A stretch of DNA of 64,000 nt from Candidatus Omnitrophota bacterium (GTDB taxonomy: Bacteria; Omnitrophota; Gorgyraeia; Tantalellales; Tantalellaceae): positions 7,382 to 71,381 of the forward strand of contig JBARQV010000025.1 in NCBI GenBank assembly GCA_049643885.1, written 5' to 3'. Numbering within the stretch: position 1 is the stretch's first letter; the number at the start of each line of letters is the position of its first letter. The position numbers were made by a program, and so were the translations under genes. Shown one piece after another: positions 1-64,000 of the stretch. Under the pieces are notes generated by a model. That model did no database searches, was not told the origin of the DNA, and saw only the letters and a program-made list of their open reading frames with translations.

Positions 1-387
1 TACTCGAGTGCTTTCTTGTGATCCGCGATGGCCTGAGCCAAATCCTTTTTTTCAGAGGCCTCGCCGATACGATATTCACTGTTTCCCGCGTTATAGATAG
101 CCTTCTCTTCAATACTCTCGTCTTCGCCGGCAAGGGATCTTAAAAAACCCTGTGAAGCCTCGTTGAACTTTTTTTTACGGTAAAGGGTAGCCGCCCGATT
201 ATACTGGATCTTCTGGTCGTCCGGTTTCTCGGTAAGGGCTTTGTCATACAGTTCAAGAGCTTTATCGTAATCTTTCTCTCTGTAGAACTTATTGGCCTTC
301 CTTGCGTCGCCGGCAGCGCCCGCCCGCGCTTCCCCGCAAACCAGCACCACTATCGCAACCGTTACGGCCAGAGACTTGAGTGCTAGA
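1..387 (-). CDS. TPR-repeat protein, BatC-like (continues past window start; start codon not identifiable)
   Basis: Minus-strand frame reads ...LKSLAVTVAIVVLVCGEARAGAAGDARKANKFYREKDYDKALELYDKALTEKPDDQKIQYNRAATLYRKKKFNEASQGF..., a signal-like hydrophobic stretch followed by TPR-like repeats. It sits directly downstream of batB in the Bat operon order. No in-frame ATG, GTG or TTG lies between the batB stop and the hydrophobic segment, so the 5' end is unresolved. Confidence 0.5.
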
Positions 388-538
388 TGTCTGGAGCTGT
401 TTGAAGCGGGGCGTAATTTTTCCGAGCGGCCATGGTTCCCGAAGGCCTTAAAGGCCTGAGGGAGAGCGAGGAAAAATTTCGAGTGAATTTTCCTCGGTGG
501 GGAAAATGAACGTCCCCGCGGAAAACAGCTCCAGACAT
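387..538. repeat. Palindromic MITE-like element, family D (copy D1, inverted relative to D2)
   Basis: Perfect terminal inverted repeat atgtctggagctgttt...aaacagctccagacat. The inner core is homologous to 4478-4571 in reverse orientation (ggacgttcattttcccc...cctcgctc...gctcggaaa). Confidence 0.6.
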
Positions 539-555
539 GTCCCGGAAGAAATACC

Positions 556-1563
556 TTAAACATCTTTTCTCCTGTCCCCTATCAACGGTTCGATAAACAG
601 AAGCACCAGGACCAGCGCCAGCGGCAGCTGGAACCTTTCAAAATAACGCTTTTCCATCCTGGCCTTGAATTCCTGTTTCTCGAACTTCGCGAGCTCCTTG
701 TCGTATATAAGGTCGAGTCCGAGCTCGGCTCCCGCGGAACGGACATACGCCCCGCCGGTATCTAAAGCTACTCTTTTCAGCATCTCTTCATCAAGGCGGG
801 TCTTCACAACGTTACCCCCGACATCCTTGAGGAACTCTTTTCTGCCTGACCCGGTGACTACAGGAATGATCTCGCCTTCCGTTGTCCCGATGCCGACGCA
901 GTATATCTTGATCCGGTCAGCTTCAGCCATTGCTACCGCCCTGTCGACGCCGCCCTCCAGGTCTTCGCCATCGGTGATGATGATAAGTATGTCATTCTTC
1001 CGCTTGCCCCCTTCTTCAAAAGCTTTCATAGCGGTATATATAGCGCCCGCCAGAGATGTCCCTCCTACGGGGACCGAATCAACGTCTACATCATCAAGTG
1101 AAAGAAGAAAACCGTTATAATCCACAGTAAGGGGGCACTGTAAAAACGCCGTCCCGGAAAAAGCCACCAGGCCTATCCTGTCCCCGTGCAGCTTTCGCAC
1201 CATATCCTTGATCGCCAGTTTCGCCCTTTCCAGCCTGTTGGGCAGGACATCCTGGGCCAGCATGCTGTTCGACGTATCAAGGGCGATGATTATGTCCAGG
1301 CCCTGGCGTTTGACTTCCTGCCAGGTGAATCCCCATTGGGGACGGAGAAGAGAGACCAGAAGCAGAAAGACAGCTAGGACGATCATCAGGTTCTTGATTT
1401 TTTTCCCCCGGGGGTTATATGTCCTGGCCATCTTGGGAAGAAGGCTGCTTTTTACGAATCTCTCGACGGCCTTTTTCCTCAAACGGTTAGCCCATAAATA
1501 GAAGACCACAACCGCCGGCAACAGCCACAACCATATAGCCATATGCGGAGCGCCGAACTTCAT
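556..1563 (-). CDS. batB: VWA-domain protein BatB
   Basis: N-terminal transmembrane segments followed by a VWA MIDAS motif (IIALDTSNSM) and ITDGED. It lies in tandem with a second VWA protein and a TPR protein. Confidence 0.8.
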   Translation of the reverse strand: MKFGAPHMAIWLWLLPAVVVFYLWANRLRKKAVERFVKSSLLPKMARTYNPRGKKIKNLMIVLAVFLLLVSLLRPQWGFTWQEVKRQGLDIIIALDTSNSMLAQDVLPNRLERAKLAIKDMVRKLHGDRIGLVAFSGTAFLQCPLTVDYNGFLLSLDDVDVDSVPVGGTSLAGAIYTAMKAFEEGGKRKNDILIIITDGEDLEGGVDRAVAMAEADRIKIYCVGIGTTEGEIIPVVTGSGRKEFLKDVGGNVVKTRLDEEMLKRVALDTGGAYVRSAGAELGLDLIYDKELAKFEKQEFKARMEKRYFERFQLPLALVLVLLFIEPLIGDRRKDV

Positions 1564-1565
1564 TT

Positions 1566-2567
1566 CTAAGGTATCCTCCTCAAAATCGTATTGGATAATA
1601 CTATTTCCAAGAGCAGCAATAACAGCCCCGGCAAAAGAAATATCCCGAACAGTTCATTGTATTTTCTGTAGCCGGTTTCTTCTATCGGAACTTTTTCAAG
1701 CTTATCGATCTCTTTATAAATGTCCTGGAGAGATTCCGTATCCGTGGCCCTGTAATACTTCCCTCCTGTCGTATCAGCTATCTTTTGCAGGAGCTCATCG
1801 TCTATTTCTATCTCGACCGGACGGAGGACAGTGTTGCCGAACATATCCGGGACCGGATAAGGGGCCAGCCCTTTAGTCCCCGCGCCGATGGTATATATCC
1901 TTACTCCCAGGGTCTTCGCCATTTCGGCCGCGAGCATCGGCGAGATCCGGCCGGCGTTATTTATCCCGTCAGTAAGCAGGACGATGATCTTGTCTTTGGC
2001 TTCGGCATCCTTCAGGCGGTTAAGAGAAGAACTTATAGCCGAACCTATCGCAGTCCCATCCTCTATCATCCCTATCTTCACCCTCTCAAGGTTTTTCTCC
2101 AGCCATTCGTGGTCCAGCGTGAGAGGACAGACCGTAAAGGGAAGCGCAGCAAAAGCCACGATCCCTATCTTGTCGCTTACTCTTCTTTCGATAAAATCGG
2201 CGACGACCCTTTTAACGACTTCAAGACGATCAACCCGTTTGCCGCCTATCTCGAAGTCCATGGCCCGCATACTGGTCGAGGTGTCGATGGCCAGGACGAT
2301 GTCTATCCCTTCCACGTACACCCTTGCTTCTTCTATGAAAGACTGGGGCCGGGCCGCGGCGGTTATGAAAAGGAACAGGCACGCCGCCCTGAGGTAGACC
2401 AGATTCCGGCTAAACCTTATCCTCAGCGTCGGTTTCAGCCCTTTTACCAGTTCCTGGCTGGAAAACCTGAAAGTGCTTTCTTTTTTAAAATCGATCTTCC
2501 TGGCCAGATATACCAGAACAGGCATCAAGAGAACCAGAAGGAACACCCAGGGATCGGCAAATCTCAT
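1566..2567 (-). CDS. batA: VWA-domain protein BatA
   Basis: N-terminal TM segments, a DxSxS MIDAS motif (VLAIDTSTSM) and LLTDGINN. It sits in the Bat operon position. Confidence 0.8.
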   Translation of the reverse strand: MRFADPWVFLLVLLMPVLVYLARKIDFKKESTFRFSSQELVKGLKPTLRIRFSRNLVYLRAACLFLFITAAARPQSFIEEARVYVEGIDIVLAIDTSTSMRAMDFEIGGKRVDRLEVVKRVVADFIERRVSDKIGIVAFAALPFTVCPLTLDHEWLEKNLERVKIGMIEDGTAIGSAISSSLNRLKDAEAKDKIIVLLTDGINNAGRISPMLAAEMAKTLGVRIYTIGAGTKGLAPYPVPDMFGNTVLRPVEIEIDDELLQKIADTTGGKYYRATDTESLQDIYKEIDKLEKVPIEETGYRKYNELFGIFLLPGLLLLLLEIVLSNTILRRIP

Positions 2568-3505
2568 CCGTCTTCGCCTCCCTCTTCCTCGACCAGTTTT
2601 GTCTGGTCGACCAGGTTTTCCGCGGCCTTGAAACTGTCAAGTATTTCTAAGGGGGTCGGCCCGTATTTCGCGAACTTTACCAGATCGCAATGCGATAAAA
2701 ACTCTTTTAAAAGTTCCCTCAGTTCACTGCTGAATTCCCTGGAATCCTTTATGGCGCCCAGGAATTCTTCAGTGGTCATTTCGGGAGCGCGATAAGAAAA
2801 CCTGCTTTCCAGGTAACGTCTGACGATATCGGACAGGCAAAAATAATATTCTTTTATCCTGCCCTTTTCCGGAAGGTCCATGGCCCTGAGTTCTTCCAGT
2901 TCTTTATAGGCGACCACATGGGCGGGTTTCGGCCCGGCCTCCTCTAAAGCAGCCGTGGCTTTCCTTTTCCGCCATAGTCGCCATAATAACAACCCGACTA
3001 GAGCCGCCGCTAAAATAAAAACCAGCCACGGATTGAACCCGCCGAAAGCCACCAGTCCCTTCAGATCCTTTATGTCCGTGTCTTTACCGGTAAGTACGCT
3101 TAAAACCTCGACAGGGACCTGCGGGCTAAGCTTGGCCTGCCATTCATCCTGGTCATGGAACCTGTATCTGACCTCGACCGGCGGGATCACGTGCGTTCCT
3201 GTGGTATAGATGCTGAGCACGTATACCTGACCTTTTATCCCCTGGCCGGACCGTTTTTCCTTCATGGGATATGATCCTATAACGGAAAATTCGGCCAAAG
3301 TCTTAGGCGTATCCGGGAAAATTACTTCCGTCCCGGATACGTTTCTCGCCGTAATATCCAGCCTGATGCGGTCGCCGATATAAACCTCTTTCTTATCGGA
3401 TTCCGCGGTAATCTCGATGTCGCCTTCATTTTCCGCTTCAGCCAGGGAAAACGGGCAGACCGAAAGGAATATTATAAATATGATCAGCAAATTTTTCCGG
3501 ACCAT
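2564..3505 (-). CDS. Bat-operon membrane protein (DUF4381-like), signal peptide plus one internal TM
   Basis: Signal peptide, a central TM (WLVFILAAALVGLLLW) and an acidic C-terminus. It sits between the DUF58 and BatA genes, as in Bat operons. Confidence 0.5.
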   Translation of the reverse strand: MVRKNLLIIFIIFLSVCPFSLAEAENEGDIEITAESDKKEVYIGDRIRLDITARNVSGTEVIFPDTPKTLAEFSVIGSYPMKEKRSGQGIKGQVYVLSIYTTGTHVIPPVEVRYRFHDQDEWQAKLSPQVPVEVLSVLTGKDTDIKDLKGLVAFGGFNPWLVFILAAALVGLLLWRLWRKRKATAALEEAGPKPAHVVAYKELEELRAMDLPEKGRIKEYYFCLSDIVRRYLESRFSYRAPEMTTEEFLGAIKDSREFSSELRELLKEFLSHCDLVKFAKYGPTPLEILDSFKAAENLVDQTKLVEEEGGEDG

Positions 3506-3506
3506 C

Positions 3507-4415
3507 TCACCTCATCATTCTCACCAGGCGTTTTTCCCTCATCTTGAAAAACTGCACGAGGGGTTCGATATAAGACCGGTCGGTCCGTATACCTATGCTG
3601 TCGACTTTGGTGGATTGGAACAGCTCTTTACGCCTGTTTTCCAAGAACTTTGAATGGGCTTCATAGGAACGCCGGACCACGGGATCGGAAGTATCGACGA
3701 TAAAAGGCTGGCCGGTTTCGGCGTCATGCATCTTTACCATACCCGCATCAGGCAGTTTCAGTTCGGCGGGATCCTTTATGGTCACTGCTATGACGTCATG
3801 CCGCTTGTTCGTTATGGATAGCATCTTTTTAAAATCCGCGGTCAGAAAATCTGAAATGATAAAAGTGATAGTCCGCCTGCTAGTGACCCTGTTCAAGTGC
3901 TCAAGGGCACAATTAATATCGGTCTTACGCCCTGAAGGAGTGTTATACAATGCTTCGCGGATCACGCGCAAAACATGCCTCACGCCTTTGCGGGGAGGTA
4001 TGAATTTCTCCACACGATCGGTAAAGGTAAGCATCCCCACCTTGTCGCTGTTCTGGATCGCCGAAAAGGCGATGATCGAACATATCTCGGCGGCAATATC
4101 GCTTTTGGTGGAGTTCACGGTGCCAAAACGACATGAAAGAGAGACATCCAGAAGTATCATTATCGTGAGCTGTCTTTCCTCGACGAACTTCTTTACATAA
4201 GGATGTCCCGTCCTGGCGGTCACGTTCCAGTCGATAGACCTTATGTCATCCCCCGGGAAATATTCACGGACCTCGTCGAATTCTATCCCGAGCCCCTTGA
4301 ACACGCTCTGATACTGCCCCGCGAACACATCAGTGACCTTACGGGAGGTGGTTATCTGGATCCTGCGTATTTTCCGTATTATCTCTTTAGGTATCATGTC
4401 TTTTGCATCGAACAA
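3507..4415 (-). CDS. DUF58-domain protein (VWA-like), MoxR partner
   Basis: Motifs typical of the DUF58 family (QYQSVFKGLGIEFDEVREYFPGDDIRSIDWNVTAR... ILLDVS). It lies immediately downstream of the MoxR ATPase. Confidence 0.8.
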   Translation of the reverse strand: MFDAKDMIPKEIIRKIRRIQITTSRKVTDVFAGQYQSVFKGLGIEFDEVREYFPGDDIRSIDWNVTARTGHPYVKKFVEERQLTIMILLDVSLSCRFGTVNSTKSDIAAEICSIIAFSAIQNSDKVGMLTFTDRVEKFIPPRKGVRHVLRVIREALYNTPSGRKTDINCALEHLNRVTSRRTITFIISDFLTADFKKMLSITNKRHDVIAVTIKDPAELKLPDAGMVKMHDAETGQPFIVDTSDPVVRRSYEAHSKFLENRRKELFQSTKVDSIGIRTDRSYIEPLVQFFKMREKRLVRMMR

Positions 4416-4449
4416 CCGACGTAAAAATCATCGTTTCAATAACTTATTT

Positions 4450-4598
4450 AAAATGTTTGTTCTGTTTCCAGCGGGGACGTCCAATTCCCCCCAGCGAGGG
4501 AATTGTACTCTAAAATTTCCTCGCTCGTCCTCGCTCCCGCTCGGACACCGTGCCCGCTCGGAAATTTAAAGCCCCGCTTACAACAAAACAAACATTTT
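4450..4598. repeat. Palindromic MITE-like element, family D (copy D2)
   Basis: Terminal inverted repeat aaaatgtttgttctgtttccagcgggg ... ccccgcttacaacaaaacaaacatttt. The core is homologous to D1 in inverted orientation, and a third partial copy lies at 29105-29162. Confidence 0.6.
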
Positions 4599-4635
4599 CC
4601 AATATATTTTACGGGTCACAAACCACGCCCGACGA

Positions 4636-5628
4636 TCACGGTACTTCGACTTCCTCGAACACCCTTTTGATGATATCTTCCGAGGTCTTGTCTTCCGCTT
4701 CCGCTTCATAGCTTGGAATGATCCTGTGGCGTAAAATATCGGGTCCGATGGATTTGATGTCCTGAGGCGTGACATATCCTCGCCGCTGGGTGAACGCGTA
4801 CGCCTTGGCGGCAACGGTCAGATAGATACTTGCCCTGGGAGAAGCCCCGTATTCGATCAGTCCCTCCAGATCCTTAAGGCCGTAGTTCTTAGGCTCCCTG
4901 GTAGCGAACACTATGTCTATGATGTACTTTTCTATTTTTTCATCCAGATATATCTCGTTTATCAGCTTCCGCACCTTAAGTATCCTCTCAGGCTTTAACA
5001 CCGGGGATACCTCGATCTCTTTATCGGTAAACGCCATGCGCTTCAATATCTTGTGCTCTTCTTCACGGTTGGGATAACTGATATTTATTTTCATCATGAA
5101 ACGGTCGATCTGGGCTTCCGGCAAAGGATATGTGCCTTCCTGTTCTATCGGATTCTGCGTGGCCAGGACCAGGAATGGTTCGTCCAGCTTGAAGGTATTT
5201 TCCCCGATAGTCACCTGTCGTTCCTGCATAGCTTCAAGAAGAGCACTTTGGACTTTTGCCGGCGCGCGGTTGATCTCATCGGCCAGTATGATGTTGGCGA
5301 AAATGGGCCCTTTCTTCGTGGTAAAGGTGCCTTCTTTCGGATTATATACCAGAGTTCCTATCAGGTCAGCCGGCAAAAGATCAGGCGTAAATTGCAGCCT
5401 CTGGAATTTAGTATCTATTGCGGCGGCCAGAACCCGGACCGACATAGTCTTTGCCAGGCCGGGAACCCCTTCGATAAGCATATGACCGTTTGCCAGAAGA
5501 CCGACTAGTAACCGGGTCACGAGATAATCCTGCCCCACTATGACTTTCCTTATCTCTGACAAGAGGTCATCGATAAAAACGCTTTCCTTCTCGATCTTTT
5601 CATTTATTGCGGTTATTCCCTGAGACAT
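4636..5628 (-). CDS. MoxR-family AAA+ ATPase
   Basis: Walker A (GVPGLAKT), ILADEINRAPAKVQSALLEAMQERQVTIG and the overall MoxR layout. Confidence 0.88.
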   Translation of the reverse strand: MSQGITAINEKIEKESVFIDDLLSEIRKVIVGQDYLVTRLLVGLLANGHMLIEGVPGLAKTMSVRVLAAAIDTKFQRLQFTPDLLPADLIGTLVYNPKEGTFTTKKGPIFANIILADEINRAPAKVQSALLEAMQERQVTIGENTFKLDEPFLVLATQNPIEQEGTYPLPEAQIDRFMMKINISYPNREEEHKILKRMAFTDKEIEVSPVLKPERILKVRKLINEIYLDEKIEKYIIDIVFATREPKNYGLKDLEGLIEYGASPRASIYLTVAAKAYAFTQRRGYVTPQDIKSIGPDILRHRIIPSYEAEAEDKTSEDIIKRVFEEVEVP

Positions 5629-5821
5629 TCGGATACCCCCCTGTTTGGTTATAATATGGTAAGATTAATATACAACAGTATCCGAAGCTTTTCAAGACAG
5701 GTCAGCAGAATAAATTCCCGCTTTATTGGATCTTCCAGAAGGGATCAAAAATACGTCAGGACCTGCCCGCTTTTATGGAAAACGGGCAAAAAAAAATGGA
5801 GACATACGACCAGTGAAGAGT

Positions 5822-6019
5822 TTACTCACCGACCTTATCGAACCGGTCGACAACCAGCGCTATCAGAAAACAGGTATTGGCCATTGAAAAGTAACCACCA
5901 ATGGTATAAAATACCGGCTCCAATAGGTTAAGCCCGGCCATTTTCAGGATCAGGCCAAACATGATCATAAAAAATCCCAATAGCACCAGAGAACCTACCG
6001 CCAGGTTCATTTTACGCAT
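5822..6019 (-). CDS. Small membrane protein (2 TM), hypothetical
   Basis: 65 aa with two hydrophobic helices. A good RBS (AAAGGAGTGAACGT-ATG) precedes the start. Confidence 0.4.
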   Translation of the reverse strand: MRKMNLAVGSLVLLGFFMIMFGLILKMAGLNLLEPVFYTIGGYFSMANTCFLIALVVDRFDKVGE

Positions 6020-6165
6020 ACGTTCACTCCTTTTTTCATTTCACAGAAAGTATACCCTCAAGTACTTATCGTGTCAAATAGATAGGAAAAAAAATCAGAC
6101 GTCAGAGTGCGGAGCGAAGCGAAACCTCTCCGGAGGGAATTTCGGGTATGGGCAAGAACTACTTC

Positions 6166-6364
6166 CTGCAAAAACAATGAAATTAAAGGGTCCCATTCCA
6201 AATTTTAGGTATTTTTATAGCTTTTGAAGGAAAAAAGCGTAAAAGCTGTCCGAGCCCCGCTGCTTCGCCTTGCAAAGCAGCGGGGGCGAGTTCTTTTACG
6301 CCCTTCGAAAGTTAGAAAAATGCCGTTAAAAAATTTGGTGGGAAGAATTTCATTGTTTTTGCAG
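6166..6364. repeat. 199-bp long imperfect palindrome, family C (copy C1)
   Basis: Arms ctgcaaaaacaatgaaatt ... aatttcattgtttttgcag pair perfectly. Internal arms (gcgtaaaag / cttttacgc, ccaaatttt / aaaatttgg) also pair around a central hairpin cccgctgcttcgccttgcaaagcagcggg. A second copy lies at 29262-29479. Confidence 0.7.
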
Positions 6365-6427
6365 TAGATAACTCTCGCACTACTTATCGGCCCTGCGGGC
6401 TTAGGTCTCTACCTCTAGCTGTGCTTG

Positions 6428-6928
6428 CTAATAAACCCGCTTATTGGGGAGGGTTTCCCAGAATCTCAGAAGTTTTTCGCATTCTTCGCGCATGAACCCA
6501 CCGTGGACCTCTACAGGCGAAACCCCGGATTCCTTCATCTGGCTTACCGGGATAGTGAGCTCATTGAACCCCAGTTTTTTTACATCTTCGATACCCGTGC
6601 CGTAAAACAAACGGCTTATCCGGGCCCAGTGAATAGCGGCAAAGCACATGGGACACGGTTCGGTAGTAGAATAGGCTTCGCACCCGGTAAGATCGAAATT
6701 TCCTAATCTTTTTGAGGCCAGCGAGATAGCCCGTATCTCCGCATGCTGCGTAGGGTCATTGTCCCTTAAGACCGTATTACAGGCCGAAGCGATGATCTCC
6801 CCGTTCTTTACGATCACTGCCCCGAAAGGCCCTCCGTGACCGCCACTTGCCCCGGCCCTGGCCTCTTCTATCGCCTTCAACATAAACTTCTCATCCATTT
6901 GAATAAAACTCCAAATCTCAAATTCCAA
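6428..6928 (-). CDS. guaD: Guanine deaminase-like CDA-fold zinc deaminase (GuaD/TadA superfamily)
   Basis: GGPFGAVIVKNGEIIA...NDPTQHAEIRAI...PCPMCFAAIHWARI matches the B. subtilis GuaD-type CMP/dCMP deaminase signature (H-A-E and PCxxC zinc ligands). The true start is probably one of the internal Mets (MDEKF or MLKAIEEA). Confidence 0.6.
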   Translation of the reverse strand: MEFEIWSFIQMDEKFMLKAIEEARAGASGGHGGPFGAVIVKNGEIIASACNTVLRDNDPTQHAEIRAISLASKRLGNFDLTGCEAYSTTEPCPMCFAAIHWARISRLFYGTGIEDVKKLGFNELTIPVSQMKESGVSPVEVHGGFMREECEKLLRFWETLPNKRVY

Positions 6929-7078
6929 ACAAAGGTTACCAGGAAATCAGATCATCAGGAAACAGGATTCTGGATATCAGGGTATCAGGCAAGAATTCTT
7001 CCTGATATACTGATATCCTGCCCCCTGATGCCCTGTTAACCTGTTATCCTATTTTTCGATCCATTATCTATTATCCAA

Positions 7079-7456
7079 CTACTCATTGTTACTATTGATC
7101 TTCAACAATTGCTTCAGCCTCTTATCGACCTGGTCAAGCCGCCACTCCAGCGACGATAATATCCAGAACTGAAAATGGTTAAGCCGTATATACGATTCAA
7201 GAAAATATACCAGCTTGACAGAAAGAAGCAAAATACCAACTTCGATCATGAAAAATCTTACCCTGCCGCCCCAGATGATGGACATGATAAAAACCGCCAG
7301 AACCAGCACTATGAAGACTATGTTCACCAGCCGGGCCTTGGGCGTAGGCACCCCTCCGATCTGCCCTATGATCTTCCGGATATTTTCTCTCTCCGTCTCA
7401 AAATCCTTTATTTCGTCCTCAAGCCCTCTTTCCTTCTCTTTCAGATTTTCTTTCAT
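7079..7456 (-). CDS. Hypothetical membrane protein
   Basis: 125 aa with a charged N-terminus and three hydrophobic segments. Its start abuts the stop of the upstream VWA gene (7457), so it is probably co-transcribed. Confidence 0.45.
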   Translation of the reverse strand: MKENLKEKERGLEDEIKDFETERENIRKIIGQIGGVPTPKARLVNIVFIVLVLAVFIMSIIWGGRVRFFMIEVGILLLSVKLVYFLESYIRLNHFQFWILSSLEWRLDQVDKRLKQLLKINSNNE

Positions 7457-9121
7457 CTAATCACCATCCCTTAGATCATATGGCGTAATAATCCCGTACT
7501 TTTTGCTCAAATTGTTTATCTCTCTCCTCAAGCTGATGGGATCCCCCATTCCCATCGCAAGCTGGCTTATCAGGTGGTATATTTTCGTAAATGCCCACTC
7601 TTTCGCGATATTTTCATCGCCTTCTTCGGCTTTTTTCAGCGACCCGGTATATATGAACTCCTTTGTCTCCCCCCTTATTTGGCCCAAAAGCTGCATGGAA
7701 AATACATCTTCCTTGTTATACCTGCCGTAAAGAACAAAAGGCCTGCCCCGGTAAAAATCCGACAGAAACTTAGGGTATATCTCCTGGGTGTCCAATTTGC
7801 CGAATCTGTACCTTACGTTGACAAGGAGAGGGTCTTTTACCTGGCGGCAAAAATCGCCGAACGCGTCGGTGATCTCATATGCCGTCGGAGTGAACTGGCT
7901 CCATGCCCTGTTCTGATACGATATGAAATCTAACAGATACCTGTTCACCCTTGCTCCCCCACCGAAACAGAATATCGGCCGTTCCATATTGTTCCTGCGG
8001 GTTATCTGCTGGATTATCCGCCGGGAATCCAATACGCCCTTTGTGGGGCGCCCGTCGGATATGAGCATCACGTATGAAGGATAGAAAGTAACATGATTGG
8101 ACACGATATCCAGAAGGGCGCTGTTCACATCGGTCTGCCCGACCGCTACCAGGTCCTTGAGAAAAACGCCTGCCGCATACACGTCGAGTTCGTTCGCCTC
8201 CACCGACCGTTCCTTGAACCTCACCACGTCCCCCCCGAAAGCGACCACGTTGAACCGGTCGTAAGGATTCAGTTCCCATAGAACGTTTTTGACCGCCTCC
8301 TTTATGTAGGAAAGTTTTTCTTCGGTGATGCTTTTCGAAGAATCGATCATGAATATGATCTCTTTAGGTATGACCGGCAGCCGGTCCCCTTCCTTCACGC
8401 CTATCACCAGTTTAAAATATTTTTCCCCGGTCCTCTGGGCCGTGTAAGTAAAAAGGTCGACCTTTATAAAACGATCGATATCTTCATAAGCGCCCAACTG
8501 CGCTTCTCCTTCAAGAGCGGCGAGTTCCTTTTTCCCGGGCCTGAAAAATTCCTCTTTAGCCGCCTCCCCTATGCCCGGGGCGGCAGTAAGCCTGCCGTAA
8601 TCTACCCTTTCCACCCCGTATTGCAGAGCTTCTTCACTTACCTCTTCAGGTGGAACGACGGACGGCCCTTCGCTTAAAAGACGATCGGCCAAAGATCTCT
8701 TCTCTGGAGCCGCTTCTTTCTTGAGTCTTTCCGCCTCTTTTTCCAGGAACTCCAACGGATCGAATTTCTCCGCTTTCTGTAATTCCCTTTCCGGCAATTC
8801 TTCCTGAAGCTTTTTCTTTTTTTCCTCGATCGGCATGTCCTCGGCTAATCTCTCTTCCAGTCTCATTTTCTGGATAAGCTTTTTCTCCTGTTCGGAAAGA
8901 TGGCGGGTCAATTTTATCGACGGAGGGGGTTCTTTCGCGGGCCCAAAAAAATCCACATCGATAGGCTTTTCCCTGACCTCCCTGAGGCGGAATATCTTCC
9001 GAGTCTCATCCCTTACCTCCCGCATTCCCGGAAAGGCAATGAACGGTGAGGATGCGAGCAGGATAGCGTGGGCGGCAAGGGAAAACGTCACGGATATGAC
9101 GATCAATTTACTCTTTTTCAC
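7457..9121 (-). CDS. Secreted or membrane-anchored VWA-domain protein with a coiled-coil/charged region
   Basis: N-terminal signal/TM, a long KE-rich region, then a VWA MIDAS motif (IFMIDSSKS ... VAFGG ... LISDGRPT). Confidence 0.7.
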   Translation of the reverse strand: MKKSKLIVISVTFSLAAHAILLASSPFIAFPGMREVRDETRKIFRLREVREKPIDVDFFGPAKEPPPSIKLTRHLSEQEKKLIQKMRLEERLAEDMPIEEKKKKLQEELPERELQKAEKFDPLEFLEKEAERLKKEAAPEKRSLADRLLSEGPSVVPPEEVSEEALQYGVERVDYGRLTAAPGIGEAAKEEFFRPGKKELAALEGEAQLGAYEDIDRFIKVDLFTYTAQRTGEKYFKLVIGVKEGDRLPVIPKEIIFMIDSSKSITEEKLSYIKEAVKNVLWELNPYDRFNVVAFGGDVVRFKERSVEANELDVYAAGVFLKDLVAVGQTDVNSALLDIVSNHVTFYPSYVMLISDGRPTKGVLDSRRIIQQITRRNNMERPIFCFGGGARVNRYLLDFISYQNRAWSQFTPTAYEITDAFGDFCRQVKDPLLVNVRYRFGKLDTQEIYPKFLSDFYRGRPFVLYGRYNKEDVFSMQLLGQIRGETKEFIYTGSLKKAEEGDENIAKEWAFTKIYHLISQLAMGMGDPISLRREINNLSKKYGIITPYDLRDGD

Positions 9122-11456
9122 CTTCGCTCTTCTCTATTTCCATTTCGGCTTTATTTGATAAGGAATTATCCGGATACCTCTGGATCAATTCCCGGAACGC
9201 TTCTATCGATTTCTCTTTATTACCGGCTTTGCGAAAAGTCATCCCGGCAAGGAAAAGAGCCCTGGCGCAGAGATCTTCGTCCTCATAAAGTATGGCCACC
9301 ATCATATACGTCTTGGCGGCCTCCTCGTAATCCATCATCTTTTCCTTGATGTTTGCCGTCTCAAAGCGGGCCAGAGCGCCGGTAAGGTTATCTTTATGTT
9401 TCTCCAGGGCCTTTTCCAGCAACGACAGGGCTTCCTCGTAATTACCCAGGGCGGACTTGCAGCGCCCCAATCCCAGGTAAGAACGTTCCAGGTAAGGGGA
9501 ATCCAGGCCCATATTCACCGCTTTCTGCAATTCACCGGCGGCCTTTTCCCACTCCTTAAGGCCGATATGGCTCTCGCCCATGAGATAGTAGATCTCCCCG
9601 TTGGTTTGGACTCTCGGATGTTTTTCCGTAAAATCTTCGAGGACCGTAAGGGACTTATCGAACTGGTTGTTTGAAAGAAAATATTCCGCGACCCACCTGT
9701 AAACACTTTCGGGCAGTAAGTAGTCCTTCCTTTCGGTCATCAATCCGTAATAGACCTCGGCGGCTTTCCCGTAATCGCCTTTCTGGAAATATGAATACCC
9801 TATTGCCTCGGTAGCAATATCATAAAACCTGCCTTCCTTGTCCCCCGTCAGGTTTGAATAATACTTAATAGCTTTATCCCAGTCCTGCTTACCCTGGCAA
9901 GCGCGAGCCGTCCAGTAAACGGCTGATTCCCTGACTTTCGACTCCGGAAACTCTCTCATGAATCTTTCGAAGGTCTCCACTGTCTTATCATAATTCTCAG
10001 ACTCAAGGTACAAAGTGCCCAGCTGAAAAAGGACGTTTTCCTTAAGCGGACTGGCGGAATACTTCGAAAGAAATAGATCGTAATCCGACTCGGCCTCTGT
10101 GAAACGTTTCAGGGCCATATTTTCCTGTCCCGACTTAAGAAGTATTTCCGGACTTCTGGGATCCTGGGGATATTGAACGGCGAATTTCTTGTAATACTGG
10201 ACCGCTTTTTGTTTTTTCCCGGACGCGTCATATAGCCAACCAAGCTCATACAAAGCTTCTTTCGCGAAACCCGTGCCCTTGAAGTCCTTGACTATCTTTT
10301 CAAAAACACTCGTGGCATCATTAGTCCTTTTCAACTTATCAAGCGTTTTCCCCTTTATATACAGGGCCTCATCCTTCGACTCTTTGGCGCGGCCGAGATA
10401 AGCATCAATGATCGAAAGGCATTTCCCGTAATCTCCCGATTTGTAAACAGACCAGCACCTGTTAAGCCAGGATTTAAGCCCGGCCTGGGTGCCGGGATAT
10501 TTTTCGGCCAGCTGGGCGTAGATCTCTTCTGCCTCGGCGAACTTGTCTTTATAAAAAAAGCTGTTAGCCCGCATGAAGAGAATATCCGACGTCACCGATT
10601 CATCTTTGACCCGCCGCAGAAGGTCCTCCGAGAGATCGATCACCCGGTCATATTCCCCGGCCCTATACAATGAAGAGACGAGGCCGATAGCCGCACCGTC
10701 AAAAACGCCGGACTCTTCCCCGATCTCGTCGATGATCTTTTTGTACACACCCTGAGCTTTTTTCAAATTCCCCGCCCGGAGGTAAGCATTACCGGCCCGA
10801 AGCAGGGCCTGGCCCACTATGTTCCCGGACCCGGACTGTGCCGCTTTCTGGTAAATTTCCGCGGCGCGCAGGAAGTCATTCTCTTCAAAATATATATCCC
10901 CAAGGTTCAGGTAACCGAACGGTGCGTATTCGCTGTTCCCGGATTCGGACAAAACTTTTTCAAGAAGGATCTTTGATCTTTCCATGTCCCCCCGCCTGAA
11001 ATACACGCCGGCAAGATAATATTCAGCGGCTACCCGGGGAGCTCCCGCGTCTTCCTTGCCGACCAGGGCCAGAAGAAGGACTTCTGCCTTGTCATAATCC
11101 CCAAGGAGATAATATATCTGCCCTCTCCTGAGCTCAGCGTTCCGTGCCAGGTCCCCTCCGGGGTATCTTTCGATAAAAGCGCCGTATTCCTTTAATGCCT
11201 CGTCGTATTTTTTAGCCATGAAATAACTTTCGCATACACGGTAAACCGCAAGCTCCGCGTACTGACTCTGGGGATACTTTTCAAGGAAGGTCTTATAACT
11301 TTCGACGGCCATATCATACATTCCCCTGGAAAAAAGGCCGTTGGCAAAATCGAATTCCTCGATCTCCTGACCGGCTTTTTCCTGCTGGCTGAATGAAACC
11401 GGCTGTATAAGGAAGAAACTGACCAGTAACGTAAAAACGCATCTCGCGGTCTTCAT
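9108..11456 (-). CDS. Tetratricopeptide-repeat protein with signal peptide
   Basis: Signal peptide followed by about 20 TPR-like 34-residue units (recurring A..Y/F..G.Y..A pattern). It overlaps the downstream VWA gene by 14 nt. Confidence 0.75.
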   Translation of the reverse strand: MKTARCVFTLLVSFFLIQPVSFSQQEKAGQEIEEFDFANGLFSRGMYDMAVESYKTFLEKYPQSQYAELAVYRVCESYFMAKKYDEALKEYGAFIERYPGGDLARNAELRRGQIYYLLGDYDKAEVLLLALVGKEDAGAPRVAAEYYLAGVYFRRGDMERSKILLEKVLSESGNSEYAPFGYLNLGDIYFEENDFLRAAEIYQKAAQSGSGNIVGQALLRAGNAYLRAGNLKKAQGVYKKIIDEIGEESGVFDGAAIGLVSSLYRAGEYDRVIDLSEDLLRRVKDESVTSDILFMRANSFFYKDKFAEAEEIYAQLAEKYPGTQAGLKSWLNRCWSVYKSGDYGKCLSIIDAYLGRAKESKDEALYIKGKTLDKLKRTNDATSVFEKIVKDFKGTGFAKEALYELGWLYDASGKKQKAVQYYKKFAVQYPQDPRSPEILLKSGQENMALKRFTEAESDYDLFLSKYSASPLKENVLFQLGTLYLESENYDKTVETFERFMREFPESKVRESAVYWTARACQGKQDWDKAIKYYSNLTGDKEGRFYDIATEAIGYSYFQKGDYGKAAEVYYGLMTERKDYLLPESVYRWVAEYFLSNNQFDKSLTVLEDFTEKHPRVQTNGEIYYLMGESHIGLKEWEKAAGELQKAVNMGLDSPYLERSYLGLGRCKSALGNYEEALSLLEKALEKHKDNLTGALARFETANIKEKMMDYEEAAKTYMMVAILYEDEDLCARALFLAGMTFRKAGNKEKSIEAFRELIQRYPDNSLSNKAEMEIEKSEGEKE

Positions 11457-11475
11457 ATATTCATCCTCTCGACAT

Positions 11476-11922
11476 CTATTCTGCTTCTTTTTCTTTCATG
11501 GTGGCGAAAGACACGTTCCAGATACCGACTCCCGCGCATATATCAAGGACTTTTATGACATGCTTGTGGAATGTCTCCCTGTCCGCCCTGATGATGACCG
11601 GCTGTCCTTTGTACAGTTCAGAGATCCTGTGCAGCATGCGTTCAAGCTCTTCGTACGACAATCTTCTCTGGTTCACGACCACCTGACCATCCTTGAGGAC
11701 ATTGATGATGATCTCACCGGGAGCACGTCTTATTTCCGTAGATTCCTTCGCCGTCGGAACGCTGATATCAAGTTCAGTCTCGAGCTGGTAAAAGATGGAC
11801 GCTGACATAAAGAAGATAAGAAGAAGAAAGACAATATCTATAAGCGGGGCTATCTGCAGTTTAGGGCTTTCAGTCAATGTCTGTTTCGCGTCGGAAAAAT
11901 CCATATAGACTCCTCTTTCCAA
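11476..11922 (-). CDS. exbD: Biopolymer transport protein ExbD/TolR
   Basis: Single TM (IDIVFLLLIFFM), the ExbD fold motifs and a position just downstream of exbB. Confidence 0.8.
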   Translation of the reverse strand: MERGVYMDFSDAKQTLTESPKLQIAPLIDIVFLLLIFFMSASIFYQLETELDISVPTAKESTEIRRAPGEIIINVLKDGQVVVNQRRLSYEELERMLHRISELYKGQPVIIRADRETFHKHVIKVLDICAGVGIWNVSFATMKEKEAE

Positions 11923-11924
11923 AG

Positions 11925-12674
11925 CTATATCTTATCACTTATCAGGTGGAACAGTTCAGTGGAAATATTTTCAAGCTGCGAAGTTATGTTCTGGATCTTT
12001 CCCCTGAAATAAGAATAGAATATCATGGCCGGTATGGCAATGATCAATCCGGTAGCGGTAGTGACCATGGCTTTGGAAATACCGCCTGCCAGGAGTATGG
12101 GTTTTACGGCTCCCGTCTGGAAAGCGATGACGTTAAAGGCCTGGATCATGCCCAGGACGGTCCCTAATAGGCCTACCATCGGTGATATCACAGCCACGTC
12201 TGCCAGATAACTCAATTTCTGGGTCATGTCCCCCACGATCCTTCTGCCTTTATCCAGCATGGCTTCTTCGATAACGTCTTTCCCGCGGGTCACCCGGTTA
12301 AAACCGGCGATGACGACCTCGGATATAAGATTGGGGTTATCTTCGCACAGTTTGGACGCGTCCTGGTATCTGTTCTCTTTTATAAGGGAGGTCGTTTCGT
12401 CCAGGAAGTCTTCAGGCATAAGCTTTTTTGGATCAAAGGTAAGAAAATAGTAAATAATAAGGCTTAGAGCGGCCACTGACAAGAATGCCAGTACGATCAT
12501 GACCTCGCCGCCGGCCTTTATGATCTGCCAAAGGGTCATGCCTTCCTCCGCGGCATCTACGTCCGGGATATATTCCTCGATCTTCTCCTGACATACCACC
12601 GGAGGAGCAAAAACCGCCGGAACGGCGAGCGTCAGGATGACGATTAGAAGGATACATTTTATATTCTTGAACAT
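11925..12674 (-). CDS. exbB: MotA/TolQ/ExbB proton-channel protein
   Basis: Conserved C-terminal TM pair ISPMVGLLGTVLGMIQAF ... GGISKAMVTTATGLIIAIPAMIFY. Confidence 0.8.
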   Translation of the reverse strand: MFKNIKCILLIVILTLAVPAVFAPPVVCQEKIEEYIPDVDAAEEGMTLWQIIKAGGEVMIVLAFLSVAALSLIIYYFLTFDPKKLMPEDFLDETTSLIKENRYQDASKLCEDNPNLISEVVIAGFNRVTRGKDVIEEAMLDKGRRIVGDMTQKLSYLADVAVISPMVGLLGTVLGMIQAFNVIAFQTGAVKPILLAGGISKAMVTTATGLIIAIPAMIFYSYFRGKIQNITSQLENISTELFHLISDKI

Positions 12675-12727
12675 TTCCTTACCTCCTGCCTTAAATTGAA
12701 AAAATAATCCCTGGAAGGTGTTATTGC

Positions 12728-13069
12728 CTAATAGCTGCAGCTCGAGCTGATATACTTTATCAGCCTGGCCTTGTCGGTGCGGTTAAGGTTCGTCAGTCTC
12801 ATCCCGGCCCGATAATAATTATCGTTATTCATGTCCTCCGAGACCCAGGTCACTTGTCCCGTAACAAAAAGAGGTATGTCATCCCCGGGAATATTCAGTT
12901 CCAGGTGCAGCTTATCTGCCTTGTTCATTTTCTCGTTGGTGATTATACCTATGCCGCTACCGGAAATGTCGTTGATCCTTACCCTCATGTTGTCGTATTC
13001 ACAGCTTTCACAGCATATCGGAGCCAAATAGACGCCGTATCTCTTGTATTCTCTTTTATCTTCCATCAT
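12728..13069 (-). CDS. PilZ-domain protein (c-di-GMP binding)
   Basis: RxxxR (REYKRY) and D-x-S-x-x-G (DISGSGIG) motifs, characteristic of PilZ. Confidence 0.6.
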   Translation of the reverse strand: MMEDKREYKRYGVYLAPICCESCEYDNMRVRINDISGSGIGIITNEKMNKADKLHLELNIPGDDIPLFVTGQVTWVSEDMNNDNYYRAGMRLTNLNRTDKARLIKYISSSCSY

Positions 13070-13108
13070 TGTCCACTCCCGTTAATAACTATGAGTATTA
13101 TACCACTT

Positions 13109-13819
13109 TCAAGGAAAAATAAGAAGGCCTCCGGCGTCATAAAGAGGCAGCCCGGGAAGATCGATATACTTGACCCCATGCTCTCTCATGAAATCTGTGA
13201 TCATGTCAGCCTGCGGATGACGACCTATATCTCCCAGGATCAAAACCCTTCCATCCGGTAGTTTGCCGCCGGCGCCTCCAAGAAAACCGTATTTCTCTCC
13301 GGACAAGAGGACCGAGCCCGGTAAAACCTGGAGGACATCCAGCCCTTCAGGCACGGCGGCTGTTGCTATGGAAGCATCAGATGTCACCAGGGCGGCCTCG
13401 CTTATCTTCAGAACGGAACACCTCGCGTACCCCTGGGCCGCATTGACTGCCTTTATCCCGTTCTCGCGGGCTTTTTTCAGGATCATACGGTCGGTATATT
13501 CCAGATTATGGATCAAGACCTTTCCTATCCGGACAGCGTTATATTTAACAGTGTGCGGATACAGGCCGAAAGGCTCGCTTCTTCCTTTAATAAGATGGGC
13601 ACCTGACTTTCTTAATATCTCGATCTTCCCATCAGGCAGATCAGGTGAATGGATCAGGGTATTATCATCCAGCTGGAAGAAATAGATATCCGGATGGCAT
13701 GATATTGACTCATACACCCGGTCAGGTCCGTCGAACGGATAAAGTTGGACAGAGGGAAGCCTTGCTTTCAAGGCCTCCTTATATTCGAGAGGCAATCTCT
13801 TATCATGGATAATGATCAT
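13109..13819 (-). CDS. Hypothetical protein (about 237 aa)
   Basis: ORF trimmed to the internal Met (MIIIHDKRL...). Its ATG overlaps the TGA of the upstream radical-SAM gene (ATGA, translational coupling). The longer N-terminal extension in the ORF track is Arg/Gly-rich read-through of the upstream gene. Confidence 0.5.
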   Translation of the reverse strand: MIIIHDKRLPLEYKEALKARLPSVQLYPFDGPDRVYESISCHPDIYFFQLDDNTLIHSPDLPDGKIEILRKSGAHLIKGRSEPFGLYPHTVKYNAVRIGKVLIHNLEYTDRMILKKARENGIKAVNAAQGYARCSVLKISEAALVTSDASIATAAVPEGLDVLQVLPGSVLLSGEKYGFLGGAGGKLPDGRVLILGDIGRHPQADMITDFMREHGVKYIDLPGLPLYDAGGLLIFP

Positions 13820-14637
13820 AAACTGAGCGCCCTTTCTCGCGCTTTTTGGCCAAATGCGGGGTGAAAAGGCCCAGCCAGGCATTCGTCCCCGGAAAGCAGC
13901 CCTTCCGAAGGATGCAAACCGCAACGTATGACCTTGATGCCGTTTGACTCGAAATACAGAATAAGCTTCGCCGCGCGTTCGACCGCCTCGCTCTCCTCCA
14001 GGGGCTGGTACTCTCCCCTTGACCATAGATCGGCAAGTTCAGTCCCCTTTATGACTATAACAGGGTAGATCCTTACCTGGCTTGCGCCTAGCTGTTGTAT
14101 TCTCCTGGCCGTGTAAAGCTCTTCATCTAAACCGCTGTAAGGCAGCCCCAGCATCATCTGGTGCCCGAGATCAAGGCTTCCCTGTAGGATCACGCGCGAC
14201 GCCCGTTCCACGTCCTTTTCCGTATGCCCCCGCTTAGCTGCAGCCAGGACCCTGTCCGACATCGATTGGACACCCAGCTCTACGCGCGTAACTCCGTGTT
14301 TTTTTAAAAAAGATACGATCTCTTCGCTTATAAGGTCCGGCCTTGTCGATAACCTTATGCCCTGTACACGGCCGCCTTTTAAAAATCTTGATGCCGGCCT
14401 CAGATAACCTTCCTGTTCTTTTTGGGAAAGCCCGGTAAAACTTCCGCCGTAAAAACCTATTTCTATACGCGTTCCTTCCGAAGGAATGGTGGAGAGATAT
14501 TGTTCTACTTTGACGGGAATATCACACGGATCCGGCATACTTGCGCCGGTTATCCTCTTTTGGTCGCAGAAAATACACTTGTGCGGACACCCCTTATGGG
14601 GTATGAAAAACGGTATTATATAGTGTTTTTTAGCCAT
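13816..14637 (-). CDS. Radical SAM protein (TIGR01212/ELP3-like family)
   Basis: CPHKCIFCDQ, a CxxxCxxC Fe-S motif, near the N-terminus, then GGSFT and a TIM-barrel-like remainder. Confidence 0.8.
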   Translation of the reverse strand: MAKKHYIIPFFIPHKGCPHKCIFCDQKRITGASMPDPCDIPVKVEQYLSTIPSEGTRIEIGFYGGSFTGLSQKEQEGYLRPASRFLKGGRVQGIRLSTRPDLISEEIVSFLKKHGVTRVELGVQSMSDRVLAAAKRGHTEKDVERASRVILQGSLDLGHQMMLGLPYSGLDEELYTARRIQQLGASQVRIYPVIVIKGTELADLWSRGEYQPLEESEAVERAAKLILYFESNGIKVIRCGLHPSEGLLSGDECLAGPFHPAFGQKARERALSL

Positions 14638-14691
14638 GAAATCAGCCCACGTTAAATCAGGTAGCGGATACTTCCGCTCGAATGCAAGCTG

Positions 14692-14771
14692 TATAGTGCA
14701 GCATATTCCCTACCAGGGCCCCTCCGCCCGGTGTGGATCCTCCCTGTACGGGAACATACTGCACTATGCTC
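14692..14771. repeat. Palindromic REP/MITE-like element, family B (copy B1)
   Basis: atagtgcagcatattccc-taccagggcccctccgcccggtgtggatcctccctgtac-gggaacatactgcactat. The outer 18-20 bp are inverted repeats, and the core is shared with copies at 29163-29244 and, inverted, 28240-28386. Confidence 0.7.
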
Positions 14772-14790
14772 TTTGCCCTACGTGCTTGTG

Positions 14791-15381
14791 CTACTTCTCC
14801 ACGTAGTCCAATATATCCAGCCCGATCTCCCCGAATAATTCCCTGAGCTTCATCATCGGAAGCCCCAGGATATTGAAATAAGAACCTTTTATGCTGTCAA
14901 AGAGAAGCGCCCCTATCCCCTCTATGGAAAAACCTCCTGCCTTATCGTACGGGCCCAGGAGAAGGAAATATCTCTCGACCTCTTCATCTGTCAGCGAAGC
15001 GACTTCCAGGCTGCTTTTCTCAAAACCGGCAGCTTTTCTGCCCGTGGATGTATCTATTACGCATAGGCCCGTGTATACTTCGACATCTGTGCCGGAAAAC
15101 CTCTTCAGCATATTGCGTGCCGCGTCCTCATCGCCGGGTTTGCCCAGGATATCCTCGTCATGAGCCACAAGAGTATCCGCCCCGATGACGATCGAATCTT
15201 CCGCCCCGGAAGCTATCGTTTCCGCCTTTACCCTTGCGTTCTCCTCGACGATCTCGTGCACGGCCTTTTTCTCGTCCAGGATCTCTTCCGCGCCGCTTAT
15301 TGAGATCTTATGCGGGATACCGCACGAGAAAAGTATCTGCGATCTCCTTTTAGACGCTGAAGCCAGTACGATCTCTCTCAT
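14791..15381 (-). CDS. maf: Maf-like nucleoside triphosphate pyrophosphatase
   Basis: N-terminal ILASASKRR and the Maf/Ham1 fold motifs. Confidence 0.85.
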   Translation of the reverse strand: MREIVLASASKRRSQILFSCGIPHKISISGAEEILDEKKAVHEIVEENARVKAETIASGAEDSIVIGADTLVAHDEDILGKPGDEDAARNMLKRFSGTDVEVYTGLCVIDTSTGRKAAGFEKSSLEVASLTDEEVERYFLLLGPYDKAGGFSIEGIGALLFDSIKGSYFNILGLPMMKLRELFGEIGLDILDYVEK

Positions 15382-15439
15382 TGTGCCTCCTCTACAGGCT
15401 TCCGCCTGTAGTATCCATTCCCCACACGGAAGTGTGGGG

Positions 15440-15925
15440 TCAAACTCCCAGCTTTTTTCTGTACTCTTCTGTTATTTGCTTCTTCAAATCTCGACTTATA
15501 TTTTTGCTCTCTTCTTTCTCTTGTCTTTTCTTTTTCTTCTTGCCCGCGAGTTCCCTGACGTCAAGGATCGCCGCTCCATAAGCCCTGGCATTGTTCCTCA
15601 CATAATTATCGTTCGAAGCGAGAACGACCCTTCCTTTCACGGAAAATCTTTTTACCGTTTCTATTATCTTATCGTCGCCTTTCCCTGATCCCGAAAATAT
15701 CTGGCCTCCCCCTTTCGGGATGCCGGATCTTTCCACCCTGCGGTATTTATCAAGACCATCGAACACCACACAAACGTCATCTATATATCCGCTTGAACGG
15801 GCATATTCCTCGCCCGCCAGGATTATCGCCCTGCGCGCCGACCGGAGGTCCTTTTTGAGCTCCTTCCGTGTAGCAGGTATGGCATTTATAGCGTTATAAC
15901 CGTCAATTACAAGCGTTGTAACCAT
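15440..15925 (-). CDS. NYN/YacP-like PIN-domain ribonuclease
   Basis: LVIDGYN ... VVFDG ... KGRVVLASNDNYV resembles the YacP (Rae1) NYN domain. It has a Lys-rich C-terminal tail. Confidence 0.65.
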   Translation of the reverse strand: MVTTLVIDGYNAINAIPATRKELKKDLRSARRAIILAGEEYARSSGYIDDVCVVFDGLDKYRRVERSGIPKGGGQIFSGSGKGDDKIIETVKRFSVKGRVVLASNDNYVRNNARAYGAAILDVRELAGKKKKKRQEKEESKNISRDLKKQITEEYRKKLGV

Positions 15926-15941
15926 AATGTTATTATATCAT

Positions 15942-16259
15942 TTATTCCTTCTTTATGCGGATGTACATCTTTTTTACTACCCTGCCGAAAACATCGTTGA
16001 CCACTTCTTGTCTGACGTAATAGTAAATATTCTTGCCCTCTTTACGGGTGGCTACAAGGTCGCACTCCCTTAAAATATGAAGATGGTGGGAAACAGTAGG
16101 CTGCGTAACATTGAACTCGCTGCATATATCTGTAACGTTCATCTCATCCTCGGACAAAAGTTCCATAATATCCTGCCTGGTCTTGTCCGCGAGCGCCTTG
16201 AATATCTTTACAAGATCATACGCTGCCATGTCTTTTCCTCCCACCTTTTGGGCAGACAC
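15942..16259 (-). CDS. ArsR/SmtB-family winged-HTH transcriptional regulator
   Basis: ALADKTRQDIMELL...MNVTDICSEFNVTQPTVSHHLHILRECDLV matches the ArsR HTH signature. Confidence 0.75.
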   Translation of the reverse strand: MSAQKVGGKDMAAYDLVKIFKALADKTRQDIMELLSEDEMNVTDICSEFNVTQPTVSHHLHILRECDLVATRKEGKNIYYYVRQEVVNDVFGRVVKKMYIRIKKE

Positions 16260-16272
16260 AGGGGGTCTGCCC

Positions 16273-16968
16273 CTATTTGATCTTTATGGTGACTACCAGG
16301 TCACCTTTATGCCTGCAGCATGGACATTCATTCCCCTGCCCCCGCAGCCTCATCTTCTGTCCTTGTTTTGTCCCGGGCGGTATTTTTAGGGTTATGTTCT
16401 TGCCGCTTGAAAGCCTGAACTTCGCTTCCCCTCCTTTTTCCGCGAGTTTTACCGGGATCGGCAGCTCCGCGGTGATATCGGTATCGACCTCGCTTGCTGC
16501 ATACTCTCTGTCTCCCCGGAGTCCGCCTCCTGTCGAATAATAGAACGTACGCGTCCCGCCGGACCGCCCAGAACCGGAGAATATGTCTCCGAAAAGGCCG
16601 TCAAATGAGGATCCTGAGGAAAAGCCCCCGGAAAACTGCTTCAGAAAATCGGAAAAATCAAATCCTTGAGCAGAAGAAAAATCCCCGGTATAAGCACCCA
16701 TCCTCCGGAGATTATCGTATTCCTTGCGGCGCTTTTCGTCGCCCAGGGTATAATAGGCCGCGGAGATCTCTTTGAACTTCTCTTCCGCCTTTTTATCGTC
16801 CGGGTTTTTATCAGGGTGATATTTAAGGGCCTGCTTCCGGTAAGCCTTTTTGATCTCTTCAGCGCCGGCGCCTTCTTTTACGCCAAGAATGTCATAATAA
16901 TCTTTATTCGCCATCACTGCCCCCTTGACCTTTTGTCTTGAAGAAGAACGTTTCTTTCTTTTCGTCAT
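16273..16968 (-). CDS. J-domain protein (DnaJ/CbpA-like co-chaperone, no zinc-finger domain)
   Basis: J-domain DYYDILGV...[13 protein letters not shown] with the HPD motif, then a Gly/Phe/Ser-rich linker. Confidence 0.75.
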
Positions 16969-19456
16969 AATCGACCAGAACTTTCGCTCCTTCTGATATG
17001 CGTCCCTGGAGAAGCTCCAGCGCCAGTTTGTCCTGTATCTCCTTCTGTATCAAGCGCTTTAAGGGACGGGCACCGTAATCTGGGTCGTATCCCTTTGCGG
17101 CAAGTTCTTTCTTGGCCTTGCCGGAAATAGACAAAGTGATATTCTTTTCTTCCAGGCGCTTTTTGACCGTGTCCAGCTCAAGATCCACTATTCTTTCCAT
17201 ATCCTCCCTGGTCAGGCGGTTAAAGACTATCGTCTCGTCGAGCCGGTTCAAAAACTCCGGCCGGAAATGGCCCTTCAGGTCCTCCGTGCTTCCGATATTC
17301 GAGGTCATGATTATAAGAGTATTTTTGAAACTTACTACGTGGCCCTGGTTATCCGTGAGCCTGCCGTCATCCATGATCTGCAGAAGTATGTTGAACACAT
17401 CATGATGGGCCTTCTCGACCTCGTCCAGTAATATGACGCTGTACGGCCTTCGCCGTATCTTTTCCGTGAGCTGACCGCCTTCTTCATAACCGACATAACC
17501 GGGAGGCGCGCCGATAAGACGGGACACCGCGTGTTTTTCCATGTATTCCGACATGTCTATTCTTACCATCGCTTCCGGGTCATCGAACAAAAACCAGGCC
17601 AGGGTCTTGGCCATGTGAGTCTTGCCCACGCCGGTCGGCCCCAGAAACAAGAAAGAACCCATAGGCCGGTTAGGGTCGCTCATCCCACTCCTTGACCTTC
17701 TTACGGCGTTAGAGATCAGGTTGACCGCGTGGTCCTGCCCCACGATCCTTTCTTCGAGCACCTTTTCCATATTGACAAGCTTGTCGATCTCCGACTCCAT
17801 TAGTTTGGCCACGGGTATTCCTGTCCACTGGGACACTATCTTGGCTATATCCTCTTCGTCGACCTCCTCCTTCAGCATCTTCTTCTCTTTCTGGACGTCC
17901 TGAAGAGCCTTGCTCTCTTCATCGAGTTTCTTCCGCAGCTGCGTTTGTATCCCGTAACGGATCTCCGATACCTTGGCCAGATCACCCTCTTTTTCGGCGT
18001 TGGCTTCCTCTATTTTCGCCTTGTCTATTTCTTCCTTGGTCTGGCGTATTTTACCGATGACATCCTTTTCCTTATCCCAGTGTTTTTTCATGTCCTGAAG
18101 TTCGGCCCGCAACTTCTTGAGCTCTTCGTCGACCGCTTCCAGTTTGCTTTTCCCGGAAGGGCTGCCGGCTTCCTTCTTCAGGGCCTGTTTCTGGATCTCG
18201 ATCTGCATTATTTTCCTCTGGACCTGGTCTATTTCGGTAGGCATGCTGTCTATCTCGATCCGCAGTTTCGAAGCCGCCTCATCCATCAGGTCTACCGCTT
18301 TATCAGGCAAGAACCTGCCGGTGATATAGCGGTCGGAGAATATGGCCGCGGCTATGATCGCGCTGTCAGATATCCTTACCCCGTGATGAACCTCATATTT
18401 TTCTTTGAGGCCCCGCAATATGGCAATGGTATCTTCGATCGAAGGCTCCCCGACAAATATCTGCTGGAAACGCCTCTCCAGGGCCTTGTCCTTCTCTATA
18501 TACTTGCGGTATTCATCCAGGGTAGTCGCTCCGATACATCTGAGCTCGCCGCGTGCCAGCGCGGGTTTAAGCATATTAGAAGCGTCCACCGCCCCTTCGG
18601 CGCCTCCCACTCCCACAAGAACATGAAGCTCATCTATAAACAGGATTATCTGCCCTTCTTTTTCCCGGATCTCCTTGAGGACAGCCTTGAGCCTGTCCTC
18701 GAACTCTCCCCTGAACTTCGTCCCGGCCACCAAAGCTCCCAGATCCAGAGCGATAACCCTCTTGTTCTTGAGGCCGCCGGGAACATCCCCGGAAGATATT
18801 CTCTGGGCAAGCCCCTCGACGATGGCAGTCTTGCCTGTTCCGGGATCACCTATAAGAACAGGATTGTTCTTTGTCCTCCGTGAAAGGACATGGATCAGCC
18901 TTCTTATCTCCTCGTCGCGGCCTATTACCGGATCCAGTTTACCGAGGTCGGCGAGTTCAACCAGGTCCCTCCCGTATTTTTCAAGAGGCTGGTATTTATC
19001 TTCCGGCGTCTCGTCGGTAACCCTCTGGCCTCCTCTTACCTCCTTGAGGACACGGAGAATACCATCCCTTGTTATATCGCGCCCCTTAAGGACGTCGAGC
19101 GCACCTTCCTCGACCGCAGCGAGGAGAAGGTGTTCCACGCTTATGTACTCGTCTTTGAGATGCCTGGCTTCCTTCTCCGCCCTGGCAAGAAGTTTGTTAA
19201 GTCCTACTGACAAATACGGCTGGACCGCGGCCCCGCTCACCTTGGGCTTTCTTTCAAGTTCTTCGTCAAGGGCCTTCCTCAGGCTGCTTGTGTCAAGGCC
19301 TAGTCTTTTCAATAGATCGGTGAAAAAGCCTTCTTCTCCCAAGAGAATATAGAAAAGATGCTCTACATCGACCTCCTGATGGCCACGGCTGACGGCCTCG
19401 GTAATGGCTCCCCTGAGTGCCTCTTGCGCTTTAAGGGTCAATTTGTCAGGTTTCAT
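16904..19456 (-). CDS. clpB: ClpB disaggregase (AAA+ chaperone)
   Basis: Two AAA+ modules (GDPGTGKT and GPTGVGKT) and a long coiled-coil M-domain between them. Start set to MKPDKLT (19456), which is preceded by AGGAGCGTGATCAAG-ATG; the 11 upstream codons in the ORF track are read-through. Confidence 0.9.
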
Positions 19457-19531
19457 CTTGATCACGCTCCTATATAGATAGTTCAGCAAAGCATAGACAT
19501 ATTTACATATTTATATCTATCTATATGTTAC

Positions 19532-19562
19532 ACTAAAAAAGGCTTAAAATCAAGCCCTTTTT
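19532..19562. terminator. Bidirectional rho-independent terminator
   Basis: aaaaaaGGCTTaaaatcAAGCCCtttttt. The stem is flanked by an A-run and a T-run, so it works on either strand. It sits between the lipoprotein gene end (19584) and the clpB start. Confidence 0.5.
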
Positions 19563-19583
19563 TAGTGAATTTATCCGGTAGGA

Positions 19584-20183
19584 TTACATCTTGGAGTTCT
19601 TACTTAAACACTTGCGGATAAAAACCTTCGCAAGCTCTTTCTCTAATATAGGTTTACTCTCCTCTTCGGTCATCTTGGGCTCGGTTACATCCGCTGAGAC
19701 CTCTCTCCCCCAGATGATCGTCCTGCTCCTGAACCGTCCAAGTTCCGAATGGATATTGCTATTTGGGCCTTCCTTCACGGTCATGATAGCCTGGATCCGG
19801 CCGTAATCATCGTCCCTTGCGGCATCGATAACCCAGCTGGCGTAACCCGGCGGCAAGTGGTCCGAATCTATGGGGTCATGGTCGGCCCATACCCTTTCAA
19901 CGATATCGGTGGTAATAATGAAGTCTGCGTCATTTTCACTGCGGACGATCTTGAAATTCAAGGTCTGTCTCCCTTCGAGTGCGTCCTCAAGTTCCCTTTT
20001 AATCCCTTTAAGCATATCTCCTGCCGCCCCGGATGAATCGGTGGGGTCGACCACGTAAACCCTGATCTCCTGCACATCCCAAAGCTTGGCGTATAGGTTC
20101 TCCTTCTGGCACGCGCCTTCTTGGGGAAAGATCAGCATAAACGCCATGCTCATAACTATCACTATTCCCAGCGCCTTTTTCAT
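19584..20183 (-). CDS. Hypothetical secreted/lipoprotein
   Basis: Signal peptide with a Cys at about position 25 (FPQEGAC). No recognisable domain. Confidence 0.45.
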   Translation of the reverse strand: MKKALGIVIVMSMAFMLIFPQEGACQKENLYAKLWDVQEIRVYVVDPTDSSGAAGDMLKGIKRELEDALEGRQTLNFKIVRSENDADFIITTDIVERVWADHDPIDSDHLPPGYASWVIDAARDDDYGRIQAIMTVKEGPNSNIHSELGRFRSRTIIWGREVSADVTEPKMTEEESKPILEKELAKVFIRKCLSKNSKM

Positions 20184-20206
20184 GATCTTCTCCTTTCTGG
20201 TCCTGT

Positions 20207-21856
20207 CTACTCCCTTTCAAGTTCCTGCTGTCTGAGAAGCACTTCCTTTGTAATATAGTCCATGACCTTTTGATAGCCAAGTTGACCGACCAGTTTCTTA
20301 GAATCCTTACTTTCAAGAACGGGTATATAATCCACTTTCTTTGCTTTGAACATTTCGATCGCTTCGCTGAGGTCCTGGCCAAGATACGAGAAAGCATCTA
20401 TTTCCGTTACGATGTCACCCGCCAGGACCAGAAGATCCATTTGCTCCTCGTAAAACGTATCGCGTATTTCTCCCAGGGAGGTGATCCCTAAAAATCTACC
20501 GTCCATTGAAACGACCGGGAAAGTATACGCGTCGCTTTTTTTCATCGTTTCTATTACCTGGTGAATATTGTTGTTCTCTTTTATGACAATAAAATCCCTT
20601 TCCATTACGTCATCGACCTTATGGGTCCCGATTATGTCTTCCTCCGTCACGTCCCTGTACATCTCGTCGGCCTTCTTTATGCCATGCTTTATCATCGGAG
20701 GGGCGACGAGCTGCAGCAAAAAGGTCGTGGCGGTGATAACGTTCAATATAAGAAGGCCCACCGCCTGGAGCTCGCTGCCCATAAGGCTGAACCTGCTATA
20801 TGTTGCAAGGGCCAGACCAACGGCGACTCCTGCCTGATCAAAGAGGCAAAAACCCGTATATTTCGTCACCGTTTCTTTTGCCCTGGAAAGCAGACCCCCG
20901 ATATAGGCTCCGGCCATTTTCCCCACACTCCTGCAGGCTACATAAACTACGACCAGAAGGAGAAGTCCTGTCCTCATGACTAAGCCCGCGTCCAGCTGAG
21001 CGCCGATAAGCACGAAAAATAGTATAAAGATGGGAACACTGAATTTTTTCATCATTTCGAACATCTCGTACTCTCTGGAAGCCGTCTTAGACTTAAGATT
21101 GGCGGCAACGGTGCCCAGGACCATAGAGGCCAGTATGAAATCGACCTTCAGGAACATCGAGAACCCGACCACGATGATTATTATACCGAGAGTGTACGGC
21201 AGCACGCGCTCCCTGTCCCTCGTCCCGAATAATATCCTGTGCAGCATATGCCCGCCGGCCAGGCCTATCAGAACCGATACGGCAATCTCAAAAACAGGCA
21301 CGAATATTGCCGCCGCGAACGATATCCCCTCCCGCATGATCAGCGACCTGGCAAAGGCGCTGGCGAAACCGTAAATGATGAGGGCAAGGGCGTCATCAAG
21401 GGCGACTATGGAAAACGTGGTCATCGTCACCGGACCTCTTGCCTTGTACTCCTTCAGGACGTTGTACGTTGCCGCCGGCGCCGTGGCCGACGAAAGCGCA
21501 CCCAGGATGAGGCCCATGTAAAGTTTCTTTGTGAGAAGCGTAACGCCGACTGCAACAAGGAAGAAAGTAAAAAAGGCTTCCGCGAAAAGTATGGTATATA
21601 TAGACTTGCTGTATTTTTTAAAGCGGTCGAGATTTATCTCTGCCCCTATCAGAAATCCTATGATGCCGAGGGCCAGGTTTATAAGCGGGTTAAAAGATTC
21701 GAGTACGGGTCCGCTTAAAAACCCGTTAAAAGACCTCCCGAAAAGAACGCCTATGATTATATACCCCATGACCCGCGGGAGGTTCATCTTCTCGAATATC
21801 CTGCCGCCCACGGTGCCGAGCAATATGATGATCCCTATGACCAGTAATACGTTCAC
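20207..21856 (-). CDS. Cation:proton antiporter (CPA/Kef-type) with C-terminal CBS pair
   Basis: About 11 TM segments (Na+/H+ exchanger-like) followed by two CBS-like repeats (DVMERDFIVIKENNNIHQVIETM ... FPVVS.DGRFLGITS). Confidence 0.7.
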   Translation of the reverse strand: MNVLLVIGIIILLGTVGGRIFEKMNLPRVMGYIIIGVLFGRSFNGFLSGPVLESFNPLINLALGIIGFLIGAEINLDRFKKYSKSIYTILFAEAFFTFFLVAVGVTLLTKKLYMGLILGALSSATAPAATYNVLKEYKARGPVTMTTFSIVALDDALALIIYGFASAFARSLIMREGISFAAAIFVPVFEIAVSVLIGLAGGHMLHRILFGTRDRERVLPYTLGIIIIVVGFSMFLKVDFILASMVLGTVAANLKSKTASREYEMFEMMKKFSVPIFILFFVLIGAQLDAGLVMRTGLLLLVVVYVACRSVGKMAGAYIGGLLSRAKETVTKYTGFCLFDQAGVAVGLALATYSRFSLMGSELQAVGLLILNVITATTFLLQLVAPPMIKHGIKKADEMYRDVTEEDIIGTHKVDDVMERDFIVIKENNNIHQVIETMKKSDAYTFPVVSMDGRFLGITSLGEIRDTFYEEQMDLLVLAGDIVTEIDAFSYLGQDLSEAIEMFKAKKVDYIPVLESKDSKKLVGQLGYQKVMDYITKEVLLRQQELERE

Positions 21857-21857
21857 A

Positions 21858-24281
21858 CTATTTTCCTTTTTTCTTTCTTGACCTTGCGCCCTTGGCTCCT
21901 TTAGCGCTCATCTTCTTCGAATACTCATTGAGCTTCTTAGCAGTAAGGTAATAAATCGTCCCGCGGGAATATCTGCCCTTGGCGTCCATCTTGCCGGCTT
22001 TTTCCCCGGTAAGGATCTCGATACCCTCATCGATAGTGGATACCGGCCATATATGGAATTTTCCTTTTTTCACGGCATCGATCACTTCGTCTTTGAGCAT
22101 AAGATGCTTTACATTCGAACTGGGAATTATGACACCCTGCTTTCCGGTAAGGCCCTTGACCTTGCAGGCATGGTAAAAACCTTCGATCTTCTCGTTTACG
22201 CCTCCTATGGGTTGCACCATGCCGTGCTGGTTCATCGAGCCGGTGACCGCTATGTACTGCTTAATAGGAACGCCGGAAAGCGAAGAAAGAAGGCAATATG
22301 CCTCGGTACTCGAAGCGCTGTCTCCCTCCACTCCGTCATAAGACTGCTCGAAACAGATACTCGCGCTGAGGCTCAACGGGACATCCTGTGCGAACTTCTC
22401 TCCCAGATACCCGCTCAATATCAATACCCCTTTGGAATGAATATTTCCGCCCATCTTTACCTGTCTTTCTATATCGACTACACCGGTTTTTCCCATAAAA
22501 GTCCGGGCGGTTATGCGGGAGGGTTTTCCGAACATGTATTCGCCGATATCAATGACAGCCAGGCCGTTGACCTGCCCGACCCGGGACCCGTCCACGTCGA
22601 TCATCAGGATATTCTTGTTTATCAGTTCGATGATCTTTTCCTCTATCATGTTGGAACGGTATATCTTCTCCTGCAGGGCTTTTTCCATGTGTCTGGACTC
22701 GACATACTGGGCATGGTCCTTCCCCGCCCAGTAATTCGCTTCTCTCAGGATGTCCGCGATATACATGAATCTCGCGCTGAGCTTTTCCTGGTCGCCCCTG
22801 ATCCGGGAACCATACTCCACTATTTTAGCTACCGCATCGCTTGTAAAATGACGCAGGTTCTCCTCTTCACATCTCACCTTGACAAAAGCCGAGTATTTAT
22901 TTATCTTATCCAAGTCTCTGTCCATTTCGGTATCGAAATCGGCCTTTATCTTGAACATCTTCCGGAAATCCTCATCATATTTGTAAAGAATCTGGTAAAG
23001 CCACGGCGGGCCGACCATTATGATCTTTATGTCGCAAAGAATAGGTTTGGGCTTCAAGCCCGTAGTGGATATAAGCCGGATCTGCTCATTTATATCCTCT
23101 ACCTTTATCTCGCGATTACTGATAACTCTCTTCAGCGCATCCCATGACATGAAGTTCTTCAGAACGTCCATGGCCTGAAGTATCAGATACCCGCCATTTG
23201 CCTTGTGCAGGGCACCGGGACCGATCATTGTAAAATTCGTTGTCATGGAGCCGAAGTAGGAAGCGTACTCTATCCTTCCCACCAGATTGTAATAAGTCGG
23301 GTTCGGCTCCTTTACGACCGGGGCCCCTTCAGAGTGACGGTGGTCCACAAGAAGATTTACCTGGTACTTTATAAAAGCGTTTTTTTTCGGAGCGCCTTTT
23401 ACACCGAACAGCGCACCGGCGGCCTCCTCCTCCTCCTCCTTGAAGATATCAATATTGTCCACGATGTCTTCCTGGACAAGGTCAAGGTGGTGAACGATAT
23501 TATCAAATTCCCGGTACTTAAAACGCAGCTCATCGATCATGTGCTTGACTGAGAAAAGCGCGACCTCTTTCTCGAGTTCCTTGATCATATTCTTGGCATC
23601 CTTTTCCATGGACCTGACTTCGCTTAAGACCTGCTCGATGTTGATGTGCATCTCGTGTTTCCTTTTTTCGAGCTTTTCCCTTTCCGTGTCTGGAAGCTTG
23701 GAGTATTCTTCGTCGGTCAGGGGCCGGCCCCCGCTGCGGGGGACAAGGATGACTCCGGTAGCGGACTGCTTCAATACAAAGCCCGCTTCAAACGCCTTTT
23801 CCTCGATGTCCTGCAGGGCAGCATCTCTTTTTTTCTTGTACTGCCGTAAAAAATCGTGCTTCCTTTTTTCGTAATCTTCGCTCTCAAAAGCTTTCTGGAT
23901 CTCCACTTTCAGGTCGTTTATCAACTCTTCCATATCCTTCTTGAATATTCTTCCTCTTCCCGCCGGCAGGCTTATCGCTACCGGTTCGTCCTCATTGATG
24001 AAATTATTCACGTATATCCAGTCGCTGGGCGGTTTTTGGGTGGCGGCGATCTCGTTAACGGCTTTGTTCACCTGGGTATTGCGGCCTGTCCCTGTCGCTC
24101 CGCAGACAAATATGTTATACCCGTCGGATTTGATGTTCAGGCCGAAATCGATAGCGCTGACACCTCTCTCCTGGTGGAGAGGCTCCTGTTCGAACATATA
24201 ATCCTCGGTAGTCTTGAACGTGAACATGGAAGGATCGCAAACGTTCCTCAGGTCTTTCGGTTTCAACTCCCTAACGGCCAT
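21858..24281 (-). CDS. Lon-like ATP-dependent protease (COG1067/LonC-type: AAA+ N-domain plus S16 Ser-Lys protease domain)
   Basis: N-terminal P-loop region (VCGATGTGRN), a long helical middle and a C-terminal Lon protease domain (AVTGSMNQHGMVQPIGGVNEKIEG, Ser...Lys dyad). Confidence 0.7.
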   Translation of the reverse strand: MAVRELKPKDLRNVCDPSMFTFKTTEDYMFEQEPLHQERGVSAIDFGLNIKSDGYNIFVCGATGTGRNTQVNKAVNEIAATQKPPSDWIYVNNFINEDEPVAISLPAGRGRIFKKDMEELINDLKVEIQKAFESEDYEKRKHDFLRQYKKKRDAALQDIEEKAFEAGFVLKQSATGVILVPRSGGRPLTDEEYSKLPDTEREKLEKRKHEMHINIEQVLSEVRSMEKDAKNMIKELEKEVALFSVKHMIDELRFKYREFDNIVHHLDLVQEDIVDNIDIFKEEEEEAAGALFGVKGAPKKNAFIKYQVNLLVDHRHSEGAPVVKEPNPTYYNLVGRIEYASYFGSMTTNFTMIGPGALHKANGGYLILQAMDVLKNFMSWDALKRVISNREIKVEDINEQIRLISTTGLKPKPILCDIKIIMVGPPWLYQILYKYDEDFRKMFKIKADFDTEMDRDLDKINKYSAFVKVRCEEENLRHFTSDAVAKIVEYGSRIRGDQEKLSARFMYIADILREANYWAGKDHAQYVESRHMEKALQEKIYRSNMIEEKIIELINKNILMIDVDGSRVGQVNGLAVIDIGEYMFGKPSRITARTFMGKTGVVDIERQVKMGGNIHSKGVLILSGYLGEKFAQDVPLSLSASICFEQSYDGVEGDSASSTEAYCLLSSLSGVPIKQYIAVTGSMNQHGMVQPIGGVNEKIEGFYHACKVKGLTGKQGVIIPSSNVKHLMLKDEVIDAVKKGKFHIWPVSTIDEGIEILTGEKAGKMDAKGRYSRGTIYYLTAKKLNEYSKKMSAKGAKGARSRKKKGK

Positions 24282-24297
24282 CTCTCTTCTCCTTTTT

Positions 24298-24483
24298 TTA
24301 TATCTTCATGAAAAAATCTATGAAAGGATCGTCAACCTGGCGGGCGGTTTTCTTGTACCTGTAACTCGCCGCGCACAGGATGGACCCTGCAAAAATAAGC
24401 AGCACCGCCACTATCAATGATAAAAGCGGCGGATATAAAGCTATCAAAATGCCGCATATGATCAAAATAATCCCCATCAACAT
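24298..24483 (-). CDS. Small 2-TM membrane protein
   Basis: 61 aa, two hydrophobic helices. Confidence 0.3.
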   Translation of the reverse strand: MLMGIILIICGILIALYPPLLSLIVAVLLIFAGSILCAASYRYKKTARQVDDPFIDFFMKI

Positions 24484-24549
24484 AACTTTCTCCTCCTATT
24501 TATATAAGTAAAAATTACCTCATCACCGTCCCTAAGTCAAGACCGGCAT

Positions 24550-25509
24550 TTATCCCCCATAAAGCAGATCGAACAACGCCAACCATAGCGGGATACTGAA
24601 AATCGCTACCAGATGCGTGTAAAATATTATTCCGCTTAAAAATTTATTATCCGCTCCCGTATAACTGCCGATGACCACAAGGGATACCGCTGTAGGCATG
24701 ACGGCCTGGAGAAAAAGAAAAAACCTGTAATCGAGTCCGAGCGGGACCCATCTTATAAGGAGCAAGACAATGGCCGGGAAAATAACAAGTTTTGCCGCTA
24801 GCCCTGCCATGATCGGTATACCGTTTTCATGGCTGTACGCGCGGTACTTGTGCAGATACGCGCCTAGGGTCAACATGGCCACCGGAAACGCGGCAAGGCC
24901 CAATTGCCTGACTGGGTCCATGACCAGCGCGGGCACCGTCCCCTTCCCGAAAAACGCGACCCATAAGAGTGAAAATACCGTTACCAAGACCGGAGGGTTC
25001 AACAGGACACGCGGCCTGAACCCTTCCTTCATCTTCCCGGTAAGAAAAAGAGGTACAAGTGACCACATCAGGACATTGAACCCGATCATGAACATGAACA
25101 TATGTACCAACAGCCTGTCGGCGATGATCCCGGTAAAGGAAAACAAGATGAGGTTCATGGGCAAATACCCGCAGTTCTGGAATCCGCACGCACACATGAA
25201 TTCCTTTTTGGAACCGAAGTTTTTCAGGAAAGCGAATAATACCCATCCTATTGCCATGCCTGCCAGACAAAAAACGATCGCACAGAGCGGAAGAAACCAC
25301 CAGTAGGCATATTCCGTAAAACTGAAGTGAGTGATCGTCTTGGACATGATGAGCGCCGGGAATATCAGGTATACGAGAAGCCGGCTCAAAGTATCGACGA
25401 ACTCGTCACTGATGAATTTCATGCGATGGAGAATGTACCCGGCGAGCGTCAATATGAAAAGCTTGCCTATCGCTAAAACTATCACGTTGAAAGAAAGATT
25501 CAATCCCAT
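24550..25509 (-). CDS. AEC-family (auxin efflux carrier-like) membrane transporter
   Basis: About 10 TM segments and an N-terminal region typical of AEC/malate permease-type carriers. Confidence 0.7.
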   Translation of the reverse strand: MGLNLSFNVIVLAIGKLFILTLAGYILHRMKFISDEFVDTLSRLLVYLIFPALIMSKTITHFSFTEYAYWWFLPLCAIVFCLAGMAIGWVLFAFLKNFGSKKEFMCACGFQNCGYLPMNLILFSFTGIIADRLLVHMFMFMIGFNVLMWSLVPLFLTGKMKEGFRPRVLLNPPVLVTVFSLLWVAFFGKGTVPALVMDPVRQLGLAAFPVAMLTLGAYLHKYRAYSHENGIPIMAGLAAKLVIFPAIVLLLIRWVPLGLDYRFFLFLQAVMPTAVSLVVIGSYTGADNKFLSGIIFYTHLVAIFSIPLWLALFDLLYGG

Positions 25510-25532
25510 ATTCGTCGGTTGTCGGTCGTCGG

Positions 25533-26822
25533 TTAATTTCCCGGCTTACCCAGTAATTTGAACATCTTGCGCTTGTACGCCTCGACCCCGGGCTGATCAA
25601 AAGGATTTACCCCTAAGAGGTAACCTGATATCGCCACAGCTTTTTCGAAGAAATAAAACAGCTGCCCCATGCAGAATGGGGACCTCTCGGGGATAAAAAC
25701 GGTGGAATTGGGCACCCCTCCTTCAAAATGAGCGCCCGCTGTCGCTTCATAGGCTTTCCTGTTAACGAAACCTAACTGTTTACCCGAAATATAATTCAAA
25801 TTATCGATATCATCTTTATACTCAGGGATAGGGATATCGCTTTTCTCTTTTTCCACGACAAGAAAAGTCTCGATGATATTCCTCTCACCTTGCTGGATCA
25901 GCTGGCCCATGGAATGAAGGTCGGCAGTAAAATCGCAAGACGCCGGGTAAAACCCCTTTTCGCCTTTACCTTCGCTTTCACCGAAAAGCTGCTTCCACCA
26001 CTCAGCGAAATAATGAAGCCTGTAATCAAAGTTCGAGAGGATCTCGATCCTTTTTCCTTTCCTGTAAAGAATATTCCTGATGGCCGCGTATTTATAACTG
26101 GCGTTCCCTTCAAGAGCGCATTCCAGGGTCTTCCGGCTCTGGTCCTTTGCGCCGGCAAGAAGGTCGCGGATGTTTATACCGGCGCAGGCTATCGGAAAAA
26201 GCCCGACCGGTGTCAGGACTGAATACCTGCCCCCGACATCTTCGGGGATCGCAAAAACCCTGTACCCGCGAGCATCAGCTATAGCCTTGAGCGCCCCTTT
26301 TTCTTTATCCGTCGTGCATACGATCCTGTCCTTTATCTTTTCAGGCCCGTATTTCTTTTTCATAAAATTTTCTACTATCCTGAAAGCGATACTGGGTTCC
26401 TTGGTAGTCCCGGACTTAGAGATTACATTGACGCTTACGTCCCTATCCTTTAAATATTCCAATAGACCGTTCAAATATTCTCCGGATAGATTGTGCCCCG
26501 CGTAAAAAATCTTTTTTCTGTCAAACTCCGGCGAAACCGCTTCGATAACGGCCCTGGCACCCAGATACGATCCCCCTATCCCGATCACGATCACAGCGTC
26601 TGAATCGCATTTAAATTTTGATGCGGCTTCTTCAATGTCCTGGATGAGATCCTGTCCTGTCTTTTCCGGCAGATCCATCCATCCCAAAAGATCGCTCCCG
26701 GCGCCGCTTTTGTTCTCAAGCGACGCGTGGGCTTTTTTTACTTCCGGCAAGATCTGCTCCAGATCACTTTCGGCTACAAATCCCTCCATATATTTCGTAT
26801 CAAAAACCAGATCTTTGCTCAT
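25533..26822 (-). CDS. pgi: Glucose-6-phosphate isomerase
   Basis: VIGIGGSYLGARAV, the SIS domains and GGRYSV.TPVGL motifs at a length of about 430 aa. Confidence 0.85.
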   Translation of the reverse strand: MSKDLVFDTKYMEGFVAESDLEQILPEVKKAHASLENKSGAGSDLLGWMDLPEKTGQDLIQDIEEAASKFKCDSDAVIVIGIGGSYLGARAVIEAVSPEFDRKKIFYAGHNLSGEYLNGLLEYLKDRDVSVNVISKSGTTKEPSIAFRIVENFMKKKYGPEKIKDRIVCTTDKEKGALKAIADARGYRVFAIPEDVGGRYSVLTPVGLFPIACAGINIRDLLAGAKDQSRKTLECALEGNASYKYAAIRNILYRKGKRIEILSNFDYRLHYFAEWWKQLFGESEGKGEKGFYPASCDFTADLHSMGQLIQQGERNIIETFLVVEKEKSDIPIPEYKDDIDNLNYISGKQLGFVNRKAYEATAGAHFEGGVPNSTVFIPERSPFCMGQLFYFFEKAVAISGYLLGVNPFDQPGVEAYKRKMFKLLGKPGN

Positions 26823-26874
26823 GTTTAACTCCTGCTTCGTCGTTCGTATTGCACATTACCCGCCAATTCAGAAG

Positions 26875-26973
26875 TATGTCATCCCGGACGAGCCCAAAGG
26901 GCTCGATCCGGGACCACATAATATTATTATATGATCCCGGGTCTCGGCCTGCGGCCTCGCCCGGGATAACACT
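26875..26973. repeat. REP/MITE-like element, family A (copy A1)
   Basis: tatgtcatcccggaCGAGCCCAAAGGGCTCGatccgggaccacataatattattatatgatcccgggtctcggcctgcggcctcgcccgggataacac. It has two hairpin modules and degenerate terminal inverted repeats (atgtcatcccgg / ccgggat.ac). Confidence 0.7.
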
Positions 26974-26975
26974 TT

Positions 26976-27764
26976 TTACTCCCCGCTCCTATAACTCCTG
27001 AACACATTATAAAACCCCGAGAGCTTTGCCCTGAAATGAAAAGGTTTATTCATATCGGAATCCGTTATTTTTATCCGGTTCAGTTCATATACGTCCCGGT
27101 TGAGCCGGTCAAATCCCCTGTTCGTCGCGCAGGCCCCTTTATAACCCGCCTTCTTCACCGCCCGCTTGACCTTTTCATTGAACCCCCCGGTAGGATAACA
27201 GAAATACAAGACCTTTCCTCCCGTCTGGGCCTCTATGTCTTCTTTTGAACCGGCTACCTCGCTCCAGAGCGTGTTTTCATCATCTACTGAAGGGAGATAA
27301 ACGTTATTCCTGGTATGGCCCCCGAACCCTATGCCGCTCTTTCCCATCAAACGTACCTGGTCCCAGTTCAGATATCCTTTTTTAGCGTTTACATACCCGG
27401 TGACGAGAAAAATGGTCGCCGGCATACCGTATTTTTCAAGGACAGGAAAAGCATTGGTAAAATTATCTTCATACCCGTCATCAAATGTTATCACTACGGT
27501 CCTGGGCAGGAAGGTCCTCCTGTCTTTTATCTTTTCGACCAATTCATCCAGGGAAATGAGCATATACCCGTTATTTTTTAAAAAGGCCATTTGCCGCGCA
27601 AAGTTATCCGGCGTAACACTGAGGGTGTTCTCCCTGTCCTCTCTTACCGAATGGTACATAAGTATCGGGGTCACCCTCCTCGGCCGCATATAGAAGGCGT
27701 AGAACAAAACCGCGGCGAGAAACAAGGTTAAAAAAACAAATAATGATCTTCTAAAAATTTTCAT
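26976..27764 (-). CDS. Polysaccharide deacetylase (NodB-homology domain)
   Basis: N-terminal TM, then ILMYHSV and VITFDDGY..N NodB motifs. Confidence 0.8.
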   Translation of the reverse strand: MKIFRRSLFVFLTLFLAAVLFYAFYMRPRRVTPILMYHSVREDRENTLSVTPDNFARQMAFLKNNGYMLISLDELVEKIKDRRTFLPRTVVITFDDGYEDNFTNAFPVLEKYGMPATIFLVTGYVNAKKGYLNWDQVRLMGKSGIGFGGHTRNNVYLPSVDDENTLWSEVAGSKEDIEAQTGGKVLYFCYPTGGFNEKVKRAVKKAGYKGACATNRGFDRLNRDVYELNRIKITDSDMNKPFHFRAKLSGFYNVFRSYRSGE

Positions 27765-27886
27765 TTTTTATATTTGTAATTTGGGATTTATTATTTGTTA
27801 ATTACAGTCCGACCCCTCAAGAAGCCTGCCCATGGGACCCGGCCTCGCGGAGGGGTCGGAAAATCGAAAATATAAGGAACTCGCCT

Positions 27887-28072
27887 TTATGAAACAGTTA
27901 TGGCGTCAACCGGACATTGTTCGGCACCATTCGTAGCTTCTTCGACTTTTTCACCCGGGACTTCATTGACTATTGCCACGGCTTTATCGCCCTGCATCTC
28001 ATAAATATCAGGGGCAACCTGTGCGCACAAACCGCAACCAATACATTTTTCCTGGTCTACAACAGCTCTCAT
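27887..28072 (-). CDS. Small [4Fe-4S]/[3Fe-4S] ferredoxin
   Basis: 61 aa with CIGCGLCAQVAP plus a distal CP motif, a single-cluster ferredoxin. Confidence 0.75.
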   Translation of the reverse strand: MRAVVDQEKCIGCGLCAQVAPDIYEMQGDKAVAIVNEVPGEKVEEATNGAEQCPVDAITVS

Positions 28073-28239
28073 CGTACTACTCCTCCTTTTCTCTTCAATA
28101 TAGAGGTTACAATATTAATTGCATATATTATACATTATTGATATTTTTTATCAAGTTTTGAAAGAAAATGAGGGAAAATGGTGTCTATAAGTATGGGAGA
28201 AATTAGAAATTGGATAGTGGATCCGTCAGGGCGGGTGGC

Positions 28240-28386
28240 GCTACAGTGTCCGAGCACCGCACAAGCCAGTAGCGCGGAGGGGCCCTGGTAGAGAACATAC
28301 TGCAAGCTGAGGAGTGTGGTGTGTTCCCGTACAGGGAGGATCCACACCGGGCGGAGGGGCCCTGGTAGAGAACACACCACACTCCT
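28240..28386. repeat. Family B palindromic element, copy B3 (inverted orientation, partially duplicated)
   Basis: The core ggcggaggggccctggtagagaaca occurs twice (28265-28290 and 28350-28376) flanking gttcccgtacagggaggatccacaccgg, which is the reverse complement of the B1 and B2 core. The outer stem is a different sequence (ggagtgtggtgtgttccc / gagaacacaccacactcc) but still pairs. Confidence 0.65.
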
Positions 28387-28396
28387 AAACTTGTAA

Positions 28397-29062
28397 ATGG
28401 ATGTTAAATCTTGGATACATAATGGGGTCAATGTTATTTTTCCGGCAAGGTGCACGGTCTGCAAAACCGCTCCGGTTCCCTATCCCCTGCCGGTCTGCGA
28501 AAATTGCAAAAATTTCCTTCTTTCAGAAAAAATGCTGCCTTCCGTATCTTCCGCGTTACTTGTGGAAATATGGTCGTGCCTGCCGTATGAAGGGACGATC
28601 AGGGAATTTATTAAAAAATTCAAATACTCGGGACAAAGGCAGTTAACGAGTTTTTTCAGCGACCTGGTACGTCGATTTCTCAAGGAAAATAATATACCGA
28701 AAGAGGATATCGACCTTATCGTGCCTATACCTATCCACCTGGCCCGGCGCGTATCAAGAGGATATAACCAATCTGAGATCATAGCCAGGATCCTGTCAGA
28801 TCTCTTAAATGCCCCTTTCTCCAATAACGTTCTGATCAAAACAAAAAATACGCACCCACAGATCGGACTTTCAAGAAATAGCAGGATCAAAAATCTACGC
28901 GGTTCTTTCCGGGTACCGCGCCTGTCGCCGGTCATCGGGAAATCTGTAATGTTGGCAGATGACGTGGTAACGACCGGGGCTACCCTGGAGGCTTGCGCCG
29001 CGGAACTGCTCCGCGCCGGAGCCAAGGAGGTCCGCGCATTCACGCTCGCCCGCACATTGTAA
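28397..29062 (+). CDS. comF: ComF-family phosphoribosyltransferase-domain protein
   Basis: N-terminal CxxC-x-CxxC zinc ribbon (CTVCK...CENCKN) and a C-terminal PRTase motif VMLADDVVTTGATL. Confidence 0.8.
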   Translation: MDVKSWIHNGVNVIFPARCTVCKTAPVPYPLPVCENCKNFLLSEKMLPSVSSALLVEIWSCLPYEGTIREFIKKFKYSGQRQLTSFFSDLVRRFLKENNIPKEDIDLIVPIPIHLARRVSRGYNQSEIIARILSDLLNAPFSNNVLIKTKNTHPQIGLSRNSRIKNLRGSFRVPRLSPVIGKSVMLADDVVTTGATLEACAAELLRAGAKEVRAFTLARTL

Positions 29063-29104
29063 AGTATCAGAGTGTCAGAAAATATCCGATTCACCGTTGT
29101 TTTC

Positions 29105-29162
29105 TAAAATGTTTGTCCTGTTTTTACAGGGGACGTTCATTTCCTCCACCGAAGAAGTAAAG
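29105..29162. repeat. Family D element, truncated copy D3 (left arm and start of core only)
   Basis: taaaatgtttgtcctgtttttacaggggacgttcatttcctccaccgaag matches the D2 left arm and the start of its core. It is interrupted by the family B copy that follows. Confidence 0.5.
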
Positions 29163-29244
29163 ATTGCAGTGCAGCATATTCCCTACCAGGGCCCCTCCGC
29201 CCGGTGTGGATCCTCCCTGTACGGGAACATGCTGCACTGCGCAA
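29163..29244. repeat. Family B palindromic element, copy B2
   Basis: ttgcagtgcagcatattccctaccagggcccctccgcccggtgtggatcctccctgtacgggaacatgctgcactgcgcaa. The core is identical to B1 and the outer stem pairs. Confidence 0.7.
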
Positions 29245-29261
29245 CTTACATCCGAACTAAA

Positions 29262-29479
29262 AACAGCTCCACAAAAACAATAAAATCAAAGGGACCCATT
29301 GCCAAATTTTAGGTATTTTTATAACTTTTGAAGGAAAAAAGCGTAAAAGCTGTCCGAGCCCTTTTTGTTTTCTTCCGGAAGAAAACAAAAAGGTCGAGTT
29401 CTTTTACGCCCTTCGAAAGTTAGAAAAATACCGTTAAAAAATTTGGTTGGGAAGGTTTTATTGTTTTTGTGGAGCTGTT
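29262..29479. repeat. Family C long palindrome, copy C2
   Basis: Arms aacagctccacaaaaacaataaaa ... ttttattgtttttgtggagctgtt pair perfectly. The internal sequence is about 85% identical to C1, but the terminal arms and the central hairpin (ctttttgttttcttccggaagaaaacaaaaag) carry different sequences that keep the pairing. Confidence 0.7.
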
Positions 29480-29519
29480 TATTGCGCCAAAGAAGACGAG
29501 CGACGAACGACGACTAAGG

Positions 29520-30611
29520 CTAGCTCTTGCGGTTGATTTCCCAGGCGCCGATGAGGATGAAGAGGATGTTACTCAGCCAGGCGGCTACTACCGGGGGAAG
29601 AGCGCCGCCTTTACCCAGGGCCAGGCATATAGCCATAGTCGGCAGATACAACAAAGCCATGCCGATACCCTTGGCCATCCCGATAAGTGCGTTAGCGCGT
29701 CCTGATGTTATGCTGAACGGGACTCCGACCATGACCACTGCTATGGCAGCGAACGGAAAAGATAATTTATAGTTAAGATCGACAAGGAGGCGTCTCACAG
29801 CAGTGGGCGAGCTTCCCTTAAATATCTCAATATGCTTCCCGAGCTGCCCGTAGCTCATAAGCCGTGGGTCCCACTGGTTGGTGACAAAGTCATCCGGGGT
29901 TTCCGTTATCGGAAGTTTCTTGTTCTGATAGACCTCAGGTTCTCCTGTAAAATCCCCGTTCGTGTCCACGTTGAAGATCATGACGTCCGTACCGTACCAG
30001 AACCCGCCGTTCCGCCATTTCGCGAGCCTTGCGCTGATCTTTTTTGTGACGATACGGTTTTCGTCGTGTTTGTGGATGATCACGTTCTCCAAAGTCTTGT
30101 TCCTGGGAATATAAGACTTGGCGAAGATTATCTGGTTGTTTGCTCCGTACATCGCCAGATTCTTAACGACCGCGGCGCCTTCTCCTTCCTTCTCCAGTTC
30201 TTCCTGCCTGATCTGGCTGGCCTTCTCCATACTGGAAGGCACGAACTTGTCGTTCACTATGAGTGTGATCAGGCAAAAAACGAAAACTATCACTATTATC
30301 GGCCTTAGAAGCTTCCATATGCTCAGACCGCTCGTTATTGCCGCAGTTACCTCCTGGTTCTTGCTCAGATTATTAAACACGTATACGGAACTTAAAAGCG
30401 CCGCGAAGGGGACCATGTTCACGAAAGCGAAGGGAGCAAAATGAAAATAGAACATCAGGATGCTAACCAGGGGTATGTTTTTCTTGAAAATATCATCCAG
30501 GAACCCCAGGATATCCCCTATCACCCCGAGGACCATCAGGAGCGTTATGCAGAATAAAAACGCCGCGATAAAATCTTTGACGATATATTTTTCGAGTATC
30601 CTCATTTTCAA
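29520..30611 (-). CDS. lptG: LPS export ABC permease LptG (YjgP/YjgQ family)
   Basis: N-terminal MKMRILEKYIVKDF...LLMVLG, a periplasmic beta-jellyroll middle and C-terminal TMs. Confidence 0.8.
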   Translation of the reverse strand: MKMRILEKYIVKDFIAAFLFCITLLMVLGVIGDILGFLDDIFKKNIPLVSILMFYFHFAPFAFVNMVPFAALLSSVYVFNNLSKNQEVTAAITSGLSIWKLLRPIIVIVFVFCLITLIVNDKFVPSSMEKASQIRQEELEKEGEGAAVVKNLAMYGANNQIIFAKSYIPRNKTLENVIIHKHDENRIVTKKISARLAKWRNGGFWYGTDVMIFNVDTNGDFTGEPEVYQNKKLPITETPDDFVTNQWDPRLMSYGQLGKHIEIFKGSSPTAVRRLLVDLNYKLSFPFAAIAVVMVGVPFSITSGRANALIGMAKGIGMALLYLPTMAICLALGKGGALPPVVAAWLSNILFILIGAWEINRKS

Positions 30612-30612
30612 C

Positions 30613-31707
30613 CTATTTGTTGCCTACCCGCAGGAACAAAAAAACACCCAGGGCGAACATCAAAACATTGGCGGTCCAAACCCCCACCCAGGGAGGTATT
30701 ATCGCCCGGATGGCAAAGGCGATCCCGCCGAGCATTATGGCCCAATATAAAAGGAATATCCCCATGGCCATGCTAAAGCCGATGAATTTTTCCCGGCGGT
30801 GGGTGGTTATCGCCAGCGGAATACCGACCAGGACGAAGATAAAATTTGAGAATGCCAGGGCTATTTTCTTATGGAGTTCGATCTGTAATGGGACGACGTT
30901 CACATCGTCTTTTTTCAACGATCCGATATCCGCTAAAAGTTCTTTGATGCTTTTTTCCCTGGCTTTCTTCTGGATGTTATCTAGATCTGCGGCCTTATCA
31001 AGGTTAAGGGTCATGAAATAATCCTGGAAAGTCAGCTTATAAAACTCCCCGGGATTCTCCGGTACGATCTCATCCGCCGTCCCATCCTTTAGCCGCAGCT
31101 TGATACTATTTTTCCCCGGCATGGGAATGATCTCCCCGCTTTTGGCCACGATCGTCCGGGTCGGCCCGTCTTTCCTGGGCTGATATATCCGGATATTTTC
31201 AAGCGTGTTACCGTTGATACCATGGACAAAGATGATGTAATCCTTGAACCCCTTTACGAACACACCCGGTTCAAGTAAAGCAGCCGGGTGTTTCAGACCC
31301 AGTCTTTTCAGCAGTTTCCGGGCCGCGAACTCCGATTGCGGAAGTATCCTGTCGTTCAAGGGAACGCTCATGAGGCTGACAATGAACCCGCAGATGATCA
31401 CCGGTAACGCTATCTTGTAAAGGCTCATCCCGCTGACCCTGAGGGCGATAACCTCATTGTCGCTGGACAGGCGTCCGAATCCAAGAAGGACAGCCGAGAG
31501 AACGGAAATAGGGATAGTAAAAATAAGGACGTAAGGCAGGAAATAAACGAAGACCTTGATGACCTGGATGAATTCCACACCCTTGTTTATTATCAAGTCG
31601 ACCGACTGGACGATATTGCCGGCGGCCAAAATAAAAGTGGAAACCAGCAAAGAGGCCACAAAGGGGCCGCCTATTTCTTTTAGCAAGTATCTATTGATTA
31701 TTTTCAT
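30613..31707 (-). CDS. lptF: LPS export ABC permease LptF (YjgP/YjgQ family)
   Basis: Start set to the internal MKIINRYLLKEIGGPF, the canonical LptF/G N-terminus. The 37 upstream codons in the ORF track overlap the pfkA 3' end. Confidence 0.8.
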   Translation of the reverse strand: MKIINRYLLKEIGGPFVASLLVSTFILAAGNIVQSVDLIINKGVEFIQVIKVFVYFLPYVLIFTIPISVLSAVLLGFGRLSSDNEVIALRVSGMSLYKIALPVIICGFIVSLMSVPLNDRILPQSEFAARKLLKRLGLKHPAALLEPGVFVKGFKDYIIFVHGINGNTLENIRIYQPRKDGPTRTIVAKSGEIIPMPGKNSIKLRLKDGTADEIVPENPGEFYKLTFQDYFMTLNLDKAADLDNIQKKAREKSIKELLADIGSLKKDDVNVVPLQIELHKKIALAFSNFIFVLVGIPLAITTHRREKFIGFSMAMGIFLLYWAIMLGGIAFAIRAIIPPWVGVWTANVLMFALGVFLFLRVGNK

Positions 31708-31735
31708 GGCAAAGCTATCAGCGTCTGAAGTCTGT

Positions 31736-32719
31736 TTATGTGGCAAGCAACTTTGTGAGCGAGTAATACTCTTCGTCCAATTTCCTGTCCTTATCCCTTT
31801 CGAAACAGGCTTTTTCATAAGGAATAAGTTGAAGCTTGTAACCTTTTATTCCAACAGTCGCATCCGAATTGCCTTCGATAAGAGCGGTTACGGCAAACGC
31901 TCCCATGGCCGAAGCGAGTATCCTGTCGGGAGCCAGGGGAGAACCGCCTCTCTGGATATGGCCGAGCGTTATCCCCCTTACTTCGTGTCCGGTTTTTTCT
32001 CTTATTTTTTCGGAAAGCTCATGAGCGCCGCAATATCCTTCCGAGACGATGATGATCCAGCTTCTTTTGCCCTTTTTCTCCGCTTCTTTTACTTCCGCGG
32101 CTATCTCGTCTACCGTCACTTTTGAACCGGGATAAAGAACTTCCTCGGCGCCGCATGCCAGTCCCGTCCTCACGGCGATATAAGGTTCTTTCCTGCCCAT
32201 CACTTCCACGACGTAGATCCTCTCCATGCTGGTCACGGTGTCTCTTATCTTGTCAACGGCTTCAAGAACTGTGTGCACCGCGGTATGCGCACCGACAGTA
32301 TAGTCGGTGTATCCCACATCGTTATCGATGGTCCCGGGGATGCCGATATTATTTATGTTCCACCTCTTATGCAGCTCATGGGCCCCCTGGAAAGAACCGT
32401 TTCCGCCGATTATGATAAGTCCGTCTATCCCATTATCTTTGATAACTTTGACCGCCTTTTCCTGCCCTTCCCTGGTCATGAATTCCTTCGACCTTGCGGT
32501 CTTGAGTATGGTCCCGCCGCGGCCCAGAATATTGCTTACGCTCCTGGAGTCCATCTCAATGATCTCACCGTCGATCAGGCCTGCATACCCCCTCATGACG
32601 CCTCTTACCTCGAGACCTTCAAAAATGGCCTTACGGACAACACTGCGTATAGCGGCATTCATCCCGGGCGCGTCGCCACCTGACGTCAGAACTCCTATTC
32701 GTTTTATACGTTTAGTCAC
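31736..32719 (-). CDS. pfkA: ATP-dependent 6-phosphofructokinase
   Basis: IGVLTSGGDAPGMNAAIR, GGDGS and the MGR motif (VVEVMGR). RBS AAGGAG is followed by 7 nt and the ATG. Confidence 0.9.
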   Translation of the reverse strand: MTKRIKRIGVLTSGGDAPGMNAAIRSVVRKAIFEGLEVRGVMRGYAGLIDGEIIEMDSRSVSNILGRGGTILKTARSKEFMTREGQEKAVKVIKDNGIDGLIIIGGNGSFQGAHELHKRWNINNIGIPGTIDNDVGYTDYTVGAHTAVHTVLEAVDKIRDTVTSMERIYVVEVMGRKEPYIAVRTGLACGAEEVLYPGSKVTVDEIAAEVKEAEKKGKRSWIIIVSEGYCGAHELSEKIREKTGHEVRGITLGHIQRGGSPLAPDRILASAMGAFAVTALIEGNSDATVGIKGYKLQLIPYEKACFERDKDRKLDEEYYSLTKLLAT

Positions 32720-32725
32720 ATAGCT

Positions 32726-32797
32726 CCTTTATTCGTCGTTCGTGGTTAGTGGTTCCTTTTCGTTACGAATCACGAAAAACGAACGACGAACGACGAG
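32726..32797. repeat. Inverted-repeat element with CGACGAACGACGA arms (family E)
   Basis: ttcgtcgttcgtgg ... ttttcgt.gattcgta.acgaaaa ... cgaacgacgaacgacga forms nested hairpins between the ahcY stop and the pfkA start. Solo copies of the arm lie at 26835-26848 and 29496-29515. Confidence 0.5.
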
Positions 32798-34213
32798 TTA
32801 ATATCTGTAATGCTCCGGTTTATACGGACCTTTTACGGGCACACCGATATAGTCCGCCTGCTCTTTTGTAAGACTTGTGAGTTTTACTCCTATTTTCTCA
32901 AGATGAAGCCGAGCGACTTCCTCGTCAAGATCCTTGGGCAACCTGTAGACTTTCTTATCGTAATTCTCCCTGTTCTTCCAAAGATCTATCTGCGCCAAAA
33001 CCTGGTTTGTAAAAGAATTAGACATCACAAAGGAAGGATGTCCGGTCGCGCACCCCAGGTTGACTAGTCTTCCTTCGGCAAGCAGATATATCTCTTTCCC
33101 GTCGGGAAAAACATACTTATCTACCTGAGGTTTAATATTGATTTTCTTGATACCTTTAAAATTTTCAAGTTCCGCTACCTGTATCTCATTGTCGAAGTGT
33201 CCGATGTTGCATACGATCGCCTGGTCTTTCATTTTTTCCATATGCTTTACCCCGATGACACCTTTGTTGCCTGTAGCTGTGACATATATGTCCGCTGTCC
33301 CAAGCGTATCTTCAACGGTAGTCACCTCATACCCTTCCATTGCGGCCTGCAAAGCACATATCGGGTCTATTTCGGTTACGATCACGCGAGCTCCAAGGCT
33401 TCTGAGCGACTGCGCGGAGCCTTTCCCCACGTCTCCGTACCCGCAAACGACCGCCACTTTACCCGCAAGCATCACATCCATGGACCTTTTAAGCCCGTCC
33501 ACCAGGGACTCACGGCAACCATAAAGATTGTCGAATTTGGATTTTGTCACGGAATCATTAACATTGATCGCGGGGACAAGCAGGTCGCCATTCTTCATCA
33601 TGCGGTAAAGACGGTTGACTCCGGTCGTGGTCTCCTCCGAGACGCCTTTCCAGTCCTTGACCATATTTGTCCACTTGGAAGGATCCTGCTTGAGGGTATT
33701 TTTCAGCGTTTTAATAAGAGCGGCTTCATCCTCTCCACCGGGTTCCTTGTCCAGGACCAGAGGGTCCTTTTCGGCGCTGGCACCGAGATGAAGCATGAGC
33801 GTTGCGTCCCCACCGTCATCGACTACCAGATTAGGACCTTTACCTCCGGGAAAAGTTAGTGCCTTTTCAGTGCACCACCAGTATTCTTCCAGTGTCTCCC
33901 CTTTCCAGGCGAAAACCGGGATCCCCGCCTTGGCCATGGCCGCCGCGGCATGATCCTGGGTGGAAAAGATGTTACAACTGGCCCATCTCACATCGGCCCC
34001 CAACTGCACAAGGGTCTCTATAAGAACGGCCGTCTGAATGGTCATATGCAATGACCCCGTTATCCTGGCGCCCGCGAGAGGTTTGTCTTTGGCGTGCTTT
34101 TGCCGAATGGCCATCAAACCCGGCATTTCGTGTTCCGCTATCGCGATCTCTTTTATGCCAAGTTCCGCTAACCCTATATCTCTGATCTTGTAGTCATCGG
34201 TCTTTATCACCAT
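32798..34213 (-). CDS. ahcY: Adenosylhomocysteinase
   Basis: [37 protein letters not shown] at the N-terminus, and the NAD-binding site [12 protein letters not shown]. Start set to the internal Met at 34213, which has GGAGGAAGT-ATG upstream. Confidence 0.9.
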
Positions 34214-34313
34214 ACTTCCTCCAACTCGTGATCCCCGGTCTCGTTCCACTCGCCGGGGATAAAATTCGGCATAACGATTTATGTCACTCTGTTCCATAAA
34301 TCGTGGCCTCATT
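34214..34313 (-). promoter_or_regulatory. Structured metK-ahcY intergenic leader (two stable hairpins; possible SAH-responsive element, unverified)
   Basis: RNA sense: ...CACGAUUUAUGG-aacagaguga-CAUAAAUCGU ... AUCCCCGG-cgaguggaacgaga-CCGGGGAU-cacgaguuGGAGGaaguAUG. Confidence 0.25.
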
Positions 34314-35459
34314 TTACTTCGCTTTTTTCTTCAGTATATCGGCCTTATTGATCTCTTCCCAGGTAAAACCTTCCTCGCTCCGGCCAAAATGACCGTAGGC
34401 CGCTGTTCTTTTATAGATAGGCCTCCTTAGCTTCAAGCTCTTTATAATACCACCCGGCATAAGATCAAAATTTTCCCTTACAAGTTTTACCAGCCCCGTG
34501 TCGGAGATCTTGCCCGTACCGAAGGTATTCACCATGACACTGACCGGTTCGGCCACACCTATGGCATAAGCGAACTGGACCTCGCACTTCTTGGCCAAGC
34601 CCGAAGCGACAATATTCTTGGCCACGTAACGGGCCATGTAAGAGGCAGAACGGTCCACTTTTGACGGATCTTTTCCGCTGAAACACCCGCCCCCGTGGCT
34701 GCCTACGCCGCCGTAAGTATCGACAATGATCTTCCGTCCCGTCACCCCGGTATCGGCTTGAGGCCCGCCCACTTCAAATCTTCCAGTGGGATTCACGAAG
34801 ATCTTTGTGTTCTTATCCATAAGATGCTTCGGAACGATCTTCTTTATTACAAGAGATATAAGATCGCGGCGGATATCCTTCATCTTCGCGTTTTTATCAT
34901 GGTGAGCGCTGACCACGACCGCCTCGACCCGTTGAGGCTTGCCGTTATTATACTCGACCGTGACCTGACTCTTCCCGTCGGGACGGAGATATTTTACCAC
35001 CCTTTCTCTCCTGATCTCAGCCAGGCGCCTGGTAAGGGCGTGAGCCAGCGTGATCGGCAGGGGCATGAATTCTTTGGTCTCATCGGTCGCGTATCCGAAC
35101 ATCATCCCCTGGTCCCCTGCTCCTCCTGTATCAACCCCTTCGGCGATATCCGGTGACTGTTCCTGAATCGCCGTTATGACCCCGCAGGTCAGGTAGTCAA
35201 ACCCGTAATCCGCGTGTGTGTATCCTATCTCCTTTATGGTCTGCCTTACCGTTTTGGGTATGTCCACGTAACAGGAAGTGGTTATTTCCCCCGCGACAAA
35301 CGCCAATCCGGTAGTTACCATGGTTTCGCAGGCCACCCTGCCGGCAGGATCCTCCTTATATATCGCATCCAGAATAGCGTCGGATATCTGGTCACAGACC
35401 TTGTCCGGATGCCCCTCAGTCACGCTTTCAGAAGTAAATAAATATTTATCTTTCTTCAC
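34314..35459 (-). CDS. metK: S-adenosylmethionine synthetase
   Basis: [31 protein letters not shown] and the full MetK layout. Confidence 0.92.
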
Positions 35460-35480
35460 CTATTCCCCTCCCTTTTACTT

Positions 35481-36224
35481 TCAGGCTTCTCTCTCCCTGT
35501 ACTCCAGGTCGGCTTTTTCCAAGGAATTCTTATCACCGATGTCGTACCAGCCTTCCGTGAACACGTAACCGTAAACGTCGTCATTCATCGTCATCCACCG
35601 GACGTAATTGCCGGGGGCGTCTTTCACCAGGCTCGTATTCATATAATCCGCGACTGAGTTCACTTTGGATTTCGGAAGATAATAGATCCCGGTCGAAGCC
35701 AGGGTGCTTTTTGGCGACTCAGGTTTTTCCTGAAAATCGATTATCTTCTGGCCGGCATCGATCGATACTATTCCGTACCTCCTGGCGTTCGACTTGTCCT
35801 TGACGTCGAACAGGGCTACGCTGAGGCATTTTTTCTTCCTGGCAAAGCTTATAAAATCGACAATGTCAAATTCAAAAAGATTATCCCCGGCCATGATAAG
35901 GACATCATCTTTGGGTTTTTCTTTTCCCAAAACCAGATCAATGTCGCCTATGGCCCCCAGGCGGTCTTCATTCGACTTGGTCATATCGTTCAATACCTTC
36001 ACTTCGAAAGAAAAGTTTTTCCCCCTGAGCCAGTTCACGGTCGTGTTGTAGAACCTGTCGTTCGTAACAACGTAGACCTCGTCACAGGATTCAACCTTTT
36101 CCAGTTTCTCCAATAATCTGCCGAGTATCGCCTTTCCTCCCACTTTGACAAGCGGCTTGGGCCGGTCAAGCGTCAAGGGATACAATCTGGTGCCGTATCC
36201 GGCAGCTAATATCAAACCTTTCAT
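35481..36224 (-). CDS. Sugar-phosphate nucleotidyltransferase (NDP-sugar pyrophosphorylase family)
   Basis: MKGLILAAGYGTRLYPLT..PKPLV, the G-x-G-T-R-L signature of RmlA/GlmU-like NTP transferases. Confidence 0.75.
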   Translation of the reverse strand: MKGLILAAGYGTRLYPLTLDRPKPLVKVGGKAILGRLLEKLEKVESCDEVYVVTNDRFYNTTVNWLRGKNFSFEVKVLNDMTKSNEDRLGAIGDIDLVLGKEKPKDDVLIMAGDNLFEFDIVDFISFARKKKCLSVALFDVKDKSNARRYGIVSIDAGQKIIDFQEKPESPKSTLASTGIYYLPKSKVNSVADYMNTSLVKDAPGNYVRWMTMNDDVYGYVFTEGWYDIGDKNSLEKADLEYREREA

Positions 36225-36239
36225 TCCACTCCTTCCTGT

Positions 36240-38027
36240 CTATGCCAGCTCGGCCGCTATATCGGGGACCAGTTCTTCCAGCTTGGACCTGCAGAATTCC
36301 TGCACTTCCTTTCCGGTCGTGAACGTCATGGCTTTTTCGGCGATTGCTTTGGCCTCGGAATATTTAACTGAACGTACCACCTTCCTGACCTCCGGAACGG
36401 CTATGGGGGAAGTACTGAACTCGTCAAGCCCCAGGCCTAAAAGAACCATGGTCATGTAAGCGTCACCTGCCATTTCTCCGCAAAGACCGACTTCGATGTT
36501 GTTCTTGTGGGCGTTGTCGATTATGGATTTGATAAGCTCCAAAATCGCGGGATGCGCAGGTTCATACAGGTACGCTATCTTCTCATTGACCCTGTCCACC
36601 GCCAGGGAGTATTGGATAAGATCGTTCGTCCCTATACTGAAAAAATCGGCTTCTTTTGCCAGAATATCGCTGGTTATCGCTGCCGACGGGACTTCTATCA
36701 TCACTCCTACCGGAATATTTTCGTTGAACGGGATCTTCTTTTTCTTGAGCTCGGCCTTGACTTCTTCCAGGATGACATTCGCCTGGCGCAGCTCGCTGAC
36801 ACCGGAGATCATCGGATACATCATTTTGATATTCCCGTAGGCCGAAGCCCTCAGTATGGCCCTAAGCTGTGTTTTGAAAATATCCGGCCGGGCCAGACAG
36901 AAACGGATCGCCCGCCACCCAAGAAACGGGTTCATCTCCCTGGGGATCTCAAGCTGGGAAAGGAATTTATCCCCGCCGAGGTCAAGTGTCCGTATGATAA
37001 CAAAACGGGGCTTGATCCTGGTCGCGACCGACTTATAAGCGTTGAATTGCTCTTCCTCGCTCGGCAGATCCCGTCTGTTCATATAAAAATATTCCGTCCG
37101 GTATAAGCCTATTCCTTCGGCGCCGTGCGAAATAACGCTGGCTACGTCTTCCGGCAGCTCGATATTCCCCGCTATGGTGACCTTTTTACCGTCACGCGTC
37201 TCGCTGGGCAGGGCCCTCATCTGGATAAGCTCGTGCTCCATGTGTTCATACTTTTTCTTGTCTTTCAGATACTTATCGAGAAAATTTTTCGTAGGATTGA
37301 CTATCACCACCCCGTGTATACCGTCCAGTATGACCTGATCTCCGGTCTGGACCGCGTCGGTCACTTTCTCCAGGCCCACCACTGCGGGTATCTCCAGGGA
37401 CTTGGCCATGATCGCGGTATGGGAGGTCCTTCCGCCTATATCAGTCGCGAACCCTATGACCCTGCCCTTGTGCATCATCGCCGTTTCTGAAGGAGAGAGG
37501 TCATAAGCTATCACTATCGATTTCTCTTCCAGCTCGTCCATACTCTTCTCCTCGGCTCCCAGGAGATTCCTCAAGATCCTCTTTCCCACATCGGTTATAT
37601 CGGTTATCCTGTCCCGGAGATATTCGTCCTTGGCTTCCGAAAGCACATTGACATATTTGTTCAAAACTTCGGCGAATACCGATTCGATATTTTTCTTTTT
37701 CTTTTTCAGTCTGGAGATGACCTCCTGGACGAGAACGCTGTCTTCCAGCACCAGAAGATGCGCGCTGAATATCTTTCCGTGTTCGACGCCGACCTCGCGG
37801 GAGATCTTCTTCTCTATCGCGACGATCTCTCTTTTGGTGTCCATCAGGACTTTTTTGAACCTGGATATTTCGGTGGGAATATCTTTTTCGGAGATGTTGT
37901 GAACAGGAGGAGACAGCTCTTCAGTCCCGAAGACGTATGCTTTACCGATGGCTATACCCGGAGCGGCCGGGATACCCTTAAGCTGCATCTGTTTTTTTAC
38001 GATCTGGCGGTTTGTCTTATCTTTCAT
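36240..38027 (-). CDS. ptsI: Phosphoenolpyruvate-protein phosphotransferase (PTS enzyme I)
   Basis: GIPAAPGIAIGKA, the phospho-His region GGRTSHTAIMAKSLEIPAVVG and the C-terminal PEP-utilising TIM barrel. The true start may be the internal MQLKG. Confidence 0.88.
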   Translation of the reverse strand: MKDKTNRQIVKKQMQLKGIPAAPGIAIGKAYVFGTEELSPPVHNISEKDIPTEISRFKKVLMDTKREIVAIEKKISREVGVEHGKIFSAHLLVLEDSVLVQEVISRLKKKKKNIESVFAEVLNKYVNVLSEAKDEYLRDRITDITDVGKRILRNLLGAEEKSMDELEEKSIVIAYDLSPSETAMMHKGRVIGFATDIGGRTSHTAIMAKSLEIPAVVGLEKVTDAVQTGDQVILDGIHGVVIVNPTKNFLDKYLKDKKKYEHMEHELIQMRALPSETRDGKKVTIAGNIELPEDVASVISHGAEGIGLYRTEYFYMNRRDLPSEEEQFNAYKSVATRIKPRFVIIRTLDLGGDKFLSQLEIPREMNPFLGWRAIRFCLARPDIFKTQLRAILRASAYGNIKMMYPMISGVSELRQANVILEEVKAELKKKKIPFNENIPVGVMIEVPSAAITSDILAKEADFFSIGTNDLIQYSLAVDRVNEKIAYLYEPAHPAILELIKSIIDNAHKNNIEVGLCGEMAGDAYMTMVLLGLGLDEFSTSPIAVPEVRKVVRSVKYSEAKAIAEKAMTFTTGKEVQEFCRSKLEELVPDIAAELA

Positions 38028-38048
38028 CCAGCATTTCCCCTGACCCGG

Positions 38049-38327
38049 CTAATTCACAACATCGGGTTCGATATCGTGAAGCAGGACCTCCGAAAGTTCC
38101 GCCACTGCCTCTTCAGCATCGTCCCCTTTGGCTATAATGGTTATGTTGGCCCCCTTCTCCGCGGCCAGCATAAGTATTCCCATGATAGATTTGCCGTTCA
38201 CTTCCTGATCCTCTTTTGTAATGGTTATATCACTGTCATATTTATTCGCTGTCTGAACGAAAATGGCGGCCGGCCTGGCGTGAAGCCCGGTCCTGTTCTT
38301 TACGATTATCTCTTTCCTTACTTCCAT
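38049..38327 (-). CDS. ptsH: Phosphocarrier protein HPr
   Basis: NRTGLHARPAA (active His15) and the regulatory Ser46 context GKSIMGIL. Confidence 0.85.
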   Translation of the reverse strand: MEVRKEIIVKNRTGLHARPAAIFVQTANKYDSDITITKEDQEVNGKSIMGILMLAAEKGANITIIAKGDDAEEAVAELSEVLLHDIEPDVVN

Positions 38328-38337
38328 TTCCCCGATC

Positions 38338-39582
38338 TCACTTCCGCTTTTCCTGGGACAATATATCCATGATCACATCCGAAAGCTTCATGGGATCATG
38401 CCTGACAAATTCCTTTATGCCCGCGATGTTCGCTTTCACCAGCTTGATCTTTTCCTCTTTAAACCAGCTCTCATCCCTTTCGCTTATCTCCACCGGATAC
38501 TTGTTCTCGAGCTTATACTTCTCGTAAAGCTGTTTGGGTATCCTCGAAACATTGGCCACGCAATAATCTATGATACCCGGTCCGGTATGTTTTATAATGG
38601 CCCTTACATGGTCGCTTACCGAAAAGTTTTCTGTCTCGCCGCCTTCCGTCATGACATTGCAGACATATATCTTCACCGCTTTTGCCCTGAGGATCTGCCT
38701 TTGAATTCCCTTGATGAGAAGGTTAGGCATCACGCTGGTATAAAGACTTCCGGGCCCCAGGATGATCACGTCGGCCTGGCTGATAGCATCGATCGATTCC
38801 TGTGTCGCTTTGCAGTCCCCGGGAGAAAGGAGCAACTGGTCTATAGGGCTCTCCCTCTCTTCACGTATCAGGCTTTCGCCGACTGTCTCCCTGCCATTCA
38901 GCCTTTTGGCCACGAGTTTTACCCTCTGCAGGGTCGCCGGGAATACGTTCCCGCGTATGGCCAGGACCTTACTTGACTCGGTTATGGCCTTGGCAAAATC
39001 CCCTGTGACCTTTGACATTGCAGTAATGAAAAGATTGCCGAAATTATGGCCTTTTAGCCCTTCTCCCTCACTGAACCGGAATTGGAACAGCGGCCCCAGG
39101 AGGTCCTCCGAATCGGCCAGGGCCACAAGACAGTTACGGATATCGCCCGGCGGCAAGACATCAAGCTCTTGGCGCAGACGCCCGGAAGAACCCCCGTCAT
39201 CGGCAACGGTCACTATCGCGGTTATATTGCTCGTTCTTTGCTTGAGGCCTGTAAGAAGGGTGGATAGGCCCGTCCCCCCGCCAACGACCACTATCTTCGG
39301 GCCCTTTTCCAGGATGCGCTTTTCATAAACTTTTTCGACCAGTGTGTTCTTGTCGCTTTCCGGCGCCAGGACCGTCATGAAGGATTTCAATATCCTCTTG
39401 ACGGCAAAGATCACGCACATCATGCCCAAGACAATGATAAGCCCGGCGATGGTCTTATTCTCCGAACTTCTCTCAAAGATCACGATCACGAAACCCATCG
39501 AGATCATGAGAATCCCGAAAACGGAAAGGGATATCCACCGTTTTATCAGCATTCCCGGATAGAGCCATTTAAGTCTTTTCAT
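38338..39582 (-). CDS. YvcK/CofD-like (UPF0052) gluconeogenesis-factor family protein with N-terminal TM anchor
   Basis: KIVVVGGGTGLSTLLTGLK...ITAIVTVADDGGSSGRLR...DIRNCLVALA, the YvcK signature. Confidence 0.8.
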   Translation of the reverse strand: MKRLKWLYPGMLIKRWISLSVFGILMISMGFVIVIFERSSENKTIAGLIIVLGMMCVIFAVKRILKSFMTVLAPESDKNTLVEKVYEKRILEKGPKIVVVGGGTGLSTLLTGLKQRTSNITAIVTVADDGGSSGRLRQELDVLPPGDIRNCLVALADSEDLLGPLFQFRFSEGEGLKGHNFGNLFITAMSKVTGDFAKAITESSKVLAIRGNVFPATLQRVKLVAKRLNGRETVGESLIREERESPIDQLLLSPGDCKATQESIDAISQADVIILGPGSLYTSVMPNLLIKGIQRQILRAKAVKIYVCNVMTEGGETENFSVSDHVRAIIKHTGPGIIDYCVANVSRIPKQLYEKYKLENKYPVEISERDESWFKEEKIKLVKANIAGIKEFVRHDPMKLSDVIMDILSQEKRK

Positions 39583-39590
39583 ATGGGTTA

Positions 39591-40064
39591 TTACTGGTTC
39601 TTCTTCTGTTCTTCTTCTTTAACGATCTTGAGTATTTCTTTCGCGTCTTTCGCCGTGCGCAACCTGTCCCGGACGAACTTGTCGTCCAGAAGACGTGAAA
39701 TCTTAGCCAGCGCCTTCAGGTGCGGCCCAGGGGTCTCACCCGGCGCAAGCAGCAGAAAAAGAATATAAGTAGGTTCCCCGTCCAGCGACTTGAAGTCTAT
39801 TCCTTTTTTCGATATAGCCATGGCTGCGGTCATTTTCTTGACGCTGGCGCACTTGGCATGAGGAATGCCTATGCCCTTGCCTATACCGGTAGACCCTAGA
39901 AGCTCCCTGTCTTTCAGCTTGCCCAGGATAACACCTTTGTCGGTTTTCTTGATACCGCCGGCAGCCGCTAAAAGATCCACCAGATCTGAAAGGGCCTCGT
40001 CCTTATCGTTGGATTGCAGGTTAACACTTAACGCTCCCGCATTAAGCAACTCTGATACTTTCAT
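39591..40064 (-). CDS. ptsN: PTS IIA(Ntr)-type regulatory protein
   Basis: PTS EIIA type-2 fold with the conserved His (GIGIPHAK). Confidence 0.75.
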   Translation of the reverse strand: MKVSELLNAGALSVNLQSNDKDEALSDLVDLLAAAGGIKKTDKGVILGKLKDRELLGSTGIGKGIGIPHAKCASVKKMTAAMAISKKGIDFKSLDGEPTYILFLLLAPGETPGPHLKALAKISRLLDDKFVRDRLRTAKDAKEILKIVKEEEQKKNQ

Positions 40065-40180
40065 TCTCTTTTCTCCTTGTACTTTTTTACCAAGCGGTTG
40101 TTTCTTGGAATATTTACAAAGTAATTAAACCTATTCATCGGGAAACGCGGCCATAAGACACCCGTCCAACGTATAAATGA

Positions 40181-40256
40181 TGGAGCGGGTGATCGGGCTC
40201 GAACCGACGACAATCACGTTGGCAACGTGATGCTCTACCAACTGAGCTACACCCGC
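40181..40256 (-). tRNA. tRNA-Gly (GCC)
   Basis: GCGGGTG-TA-GCTC-AGTTGGTA-GAGC-A-TCACG-TTGCCAA-CGTGA-TTGTC-GTCGG-TTCGAGC-CCGAT-CACCCGC-T-CCA. The cloverleaf and anticodon loop are clear, and CCA is encoded. Confidence 0.9.
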
Positions 40257-40306
40257 TCTTTACGCTACGGTTGCCTCAGCAACCCTTTACTCTGTATAGG
40301 TTTAAA

Positions 40307-40382
40307 TGGTACCCGCACTAGGGCTCGAACCTAGGACCCACTGATTAAGAGTCAGTTGCTCTACCAGCTGAGCTATGCGGGC
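40307..40382 (-). tRNA. tRNA-Lys (CTT)
   Basis: GCCCGCA-TA-GCTC-AGCTGGTA-GAGC-A-ACTGA-CTCTTAA-TCAGT-GGGTC-CTAGG-TTCGAGC-CCTAG-TGCGGGT-A-CCA. Confidence 0.88.
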
Positions 40383-40482
40383 ACGGTCGTTACTTATCAG
40401 CCGCATAGCGTCTTGTCCGCCGTAGCCAAATAATATCAAATGGTCCGGCGAAGGCGGAAGCTATGCGGGCGCATAGGTGCGT

Positions 40483-40512
40483 ATTATAGCATATAAATAA
40501 AAATGATTTCAA
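40483..40512 (-). promoter_or_regulatory. Putative sigma70-type promoter for the tRNA-Lys/Gly pair
   Basis: Minus strand: TTGAAA, an 18-nt spacer, TATAAT, about 95 nt upstream of tRNA-Lys in an AT-rich tract. Confidence 0.35.
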
Positions 40513-40530
40513 TAATTTATATTATAATGA

Positions 40531-41475
40531 CTAAAAGCTGTGGGTTTTAACGAAGTCTATAACCTCATCAAGTTTCGCTTCCGCCATGGAGATGCAGGTA
40601 TCGGCGCACCCGTAATAGACCCTTACCATATCTCCGCGCACTATCGCCGAGCTTGGAAAAACCACGTTCGGCACGTCCCCTACCCGTTCATACCCTTCAG
40701 TGGGGGCAAGCAGATAGTCTTTTGTCCGGTAAAGCACCTTCCAGGGTTTTTCCAGGTCCAGAAGGGCGCCGCCCATATAATAGATATAACCGTTACAGCT
40801 AGTCCAGACACCATGATAAATAAGGAGCCACCCTTCTTCTGTCTCTATAGGCACAGGGCCGGGCCCTGTCTTGGTGGATTGCCAGCTGCTCTTCTCGGTC
40901 CCGAAAACAAAACGGTGGCATCCCCAGTGAATGAAATCCGGACTGGTGGAGTAAAAAATGTCGCCGAACGGTGTATGCCCCCTGTCGCTGGGGCGGCTTA
41001 GCATCGCGTACTTACCGCCTATCTTCCTCGGGAAAATAACACAGTTGCGGTTAGCCGGCAAGGTGAGATTTTCCATCTGGCTGAACTGCTTGAAATCCTT
41101 AGTCGTGGCCATCCCGATTAAAGGCCCCTGCAGCGAGTCAAGGCACCAGGTAAAGTAATAAGTATCTTCGATCTTCGTCAACCTGGGATCGTAAGTCCTG
41201 TCCTTTATTGCAAGATACGGATCCCTGCTGTCCAGTTTCACAATATCGGGGTCAATCTCCCATTTTATGCCGTCTTTGCTTCTCCCTACATGCATGGTAA
41301 AGTTAAAGTCTATCTCATCTACCCGGAAAATGCCGGCATATCCGTCTTCGAATTCCACAATAGCACTGTTGTGTATGCTATTCGCGCGCGGGACCGCTTT
41401 CGCGGTGATTATTGGGTTCCCCTTATATCTTTTAAATACGGTTTCGTTCGCCATATCCCTCTCCTCCTTACCCAC
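40531..41475 (-). CDS. GH130-family glycoside phosphorylase/glycosidase (beta-mannoside phosphorylase-like)
   Basis: NPII...NSAIV..., WLLIYHGV and the five-bladed propeller signature residues of GH130 (DUF377). Confidence 0.7.
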   Translation of the reverse strand: MGKEERDMANETVFKRYKGNPIITAKAVPRANSIHNSAIVEFEDGYAGIFRVDEIDFNFTMHVGRSKDGIKWEIDPDIVKLDSRDPYLAIKDRTYDPRLTKIEDTYYFTWCLDSLQGPLIGMATTKDFKQFSQMENLTLPANRNCVIFPRKIGGKYAMLSRPSDRGHTPFGDIFYSTSPDFIHWGCHRFVFGTEKSSWQSTKTGPGPVPIETEEGWLLIYHGVWTSCNGYIYYMGGALLDLEKPWKVLYRTKDYLLAPTEGYERVGDVPNVVFPSSAIVRGDMVRVYYGCADTCISMAEAKLDEVIDFVKTHSF

Positions 41476-41554
41476 CTACAAGGGTTATATATTTGTTAGG
41501 AATTAATATATAACATGAAAAGCGTAAATTGGCAACTATATTATAGGGTCAGGA

Positions 41555-42568
41555 CTACCACTCTCTCTGGAAAGCCAGATGCAGTATCTTCCGGATAAGC
41601 TTTTTGTAGGAAATCCCCGCCTTCCCCGCCGATTCAGCAAGTGCTTCTTTTGGCGCCAGAACGGGGTTGGCGTTAGCTTCAATAATAAAGACCTCTCCTT
41701 CGGGAGTCAGGCGGATATCGAACCTGCCGTAACCGTCTATCATCAGCGCCCGGTGCGCCCTCTTGCAGATACTGAAGATCTTCTCCGGGATGCCGTTTGG
41801 AAGCCGCCCGGAGAACTCATCCTTTATCCCCCACCTTTTTCTGTATTCCTTGTCCCACTTAGCTTTGTAAGTGGCCAGTTTGGGCTCGTCATCGGGGACC
41901 TGGGTGAACTTCATCTCCCGGATGGGTAGGATCCGCAATCTGGTATGCCCCAGAATGCTGACATACAATTCCCTTCCTTCGACGTATTCCTCGGCAATGG
42001 CGTCCATATTAAACCGCTCGTGTATGAATTCAACTCTTTCGCTCATGTCCTTTTCATTTTCCACGAACGAAGCCTGGGCTATGCCGGTAGAAGCCTCCTC
42101 CTGGAGAGGCTTTACCAGAAGCGGAAAGTTAAGTTTCTTCGGATGCCAGATACGCTTGCCCTTGTGAAAATTGTGGAATCCGGGAACCTTTATCCTGTGA
42201 TAGGTCAATATCTTTTTGGTAAGGGCCTTATTATTGCAGATCATGAGGCCGGCTGGACCGCAGCCGGTATAAGGTATTTCCAATAGCTCCAGGACAGAAG
42301 GGATATTTTTATCGAGAGACGCCTTTCCCAGGAAGATCTCGGTAAGATTGAAGACCACATCTGGCCTGTTTTCCTTGACCTCATGCAAAAGAAGACTTAT
42401 ATCGTCGTAAATGCCCAGTGTCCTGACTTCGTGTCCTGAACCCTCCAGGGCCTCGACAACCGAGGCTTCAGTAAGCCAGTCTTCATGCGCAAATTTTTTA
42501 CTGAAATCCTGATCTTTCGGAGGAGTCCCGTCGCTGTCAAACAGCACAAGGACCTTCAACTTGCTCAT
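41555..42568 (-). CDS. D-Ala-D-Ala ligase-like ATP-grasp enzyme
   Basis: LLVKPLQEEASTGI, EEYVEGRELYVSILG and DIRLTPEGEVFIIEANANP, an ATP-grasp of the Ddl subfamily. Its ATG overlaps the stop of the upstream HExxH gene. Confidence 0.75.
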   Translation of the reverse strand: MSKLKVLVLFDSDGTPPKDQDFSKKFAHEDWLTEASVVEALEGSGHEVRTLGIYDDISLLLHEVKENRPDVVFNLTEIFLGKASLDKNIPSVLELLEIPYTGCGPAGLMICNNKALTKKILTYHRIKVPGFHNFHKGKRIWHPKKLNFPLLVKPLQEEASTGIAQASFVENEKDMSERVEFIHERFNMDAIAEEYVEGRELYVSILGHTRLRILPIREMKFTQVPDDEPKLATYKAKWDKEYRKRWGIKDEFSGRLPNGIPEKIFSICKRAHRALMIDGYGRFDIRLTPEGEVFIIEANANPVLAPKEALAESAGKAGISYKKLIRKILHLAFQREW

Positions 42569-43587
42569 CTTTCCCTCCTGTACCTCCCGGCATAATGATA
42601 GTTCATTGTCTGGGCCGTGACATATACCGAGACCTTCAGGACCGTATCCATCTCGTCCGGTCCCGCTTTAAGTCCAAGTTCTTTACACCTTTCAACGAGA
42701 TCTTTCAATAATTCGTTTATTATGTATTTTTTCTCTCCCGACCACAAAGCCACGTAATTCAGTATCTCCTTCCTGTGTTTCCGGATCAGTACATACGCTT
42801 TCATGCCGGTCTTTTCATCCCCGGGAATAAAGATCTTGTTGAGATTGATGTCGTGAAAATCGGAATAATAATCAGCGTAAAGACGTTTCTTTTTTTTATA
42901 GTGAGTCTTCAGCGTAGCTCTCAGCCGGGAGATGGCCCAGTATTTTTCGCCCTTTGCTTTTTTAGGCGGCCGGCCGGCTATCTCCTTCATGAGTTTGTCG
43001 ACATACTCGAGTTTCCTCAACGCCTTCCAGCCTTTATATTTTTCCTTCCAATCGGACTGGGGATCAACCCAGACGGCGAAAGTCTCAGCGAAATCCTCAT
43101 CGGGATGATACTGGGCATACCACCTTTCCAGATGTATGACGTAATTTTTGCTATAGGGCCTGTATTTATATCTTTCCGGATAATCCTTTGAAAAAGGCCC
43201 GAAGATATTCTGCCACCGTTTCCTCTTGTACAGCATGTACGCGTAATTTAAAGCGTGGCCCATCTCGTGCCTTAAAAGCTTCATGCAATCGGCCTTTGTC
43301 CCGCCTTCTACCTCAAGGTCCATTTTGTATTCCAGCTTTCTAAGGCGCGGATGCGCCAGGAAAAAGGGTATGCCTATGACAGGTTCACCGTCGGGGCAAA
43401 GCCATTCATCGGCAAGATAACAGGGCGGGTGGAGATCGATGCCCCTTTCGGAAAGTTCCGCGTAAAGCTGGGAGACGCCTTCTTCCAGGGGCGTCCCTTC
43501 TATCTTGAGCTCCAAATCACGAAACCGCAGGGAAAGCAGCTCTTCGTCGCTTAGTTTATCAAGCTCTGATTGTGTGATCTTCTTCAT
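42565..43587 (-). CDS. HExxH zinc-metallopeptidase-like protein (family unassigned)
   Basis: LLRHEMGHALNY, with a third-ligand candidate in DEDFAETFAVW 45 residues downstream (gluzincin-like). It is translationally coupled (ATGA) to the Ddl-like ATP-grasp gene. Confidence 0.5.
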   Translation of the reverse strand: MKKITQSELDKLSDEELLSLRFRDLELKIEGTPLEEGVSQLYAELSERGIDLHPPCYLADEWLCPDGEPVIGIPFFLAHPRLRKLEYKMDLEVEGGTKADCMKLLRHEMGHALNYAYMLYKRKRWQNIFGPFSKDYPERYKYRPYSKNYVIHLERWYAQYHPDEDFAETFAVWVDPQSDWKEKYKGWKALRKLEYVDKLMKEIAGRPPKKAKGEKYWAISRLRATLKTHYKKKKRLYADYYSDFHDINLNKIFIPGDEKTGMKAYVLIRKHRKEILNYVALWSGEKKYIINELLKDLVERCKELGLKAGPDEMDTVLKVSVYVTAQTMNYHYAGRYRRER

Positions 43588-44803
43588 ATCCCCACTTCAC
43601 GTTAAGGGCTACCGACATCAGCGCGAGATAGTCGCACAGATGCCTCGTTATCAGAAAATTCCTCCTGGTATAATCCTTCGCGTTCTCTCCCATTTTTTTA
43701 GCAACAGCGGGATTGTTCAAAAGGTATCTTATCCGATACGCACAGCCCTCGACAGAATTGATGACGTATCCCGTCCTTCCGTAAATGATCTGCATGGTAA
43801 TGCCCCCGACCGCTCCGCCTATGACCGGTTTTCCTTTCCACATGGCCTCAGCCACGGTCAGGCCAAAACCTTCTTTCAAGGATTTCTGGAGCACTATCGT
43901 GGCCGCTCTTTGAAGAGCATTTATCTCTATATGCGCATCAGGCGGAAGGTCTAAAACATATATATCCTTGTCCTTTGAAGCTTTTTCCTTCACCGCGTTA
44001 AGAACTTGCGCTCCTTCGGGATCATCCGCCGCCCCGCCTCCCGCCAGCACCAGGCAGCAATCGTTATATTTCTTAACGAGACCGTACGCGGCTATAACAC
44101 CGAGAGGGTCCTTGAACTTATCAAATCGGGAAACCTGGAGGATCATGGGTTTATCCGAAGGTATCCTGTAACGCTCCAGGACTTGCTTTATCTCTTCTCC
44201 GCTCAACTCCCTGTTCTTGTCGCTAAGGGGATCTATCGACGGATAGATCAGGAACTGGGGGATCTCAAGTTTCTGGGCAAAACTCGGCAGGGAAAATATT
44301 GCAGCGTCGTAATGGTTAACGTACTGTTTGATGAACTGCCAGATCTTTCTCTGCGGACGTGAAACATCTATATGGCATCTCCATACCCATTTCGCGCCTT
44401 CGGGTTTTTTCTCGATGAATCCAGCCGGCTGTGGGTCATGGATGATCGCGAAATCCGATCCCAGCGGGATCCGTCCGCAATTTTCGCTGTTAACCCTCCT
44501 GTATTCTTCATACATCTCGTGAGTTATTTCTTCCTCGTCACCCTGCAGGGCATTATGAAAGGATTTTGTCGTCTTGTAAAAAAGCGGGCTGCCCGTGAGC
44601 ACTTCCCAGCGGGTTTTAATTCCCATTTCCTCAAAAAGTGGAACCAGGCGATGCAGCATCTCTGCCACTCCTCCGCCATAACGCGTCGAATTGACGTGTA
44701 GAAAAGACTTCCCTTTCAGGCTTTCGGAAAGTTTCTGTACCAGGTCCACTATCCCCGCGGGAGCCACTTCACGGTATGATTCAAGTGTTATTTTCCCTTT
44801 CAT
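43559..44803 (-). CDS. treT: TreT-like retaining glycosyltransferase (GT4; trehalose glycosyltransferring synthase family)
   Basis: FLHVNSTRYGGGVAEMLHRLVP, HDPQPA, WRCHID, VSRFD.FKD, DDPEG and EGFGLTVAEAMWKGKPVIG track the TreT signature blocks. Start set to MKGKITL (44803). Confidence 0.65.
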   Translation of the reverse strand: MKGKITLESYREVAPAGIVDLVQKLSESLKGKSFLHVNSTRYGGGVAEMLHRLVPLFEEMGIKTRWEVLTGSPLFYKTTKSFHNALQGDEEEITHEMYEEYRRVNSENCGRIPLGSDFAIIHDPQPAGFIEKKPEGAKWVWRCHIDVSRPQRKIWQFIKQYVNHYDAAIFSLPSFAQKLEIPQFLIYPSIDPLSDKNRELSGEEIKQVLERYRIPSDKPMILQVSRFDKFKDPLGVIAAYGLVKKYNDCCLVLAGGGAADDPEGAQVLNAVKEKASKDKDIYVLDLPPDAHIEINALQRAATIVLQKSLKEGFGLTVAEAMWKGKPVIGGAVGGITMQIIYGRTGYVINSVEGCAYRIRYLLNNPAVAKKMGENAKDYTRRNFLITRHLCDYLALMSVALNVKWGYEEDHTIRA

Positions 44804-45444
44804 CTTCCCATTTCCTTTTCGCACAATTCAACGATCTTAGTCCTTAATGATTCCAAGCTGTACATGTAATAGTCTATCCCTTCGACTTTCCCGGCAAGTT
44901 CATCAAGCCCGAGCACGTCCTTTAGCCATATCGAAAAATCGTTTCTCCCCCTTCTGGTCCGGAGCCTCGCCTCGTAAGTATGATAATATATAGCGCTCGC
45001 GTCAACGGTCCTCAGGGCCTCAGTAAAACTTTCCAGGTCGTTGACAGTGATGCCCATCGGGACCTCAATGATCCTTGACTGCATGAAATAGAAAGGAGAG
45101 CCGTAAACGACCGAAGGGACTATTTTTATCTCGGAAAGATGCTTATCGATGATGTCTATAAGATCGTTCCTTATGTCGTCCAATGTCTTGTCTCGCGAGG
45201 GCATGACCGACGCGAGTTTCTCGCCCAGCACGCGGTCCCTTACCTGTATAGCTGCCCAGTTGGCGAAATCGTTCGGGTATTGTCCGGCAAGATAATAATG
45301 CCTTAAAAAATAACTGTGAGTGTGAAAATATACAGAATCCAAGGGGACGTCCTCGATAAGCTCCATAAGCGCAAGTTCATCGTCCGCTTTCTTGCCGAGG
45401 AGTTCCTTTAATTCCATGCATCCTATGAATTCGAATTCTTTCAT
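44800..45444 (-). CDS. Conserved hypothetical protein co-transcribed with treT-like gene
   Basis: 214 aa, soluble, no recognised catalytic motif. Its stop overlaps the treT-like start. Confidence 0.45.
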   Translation of the reverse strand: MKEFEFIGCMELKELLGKKADDELALMELIEDVPLDSVYFHTHSYFLRHYYLAGQYPNDFANWAAIQVRDRVLGEKLASVMPSRDKTLDDIRNDLIDIIDKHLSEIKIVPSVVYGSPFYFMQSRIIEVPMGITVNDLESFTEALRTVDASAIYYHTYEARLRTRRGRNDFSIWLKDVLGLDELAGKVEGIDYYMYSLESLRTKIVELCEKEMGR

Positions 45445-45559
45445 CTTTCACTCCGTGAAAAATTGACTTTACTTTATCAACCTCGCCCGCACCCGACCTG
45501 CGGCCGCGACGAGCCCCTCGCGTCGTCAAGGGCTTAAGGACTGGCGCGCCCGGCAGCGC

Positions 45560-45575
45560 TGATCCGGCTACGATC
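45560..45575. repeat. 16-nt duplicate of the tRNA-Arg(TCG) 3' end
   Basis: tggcgcgcccggcag is identical to 45720-45734, the tRNA 3' acceptor/T-arm end, and lies 144 bp downstream of the tRNA gene. It looks like an attL/attR-type direct repeat. Confidence 0.6.
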
Positions 45576-45719
45576 CTCCTACTCGTCGGATTGCTTAACG
45601 CCGGCCCAGCATCAAACTTTCTGTCCATAAAGTTTGTGACTCTTTGCCTAAATTTTCTCATTTATGGCAAGAGCTCTTCCTCCGGCCATTTAAAGCTTGT
45701 TCTTCCAACAAGCTTTAAA

Positions 45720-45796
45720 TGGCGCGCCCGGCAGGACTCGAACCTGCGACCTACTGGTTCGAAGCCAGCTACTCTATCCAACTGAGCTACGGGCGC
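45720..45796 (-). tRNA. tRNA-Arg (TCG)
   Basis: GCGCCCG-TA-GCTC-AGTTGGATA-GAGT-A-GCTGG-CTTCGAA-CCAGT-AGGTC-GCAGG-TTCGAGT-CCTGC-CGGGCGC-G-CCA. Confidence 0.88.
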
Positions 45797-47474
45797 GCAA
45801 AACACATCCTACCGCTTCGAATATCATCCAAACTTCCAGAAGTAATATCATACCACCGATTATCGCAAGATTCCATTGTCCAGAACCGAAGAACCCTAAG
45901 ACATTGACCGTCAGTGCCCAGCTCGAAGTGATCATCATAAAAACCATAGGCACGGCCGTGGGCCACGCGTTCGATCCTTTTTTTATAAGGTAGATCGACG
46001 CCACAAGAAGCACAAGACCTGCAAGAAGCTGGTTGCTTGTCCCGAACAGCGGCCAGAGCATGAGGGCACCTCCCCCCCCGCCCTGCGCGAACGCCAGGGC
46101 TGCCGCCGCCCCTACCGCCAGCAGGGTCGCGGGATACCTTTTCTGTAATATCTTGATCTTGGAACTCACTGCCAGTTCGGTGATGACGTAACGCTGAACG
46201 CGGGTGGCCGTATCCAGTGTTGTCCCCGCGAAAGAAGCCACCAATACGCCCACGATGGCATGCCCGTACTTCAAGGGTATGCCGAGGCTTCCCAGCATAT
46301 TAGCGCTGCCCTCCACAAAAGCCGAAACCTTCGCGGTAAGTCCCTGGGCTGCAGCCCAGCTGGAATAGTGCAGGTTCCAGGCGGCAAATCCGGTCAGAAC
46401 CTCGCCTCCCTCGCCTTTTGTGTACATCCCGATACCTGCCGCTACCGCGATGATGACCAGAACAGCCAGAAGACCTTCGGTAAGCATTCCCCCGTAAGCT
46501 ATAAAATGGATGTCTTCCTCGTTTTTAAGCTGTTTGGAGCTGGTCCCTGAGCTTACCAGGGAGTGGAAACCCGAGATAGCGCCGCACGCAATGGTAATAA
46601 ATAAAAACGGTAAAATGGGCGGCGCTCCTTCCGGAGCCAGTTGGATGGCCGGAGCTACTACCACCGGACGGGCAACAAGGATCCCAAGCACAAGAAGCGA
46701 GATACCTATGATAAGCTGGTGTGAATTTATATAATCACGCGGCTGCAGAAGGCTCCATACCGGAAGGACGGAAGCAAAAAAAGCGTATATGAAAAGCAGG
46801 ATTATCCATATGGCCAAGGGTGAAAATATCCCTACTGCGGGCATGGTAAAAGGCATATGTACACCAATGGCGATCGATATATACATCAGTATAACGGCTA
46901 TGATCGACATCATGGTTATATTGATCTTTTTTTTGTAAGCAAGCCAGCCGACGGTCATGGCAATAGGGATCTGGACCCATACCGGAAAGACCGACTGGGG
47001 ATACATGCGAAAGATCAGGGCGATGACCATCCCGAAGATCGCGACGACGATCCACAAGGAAAAGAGGATCACGAAAAGAAAAAGCATCTTTACCCGGGAG
47101 TTGATTATCCTGCTGGATAACTCACCGATAGATACCCCCTTGTTCCTGGTGGACATTATAAGGGCGGCGTAATCGTGCACTGCCCCGGCGAAGATGGACC
47201 CCAGGATTATCCATATAAGAGCGGGAACCCACCCCCATATAATAGCTATGGCCGGCCCGACTATCGGACCGGTCCCGGCGATCGAAGCGAAATGATGTCC
47301 GAAAAGGACTTCCTTATTGGTCGGGATATAGTCGATATCGTCCCTCAGCTCTTCGCTCGGCACGGGAGTAGCGGGATCAGCACGGAATATTTTCCTCGCT
47401 ATAAAGTTCCCGTAAAAGTGATACGCGAGGCCAAGAGCCGCGAAAGCGATTAGTACCAACCATACTGAACTCAA
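45774..47474 (-). CDS. cstA: Carbon starvation protein CstA (peptide/pyruvate transporter family)
   Basis: HHFASIAGTGPIVGPAIA, about 16 TM segments and FLFITIACGAISGFH. It is called with a TTG start. The annotated stop lies inside the tRNA-Arg gene (last 22 nt), so the real 3' end is uncertain. Confidence 0.75.
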   Translation of the reverse strand: MSSVWLVLIAFAALGLAYHFYGNFIARKIFRADPATPVPSEELRDDIDYIPTNKEVLFGHHFASIAGTGPIVGPAIAIIWGWVPALIWIILGSIFAGAVHDYAALIMSTRNKGVSIGELSSRIINSRVKMLFLFVILFSLWIVVAIFGMVIALIFRMYPQSVFPVWVQIPIAMTVGWLAYKKKINITMMSIIAVILMYISIAIGVHMPFTMPAVGIFSPLAIWIILLFIYAFFASVLPVWSLLQPRDYINSHQLIIGISLLVLGILVARPVVVAPAIQLAPEGAPPILPFLFITIACGAISGFHSLVSSGTSSKQLKNEEDIHFIAYGGMLTEGLLAVLVIIAVAAGIGMYTKGEGGEVLTGFAAWNLHYSSWAAAQGLTAKVSAFVEGSANMLGSLGIPLKYGHAIVGVLVASFAGTTLDTATRVQRYVITELAVSSKIKILQKRYPATLLAVGAAAALAFAQGGGGGALMLWPLFGTSNQLLAGLVLLVASIYLIKKGSNAWPTAVPMVFMMITSSWALTVNVLGFFGSGQWNLAIIGGMILLLEVWMIFEAVGCVLRARSSVG

Positions 47475-47500
47475 GATAACTCCCTTTAAGTCGGTATTTG

Positions 47501-47600
47501 TATGTCATCCCGGACCCGCCGAAGGCGGGATCCGGGACCAAATAATATTGTTATATGATCCCGGGTCTCGGCCTGAGGCCTCGCCCGGGATGACATATTG
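47501..47600. repeat. Family A REP/MITE-like element (copy A2, complete with terminal inverted repeats)
   Basis: tatgtcatcccggaCCCGCCGAAGGCGGGatccgggaccaaataatattgttatatgatcccgggtctcggcctgaggcctcgcccgggatgacatattg. The ends caatatgtcatcccgg / ccgggatgacatattg are perfect TIRs. Confidence 0.75.
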
Positions 47601-47601
47601 T

Positions 47602-49167
47602 CTATCTCTTCTTCCAGGCGTAATACCTAAGACTGTCCTCCAGCCACTCGCGGCCGTTACGGACGAATTCCGTCCACCGCGAGGCAAGGCACATGCCCCT
47701 GGCAGTATCCGCGTTCCCCTCCCCTATCTTCTGCGAGACCGTGGCCAGGTCAAGCTGCAGGCGGATCGGAACCCGGTTCTTTTCATCTTCCGGAAGCAAT
47801 TTCGCAAGGCTGACCAGCGCGTCCGCTCCTTTAAGGAGTATATCAAAAAGGACTTTCTCTCCGCCTATCGCCCCAACCATGATCTCGTTTACCGGTCCCA
47901 GCCGAAGTATTTCCAGTTCCCCGGTCTGTTTATTGGAAATGTTGTCAGCTCCAAGGTATCCTATACCTTCTTCGGCAAAACCAAGCTGGAATATCCTGTG
48001 ATAAATGGTCTCAAGCCTGGGGCCGTTACTCGACAGGCGGTAATGCGATCTCAGCCCCCAGAGCCCGAAATCTATATGCTCGTTTACCAAAGGGATATAC
48101 CTCCTCTGGAATTTCTTTTCAAATATTTCTAGTGAAGAAACAAGTTTTTCTTCCGCTAGCTGCCGGTCTATGATCATTTTCGCGAGCTTCTCCCTGCGTT
48201 TCCCCGCGCATCCTTCGAGGTAATCTTTGAGTATTTTCAGGGCTACCGCGTCATCCGCGCCCTCGATGGGAAGATCCAGATGCAGGTAACTTGACCTCAT
48301 CTTTTCATCCGAGAAAAAGAGCCGGTATATCCATAAAAGCTCCTTCATCTTTGCTTCATTCGACGTATCGAGATCGATAAATGTCGGATGGATCTCCGAA
48401 ATATCTCCCGAAACCTTCGATAGGTCGGGTATGATGTAACCATCCCCGGCCTTGGTGATCCGGAAACCCCCAAGCCCGCCTCCGCCTTCATGGGGTTTGA
48501 CAAAAAAGGTGTCATCTCCGGTTTCCTCTATAAGTTCATCCACAGCATCAAACATATCCCCGACAACGGCCTTTATACTCTTCCCCTCGACAGGTATTTT
48601 TTTATACATGGCGACCTTATCCCAATTTTTGCCGTCATTAGAAAGCAGCCTGTACGTGCTGTCCTTGTCGGAAAAAACGCTCCCGGGGGCCGTCTCCTGA
48701 CCCGGAACTATAACGGCGCCCATACTCTCCAGATCCATCGCCACGGATACGTTATAAACATTTTTATCCACGCACTGGCTCATTACAAGCGTACTCCCGG
48801 GATACTCGTTCACTTCCTTCATCAGCTCGTCATGCGTGTTGACAACGGTCGATCGTATTTTCCATCCTTTCTCCGCGCACAACTCATTAAAAACACGGGC
48901 AGTCTCATAGGATGTGGGTAGATCGTCATGAGAAGCATTTATGATCACGATCTTTTTAGGAAGTTTATTCAATGATGGTTCCTTTTCCAGGCAGAATTCC
49001 CTGAAAAGGTCCTTCTCTCCAAGGAGCGAGTTGAACAAGTCAATAAGCCTGGTATTATAATCCCCTCCTTCACCGTCAAATATAAGTGACCGCAAATAGA
49101 ACGGCGCCTGGTAAGGGTCATCGCCCTTGTATCCGGTCACATAATATTTCGGGTCTCTTTCTATCAT
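47602..49167 (-). CDS. ATP-grasp-like ligase, 521 aa (unassigned family)
   Basis: Central FFVKPHEGGGGLGGFRI (ATP-grasp Lys and Gly-rich loop), a preceding Rossmann-like pre-domain (KKIVIINASHDD) and a long helical C-terminal extension. It starts 3 nt after the stop of the 482-aa ATP-grasp gene. Confidence 0.45.
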   Translation of the reverse strand: MIERDPKYYVTGYKGDDPYQAPFYLRSLIFDGEGGDYNTRLIDLFNSLLGEKDLFREFCLEKEPSLNKLPKKIVIINASHDDLPTSYETARVFNELCAEKGWKIRSTVVNTHDELMKEVNEYPGSTLVMSQCVDKNVYNVSVAMDLESMGAVIVPGQETAPGSVFSDKDSTYRLLSNDGKNWDKVAMYKKIPVEGKSIKAVVGDMFDAVDELIEETGDDTFFVKPHEGGGGLGGFRITKAGDGYIIPDLSKVSGDISEIHPTFIDLDTSNEAKMKELLWIYRLFFSDEKMRSSYLHLDLPIEGADDAVALKILKDYLEGCAGKRREKLAKMIIDRQLAEEKLVSSLEIFEKKFQRRYIPLVNEHIDFGLWGLRSHYRLSSNGPRLETIYHRIFQLGFAEEGIGYLGADNISNKQTGELEILRLGPVNEIMVGAIGGEKVLFDILLKGADALVSLAKLLPEDEKNRVPIRLQLDLATVSQKIGEGNADTARGMCLASRWTEFVRNGREWLEDSLRYYAWKKR

Positions 49168-49170
49168 TTT

Positions 49171-50619
49171 TTACCCGCTGCTTACCAGCTCGACCTCGCT
49201 CGCACTTCTTAAGCCGAGTTTATTATAAACTCTTGTTATTATCCCCCTCGCCTCGGGAGTCAGTTTTTTCCTGTTCGAAGGGTCAAGCGCTTCTCTCAAA
49301 AATTGTATCTTGCAGATAGACGCGTTCGGTTCGATGACCGAATACTGCCTGGGAACAGAACAAGTGACCAGTATATCATCCGGCCCGCGGCACTCGCCGA
49401 TGAAAGCGCTTTCTTTCCGCAGCACGAACTTTCTTTCCTCTTTCCGGTATATCCCCGGCTTGAGGTTTCCGGTAGCAACGTTCCTCTCCAGGCGGTTATG
49501 CAGGATTACCTGGCTTCCTTTTAAAGGATACATGAGTTCATCGTAAGGAAACTTCCTGAGATACTCCCTCATTACCCTGTCGTTTTTCTGGAGAAATTCC
49601 GCTATATGCAGCAAGAAAAGCATCCCCTTGCGTCCGGGCTGCATGCTTGTGAGCGAAGTGTAAAGGGAAGTCGAGTTCTGGAACCTGGGGTTTATCTCGA
49701 CCGGATATACAGTTTCGTCCTTGACCACAAAATCCATACCGAAGATGCCGCGAAAACCGGACCGGGACATCCATTCCCCGATGGCCCGCATGTTGCCGAC
49801 GGCCCCGTCTATTATTTTCCGCGGGAGCCCGCAGGCCGAAGCATAATCATTACCGCAGAACGCGGACGGAAAATTACTGCACTCCGGGCGGCCGGTGATC
49901 TGGACGGAAGGGAAAGCGCTGAAAACAGCCGGCCCTTTGTCCGTCGAGATTATGATGGCATTGCCGTTTAACGAGTACCCGTTTATATACCTGCGCATGG
50001 TCACTGTCTGATGGGGATAATTTCGACGCAGGCGGTTATATTCTTTTTCCTCATTGATGATAAAAGTAAAATTCCCGCTTGAACCGTATGGGAACTGTAT
50101 GACAAAAGGCAGGGACAACTCTTCGCGGAGGTCCCGGAACGTCTTCTTTTCCAGTTTTTCCACCAGACCCGGGATGCGGGGCAGGCCAAGGTCCCTCAGG
50201 CTTTTTTGAAGAAGCAGTTTATTATCAAAATGTTTTTTCAGTTTCTCCGGCATGGCGTAGATCCTGGGCCTTTTTGACAATGAGCTTCCGTTCTTCTCAA
50301 GTTTCCTCACAGAACGGTAACATAGGATATTCGCCGGTTTCTTGAAACTGTTCAGATAACTGAATATCTCGCGCCCGAGCGCACCCTTGAAACTTTCGTT
50401 CAGGTCCTCGTTAGACCAGTTCTTGCGAGCGCCTGTCTGCTTTTCTACCGAAAAGACATCCTCTTCTCTGAAATAATACGGGATATCGGTCCCGTAATCA
50501 CAGCTGATGATGAAATCCAGCGGGAGGACCCGGTTTATCCCGGCCGCGTCATGAGCGCGCTGCCCCATCCACCCCCACGGGCCATATTTTTCCTTTAGGT
50601 ATTCGACAATTTTCTTCAT
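49171..50619 (-). CDS. ATP-grasp ligase, 482 aa
   Basis: LPFVIQFPYGSSGNFTFII and GIFGMDFVVKDETVYPVEINPRFQNS, the ATP-grasp B and C-domain motifs, with an N-terminal extension of about 130 aa. Confidence 0.6.
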   Translation of the reverse strand: MKKIVEYLKEKYGPWGWMGQRAHDAAGINRVLPLDFIISCDYGTDIPYYFREEDVFSVEKQTGARKNWSNEDLNESFKGALGREIFSYLNSFKKPANILCYRSVRKLEKNGSSLSKRPRIYAMPEKLKKHFDNKLLLQKSLRDLGLPRIPGLVEKLEKKTFRDLREELSLPFVIQFPYGSSGNFTFIINEEKEYNRLRRNYPHQTVTMRRYINGYSLNGNAIIISTDKGPAVFSAFPSVQITGRPECSNFPSAFCGNDYASACGLPRKIIDGAVGNMRAIGEWMSRSGFRGIFGMDFVVKDETVYPVEINPRFQNSTSLYTSLTSMQPGRKGMLFLLHIAEFLQKNDRVMREYLRKFPYDELMYPLKGSQVILHNRLERNVATGNLKPGIYRKEERKFVLRKESAFIGECRGPDDILVTCSVPRQYSVIEPNASICKIQFLREALDPSNRKKLTPEARGIITRVYNKLGLRSASEVELVSSG

Positions 50620-50624
50620 AATAA

Positions 50625-50667
50625 TATGTCATCCCGGAATTCGCCGAAGGCGAATATCCGGGATCAA
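50625..50667. repeat. Family A element, half copy (A3)
   Basis: tatgtcatcccggaATTCGCCGAAGGCGAATatccgggatcaa. It lies in the 44-nt gap between the DUF1704 and ATP-grasp genes and starts 5 nt from the ATP-grasp ATG. Confidence 0.65.
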
Positions 50668-51764
50668 TTAACAATAAACCCCGGCAAGTACTTCGGCGGC
50701 TTCAAGATACCCTCGTCGAGCAGCTTCTTTACAATGCCGACATCTCTCAGGCCGATCTTGCCTATATAAAGAATACTTAAATTTCCTCGATTTTCAACAT
50801 ATCGCCGCATTTTAGGCCACCCGCTGATATAGTGGTAATCGCGGGGGAAACCACCCGGGTTAGATGTGTCCTCGATCCCCCTCTTCGCCCTTTCAGCCAG
50901 CCTGTAGGCCAGGTAATCCGGAAAAAACTCTCTGAGGGCCAGGAACATATCGTAAAACGAGACCTTGAGGCAAAGATCCGCCGCGAGTGTCCTTCCCGCG
51001 TAAAGCTTCATCTGCCGGGTGTCCGTCTCCAGGCACCCCGCCTTCTCTTCAGCAAGAATGGCCAGCCCTTCTTCCGTCTCATCATACCCGGCGAGCCCGT
51101 CCCGGAATATCTTGTAAGGCTGCTCTTCTCCGTTGATACCCCTGTAGACGTGCACCTCGATCTCGTGGACCTTCAACCTTTCGACTTCTTCTTTAGTGTA
51201 ATTGATGGCCGAATTTATATAGACCGTCCTGTCCTTTGATGAAACGGTGATCTTGGGAACGATCTTTCTGCTCAGGACGACTTCCCATCCGATGCCTTTT
51301 TCTTCCAGTCCCTTCCGCAGGACGGAAGCCATCTCCTCCGGCGGCACCGTTTCTTCGGGAAACTCGTATCGCCTTTCCCTGCTCTCTGAAAGGACATTCC
51401 CTGCGATGTCCAGGCATTCTCCGTCCGGCGCGCCGTACAACCTTACCGCGTTCACGGCGAACTGCGGATCGGTGCATTTGATGAGTTCCAGCTGCTCTTG
51501 TATAAAAACGATCTTGTCGATAAAGAGCCTGTGAATATCGTTGCTTTCGTCAAGGGCGTCCCTGGTCTCGCGAAGCCACCTTTCCTGGTAAAAGAACTCG
51601 ACGTCCTTATACTTGTAGACCGGATTATAACGGGCGCCCTTCTTGAAATTCGAAAAGAATTTCTCCTTTTCCTCTTTCTGGTTCAAAGGGGTCAGGTAAG
51701 AATAAAAATCGACCTCTCGCATGATCTCGCTTATGCGATTATCTATCCCGTGCAAATTTATCAT
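50664..51764 (-). CDS. DUF1704/MATCAP-like metallocarboxypeptidase-fold protein (QEGLA-motif family)
   Basis: An HExxxH-type motif (KVHEIEVHVY) and the family's signature ETEEGLAIL (QEGLA-type). Size is about 366 aa. Confidence 0.65.
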   Translation of the reverse strand: MINLHGIDNRISEIMREVDFYSYLTPLNQKEEKEKFFSNFKKGARYNPVYKYKDVEFFYQERWLRETRDALDESNDIHRLFIDKIVFIQEQLELIKCTDPQFAVNAVRLYGAPDGECLDIAGNVLSESRERRYEFPEETVPPEEMASVLRKGLEEKGIGWEVVLSRKIVPKITVSSKDRTVYINSAINYTKEEVERLKVHEIEVHVYRGINGEEQPYKIFRDGLAGYDETEEGLAILAEEKAGCLETDTRQMKLYAGRTLAADLCLKVSFYDMFLALREFFPDYLAYRLAERAKRGIEDTSNPGGFPRDYHYISGWPKMRRYVENRGNLSILYIGKIGLRDVGIVKKLLDEGILKPPKYLPGFIVN

Positions 51765-51765
51765 C

Positions 51766-52449
51766 TTAACGTGGTCTTCCTACCGGCATCATATATACAG
51801 GAGTTTCTTTTTCCGTTCCCAGCACCCCGGCCACTTCCCTGTCCTTGAAAGCGCCGATCATTACCGTCCCGAGCCCCAGGCCTTCGGCCTGGAGGTGGAC
51901 ATTCTGCCCCAGGTGCCCGGCATCCATCGGGACATACATGGAGCGCCCGCGCTCACCGTACCTGCGGGTGGTCTTATCGTAATCTGCCGTTATAACGATC
52001 GTAACAGGCGCTTCACCGACCATGTATTGGCCGCGCGCAGCTTTTCTTAATTCGTTCCTTAGATCTCCCCTCCTCAGTAGAGTAAGGGAATTTTCTCTCC
52101 AGTTGTAACGGTATATTCCCGCCTCAAGCCCGGTGACATTCCCGGCGACCAGAAATATCTCTAATGGATATGACGCCCCGGCCGATGGATAGGACCTGGT
52201 AGGGCCCGTCACACCATCTACGGTCTGACCTCCCGCAGCCCAGAGAAGCTGGGAGACCTCTTCCAAGGTCAAGGGGGCACCGGTGAAGCTGCGGATCGAT
52301 TTTCTTTTGAAGATCGCCTGTTCGACTGATACCTTGCCTTCATACCTGGGCTTGGGAAGGCGAACTACGTCGCCTTGTGTAAGGCCATTTTCAGAAAAGA
52401 ATGCTACAAGTACCGCAAAAAATAAGATCAAAATTACTTTTGCCCGCAT
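51766..52449 (-). CDS. SagB-type dehydrogenase/nitroreductase-fold protein with signal peptide
   Basis: Nitroreductase-fold motifs RKSIRSF, PSAGASYPLEIF and GHLGQNVHLQAEGLGLG. The N-terminal hydrophobic leader is MRAKVILILFFAVLVAFF. Confidence 0.6.
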   Translation of the reverse strand: MRAKVILILFFAVLVAFFSENGLTQGDVVRLPKPRYEGKVSVEQAIFKRKSIRSFTGAPLTLEEVSQLLWAAGGQTVDGVTGPTRSYPSAGASYPLEIFLVAGNVTGLEAGIYRYNWRENSLTLLRRGDLRNELRKAARGQYMVGEAPVTIVITADYDKTTRRYGERGRSMYVPMDAGHLGQNVHLQAEGLGLGTVMIGAFKDREVAGVLGTEKETPVYMMPVGRPR

Positions 52450-52495
52450 GTCCCCCTCCTTTGAAACTTAAGTATATGATATATCAGGGATAAAA

Positions 52496-53896
52496 TCAAA
52501 CTGCATGGAATTCGTAATCGCTTTCTTTGAGTAACGTTTTTCGCCACAACTCGACAGGTTCCATGCAAAGGTAGACCCAACATTTTGCATCAAGAGACCT
52601 TATCCATTCGATTATTTTGTTATACATGTGGATCCTCAGTTTCCTGGGATAACGAAGTTTGCCGTCGGTATCAAGGAAGAACTCACCCTGGTAGAAAATA
52701 AGATTATCCTCAAACCTGTTCTCCGCGGCCTGTTTTAACCCCGGCGTATAGCGTAACGTACCGAGACTTACCCAGGCCGTGTTCTTCCGGATCAGTTCCT
52801 TTGAGAACATCTCCTCGACCACTGTTTTATACTCCTTCTCCCACCCGGGATAATATACTATCGGGTCAAAATGGAAACCGACCTTGTATCCCCTTTTGGC
52901 CGCGCGGATAGCCGCATCTATCCTTTCAGGGACGCTGGCCCCACCCTTCTCGTACTTCCCTGCGACCCTTTCAGTGTTAATGGACCAGGATATGACCACA
53001 TTGTCATGCGGATCCTGCTCTAAACAATTGTCGATCCGGCTCACTTTGGTCTTTAGTTCCAAAACCAGGTTTTTTCGTTTTTTGAAAAAGGGTATCAGGT
53101 ACGACGAATAGTTTGTATACCCGTCAAAAGCGAGGGAGTCCGTAAATTCACCGGTTCCTATCCTCGTCCTGCTTTTAACCTTTTTATCAAAATCTTCTGC
53201 ATATTTATAATAATCCTCTATATTAGCGGGCAGGATCATGCCTGGAGCGTTGCTGTAAGTCTGCAGGTAGCAGTACGAGCAATCAATAGGACAGCCGAAC
53301 CCTATGTTCAGTATCCAGTAGCCGCACCTTTTATACCCTTTAGTGCAGGGACACACCTTGATGAAAGCGGCTCTATTCTTCACCAGGAAGGCGGTTTCTC
53401 TTCTTGAATTGTAAGGGGCTACTGTATCTTCCCGGGATAACGAGTCTAATCCTTCCTTGAGACTGTCGATAGAAATAATTTCGGCGTGGGGGAAGTGCCG
53501 GATAAAAAGGCGGGTCCATTCCAGGTCCTGCACGCTTTTCTCTACAAAAATATTCGAGGGATGCAGCTCAAGATCCCAGGCCGGGCACTCCTCTTGGACC
53601 GCACCTATCATCGCGGGCATTATATGAGGATCGTCATTCGGCCCTATGGTCGGATACCTTATCTCCAGAAGTCTCGTCTTGAACCTGCGGAAAAGCTCCC
53701 CCCTGCCTTCTTCCATGAGTTTATTGATCTCCGCGCGTTCAAAAACCTCCGCGGGGGTGACATTTCCGGCCCGGCATATCTCGAAGATAAGCCTTACCAG
53801 TTCATTCCTTTTATTAACGCCAAGCTTTATGGGAAGTGTTTCGTTTAAAAGGACTTCGACCTTTTCGGCGAAACGCCTGTTGTCCGCGATAGTCAT
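52496..53896 (-). CDS. Spore-photoproduct-lyase-like radical SAM enzyme with about 150-aa N-terminal extension
   Basis: GCPIDCSYCYLQ (CxxxCxxC) and downstream SPL/DNA-repair radical-SAM family blocks. The N-terminal 150 aa have no match to SPL. Confidence 0.7.
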   Translation of the reverse strand: MTIADNRRFAEKVEVLLNETLPIKLGVNKRNELVRLIFEICRAGNVTPAEVFERAEINKLMEEGRGELFRRFKTRLLEIRYPTIGPNDDPHIMPAMIGAVQEECPAWDLELHPSNIFVEKSVQDLEWTRLFIRHFPHAEIISIDSLKEGLDSLSREDTVAPYNSRRETAFLVKNRAAFIKVCPCTKGYKRCGYWILNIGFGCPIDCSYCYLQTYSNAPGMILPANIEDYYKYAEDFDKKVKSRTRIGTGEFTDSLAFDGYTNYSSYLIPFFKKRKNLVLELKTKVSRIDNCLEQDPHDNVVISWSINTERVAGKYEKGGASVPERIDAAIRAAKRGYKVGFHFDPIVYYPGWEKEYKTVVEEMFSKELIRKNTAWVSLGTLRYTPGLKQAAENRFEDNLIFYQGEFFLDTDGKLRYPRKLRIHMYNKIIEWIRSLDAKCWVYLCMEPVELWRKTLLKESDYEFHAV

Positions 53897-53948
53897 GGGG
53901 GTATTATAACGTATTGGCTACGGGGTGTCGACGGGTTTTGGGCAGGCC

Positions 53949-54161
53949 TTATTTTTTTCGGCGTCCCAGTTCAAGGTACAGGAAAGCGGAGAAAAAAAGC
54001 ACGCTGGCCGCAAGATAAAGCAGGTTGTCTTGGATCGCGGAGCCATCTATCGCCACGTTGGCATAGAAACCCCAGAAAAAAAGCGCGGCCAGGAAACACA
54101 AGACGACCCTTACCAGCATCCTCTGCTGACTTGTAAGCTCGTTAAACCATTTTTGAAGCAT
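53949..54161 (-). CDS. Small 2-TM membrane protein
   Basis: 70 aa, two hydrophobic helices and a basic C-terminus. Confidence 0.3.
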   Translation of the reverse strand: MLQKWFNELTSQQRMLVRVVLCFLAALFFWGFYANVAIDGSAIQDNLLYLAASVLFFSAFLYLELGRRKK

Positions 54162-54193
54162 GAAGGACTCCTATCGTTAAGCGGATCTTTGCA

Positions 54194-54853
54194 TCAAAAA
54201 ATTGCCGTAAGCTTGATGCCTATGACATTATAGCCGGTCCATTTATCTTTTTTTTCGCTGTTCTGCAGAAGATAATAAATATCGGCCTTCAGGTACTTGA
54301 TGATCTTCATGGTGAATCCGGCGTAAAAGCGGTTGCGGTAGAATTTCTCACCCTGGAAATCTACAAATATCTCGTCCGCGAGATAGGGCTGGATATCGGA
54401 TTCCGTCCATTTCCATGGGAATTGGGCCGTTAATTTATTCCTATACTGCCATTTGCAGTCTTCATCCTCAAAGTCCCGGTATTCAAGACGGTTCCTGTCG
54501 CTGAGCTTGAACCCGGACAGGTCCCATTTCAGCGTCGCGTCGGCGTGGGGCCTGTTTTCTTCCTTCCATTTTCCTTTTTTCTTTTCATAAATGAGCCGAT
54601 AAAATAAGCCGAGGTCAAGATTACCGTTTACCTTCAACGTGAATCCGCCGTCCGTATGAGTGTAATACAACTCGGAAATATCTCCCCCGAACCTCAACTC
54701 TTCCTCGACCTTGACTTTAAGGTTTTCGTTCAACCTTGCTTCTATACTATCGGTGTTCCAAAGCTGCAAATCCCCGTTCTCGTAAGCAGATGCCGGCATG
54801 ATCCCCGTTAAGATCAGACCCATGACCAGACCCGCACTTATTAATGCTCTCAT
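54194..54853 (-). CDS. Secreted beta-barrel-like protein (DUF2490-like)
   Basis: Start set to MRALISAGLVMGLILTG (a signal peptide). Alternating aromatic/polar beta-strand pattern, ending in F. Confidence 0.45.
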   Translation of the reverse strand: MRALISAGLVMGLILTGIMPASAYENGDLQLWNTDSIEARLNENLKVKVEEELRFGGDISELYYTHTDGGFTLKVNGNLDLGLFYRLIYEKKKGKWKEENRPHADATLKWDLSGFKLSDRNRLEYRDFEDEDCKWQYRNKLTAQFPWKWTESDIQPYLADEIFVDFQGEKFYRNRFYAGFTMKIIKYLKADIYYLLQNSEKKDKWTGYNVIGIKLTAIF

Positions 54854-54883
54854 GCTTTCCAAATCGACAAGGGTTTTTAAAAA

Positions 54884-54960
<77 letters not shown>

Positions 54961-54987
54961 ACCGTACATATAGAGCAGTGCTTTTAA

Positions 54988-55008
54988 TGGTGCGGGTGGA
55001 GGGATTTG
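54988..55008. repeat. 21-nt duplicate of the tRNA-Leu(TAG) 3' end
   Basis: tggtgcgggtggagggatttg is identical to 55196-55216, the tRNA-Leu 3' end, and lies 187 bp downstream of that tRNA. Confidence 0.6.
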
Positions 55009-55195
55009 GCGCCTCCGTCCCGCTAAACATGTTTTTATTCCTCGCTTCCGCTCGTCAAAAAACATATCGGGACTCCGGTCGGCCATCCGCCGCTTCGGTT
55101 GTGGTCGTTTCTTCGCCAGCTCAGAAACTCCCTTTATTAAAACCTCAGCGGCTCCCTTCAACTCCCCACCATTCTATGCAATTACTGGCGAAAAG

Positions 55196-55279
55196 TGGTG
55201 CGGGTGGAGGGATTTGAACCCCCACGGATAAACCACTGGCTCCTAAGGCCAGCGCGTCTGCCAATTCCGCCACACCCGC
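55196..55279 (-). tRNA. tRNA-Leu (TAG)
   Basis: GCGGGTG-TG-GCGG-AATTGGCAGA-CGC-GCTGGC-CTTAGGA-GCCAG-TGGTTTATCCGTGG (long variable arm)-GGG-TTCAAAT-CCC-TCCACCCGC-A-CCA. Confidence 0.85.
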
Positions 55280-55323
55280 CTAAAACAGACTTCAGACATC
55301 AGTCTGTTGTCTGTGGTCTGAAA

Positions 55324-55402
55324 TGGTCGGGAAGGCGGGATTTGAACCCGCGACCCCCTGCTCCCAAAGCAGGTGCGCTAGCCAGGCTGCGCTACTTCCC
55401 GC
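55324..55402 (-). tRNA. tRNA-Pro (TGG)
   Basis: GCGGGAAGTAGCGCAGCCTGGCTAGCGCACCTGC-TTTGGGA-GCAGGGGGTCGCGGGTTCAAATCCCGCCTTCCCGACCA. Confidence 0.85.
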
Positions 55403-55409
55403 AAAAATA

Positions 55410-55486
55410 TGGGGTGAGCGATGGGGATTGAACCCACGACCACCTGAGCCACAGTCAGGCGCTCTACCAGCTGAGCTACGCTCACC
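55410..55486 (-). tRNA. tRNA-His (GTG) with encoded G-1
   Basis: G-GTGAGCG-TA-GCTC-AGCTGGTA-GAGC-G-CCTGA-CTGTGGC-TCAGG-TGGTC-GTGGG-TTCAATC-CCCAT-CGCTCAC-C-CCA. The extra 5' G pairs with C73, as is characteristic of bacterial tRNA-His. Confidence 0.88.
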
Positions 55487-55498
55487 ACGATTAACGAT

Positions 55499-55527
55499 AT
55501 TCTATGTGCTAAGGATATGTAAGTCAA
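55499..55527 (-). promoter_or_regulatory. Putative sigma70 promoter of the His-Pro-Leu-Arg tRNA operon
   Basis: Minus strand: TTGACT, a 17-nt spacer, TAGAAT, then 8 nt to the tRNA-His G-1. An A/T-rich UP-like tract lies upstream. Confidence 0.5.
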
Positions 55528-55618
55528 TAAAAAACCCCACGCCGGAAAATCCATTTTAAGCCGGAAAAGCGATAAGCTTTCTTGCAGGCTCAATTTCTCC
55601 ATGATATACTAACCAATC

Positions 55619-57121
55619 ATGCTGAAATTTCTTAAGATCTTACTGGTCATCACATTTTCCATCGCTGCATTACTGGCGGCCGCGTACTTCCTGTATAAAG
55701 ACACGCTTGCCGAAAAAGCGGAAGCTGTTTTCGAGGCCAGGCTCTCCGAGATATTCAAGCAAAAAGTCGATATCGGCGCGATAAAATACCTTCCCTTAAG
55801 CTCTTTTAGCCTAAGGGATGTTGCCATTTCTGATACCGTTCGTATTCAGAATATAACTTCAAGGATCGACCTTTTAAGCATATTGAAAGAACGGGAATTC
55901 CGGTCAACCGTTGCGATCAAAGGCTTCAAGATGAAAGATATTGAGGTCAGCGCGACACTTAAGACGGAATCGCTAAAGGCTGGATCGTACAAGGACGTGT
56001 TCGATCCATCTCTTCTGAAGACCATTTCTATCACCGGGTGCGAACTGAAGACAAAACTGTTTTCCCTGGAAAAGATCCAGGGTGAAGTAAATATCGAAAA
56101 AACAGGTTACCGGGTCTGTCTCTATTCCGACGGATTGGAGGCAATCTTTGAGGCAAAATCAAAAGATACTGCTGCCACGGAAAAAACCCTGGAGATAAAC
56201 GGAAAGGTCGAAACCGACATCGGAAAACTCTTGTCCTTTTCCGGCCCGATCGGATCATTCATTAAAAACTGCAAAGCTTCCGGCAAGATCGGTTCCAAGA
56301 TCTTTATGTCCCTGAAAACGACGGAGATCCGGGACTACGAATTAAATGCCAGGATCGATTCGGATCAGATCATGTTCAATAACATCAAGGTCGGCGACAT
56401 CCATGGGGGCCTTTATGTCAAAAAGGGACGCCTTAATGTGCCTTCGGTAACGGCGACGCTCTACGGGGGCACGGTATCTTCAAACCTGGAAATGGACCTC
56501 CATGATAAAAACCTCCCCTTTCTTTTTACCTTGAACATGCGGGACGTCGAATTCGGCAATATGTTACGGGACGCGATAAACGATAAGGTCAATGTTTACG
56601 GAAAATTACTCATAGATCTGTCCCTCAAAGGAAATGCCGTCGACAGTTCGGCTTTCACCGGCAACGGAGAGATAATCATAACAGACGCCGACCTCGGGCC
56701 GATGCCGATCCTCACCCCCCTTCTGGGTAACATCTACGGGTACCTTCAAAGCTTCATCCCGGGGATGGAAAAAGTAACTATTACATCGGCCGGCGCGACC
56801 TTAGACATAAGAGACCGGAAGATCATGAGCGACGACCTGGTCTTATGGAGCGAAGAGGTATTCATCACCGCCAAGGGCCACATGGATTTTAACGGAACCC
56901 TGGATTTTACCGTCGAGAACCAGCTTATCCAGCCGGAAGAAGAAGAACTAGACAGCTGGCAGGGCATATTCAGGAGGGCTATAACGGGCTTCGGCAAGAT
57001 AATAAGTAAAGCGCACTTGCGAGGGACAATAAAAAAATCGAAATGGGAATTTGAATATCTAACTCCCTTGAAGGATATGTTCCGGAAAAGCGTCAGGGAG
57101 TTTATAAATACTTCTCAATAG
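55619..57121 (+). CDS. AsmA-family membrane-anchored protein
   Basis: N-terminal TM anchor, a long beta-rich periplasmic region and an AsmA-like C-terminal region. This is the only long plus-strand gene in the window. The candidate promoter is TTGCAG-17-TGATATACT. Confidence 0.55.
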   Translation: MLKFLKILLVITFSIAALLAAAYFLYKDTLAEKAEAVFEARLSEIFKQKVDIGAIKYLPLSSFSLRDVAISDTVRIQNITSRIDLLSILKEREFRSTVAIKGFKMKDIEVSATLKTESLKAGSYKDVFDPSLLKTISITGCELKTKLFSLEKIQGEVNIEKTGYRVCLYSDGLEAIFEAKSKDTAATEKTLEINGKVETDIGKLLSFSGPIGSFIKNCKASGKIGSKIFMSLKTTEIRDYELNARIDSDQIMFNNIKVGDIHGGLYVKKGRLNVPSVTATLYGGTVSSNLEMDLHDKNLPFLFTLNMRDVEFGNMLRDAINDKVNVYGKLLIDLSLKGNAVDSSAFTGNGEIIITDADLGPMPILTPLLGNIYGYLQSFIPGMEKVTITSAGATLDIRDRKIMSDDLVLWSEEVFITAKGHMDFNGTLDFTVENQLIQPEEEELDSWQGIFRRAITGFGKIISKAHLRGTIKKSKWEFEYLTPLKDMFRKSVREFINTSQ

Positions 57122-57701
57122 ACTGCTTGAATTTCTTCAGCGCTATGCCGCGGTGGCTTATCCTGTTCTTGTAAGAAGGGGTCATCTCGGCGAACGTCTT
57201 GTCATAACCGTTGGGCAGGAAAACCGGATCGTAACCGAAACCGTTTTCGCCTCTGGGGCAGTTCAATATCCTGCCTTTTATCGTCCCCTCAAAATTTCCC
57301 AGAAGCATCCCTTTTCTTGCCAGGGCTATGTTACAGACGAATCTCGCGGCACGTTTTCTATCCGGCGCGCCCTCCAGGAGAGTCAGCAGTTTTTTGTTGT
57401 TCTCCTCATCAGTGGCTTTGGCCCTGGCGAACCTGGCAGACCTAACGCCTGGCTTGCCTTCAAGGATGTCCACTTCCAAACCCGAATCGTCGGCAAGGAC
57501 CAGGCTGTCGAAAAATCTGGAAATCGTCACCGCCTTTTTGACCGCGTTCTGACGGAAAGTCTTGCCGTCTTCGACGACGATCGGGGGAGCGACATCCAAG
57601 TCGTCAATGTCCAGGATCTTGACTTCCTTGAACCTTTTAAGAAGAATCTTTATTTCCTGGCGTTTCTTGCGATTATGCGTGGCAACTAATATTTTAGTCA
57701 C
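57102..57701 (-). CDS. rdgB: dITP/XTP pyrophosphatase (RdgB/Ham1)
   Basis: [26 protein letters not shown] and RISHRG motifs. Confidence 0.85.
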
Positions 57702-58422
57702 TCAACACTCCTTTTAAGGCCTGCTTCTGGACATCGATAAGATGGTCTATCCCCTTTTTTGCCAGTTTCAGCATCTCGTCCATGCAGGATCGGCTGAAGG
57801 GATTTTTTTCCGCGGTGCCCTGCACTTCCACGAACCTCCCTGAATCCGTCATTGCCACGTTCATGTCCACCTCGGCCTGGGAATCTTCATCATAAGAAAG
57901 ATCGAGAAAGATCCTGTCGCCGACTATGCCGACACTGACCGCGGCTAAATAATTACTCACAGGTATGGACGCGAATACGCCCCGCTTTTTAAGTTTTCCC
58001 AGGGCAAGGCAAAGGGCCACAAAACTTCCGGTAACACTGGCGCAGCGCGTTCCCCCGTCAGCCTGGATCACATCGCAATCCATCCGGATCGTCCTTTCAC
58101 CTAATAGTTCAAGGGTAGTAACGCTCCGTAGTGCCCGTCCTACAAGCCTCTGTATCTCATGGGTCCTGCCGCCCTTACCGCCTTTACTTGATTCCCTCGG
58201 GACCCTTTTCTGGCAGGAGCGGGGCAGCATCCCATACTCTGCTGTGAGCCAACCCGTTCCCCGCCCTTTCAAAAAGGGGGGGACCCCGTCTTCGACACTG
58301 GCGGTGCATATCACTTTTGTATTACCCAGTTCTATGAGACAAGACCCTTCAGCGTACTTGATATAATCGGTCTTGAGAGACATTTTACGCATTGCATTAG
58401 CCGTGCGTCCGTCTGTGCGCAT
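57694..58422 (-). CDS. rph: Ribonuclease PH
   Basis: [35 protein letters not shown] and the classic rph-rdgB gene pair. Confidence 0.9.
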
Positions 58423-58464
58423 TACAACTCCTCTCTATGTTCATCGATCGTATATCGTCGGTCG

Positions 58465-58588
58465 TATGTCATCCCGGAATTCGCCGAAATAGAAATATGT
58501 CATCCCGGAAATCCTGAGCGAAGCGAAGGATTATCCGGGACCACATAATAATTTTATTTGATCCCCGCTTTCGCGGGGATGACATATT
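58465..58588. repeat. Family A element, composite copy A4 (half module plus complete element)
   Basis: tatgtcatcccggaattcgccgaaatagaa, a truncated module matching A3, is followed by a full element atatgtcatcccggaAATCCTGAGCGAAGCGAAGGATTatccgggaccacataataattttatttgatccccgctttcgcggggatgacatattg. Confidence 0.7.
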
Positions 58589-58605
58589 GTCTTTCTTTTG
58601 AACCC

Positions 58606-59130
58606 TCACATACTAGCATAAATGTCGTTGCCCTTACAATCGATCGCGACTATCGCCGGAAAGTCCTCGACTTCAAGCTTATAGATCGCTTCCGCGCCGA
58701 GTTCCTTGAATGCTACTGTTTTGCTTGACCTTACTTTTTCGCTTAAGAAAGCGCCCGCTCCGGCCGGCGCTACAAAATATACCGCTTTCGTGCGTTTTAT
58801 CGCCGCTCTTACTTCACCGGACCTTTTCCCCTTTCCGATCATGCCCTTTAATCCAGCTTCAAGAAGTCTCGGAGTGAACGGGTCCATCCTTCCGGACGTC
58901 GTTGGACCGCACGAGCCGATAGCTCTTTCCCGGGGAGGCGACGGCCCGCAGTAATAAACGACCTGGCCGTTTAGATCGACAGGAAGTTCTTTACCCTGCT
59001 CCAAAAGGTTGAACAGTCTCAGATGCGCCTGGTCGCGGGCTGTCAGGATAGTCCCGGTAATACGCACCTCATCCCCCGCCTTCAGCGACGCTATTGTTTC
59101 TTCAGTTAGTGGTGTCTTTATAGTTTTCAT
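58606..59130 (-). CDS. Class I fumarate hydratase, beta (C-terminal) subunit
   Basis: Fe-S hydro-lyase beta-subunit signature GQVVYYCGPSP...FVAPAGAGAFLS, with the alpha subunit encoded immediately upstream. Confidence 0.8.
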   Translation of the reverse strand: MKTIKTPLTEETIASLKAGDEVRITGTILTARDQAHLRLFNLLEQGKELPVDLNGQVVYYCGPSPPRERAIGSCGPTTSGRMDPFTPRLLEAGLKGMIGKGKRSGEVRAAIKRTKAVYFVAPAGAGAFLSEKVRSSKTVAFKELGAEAIYKLEVEDFPAIVAIDCKGNDIYASM

Positions 59131-59131
59131 A

Positions 59132-59171
59132 ATATGTCATCCCGGACGGCCATTAGGCCGATCCGGGATCA
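59132..59171. repeat. Family A element, half copy A5
   Basis: atatgtcatcccggaCGGCCATTAGGCCGatccgggatcaaataata fills the 38-nt alpha-beta intergenic space. It begins 2 nt from the beta-subunit ATG and overlaps the last 3 codons of the alpha subunit. Confidence 0.65.
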
Positions 59172-60020
59172 AATAATAGTACTCGCGCTTCTCAGCGCAT
59201 GGCACGCCACGTTCACCGCGACCGGCAACCCCGCGATATGCGTCGGCGCGAGCTCTATATTGACTCCCATGACAGTCGAGAGCCCTCCCAATCCCATAAT
59301 GCCTATCTTTAAAGCCTTCGCTTTTTCCATTATCTTGTTTTCCATTTCGGCGACATGCGGTTCGCGATGAGGTTCATCGATCGGCCTCAAAAGAGCCTTT
59401 TTCGCGAGTAAAGCGCATGTGTCCATGGTCCCGCCTATCCCTATGCCCAGGACATAAGGAGGACACGCGTCCGGGCCGGCGATCTTAACGGTCTCAACGC
59501 AAAAATCGATTATCCTGTCCGGGCCAGATGTCGGGTTCAGCATGATCAGCCTGCTTTTGTTCTCCGAGCCGAACCCTTTGGGCATGACTGAAATTTTCAT
59601 TCTGTCGCCTTTCACGATATCAACGTGAATTGCCGCGGGGGTGTTGGTCCCGGTATTCTTCCGGAGCAAGGGATCCCCTACCACTGAATTGCGAAAAAAA
59701 CCCTCTCTATACGCTTCCTCTACGCCCTCATTGACAGCCTGGATGAGATCGCCTCCGTAAAAATGGACGTCTTCCCCTATCTCCAAAAATACAACTACGA
59801 GCCCTGTATCCTGGCAAATAGGGATGTTTTTCTTGTCGGCTATTTCGGCGTTTTCGACAAGGATCTTCAGCATGTTTTTCGCCTGGGTGCCTTTCGGCTC
59901 CTGCTCGTAAAGCCGCTTGATACCCTCAAGGACATCGGGACGCAGAACAGTGTTAGCCTTTAAAGACAACTCCTTGACAGCTAGTTTGATATCTTCGACC
60001 TTCATCTCACGGACGCTCAT
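59169..60020 (-). CDS. Class I fumarate hydratase, alpha (N-terminal, Fe-S) subunit
   Basis: PICQDTG and the downstream Cys ligands of the hydro-lyase alpha-subunit family. Confidence 0.8.
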   Translation of the reverse strand: MSVREMKVEDIKLAVKELSLKANTVLRPDVLEGIKRLYEQEPKGTQAKNMLKILVENAEIADKKNIPICQDTGLVVVFLEIGEDVHFYGGDLIQAVNEGVEEAYREGFFRNSVVGDPLLRKNTGTNTPAAIHVDIVKGDRMKISVMPKGFGSENKSRLIMLNPTSGPDRIIDFCVETVKIAGPDACPPYVLGIGIGGTMDTCALLAKKALLRPIDEPHREPHVAEMENKIMEKAKALKIGIMGLGGLSTVMGVNIELAPTHIAGLPVAVNVACHALRSASTII

Positions 60021-60820
60021 ATGCTCACTTTCTTAGCATTGATCTTTTCTTTAAGAAAAATACTGCCGATCTTGCTGAAACTTTCTGGGTCATCGCTTAC
60101 ATAATACCGGGTCCGGCCTTTTTTCTTCCTGCTGCCGGTCTGAAGCCCCTCTTTGATCAACGCTTCTTTTACATCCCTGGCGACCGCTATGGACGAATCT
60201 ACCAGCCTGACATCGCCCATAATGTCCTTGACGACGTTTTTCACTAAAGGGTAATGCGTGCAGCCCAGGATCAGCGTATCAATGCGCTTTTTCTTAAGCC
60301 CACCCAGATATTTCCTGGCTACTTCATAAGTAATGGGGTCGGAAAAAAAACTGTTTTCAACGAGAGGTACAAAAAGAGGGCAGTCTTTGGAATAAACCCG
60401 GCATGTCTTATCGATCCTGGCCAGTTCCTTTTCATACGAGCCGCTGGATACGGTCGACCTGGTCCCGATCACTCCCACTTTCCCGCTTTTTGATATGCGA
60501 ACGGCCTCTTTTACCCCTGCGGTTATAACACCCATGACCGGCACCGGATAATCTTTACTTAACCGCGGCAGGCTGAAACTCGAAGCGGTATTACAGGCTA
60601 CTACGACCATCTTCACCCGCTTGGCCATCATGAAAGCCATGATCTCGCGCGCGAAACGCATTATCGTCGACCGGGATTTATTCCCGTAAGGGACCCTGGC
60701 GGTATCCCCGAAATATATTATATCTTCACGGGGAAGAAGTCTGCGGATACTCTTGACCACGGTCAACCCGCCCACACCAGAATCAAACACTCCTATCGGC
60801 CTGTTCTTACGTGATTTCAT
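60017..60820 (-). CDS. murI: Glutamate racemase
   Basis: IGVFDSGVGGLTV, VVACNTAS and LGCTHYP, the two catalytic Cys motifs. Confidence 0.85.
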   Translation of the reverse strand: MKSRKNRPIGVFDSGVGGLTVVKSIRRLLPREDIIYFGDTARVPYGNKSRSTIMRFAREIMAFMMAKRVKMVVVACNTASSFSLPRLSKDYPVPVMGVITAGVKEAVRISKSGKVGVIGTRSTVSSGSYEKELARIDKTCRVYSKDCPLFVPLVENSFFSDPITYEVARKYLGGLKKKRIDTLILGCTHYPLVKNVVKDIMGDVRLVDSSIAVARDVKEALIKEGLQTGSRKKKGRTRYYVSDDPESFSKIGSIFLKEKINAKKVSI

Positions 60821-60877
60821 CAGGGTTATTATAAAGGATTAAAGGTAATTGGTAAAGGTGATAAGTGGCGCGGGCGA

Positions 60878-60937
60878 AGGGATTTTTCTGTTTTCGTGCT
60901 TAAAATGAGCACTACACCACGGTTCCACCACGTTTTA
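60878..60937. repeat. About 55-bp repeated motif, family F copy 1
   Basis: gggatttttctgttttcgtgcttaaaatgagcactacaccacggttccaccacgtttt resembles 62164-62214. The shared blocks are ttttcgtgct.aaat and ccaccacg.ttt. Confidence 0.45.
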
Positions 60938-60942
60938 ATATA

Positions 60943-61971
60943 TTAATCCTTCGCTCTTTTTATCATAAATTCAACGTTCTCGCCCGCATTTCTCGTTATG
61001 ATATCTTTTCCCGGGTGCTTCTTATCCCACACACGAAATATCTCATCAGCAAAGCCCTGCCCTATTGTATCTATTCCCTTAAAATCCAAGATTATTGTTT
61101 TGAATTTTTCAAGCCCGCTCAACAGGCGTCGTGCCTGCGACCGTGACACATAGTTAGCATCCCTGTCATACAGCTTTATCGTAACCTCTGTCTTGCTGAA
61201 AATGAATGAATCATCTGTATAGTCCCTGAATATTTTATCTATCTCCTTTTCTGAATCCAAACTTATTGAAAACACAACCCTAGTTCCCTTGCTCTTTTTA
61301 TTAACATCTTTAAGAAAAATATCTTCAACCAAATTATCAAAAATAATCTTCTTTTTTGAACTCTCTATAGTAAGAATATCACCAACCCTTGAAGTAAAAA
61401 AAATACCTTCCCCGCTGTGAGAAGCCGGTTCTGTTGTTTGTTTCCCCTTCAAAAGGTTCTGTATAGCCTCCATTTTGCTCCCAAGGTGTTTCTTTCTCAT
61501 TATATTATTAAATATTCCAACGCCTTTGTCCCTTACCTCGAACAATACATTGTTCTTTTTCTTTTCTACACGCACTTCTATTTTATCAGAATTAGAGTGT
61601 TCTATGGCATTGTTCAACATTTCGGTAAATGAGTATTCTAGGATTTTCGATACATTATCTGTAAGATGTTCGAATATACCTGTATTTTTTCTAATATCCG
61701 CCATTATTTCATCTTCGTTAAGATCTTTGTTTTTCAATATCCGGTATATTTTTTTTATTAAACTCTTTTCCTTAGAGATTACTTTTTTACTGGCAGGTAT
61801 ATACTTGGCTTTATTCGCCTCCCCTATTAAAACAAGAACCCCTTCTTCCCTCAGTTCTCTGAAAAACCGGTTAACATATACTCGTGAAAAACCCGAAATT
61901 TTGATTATTTCCGAAGCTTTTACTTCGCCCTTCTTGTCCAGTATTTTTATGATCAACTCTTTTACATCCAT
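60943..61971 (-). CDS. Fusion protein: N-terminal winged HTH, GHKL/HATPase_c-like ATP-binding module, C-terminal STAS-like (DUF4325-type) domain
   Basis: N-terminal SRVYVNRFFRELREEGVL (wHTH-like). Mid-region EMLNNAIEHSNS...VLFEVRDKGVGI gives the GHKL N-box and a DxGxG G1 box. C-terminal TIILDFKGIDTIGQGFADEIF resembles STAS/DUF4325. Local GC is far below the window average. Confidence 0.55.
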   Translation of the reverse strand: MDVKELIIKILDKKGEVKASEIIKISGFSRVYVNRFFRELREEGVLVLIGEANKAKYIPASKKVISKEKSLIKKIYRILKNKDLNEDEIMADIRKNTGIFEHLTDNVSKILEYSFTEMLNNAIEHSNSDKIEVRVEKKKNNVLFEVRDKGVGIFNNIMRKKHLGSKMEAIQNLLKGKQTTEPASHSGEGIFFTSRVGDILTIESSKKKIIFDNLVEDIFLKDVNKKSKGTRVVFSISLDSEKEIDKIFRDYTDDSFIFSKTEVTIKLYDRDANYVSRSQARRLLSGLEKFKTIILDFKGIDTIGQGFADEIFRVWDKKHPGKDIITRNAGENVEFMIKRAKD

Positions 61972-61988
61972 GTTTGCTCCTTCATTTA

Positions 61989-62030
61989 GTTTACAACTTT
62001 AGTATATCATATAAATTTTAAGTTGTAAAC
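61989..62030. promoter_or_regulatory. Operator-like palindrome overlapping the promoter of the HTH-GHKL-STAS gene
   Basis: GTTTACAACT, a 22-nt spacer, AGTTGTAAAC in perfect inverted repeat. The right half-site overlaps a -35 TTTACA and the left half lies just past an extended -10 TGATATACT (minus strand). A third half-site, AGTTGTAAAC, lies at 62088-62097. Confidence 0.5.
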
Positions 62031-62102
62031 AAGACGTAAACAAAAACTGTAAAAAAGGTTACGACTTATCACATATATTAATTTTTGAGTTGTAAACTGC
62101 TT

Positions 62103-62140
62103 GCAAACAAAAACCCCACCGATTTGGTCGACGGTGGGGG
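62103..62140 (-). terminator. Rho-independent terminator downstream of the zf-HC2 membrane protein gene
   Basis: Minus strand: CCCCCACCG-tcgaccaaat-CGGTGGGG followed by TTTTTGTTTG. Confidence 0.55.
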
Positions 62141-62163
62141 TTGCAATTTTTGGTGGAGGTGCC

Positions 62164-62214
62164 GGAATCTTCCTATTTTCGTGCTCAAATCGCCTATTCC
62201 ACCACGATTTGCAC
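62164..62214. repeat. Family F repeated motif, copy 2
   Basis: ggaatcttcctattttcgtgctcaaatcgcctattccaccacgatttgcac, alignable to 60878-60937. Confidence 0.45.
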
Positions 62215-62216
62215 TC

Positions 62217-62519
62217 TTATTTTGTTCTATCCGACACCTGTTTCTGGCCTGATCCTGTAGACATACCAAACACACTTTTCAAAGCGTCTTGGCAATCTTT
62301 GCAATGGGCTATATGGCTACCTATGGCTTTCTTCTTTTCCCCTTTTATTCTTCCTTCCGTGTAGTCTATGAAAGTTTTTGGAGATGGGCAGGAACTTTTA
62401 GAAAACACCTTGACCTTGCCAGGATCATTAATCTTAGGCTCTATCTGAGTATTTTGGTATTTTCGGTAAACAACATATATGAGGTAAATTGTTAATAAAA
62501 AGAGTATCGAACGTATCAT
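62217..62519 (-). CDS. Small membrane-anchored protein with C-terminal zf-HC2-like motif (putative anti-sigma-like)
   Basis: N-terminal TM (ILFLLTIYLIYVVY) and a C-terminal H-x3-C-x2-C (HIAHCKDCQD) resembling the zf-HC2 anti-sigma zinc motif. It has its own terminator. Confidence 0.4.
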   Translation of the reverse strand: MIRSILFLLTIYLIYVVYRKYQNTQIEPKINDPGKVKVFSKSSCPSPKTFIDYTEGRIKGEKKKAIGSHIAHCKDCQDALKSVFGMSTGSGQKQVSDRTK

Positions 62520-62593
62520 TCTTTTACTACCATCCTTTCTTCTACCTTCTATATAGGAAAAATCACTTCCCCATTAACGCCTTATCTTATCAT

Positions 62594-63421
62594 CTACCAT
62601 AAATGCGCTGCTTCTGGCACAGAGAGGCGTTGTCGTAAGGATATTGCATTCTTTTTACATACCGCCCTACATATACCACACCCACAGCATTTTTTATGAT
62701 CGACCTTAACTTTTTTATTAACGGTATCGTATTCTAATGCTTCAAATGGGCATATTTTAACGCATGCTTCACAACCATTGCATTCGTTCTTGTCTAGCTT
62801 GATAATGTATTCAGCTTTAAAAAAAATTGGCATTACTTCCTTATACATTTTCATCGCAATGCACCCGGTATCGTCGCAATTGCATATAGCGCCTATAAAT
62901 GGTGTTTTAAACGTCCAAATGCTATGAAACAATCCTCTGCTCTCCTGTTCTTTCATAAAATCCAAAGCGCTTATTTTATCTATTTTTTCAAATTTGGCAA
63001 CATCCGGGCCTCCAAAAAAAGACTGATCTACCAGTTCAATAAATTCCGGCTTTAAGGTGATCACAAAACATGTCCGCCTTTCTTTTCCGGTTGTGATCTT
63101 ACGGCAGACACAAGGAATTCTAACAATAGAGCTTGTTATTGATAATACTTTTTCAACATCTTCGATCGGGATTACCTGCCCCCAATGTTTATACATAAAT
63201 CCGCGCTTTAGAAGTGCTTTTAATAAAGGGCCGATCATGGGCATACCTAACGGCAAGCTTTTAATAAAATTGAAATATTTTTTATAACTCCTATCAACAC
63301 CGTAAAAAAAACCCTTAACATATTTTCTTCTATTGATATCGCTCACAAGATCTTGACTATAATTTTTTGCGTTGAGATACCACTTCTTACCTTCGCCATG
63401 TTTTACGCAGAACTCACACAT
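62594..63421 (-). CDS. Fe-S protein: N-terminal Cys-rich domain plus C-terminal 2x[4Fe-4S] ferredoxin domain
   Basis: C-terminal CNGCEACVKICP ... CCGCGICRAVC, two CxxCxxCxxxC(P) motifs. Further Cys motifs lie at the N-terminus (MCEFC...) and mid-protein (CVC, CNCDDTGC). Confidence 0.55.
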   Translation of the reverse strand: MCEFCVKHGEGKKWYLNAKNYSQDLVSDINRRKYVKGFFYGVDRSYKKYFNFIKSLPLGMPMIGPLLKALLKRGFMYKHWGQVIPIEDVEKVLSITSSIVRIPCVCRKITTGKERRTCFVITLKPEFIELVDQSFFGGPDVAKFEKIDKISALDFMKEQESRGLFHSIWTFKTPFIGAICNCDDTGCIAMKMYKEVMPIFFKAEYIIKLDKNECNGCEACVKICPFEALEYDTVNKKVKVDHKKCCGCGICRAVCKKNAISLRQRLSVPEAAHLW

Positions 63422-63532
63422 ATATTTTAGCCTCTATACTCCGTCTTTATTTAGTTGCAGCTATTTTAAACATCCGGTGCTTTTTAAATTCTACACCCGT
63501 CCCTCTAAAGATACAAGCATAGCTTCGATCAA

Positions 63533-63682
63533 GGGACAGGTGTGGAATTAGTTTTGGGACAGACGTAGGTTTGATTTTAGGTTTGATTTCAGGACCGGTA
63601 CGAGATATGCATATGCTGAAAGGTACAGGCGTGAGATCGCCTTTGGGTACAGGTGTAAGATTGAGATCAGGTACAACTGTGG
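63533..63682. repeat. Iteron-like array of at least five 13-15-bp direct repeats (consensus GGKACAGGYGTRRG) at about 23-24-bp spacing
   Basis: Units gggacaggtgtgg (63533), gggacagacgtagg (63556), aggtacaggcgtgag (63621), gggtacaggtgtaag (63645) and aggtacaactgtggg (63668), with a degenerate unit at 63591. A 12-bp palindrome atatgcatatgc lies at 63606. Confidence 0.55.
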
Positions 63683-63747
63683 GTTTAAATTGATAAACGG
63701 TACTGAATAATAGAAAGAGAAATCGTTATACGGATTTAGTTTATTTT

Positions 63748-64000
63748 TTACGTGAAGTATGTTCTTGTATTATTAACTCGCTATGTGTAAATCTATTACA
63801 AGCATCTTTTAGATTTTGCTTTTCTCCGCAATAAGGGCATATCCCAGTTTCTTCATTTTCAAGTTGATACCCGCTAACCATAAAAGTGCTGTAACACCTG
63901 TCACATATCGCACCTAACATTGGTTTATGATAAGCTCTGCTTTTAGGATTTAAATAAGTTGGCTTAGATTCTGCAAAAACTGCAATTTGCCCGCTTAATA
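63748..64000 (-). CDS. 3' end of a gene running off the window, with C-terminal Cys4 zinc-ribbon-like motif
   Basis: The minus frame is open from the window edge: ...GQIAVFAESKPTYLNPKSRAYHKPMLGAICDRCYSTFMVSGYQLENEETGICPYCGEKQNLKDACNRFTHSELIIQEHTSRKK*. CxxC...CxxC fits a zinc ribbon. It lies in the AT-rich block. Confidence 0.35.

Follow-up and report, generated by a model that had tools for sequence, protein, structure and literature searches.

The repeats described here are probably repetitive extragenic palindromes (REPs) of the CGTC/TGTC-tagged superfamily, present in Omnitrophota in an expanded, non-autonomous form, with translational coupling at sites occupied by a single unit. We put the probability of this reading at roughly 0.6. 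The repeats constitute a dispersed, hairpin-forming, non-coding family. This had been proposed in a first-pass annotation of the window (the whole 64,000-nucleotide stretch of an Omnitrophota contig that was analysed), and the proposal is borne out both by the copies in the window and by the 150 non-redundant units that we collected from Omnitrophota MAGs and metagenomes. The annotation described a 100-bp element with terminal inverted repeats (TIRs). This element is a tail-to-tail dimer of two units, and its TIRs are the heads of inverted REP-type units.

Copies of the repeat in the window

The 13-mer TATGTCATCCCGG occurs exactly seven times in the window. When up to two mismatches are allowed it occurs 19 times, against an expectation of 1.75 (maximum 5 in 100 shuffles), and a pattern for the central tract is matched 10 times, against 0.28 expected. 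Near-matches to the 13-mer at 4242, 9235, 12875, 18840, 36767 and 52845 lie in coding sequence, form no hairpins and were set aside as chance. Eight units in the window score at E = 1e-16 to 5e-7 with a covariance model that was based on 14 units. These eight clear units, each given with its coordinates in the first five lines below, occupy five intergenic sites as three inverted doublets and two singlets, and the window also contains one stub and one degenerate unit:

26875..26973, tail-to-tail dimer: units 26875-26921 (+) and 26927-26973 (-), the latter with a degenerate head, GGGATAACAC
47501..47597, tail-to-tail dimer: units 47501-47545 (+), of the A type, and 47551-47597 (-), of the B type, with an AT-rich spacer of 7 nt; 60.7 and 71.2 bits
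58496..58586, tail-to-tail dimer: unit 58496-58548 (+), whose inner stem is long, and unit 58554-58586 (-), which is short and canonical
50625..50671, plus strand, singlet filling the gap between the MATCAP-family and ATP-grasp genes; 72 bits; fold -25.5 kcal/mol
59133..59176, plus strand, singlet filling the gap between the fumarase alpha and beta genes; 52.4 bits; fold -27.1 kcal/mol, z = -5.5
58465..58495, plus strand, truncated 5' stub adjoining the dimer at 58496..58586; head box, 5' arm and loop only (TATGTCATCCCGGAATTCGCCGAA...)
34228..34265, minus strand, probable degenerate B-type unit without a TGTC head; 20.2 bits, E = 0.009

Copies were thus found at the positions given in the first-pass annotation, some of whose details need correction. 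The inverted terminus of the 47501 copy is indeed perfect, over 13 nt (TATGTCATCCCGG / CCGGGATGACATA) rather than 16, and its left flank reads ...tttgTATGTC, not caaTATGTC. The first part of 58465-58588, taken for a half copy, is the truncated stub 58465-58495 and not a half-length element, and the singlets, also called half-length, are complete units. The degenerate unit at 34228-34265 (-) was not on the earlier list.

The 47501 dimer lies between the stop of a 521-aa gene (47602) and the start of CstA (47474), and its predicted RNA fold has a free energy of -59.6 kcal/mol (z = -7.8). The dimer at 26875 lies between the stop of a polysaccharide-deacetylase gene (26976) and the PGI start (26822), with a fold of -67.7 kcal/mol (z = -9.6). 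The short unit 58554-58586 (-) reads TGTC ATCCCCGC GAAA GCGGGGAT CAA. The stub next to its dimer is identical to 50625-50648 over 24 nt, and tandem stubs of this kind are also found in L020, L026, L030 and L016. The degenerate unit, ATCCCCGG CGAG TGGAA CGAG A CCGGGGAT CAC, has metK on one side and, on the other, what is likely to be the true start of ahcY (ATG 34213-34211, after GGAGGA). The first ATG of the long ahcY ORF is probably the wrong start; the AdoHcyase domain begins at residue 40 of this ORF.

Structure of the repeat unit

Each unit consists, in order, of a head (TA-TGTC), an 8-bp outer stem (ATCCCGGR/YCCGGGAT), a variable inner stem-loop and a CAA/CAC tail. The head is unpaired, and the outer stem opens with A-T and T-A pairs. 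In most units the inner stem-loop is 15-58 nt long and stands in place of the usual 4-nt loop. An extrahelical (bulged) A is present on the 3' side in 120 of 123 units, and the 3-nt tail (CAC, CAA or CCA) is followed by A/T-rich sequence. Among the 150 units, the tag reads TGTC 145 times and CGTC three times, and the commonest tails are CAC (68), CAA (28), CCA (21) and CAT (15).

Pairs 2-7 of the outer stem are invariant or nearly so, and the first A-U pair is found in 44/52 and 61/85 distinct sequences. The inner sequences, by comparison, comprise about 85 distinct versions. The cells of the hairpin are paired in 92.5% and 94.4% of cases, versus 78-79% in shuffles and 17-65% when the partners are slid. 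Changes affect both sides of a pair in 305 cells and one side, leaving a wobble, in only 5, which amounts to strong covariation of the hairpin restricted to Watson-Crick pairs. The earlier observation that the inner hairpin varies among copies while remaining self-complementary is therefore statistically confirmed. It is important to consider that covariation of this type could also arise without selection, via template-switch correction of quasi-palindromes. The same inner-stem variants are seen again at unrelated sites and in different genomes, which points to copying and not to evolution in place.

A scan of the window with Rfam found seven tRNAs only, with no family above the gathering threshold for the repeat. 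A promoter and terminator scan of 45500-60500 called no copy as an intrinsic terminator and nothing at the elements. On the mRNA strand the hairpins are followed by GACAUA..., without a U run, and the repeats are therefore not intrinsic terminators.

Dimers and distribution

The dimer is the usual genomic form of the family. Our census of orientations found 54 tail-to-tail dimers, one head-to-head and no head-to-tail. Spacers are AT-rich and fall into classes of 5, 8 and 14 nt. There are 33 A/B heterodimers and 18 A/A dimers, with no B/B, and the two halves usually differ in their inner stems. Relative to transcription, dimers have no preferred orientation (10 versus 9). By inspection, six clean singlets are antisense and one is sense, numbers too small for use.

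In the genome scan, 24 of the 28 matching loci are in Omnitrophota MAGs, and 20 of these are in one MAG; the metagenome scan gave 58 loci. Viral contigs contained no copies. Pattern matches outside of Omnitrophota (L014, L018, L023 and L028), whose inner parts are short and not palindromic, are about as numerous as estimated for chance, and they were left out. Several metagenome contigs end inside the fumB-rph dimer.

Relationship to known repeat families

CGTC REPs are defined by a CGTC tag, which is TGTC in many repeats (or CCTC), and an 8-9-bp stem whose first two pairs are A/T (PMC3733652). They have a loop of 4-5 nt, with some families having another length, and a tail with the consensus CCA. 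They have no dedicated transposase, are intergenic and downstream of ORFs, and frequently form inverted dimers; in the published families these are mainly head-to-head, a tendency rather than a strict criterion (PMC3733652). The Omnitrophota units share the tag, the 8-bp stem starting with A-T and T-A, the short tail, the inverted dimers and the intergenic location downstream of ORFs, and in 484 kb around elements no flanked transposase gene was found for them either. They differ in that most have a variable stem-loop with a bulged A instead of the 4-5-nt loop, in that their dimers are tail-to-tail (54:1) with short, fixed, AT-rich spacers, and in the tail, which is mostly CAC/CAA, the commonest form being one base from CCA.

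Only the short unit 58554-58586 has a loop of 4-5 nt (GAAA). This unit is identical over 24/24 nt (GTCATCCCCGCGAAAGCGGGGATC) to multiple copies in replicons of Azospirillum lipoferum 4B, and the Azospirillum CGTC REPs that it matches also form a tail-to-tail dimer. The A. lipoferum repeats are established CGTC REPs, and Neisseria dRS3 and Rickettsia RPE-4/-6 are also named as members (PMC3733652). Our covariance model of expanded units has no match to the short Azospirillum REPs. The assignment to the superfamily therefore draws on the shared defining features together with this one 24-nt identity.

The REPIN-RAYT system (Bertels & Rainey 2011, PMC3116915; PMC3337134) is similar in that its main unit is an inverted pair of REPs with a short spacer, the whole dimer folds as a long hairpin (-60 to -68 kcal/mol in our case), singlets occur beside dimers and the family persists in related lineages. 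In contrast to REPINs, the Omnitrophota head is TGTC and not GTAG, no RAYT gene was found near copies (484 kb), and the halves of a dimer are usually unlike in their inner stems.

In the BIMEs of E. coli, two REP subtypes (Y and Z) alternate in orientation, with characteristic linkers between tails. The dimers described here may be arranged in a similar manner; however, BIMEs are unrelated in sequence and have another head motif. By eye, no consensus IHF site was evident in the 7-nt spacer.

Neisseria Correia elements and other bacterial MITEs (RUP, ERIC and Nezha) have true TIRs and target duplications, the duplication being TA for Correia elements. Like these families, the element studied here is about 100 bp in length, with inverted ends and an intergenic location, but no duplication beyond a constant TA can be detected in it, and half of it is already a complete palindromic unit. 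Such families are described as being co-transcribed with neighbouring genes and as affecting the expression of these genes (PMC3733652).

Location relative to genes

Elements lie close to the upstream stop codon, at a median distance of about 8 nt (at most 15 nt in 36 of 52 cases), and the median distance from element to start codon is about 32 nt. Neighbouring genes are housekeeping genes with synteny that is conserved with or without the element.

Several sites in the window could be compared with orthologous loci. The fumA/fumB site is filled in the window and in L036, and it is empty in L035 (which has an ATGA overlap), L037 and L038. The MATCAP/ATP-grasp site is filled in the window, contains a relic in L104 and is empty in L106. 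The site between the 521-aa gene and CstA has a dimer in the window, and the genes overlap in L104-L106. At the PGI site, L013 has an orthologous dimer with the same boxes and different inner stems. The presence of the element at some orthologous sites and its absence at others indicates that it has been mobile or turned over. Orthologous copies with conserved boxes have been kept across genomes with only 70% coding-DNA identity. Among near-identical strains, represented by metagenome contigs, 0 of 290 element positions changed, which gives no direct indication that movement continues. As to insertion boundaries, the tRNA-Lys region of L016 and the window is not alignable across the insertion, and the fumAB comparison leaves an ambiguity of 1 nt.

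Stops, starts and ribosome binding at two gene junctions

Relatives have ATGA overlaps at the fumA/fumB and MATCAP/ATP-grasp junctions, and in the window these overlaps are split by singlets. The identities of fumarase alpha, fumarase beta and the ATP-grasp protein were confirmed by Pfam. The relevant codons are as follows:

59169..59171, minus strand, TGA stop of fumarase alpha, provided by the tail box (TGATCC) of the element
59128..59130, minus strand, ATG of fumarase beta, located 2 nt past ...GGGATGACATA, with no AGGAG-type Shine-Dalgarno (SD) sequence
50664..50666, minus strand, TGA stop of the MATCAP-family gene, provided by the tail box (TGATCC) of the element
50617..50619, minus strand, ATG of the 482-aa ATP-grasp gene, located 5 nt past ...GGGATGACATA, with no AGGAG-type SD

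The two copies do, as noted previously, end 2 nt and 5 nt before the minus-strand starts of fumarase beta and the ATP-grasp gene, and neither start has a conventional SD. The 59133 copy was said to code for the last three codons of fumarase alpha; it supplies the TGA stop and about two sense codons. The 50625 copy likewise supplies the stop of the MATCAP-family gene, which the annotation did not mention. A TGA inside the tail box is found in both window singlets and in L031. In the NCBI annotation of the same species, FumB starts at an ATT located 3 nt upstream of the ATG at 59128..59130.

It was suggested that the end of the repeat doubles as the SD region. In its strongest form, this would mean that the element end GGGATGAC is a genuine SD that recruits the 30S subunit directly to the fumB and ATP-grasp starts. 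There is no other purine-rich motif upstream of either ATG, and the pattern recurs: GGGATGACA is followed by an ATG 8-12 nt on, with no separate SD, in L031, L050, L091, L046 and L090 as well. About eight elements, from different genomes, adjoin SD-less starts at this distance from GGGA. Moreover, the orthologous copy of L036, although diverged, retains CAGGATGAT at an unchanged distance, and its match is somewhat better (-5.2 kcal/mol).

However, assuming a canonical anti-SD, which may not be that of the host, the duplex of GGGA with the anti-SD is only -4.1 kcal/mol, compared to a window median of -6.2; on the same assumption it belongs to the weaker third of window genes, many of which have AGGAG at -8 to -12. 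In the window copies, GGGA and the ATG are separated by a long spacing of 9 and 12 nt. GGGA also forms the 3' arm of a hairpin of -25 to -27 kcal/mol, and in free mRNA it is predicted to be more than 99% base-paired (P(unpaired) at most 0.01). When the stop codon is covered by a ribosome footprint, the predicted P(unpaired) of GGGA rises to 0.28-0.69 at fumAB and to 0.03-0.13 at the MATCAP/ATP-grasp junction, so the predicted unmasking at the latter is small. A normal SD follows elements that do not abut starts (L009, L011, L104 and CstA).

Orthologs that lack the insert, whose ribosome-binding sites the annotation had proposed to check, gave a divided answer. The fumB ortholog of L035, which is free of the element, lacks an SD (0.0 kcal/mol for its best duplex with the anti-SD) and relies on the ATGA overlap, and the element-free ATP-grasp ortholog in L106 has a moderate upstream match, AGGTAGA (-6.1 kcal/mol). 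Because the L035 ortholog also lacks an SD, the SD-less start of fumB may predate the insertion and reflect translational coupling. At the ATP-grasp junction, the insertion parted the start from an older signal.

On balance, we regard direct recruitment by a genuine SD as unlikely. What stands of the suggestion is that the repeats abut SD-less starts, and it is possible, if weakly supported, that they supply ribosome-binding sites; buried as it is in a hairpin of -25 kcal/mol, the weak GGGA could act only via translational coupling.

Alternative explanations for the family

One could also suppose that the hairpin is a host RNA element, kept by selection for mRNA 3' end protection, processing or the tuning of termination or translation, and that its spread was ancient and has ceased. 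Copies just downstream of stop codons inside operons, as for REPs in general, would suit such a role, as would the persistence of orthologous copies with conserved boxes at 70% coding-DNA identity. Liang et al. 2015, as summarized in PMC12306157, reported that REPs separated from a stop codon by under 16 nt cause ribosomes to stall and reduce upstream translation in E. coli, and reported effects of this kind would likewise fit. Yet G-U wobbles are almost absent (5 versus 305 cells), which is unusual for RNA-level selection, the dimers have no orientation preference with respect to transcription, and the gene contexts resemble the background (52/61 co-directional, versus 288/346 gene pairs). 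The recurrence of inner-stem variants across unrelated sites and genomes, the missing U-tract and the lack of an Rfam match also speak against selection on RNA, and we consider this explanation quite improbable.

The first-pass annotation called the element MITE-like. On this view, the family would be an ordinary MITE descended from a DDE transposon (e.g., of the IS630/Tc1 type with TA insertion), whose transposase would bind the double-stranded TIRs, the hairpins being incidental. The inverted ends TGTCATCC...GGATGACA (5'-TGT...ACA-3') flanked by TA in 36 of 50 cases on each side, the high copy number and the intergenic location would all be expected of a MITE. However, there is no variable target duplication: for 50 dimers, flanks matched at k = 2 in 21 cases versus 25.2 in shuffled pairings, and no matches at k = 3-5 exceeded chance. 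In addition, the 44-nt singlets are complete units, the compensatory variation and the invariant bulged A are unexpected if TIRs are recognized as double-stranded DNA, and the tag, stem and tail match the REP superfamily.

We also found no transposase with these ends in 484 kb. In all six-frame ORFs of the window and 86 loci, E. coli RAYT and IS608 TnpA queries detected no Y1/HUH protein above noise, which is a weak negative, and by Pfam none of about 60 window ORFs encodes a transposase, integrase or recombinase. When ORFs near elements were clustered, the top clusters were translations of the repeat or ordinary enzymes, and the ORFs bracketed by units are ordinary genes (metallophosphoesterase, hydrolase and similar). 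A conventional MITE is therefore very unlikely. The description holds in so far as this is a dispersed family with inverted termini, but with no variable target duplication and no autonomous partner found in the loci covered, the copies are better described as REP-type units.

Finally, attC-like recombination sites of an integron-type system, i.e., folded single-strand hairpins at the 3' ends of genes, have a similar architecture (conserved outer stem, extrahelical A, hypervariable 15-58-nt terminal stem-loop, location just past stops), but the boxes have no GTTRRRY/RYYYAAC core sites, the window has no integrase, the units occur as inverted dimers and the neighbours are housekeeping genes in conserved synteny regardless of the element, which effectively refutes this idea.

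Proposed mechanism

If the repeats are non-autonomous REPs, as we favor, an enzyme acting in trans would spread or renew them at the level of DNA. This enzyme would recognize the folded hairpin (the foot of the stem, the bulged A, the head and the tail) and not the inner sequence, so that inner stems could vary freely, only by Watson-Crick pairs. Copies would persist almost only just past stop codons, because operons are tightly packed and copies at other positions would be harmful. The two singlets in the window would have landed in former ATGA stop/start overlaps, with the tail box now giving the upstream stop. The downstream gene would then probably be translated by coupling, probably without a free-standing SD: on terminating at the hairpin's foot, a ribosome would melt the hairpin and expose the A/U-rich start region and the weak GGGA. 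We infer this coupling from folding predictions and an assumed canonical anti-SD.

A more specific proposal, to which we give low credence, is that the foot, the extrahelical A, the Watson-Crick inner stem and the dimer rule are the marks of an enzyme acting on folded single-stranded DNA, and that the copies splitting ATGA overlaps are obligatory couplers. If this were true, finding the enzyme in Omnitrophota would reveal the missing mobilizing activity of the "orphan" CGTC REP superfamily, and the start of the downstream gene would stay masked by the hairpin until a ribosome reaches termination at the stop codon that the element supplies.

Implications

The repeats have practical consequences, in that they break metagenome assemblies and mislead the calling of start codons (FumB at ATT in NCBI, and the first ATG of ahcY). 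They can be dense even in small, tightly packed genomes, with five to six sites in 64 kb. The split stop/start overlaps, one of them between subunits of a single enzyme, are natural test cases for downstream translation despite a stable 40-nt hairpin. CGTC repeats had been listed in five phyla, none in the PVC group (Di Nocera, De Gregorio & Rocco 2013, PMC3733652), and the range of the CGTC/TGTC-tagged superfamily now includes Omnitrophota, which belong to that group. The combination of a fixed foot and bulge with a free inner stem offers a handle for finding the protein that recognizes orphan REPs.

Copies and anatomy of the repeat

The first-pass annotation described a 100-bp MITE-like element with perfect terminal inverted repeats, and the sequences at its copies match that description. 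The gene identities that it named are confirmed by Pfam. The copies in the window are as follows.

26875-26973, dimer between the deacetylase and PGI genes
34228-34265, weak degenerate unit between metK and the probable true ahcY start
47501-47597, dimer between the gene for a 521-aa protein and CstA
50625-50671, singlet between a MATCAP-family gene and an ATP-grasp gene
58465-58586, truncated stub (58465-58495) followed by a dimer (58496-58586)
59133-59176, singlet between fumA and fumB

A single unit of the repeat measures about 44-53 nt, not 100. The sequence taken for a complete 100-bp element is real, but it is a tail-to-tail dimer with a 7-nt AT-rich spacer between its units. Its perfect inverted terminus is present, but over 13 nt rather than 16, and 58465-58495 proved to be a truncated stub instead of a half-length copy.

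Each unit has a TA-TGTC head and an 8-bp outer stem (ATCCCGGR/YCCGGGAT) enclosing a variable inner stem-loop, with one extrahelical A on the 3' side between inner and outer stems, and ends in a CAC, CAA or CCA tail and then ATAA. Two types exist: type A has CCCGGA and 7-bp inner stems that vary freely, while type B reads CCCGGG-CGAGGCC-NNN-GGCCGAG-A-CCCGGG, in which two G·A mismatches are conserved.

In the window, the head 13-mer TATGTCATCCCGG has 7 exact matches, and 19 when at most 2 mismatches are allowed, against 1.75 expected; the central tract pattern has 10 matches, against 0.28 expected. The remaining near-matches to the 13-mer lie within coding sequence, lack hairpins and are chance. 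A covariance model trained on 14 units found eight window units (E = 1e-16 to 5e-7) and also detected the degenerate unit. The latter lies in the 100 nt between two ahcY ATGs (34211-34312). In the longer ORF the AdoHcyase Pfam domain does not begin until residue 40, and the later ATG (34213-34211) has a GGAGGA Shine-Dalgarno (SD) sequence upstream; the first ATG (34312) is probably not the real start.

Folding energies, as RNA or DNA, are -55 to -68 kcal/mol for dimers (z = -5.6 to -9.6) and -25 to -27 kcal/mol for singlets. For two of the three dimers (47501 and 26875), the minimum-energy fold is a single long branched hairpin in which head pairs with head and tail with tail, a REPIN-like alternative to two side-by-side hairpins.

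Tandem stubs occur in the window (58465-58495) and in other loci from genome and metagenome collections, which carry L-numbers here (L020 1160-1258; L026 139-214; L030 36-99; L016 74-96). Each consists of the unit's head box, 5' arm and loop (31-33 nt) and is cut within the 3' arm; stubs are repeated up to three times, directly before a complete unit with identical inner sequence. Such stubs look like products of abortive or slipped copying that began at the head end.

Class of the element

The repeat's features agree with the published definition of CGTC-tagged REPs (Di Nocera et al. 2013, PMC3733652). In that class the tag is "changed to TGTC ... in many repeats", stems span 8-9 bp and open with two A/T pairs, tails are short and unpaired, and inverted dimers are frequent; the repeats are sited downstream of ORFs and "apparently lack a dedicated transposase" (PMC3733652). 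Of the 150 units here, 145 carry a TGTC tag and 3 a CGTC tag. The short window unit at 58554-58586, TGTC ATCCCCGC GAAA GCGGGGAT CAA, matches multiple copies on the replicons of Azospirillum lipoferum 4B at 24/24 nt. Those copies, CGTC ATCCCCGC GAAA GCGGGGAT CCA, stand in a tail-to-tail dimer, and this species is among the named carriers of CGTC-tagged REPs (PMC3733652). Further matches to the unit occur in Rhizobium, Sphingobium, Sphingopyxis, Novosphingobium, Tistrella and Neisseria. Feature agreement and the direct match together support membership of this class.

There are also differences. Published CGTC-tagged REPs have a 4-5-nt loop and mainly head-to-head dimers, whereas most Omnitrophota units have an expanded variable inner stem and a bulged A, and their dimers are tail-to-tail. 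A covariance model of the expanded form run on the Azospirillum copies gave no detection. Omnitrophota lies outside the five phyla listed for the class (PMC3733652).

The MITE label does not apply in the strict sense, given the fit to CGTC-tagged REPs and the absence of variable target duplication flanking the copies. A search with E. coli RAYT and IS608 TnpA queries gave no Y1/HUH transposase within 484 kb around elements, a weak negative. Of about 60 ORFs in the window, none carries a transposase-type Pfam domain, and no neighbour gene recurs beside elements. The window scan gave no Rfam match for the repeat.

Structural conservation

Pairing in the hairpin was assessed in two alignments, A2 and A3.

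Pairing in alignments A2 and A3
Standard-pair cells: A2, 92.5%; A3, 94.4%
Standard-pair cells after shuffling: A2, 77.7%; A3, 79.3%
Standard-pair cells with partners slid: A2, 17-54%; A3, 22-65%
Pairs changed on both sides: A2, 11/15; A3, 8/15

Over both alignments, two-sided changes occupy 305 cells and one-sided (wobble) changes 5, where cells count sequences and not independent events, so that the number of substitutions is overstated. Even so, such a scarcity of wobble pairs suggests that DNA, or both strands, is under constraint rather than a single transcript. Arm-to-arm template switching is the alternative; the bulge and the G·A pairs, which have escaped correction, would then imply that these imperfections are maintained in their own right. 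The bulged A is kept in 120 of 123 units retaining the outer stem. The inner part comprises about 85 distinct sequences of 15-58 nt, and identical variants are shared between genomes and between unrelated sites: AATTCGCCGAAGGCGAATA, for instance, is found at window 50625 and in L007, L008, L010 and L013. A modular hairpin with an invariant bulge suggests a structure-specific partner.

Distribution and turnover

The window is a metagenome scaffold (ENA ERZ23498717), and the nearest relatives of its proteins are in Candidatus Omnitrophota. A scan of 185,579 species genomes yielded 28 loci, 24 of them in Omnitrophota MAGs and 20 of these in a single MAG (JBAROI01); the four outside Omnitrophota resemble chance hits. 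JGI metagenomes gave 58 loci, and the viral contigs scanned gave none. The covariance model gathered 150 non-redundant units. Neighbouring units form 54 tail-to-tail, 1 head-to-head and 0 head-to-tail pairs, with spacers in length classes 5, 8 and 14. Several short contigs from other samples stop inside the dimer next to fumB, at most about 45 nt past that gene, the kind of break that a dispersed repeat produces in assemblies.

Synteny around both singlets is kept in other Omnitrophota, where the junctions compare as follows.

fumA/fumB: no element in L035 (FumB 75% identical), where the genes overlap as ATGA, or in L037 and L038; a diverged copy at the same position in L036 (74%), retaining TTATTTGAT... 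and ...GGATGATAT plus the TGA stop, with a different hairpin between
MATCAP/ATP-grasp: ATGA overlap with AGGTAGA upstream in L106; a relic hairpin immediately after TGA, then its own SD, in L104; a long palindrome unrelated to the repeat in L105
521-aa/CstA: dimer in the window; overlapping genes in the three relatives L104-L106
PGI/deacetylase: dimer in the window and in L013 (genes at 70% nucleotide identity), with near-identical boxes and spacer and wholly different inner stems
Upstream of tRNA-Lys: element in L016, absent in the window

Such filled and empty sites indicate that the family has been gained, lost or replaced site by site. Turnover is slow, since 0 of 290 element positions differ between near-identical strains.

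Other palindromic or tandem repeats occupy some junctions where this family is missing: GTATCAGAG-type repeats plus an inverted copy at fumB/rph (L035 2735-2848), and a palindrome of about 90 nt at MATCAP/ATP-grasp (L105 611-726). Omnitrophota operon junctions seem to be struck repeatedly by different hairpin elements. The MATCAP/ATP-grasp pair belongs to a conserved Omnitrophota operon (window 45500-52500; L104-L106) of radical-SAM/SPL-like, nitroreductase, MATCAP-family peptidase, ATP-grasp ligase, 521-aa protein (no Pfam hit) and CstA genes; in L106, every junction visible in the fetched stretch is a 4-nt overlap.

Other repeats and composition nearby

Three further families were observed in the window.

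14695-14786, 28292-28383, 29168-29250: second family, unrelated, about 90 nt, AGTGCAGCATATTCCCTACCAGGG...CCCTGTACGGGAACAT.CTGCACT, each copy internally palindromic and one inverted relative to the others
6152-6378, 29261-29480: third, about 220 nt, two copies at about 90% identity, with inverted ends of its own, 25-33 nt long (e.g., AAACAGCTCCACAAAAACAATAAAA / TTTTATTGTTTTTGTGGAGCTGTTT)
387-538, 4444-4598, 29100-29156: fourth, short and palindromic, …TGTTTG.AGCGGGG… / …CCCCGC…CAAACA

Copies of all three lie at 28.1-29.5 kb, a repeat cluster with little coding sequence. Short tandem runs of CAATAC/CAATACT type (e.g., ACTCAATACACAATACGCAATACACAATAC) adjoin many elements on Ga0163203/Ga0208325 metagenome contigs (flanks of L046, L051, L068, L071, L075, L077, L082, L083 and L101). 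G+C is 0.39 in window 60001-64000, against 0.47-0.51 elsewhere in the window; this stretch encodes, among others, a histidine-kinase-like ATPase/STAS-like protein and a ferredoxin-domain protein.

Genomic context and translation initiation

The repeat is intergenic, and 52 of 61 classifiable sites lie between co-directional genes, a share no different from background (288/346). Dimers show no preferred orientation relative to transcription, and the copies examined show no likeness to intrinsic terminators or sigma-70 promoters. Distance to the upstream stop codon is the clear context signal: its median is about 8 nt, and it is at most 15 nt in 36 of 52 sites, while distance to the next start is more broadly distributed (median about 32 nt). 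The 59133 copy contributes the coding end of fumA, but as the stop codon plus about two sense codons, not three codons; the 50625 copy similarly provides the stop codon of the MATCAP-family gene.

The first-pass observation as a whole is confirmed and its interpretation partly supported. The proposed role of the element as ribosome-binding site of fumB and of the ATP-grasp gene is possible, with weak support. The element's GGGA, 9 and 12 nt before the respective ATGs, is the best match to an assumed canonical anti-SD before both. As a free-standing SD it is unlikely, because the predicted duplex with that anti-SD is weak (-4.1 kcal/mol) and GGGA, the 3' arm of the outer stem, is predicted to be paired in free mRNA (P(unpaired) at most 0.01). 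With the same assumed anti-SD, the median best duplex of window genes is -6.2 kcal/mol, many reach -8 to -12, and the GGGA match ranks in the weaker third; AGGAG-type signals are common among these genes. The upstream stop codon sits at the foot of GGGA's own hairpin, and a ribosome footprint on that stop raises the predicted P(unpaired) to 0.28-0.69 at fumAB, and to only 0.03-0.13 at MATCAP/ATP-grasp. A contribution of GGGA once the hairpin is opened is possible.

Orthologs without the insert differ between the two junctions. The L035 fumB has no SD (0.0 kcal/mol, assumed canonical anti-SD) and an ATGA overlap. Read most simply, fumB translation already depended on coupling when the element inserted, and the insertion had to stay compatible with it. 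The element-free ATP-grasp ortholog in L106 has a moderate upstream match (-6.1 kcal/mol, same assumption); insertion there displaced an older signal. Elements abutting a start recur in other genomes (L031, L050, L091, L046 and L090), in L031 again with TGA within the tail box; where elements do not abut a start, a normal SD follows. NCBI annotates FumB in this species (L040 2290-2295, corresponding to window 59128-59133, minus strand) from an ATT that precedes the ATG by 3 nt, so that the 175-aa product begins with MM, an example of how the lack of an SD confuses start calling.

What is new is a known kind of REP in a further phylum, in expanded form, and this novelty is modest. In E. coli, terminating ribosomes stall at REPs less than 16 nt from a stop codon and upstream expression falls, according to the summary of Liang et al. 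2015 in PMC12306157. If such stalling applies here, most elements would affect the upstream gene too. The split ATGA junctions are natural experiments in translational coupling.

Follow-up and report, generated by a model that had tools for sequence, protein, structure and literature searches.

Enzymes that add residues to protein tails have several precedents, namely RimK on ribosomal protein S6, LysX on LysW and TTL/TTLL on tubulin, and MATCAP was identified as a tubulin tail-trimming enzyme only in 2022-23. The few MATCAP-family enzymes that have been characterised biochemically have protein C-terminal tails as substrates, and their activities are tubulin detyrosination and deglutamylation (PMC10499314). 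A sequence-only reading of the locus described here proposed an add/remove cycle on a C-terminus and held that bacteria offered no characterised example of one; this is wrong in general, as RimK/RimB act on S6 (PMC11957791). Annotated proteobacterial replicons, moreover, already contain a MATCAP-ligase pairing that had passed without remark, FGase-QEGLA-'glutathione synthase', with a QEGLA/MATCAP protein beside a GshB-like ATP-grasp enzyme and FGase on plasmids of Shinella, Mesorhizobium and Pararhizobium, so the peptidase–ligase link recurs. In the literature that we searched, DUF1704 and QEGLA receive incidental mention only. We found no publication there linking DUF1704 with ATP-grasp enzymes, though the 2009 Iyer/Aravind amidoligase survey, the likeliest site of a prior mention, might still contain an earlier description.

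The locus lies in a window of 64,000 nt (the whole stretch of DNA that was analysed) from the genome of an uncultured Omnitrophota bacterium, and consists of minus-strand genes for a radical SAM protein, a nitroreductase-fold protein, a MATCAP peptidase, two ATP-grasp ligases (AG482 and G521) and a CstA-family transporter. The MATCAP–AG482–G521 trio within it is a real module conserved across phyla.

Features of the locus and its flanks, in window coordinates
Feature	Coordinates	Strand	Remarks
Radical SAM ORF, 466 aa	52496-53896	minus	ORF list; first operon gene
Nitroreductase ORF, 227 aa	51766-52449	minus	ORF list
MATCAP ORF, 366 aa	50664-51764	minus	ORF list
AG482 ORF, 482 aa	49171-50619	minus	ORF list
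G521 ORF, 521 aa	47602-49167	minus	ORF list
CstA ORF, 566 aa	45774-47474	minus	PF02554
Promoter-like site TCGACA-17-TATAAT	53903..53931	minus	11/12 consensus matches; consensus scan, predicted only
Intergenic hairpin, REP-like dispersed repeat family	50620..50663		core 50625-50648
REP-like repeat copies (families D4, D8, D9)	47500..47595		G521-CstA spacer

Counted by rising coordinate from G521, the spacers among the five ORFs are 3, 44, 1 and 46 nt, and the five minus-strand ORFs, motifs, gaps of 3, 44 and 1 nt and REP-like insertion that the sequence-only reading had reported are all confirmed. The 44-nt gap between AG482 and MATCAP holds a 13-bp hairpin whose 24-nt core is 100% identical to a copy at 58465-58488, and relatives occur in the window at 26874, 47500 and 59132; because copies of the repeat lie elsewhere in the window, the label 'REP-like' is justified. 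Copies of this kind also explain why the spacer between G521 and CstA is 127 nt here and about 8-30 nt in many relatives. Transcription is predicted to start at the promoter-like site just ahead of the start codon of the radical SAM gene, and the unit most likely extends into CstA, beyond the gene set considered previously. A 70-aa ORF upstream of the radical SAM gene encodes a two-helix membrane protein without a significant family match. An Rfam scan of 45000-55500 for riboswitches or leader RNAs returned tRNAs only, and PADLOC gave no defence-system match for any of the five proteins.

Judged by its sequence, the 366-aa protein is a genuine member of the MATCAP/DUF1704 metallopeptidases and a predicted zinc carboxypeptidase. 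It matches the MATCAP profile PF08014 at 1.7e-49 (169.2 bits against a cutoff of 27) over residues 40-363 of 366, and has HEIEVH at 200-205 and EEGLA at 231-235, which supply a gluzincin-type HExxxH and the downstream zinc-ligand glutamate of a (Q/E)EGLA motif. Human MATCAP (KIAA0895L, PDB 7z5g) is matched by phmmer at 1.8e-12, with the two motifs aligned to HEIGTH and EEGLA of the human protein. The profile score, the motifs and the human match thus uphold the original DUF1704 assignment. The protein falls outside TIGR02421 (the hypothetical equivalog 'flavohemoglobin expression-modulating QEGLA motif protein'), scoring 202.7 bits against a cutoff of 338.65. Of 44 orthologues, 42 retain both catalytic motifs; the gene is a remnant in locus L020 and absent in L026, L027, L032 and L066. 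MATCAP is therefore likely to be an active, optional component of the module, as far as its sequences tell, and its dispensability in some lineages fits turnover or editing better than biosynthesis. The link between MATCAP and ligases is clade-specific, since three distant homologues of MATCAP, archaeal and others, stand alone.

Both proteins that the sequence-only reading had called ATP-grasp ligases hold up as such, AG482 by profile and fold, G521 by fold without a profile match. AG482 matches ATP-grasp_3 (Pfam PF02655, 1e-9) and has the three-domain ATP-grasp fold with conserved Mg/ATP residues (D/E...E-x-N-x-R). Its fold is PylC/PurK/PurT/L-amino-acid-ligase-like, and its closest structural matches are the L-amino-acid ligases BacD, RizA and BL00235, together with PGM1, LdmS, BesA, PylC and GshB, so that it groups with small-molecule ligases and not with RimK or TTL. 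Against NCBIfam equivalogs of two-step small-peptide or conjugate ligase families it scores far below the cutoffs, with no membership at sequence level. G521 has no sequence-profile match to known ATP-grasp families (Pfam to E 10, NCBIfam and PDB phmmer), its own profile recovers only its own family from 1.84 billion proteins, and hhalign finds no significant relation of that profile to AG482 or to the GshB-like neighbour ligase (PF02955) of the proteobacterial loci. Its fold has the ATP-grasp Lys, a Gly-rich loop (the segment VKPHEGGGGLGGF at 223-235) and D...E-x-N metal ligands; the core resembles DcsG, LysX/ArgX, Ddl, RimK and GshB, and to it are added a helical region at the N-terminus and an insert of about 100 aa that is also helical. 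We can say with confidence that G521 is an ATP-grasp enzyme by fold and forms a sequence-orphan family, a previously unrecognised one that lies outside every profile library. In both ligases the full ATP-grasp catalytic set occupies invariant columns, and both look catalytically active on this basis. Neither has its closest affinity to TTL/TTLL (PF03133), both being closer to other clades than to TTL, nor does either belong with the RimK type (PF08443/TIGR00768), PF08443 matching neither.

Across 65 species genomes, a DUF1704 gene recurs together with two ATP-grasp genes. The conserved core runs MATCAP–AG482–G521, and its carriers are Omnitrophota, Desulfobacterales, Elusimicrobiota, Chlamydiota and a small number of further lineages. 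AG482 is the immediate upstream neighbour of G521 in all of the approximately 59 loci with room, which is far beyond chance, and the stop and start codons of the two genes often overlap (median gap -4 nt outside Omnitrophota). Core order is kept across phyla at only 30-45% identity while all flanking genes differ, and each of the two ligase families is tiny, with a distribution that matches the other's. When the ORFs of 40 aa or more in 67 loci were clustered against one another, no conserved small ORF of the RiPP-precursor kind emerged outside the known genes, and across 65 loci neither a carrier protein nor a candidate substrate gene goes with the module; this answers the suggestion to look in the flanks for a short precursor peptide. 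The remaining ORF clusters in that comparison are antisense shadows.

The sequence-only reading had counted a SagB-type nitroreductase in the operon and placed an SPL-like radical SAM protein beside it, but both fall outside the core; together with CstA they are additions seen only in Omnitrophota. Every one of the 22 Omnitrophota loci with room has the radical SAM gene and other lineages lack it, and in L066 this gene and AG482 share a 4-nt overlap. Its product matches SPL (PF20903, 3.6e-25) and Radical_SAM (PF04055), has the CxxxCxxC motif as CPIDCSYC at 202-209, and matches the SPL structure 4rh0 at 2.4e-17. It scores 119.4 bits against the spore photoproduct lyase equivalog TIGR04070 (cutoff 400), and by sequence it belongs to the broader PF20903 family, outside that equivalog. 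A Glu aligns at the position of what we take to be the H-atom-donor Cys of Geobacillus SPL. The novel N-domain, put earlier at 150 aa, is shorter: relative to SPL the extension is about 110 aa, the TIGR04070 alignment beginning at residue 113, and it has no family match. The 227-aa protein matches Nitroreductase (PF00881, 6e-30), the SagB domain TIGR03605 (137.1 bits, cutoff 78.4) and PDB 3eo7 (1e-34). Its N-terminus is strongly hydrophobic and signal-like, a signal-peptide-like or lipobox N-terminus occurs in 13 of 13 Omnitrophota orthologues, and we predict that this flavoprotein is exported. Its gene is found in about 13 of 22 Omnitrophota loci, being missing, for example, in L011, L021, L025, L030 and L037. 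We considered an azoline-forming RiPP system with a SagB/McbC oxidase and rejected it: the neighbours include no YcaO/cyclodehydratase and no precursor ORF, and at 227 aa the protein is short, with export predicted. The CstA-family peptide/pyruvate transporter (PF02554, 6e-146) is encoded in 22 Omnitrophota loci, mostly directly downstream of G521, with a median spacer of about 14 nt.

What might such a module do? We tentatively favour a model in which the trio builds a short, amide-linked small-molecule product that is trimmed by MATCAP. Two different ATP-grasp ligases would act in succession, each via an acyl-phosphate intermediate, with AG482 (L-amino-acid-ligase/PylC/PurK-type fold) and G521 (GshB/RimK/LysX/Ddl/DcsG-type core) joining free amino-acid-like building blocks. 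The product would most likely be a di- or tripeptide-like metabolite, assembled by a logic that may be comparable to glutathione synthesis or to dipeptide synthesis by L-amino-acid ligases, and the MATCAP zinc carboxypeptidase would remove the C-terminal residue of product or precursor for turnover, editing or activation. The folds, the intact catalytic residues, the operon structure and the conservation across phyla are observed, whereas we infer this order of reactions, which substrates are used and that the product is a small molecule; we lean towards a small peptide rather than a protein tail as the substrate. In its Omnitrophota form the module sits in a longer operon with the radical SAM gene at the head, often a nitroreductase predicted to be exported, and the CstA transporter last, a setting that suggests modification of building blocks and movement of a small molecule across the membrane.

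The small-peptide model is consistent with the catalytic sets kept by both ligases, the tight coupling of AG482 and G521 in every locus with room, the CstA linkage in 22 Omnitrophota loci, and a MATCAP whose motifs are nearly always intact and which some lineages have lost. In the other bacterial MATCAP setting the partners, a GshB-type ligase and an N-formylglutamate amidohydrolase, belong to families known for small-molecule substrates, which also suits the model. That no substrate or carrier gene is conserved near the module also fits, but is weak evidence, as the gene for S6, the target of RimK, is likewise not adjacent to rimK. Against the model, product, substrate and activity are all predicted, the radical SAM/nitroreductase/CstA linkage holds in one phylum and is perhaps partly inherited gene order, and those MATCAP enzymes that are characterised act on protein C-terminal tails (PMC10499314). 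The alternative first proposed is a protein-tail cycle, in which one or both ligases would add residues to a housekeeping protein encoded elsewhere and MATCAP would remove them. We consider such a cycle possible but unlikely. It would account for the homology to human tubulin carboxypeptidase with aligned catalytic motifs, for deglutamylation within the MATCAP family (PMC10499314) and for a self-contained module, as expected for a universal protein target, and RimK/RimB shows that bacteria run such cycles (PMC11957791). It leaves the need for two different ligases without a reason, a conserved neighbour that could serve as substrate or carrier is lacking, and some lineages keep the module without its MATCAP. 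Of the add/remove model as first proposed, MATCAP, the two ATP-grasps and the conserved trio stand, whereas the grouping of AG482 with small-molecule ligases, not RimK or TTL, speaks against it. In a bolder version, to which we give a little less credence still, the tubulin tyrosination/glutamylation cycle would have a prokaryotic forerunner in the trio, whose ligases would write a short C-terminal tail on a conserved protein for MATCAP to erase; if so, MATCAP writer-eraser logic would be older than eukaryotes, and the trio would represent a new reversible post-translational modification in bacteria.

The two ligases might instead alternate residues on a poly-amino-acid storage chain that MATCAP degrades from the C-terminus when carbon or nitrogen is needed. 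Cyanophycin synthetase offers the analogy, with two active sites that alternate in adding two residues. Two distinct ligases that are always co-encoded and translationally coupled, a MATCAP of the exopeptidase type, a linked carbon-starvation transporter (CstA) in Omnitrophota and the ability of RimK-type enzymes to make free poly-glutamate (PMC11957791) would all suit a polymer, but the likeness to cyanophycin synthetase is limited to the generic ATP-grasp fold, with no Mur-ligase or primer-binding domain, and the idea rests purely on analogy; we think it improbable. Most improbable of all, in our estimation, is inherited gene order among genes of unrelated function, with, for instance, the radical SAM protein a DNA-repair lyase, MATCAP a general peptidase and the ligases in separate pathways. 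The radical SAM, nitroreductase and CstA genes are indeed linked within one phylum only, and the more distant MATCAP homologues stand alone, but for the three-gene core this explanation is disfavoured by an order kept across phyla at 30-45% identity amid entirely different flanking genes, by overlapping stop and start codons, and by two tiny ligase families with identical distribution.

One bacterial MATCAP clade is thus bound to an operon that also encodes two ATP-dependent amide ligases, and a second clade is tied to a GshB-like ligase; because each is linked to ligases, the ancestral context of the family would be one in which a ligase makes and MATCAP trims. The trio offers a concrete three-gene system, which can be reconstituted, for finding the native substrate of bacterial MATCAPs. 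Depending on what that substrate is, it would lead either to a new small peptide metabolite of anaerobic phyla that are poorly known or to a new way in which bacteria reversibly modify protein tails.

Among known systems, the proteobacterial QEGLA loci share with the window a MATCAP-domain protein co-encoded with an ATP-grasp enzyme of the GshB/RimK structural group. Their QEGLA proteins measure approximately 620-660 aa against 366 aa for the window MATCAP, and either carry an extension at the N-terminus or are fused to FGase; these loci have a single ligase (PF02955) and FGase but no equivalent of AG482, whereas the window has two ligases. The eukaryotic MATCAP/TMCP proteins (KIAA0895L and KIAA0895) with TTL/TTLL share a truly homologous peptidase, and the tubulin cycle likewise links a MATCAP-type carboxypeptidase functionally to ATP-grasp amide ligases. 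RimK/RimB (RimABK), acting on S6, differs in that its peptidase is a retropepsin-like aspartic protease and not a MATCAP metallopeptidase, and in having one ligase where the trio has two. Two-step ATP-grasp small-peptide pathways (L-amino-acid ligases, PylC, GshB) provide the best structural matches of AG482. By an analogy of our own, the Omnitrophota combination of radical SAM protein, oxidoreductase and ATP-grasp enzyme is formally reminiscent of PylB/PylD/PylC in pyrrolysine synthesis, although the window radical SAM protein is SPL-type rather than PylB-type and its nitroreductase is predicted to be exported. Set beside these systems, the trio is a variant of a known ATP-grasp/peptidase operon theme.

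The core of the operon is an ordered set of three genes that recurs across phyla. A scan of one genome per species recovered 65 loci. In tblastn searches of these loci with the window proteins, and in clustering of their ORFs, the 482-aa ATP-grasp ligase (AG482) lies immediately 5' of the 521-aa orphan ATP-grasp (G521) in every locus with room for both (~59 loci), while the DUF1704 metallopeptidase (MATCAP) lies immediately 5' of AG482 in ~44. These loci come from Omnitrophota, Desulfobacterales, Elusimicrobiota, Chlamydiota and several MAGs with other phylum labels; the KSB1 contig stops before any MATCAP gene would be visible. Across lineages the core proteins share 30-45% identity, their genes are closely spaced or overlapping (AG482-G521 median -4 nt outside Omnitrophota), the flanking genes are all different, and ORF clustering of the loci yielded no small ORF or carrier gene common to the lineages. 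In the window, the five minus-strand ORFs of the sequence-only reading (521, 482, 366, 227 and 466 aa) are separated by 3, 44, 1 and 46 nt, every motif it quoted is present, and profile scans (Pfam, NCBIfam) agreed with its assignments for four of the five proteins; the closest homologs are in Candidatus Omnitrophota MAGs (66-76% identity), and Omnitrophota contigs carry the locus in identical form.

The SagB nitroreductase gene, which had been read as a member of the set, and the radical SAM gene next to it proved to be confined to Omnitrophota and to lie outside the conserved core. There the order is radical SAM-(nitroreductase)-MATCAP-AG482-G521-CstA, with radical SAM and the CstA transporter gene each found in 22 loci and the nitroreductase in 13. 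The radical SAM protein matches SPL (PF20903) and Radical_SAM profiles, carries CxxxCxxC and matches SPL structures at 2e-17, but scores far under the SPL equivalog cutoff (119 vs 400 bits), has Glu aligned with the SPL H-donor Cys, and bears an N-terminal extension of ~110 aa with no family match; identity as an SPL repair gene was rejected. A strong promoter-like site sits directly 5' of its gene in the window. Between the radical SAM gene and DUF2490 lies a 70-aa ORF (53949-54161, minus strand). It has an RBS, its product is predicted to form two hydrophobic helices, and the source contigs annotate it as a gene too; a family search gave it no significant match. The nitroreductase is a short SagB-domain protein (PF00881; TIGR03605, 137 bits vs cutoff 78.4) whose signal-like N-terminus is kept in 13/13 orthologs, one with a lipobox; a RiPP/SagB system was rejected for the operon. 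Some Omnitrophota have lost MATCAP: four loci (L026, L027, L032, L066) are without it, the radical SAM gene in L066 overlapping AG482 by 4 nt, and in another (L020, 2115-2252) a 45-aa ORF with recognizable MATCAP C-terminal sequence, between radical SAM and AG482, shows that the gene decayed recently in that lineage. Elusimicrobiota loci (L060 5030-12110; L056 4378-7154; L068; L061) have NikR upstream of the module; downstream, a corrinoid adenosyltransferase (CobA/BtuR) is accompanied by a periplasmic DUF2092/thioredoxin-like protein of 710 aa. This setting is specific to the lineage and may point to a link with a metal or cofactor.

The MATCAP protein matches PF08014 (1.7e-49) and, by phmmer, human MATCAP structures (KIAA0895L; 7z5g, 7z5h, 7z6s; 1.8e-12), with its HExxxH and EEGLA aligned to the KIAA0895L motifs. 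The TIGR02421 QEGLA system was rejected as its identity, with a score below cutoff and a different architecture. AG482 matches ATP-grasp_3 (PF02655, 1e-9). G521 has no match in Pfam (E <=10), NCBIfam or PDB sequences, and its family is very small and stands apart. It comprises 169 clusters at 90% identity, and a profile search of 1.84 billion proteins gave just 46 representatives and no bridge to other ATP-grasp families. The motif-based guess that it is an ATP-grasp was right, on structural rather than profile evidence. Both ligases stand as catalytically intact ATP-grasp enzymes from different clades; both fail the TTL test, and membership of a TTL/MATCAP system was therefore rejected.

A different pairing occurs in Proteobacteria, where tblastn against plasmids found 127 QEGLA genes. 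In Shinella, Mesorhizobium and Pararhizobium, FGase is followed by a protein of 617-633 aa whose C-terminal domain is MATCAP and then by a GshB-type ATP-grasp (PF02955/PF02951), whose annotation as a genuine glutathione synthase is probably wrong. More distant MATCAP homologs, archaeal and others, stand alone, and the peptidase-ligase partnership is therefore recurrent but clade-specific.

The "REP-like" element noted in the 44-nt spacer is a genuine dispersed repeat: it forms a hairpin whose 24-nt core is identical at 58465-58488, with diverged copies at 26874, 47500 and 59132, and the G521-CstA spacer holds further copies. The repeats of this family are short, with core ...TATGTCATCCCGGA... 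and CCCGG stems, and two copies have an identical 24-mer in common. Separately, near-identical 71-nt palindromes (14695-14765, 28313-28383, 29168-29238; one pair 99% identical) and a ~180-nt segment repeated at ~90% identity 23.1 kb apart (6185-6361 vs 29289-29469) could mark the termini of an element that is mobile or duplicated. tRNA-Arg genes (45720-45796, 54884-54960) mark both ends of the DUF2490...CstA block, with tRNA clusters nearby (40181-40382, Gly and Lys; 55196-55485, Leu, Pro and His). GC falls from ~0.49 to 0.37-0.41 at the end of the window (60001-64000), where the DNA may be of foreign origin or differ in composition. Downstream of the operon on the same strand, a second peptidase/ATP-grasp pair (40531-45444) may belong to a separate sugar/peptide-conjugate or compatible-solute cluster.

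Features in the window and in homologous plasmid loci (L handles)
Feature	Position	Strand	Remark
REP-like palindromic repeats	26874-26971, 47500-47610, 50625-50648, 58464-58599, 59132-59155		intergenic spacers
Peptidase_Mx-like protein	42565-43587	-	
Ddl-like ATP-grasp	41555-42568	-	
TreT-type glycosyltransferase	43559-44824	-	flanks second peptidase/ATP-grasp pair
DUF5752	44800-45444	-	flanks second peptidase/ATP-grasp pair
GH130 phosphorylase	40531-41475	-	flanks second peptidase/ATP-grasp pair
Proteobacterial plasmid three-gene units, FGase / QEGLA (N-extension + MATCAP) / GshB-like	L077 4451-8193; L078; L079		
Vibrio plasmid, FGase and MATCAP fused in one protein	L076 5116-7107		

At the level of predicted proteins, these comparisons establish that both ATP-grasp ligases and the MATCAP carboxypeptidase are intact and that the three are coupled in operons in several phyla. 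We infer that AG482 and G521 would form amide bonds one after the other and that MATCAP would take off the C-terminal residue of their product. That product may be a free small peptide or amino-acid conjugate, which we tentatively favor because the structural relatives of AG482 are small-molecule ligases throughout, the module travels without a substrate gene, CstA is tightly linked in Omnitrophota, and the counterpart in Proteobacteria works with GshB-like and FGase enzymes. The sequence-only reading was sound as observation, and its interpretation, an add/remove cycle on a C-terminus or synthesis and turnover of a small peptide, is supported only in part. Such a cycle on a protein tail is viable if rather unlikely: the characterized MATCAP/TMCP enzymes act on protein tails by trimming and deglutamylation (PMC10499314), G521 resembles LysX, ArgX and RimK, and RimK/RimB offers a bacterial precedent (PMC11957791). 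We consider a poly-amino-acid storage system improbable, and coincidental synteny more improbable still.

The module is real, conserved and experimentally tractable, and it bears on the origin of MATCAP. No description of it was found in the searchable literature; the amidoligase survey of 2009, outside that coverage, could touch on contexts of DUF1704. It belongs to a known general kind, the operon of an ATP-grasp amidoligase plus a dedicated peptidase; what is new is the combination of MATCAP with an L-amino-acid-ligase-like ligase and an orphan ATP-grasp.
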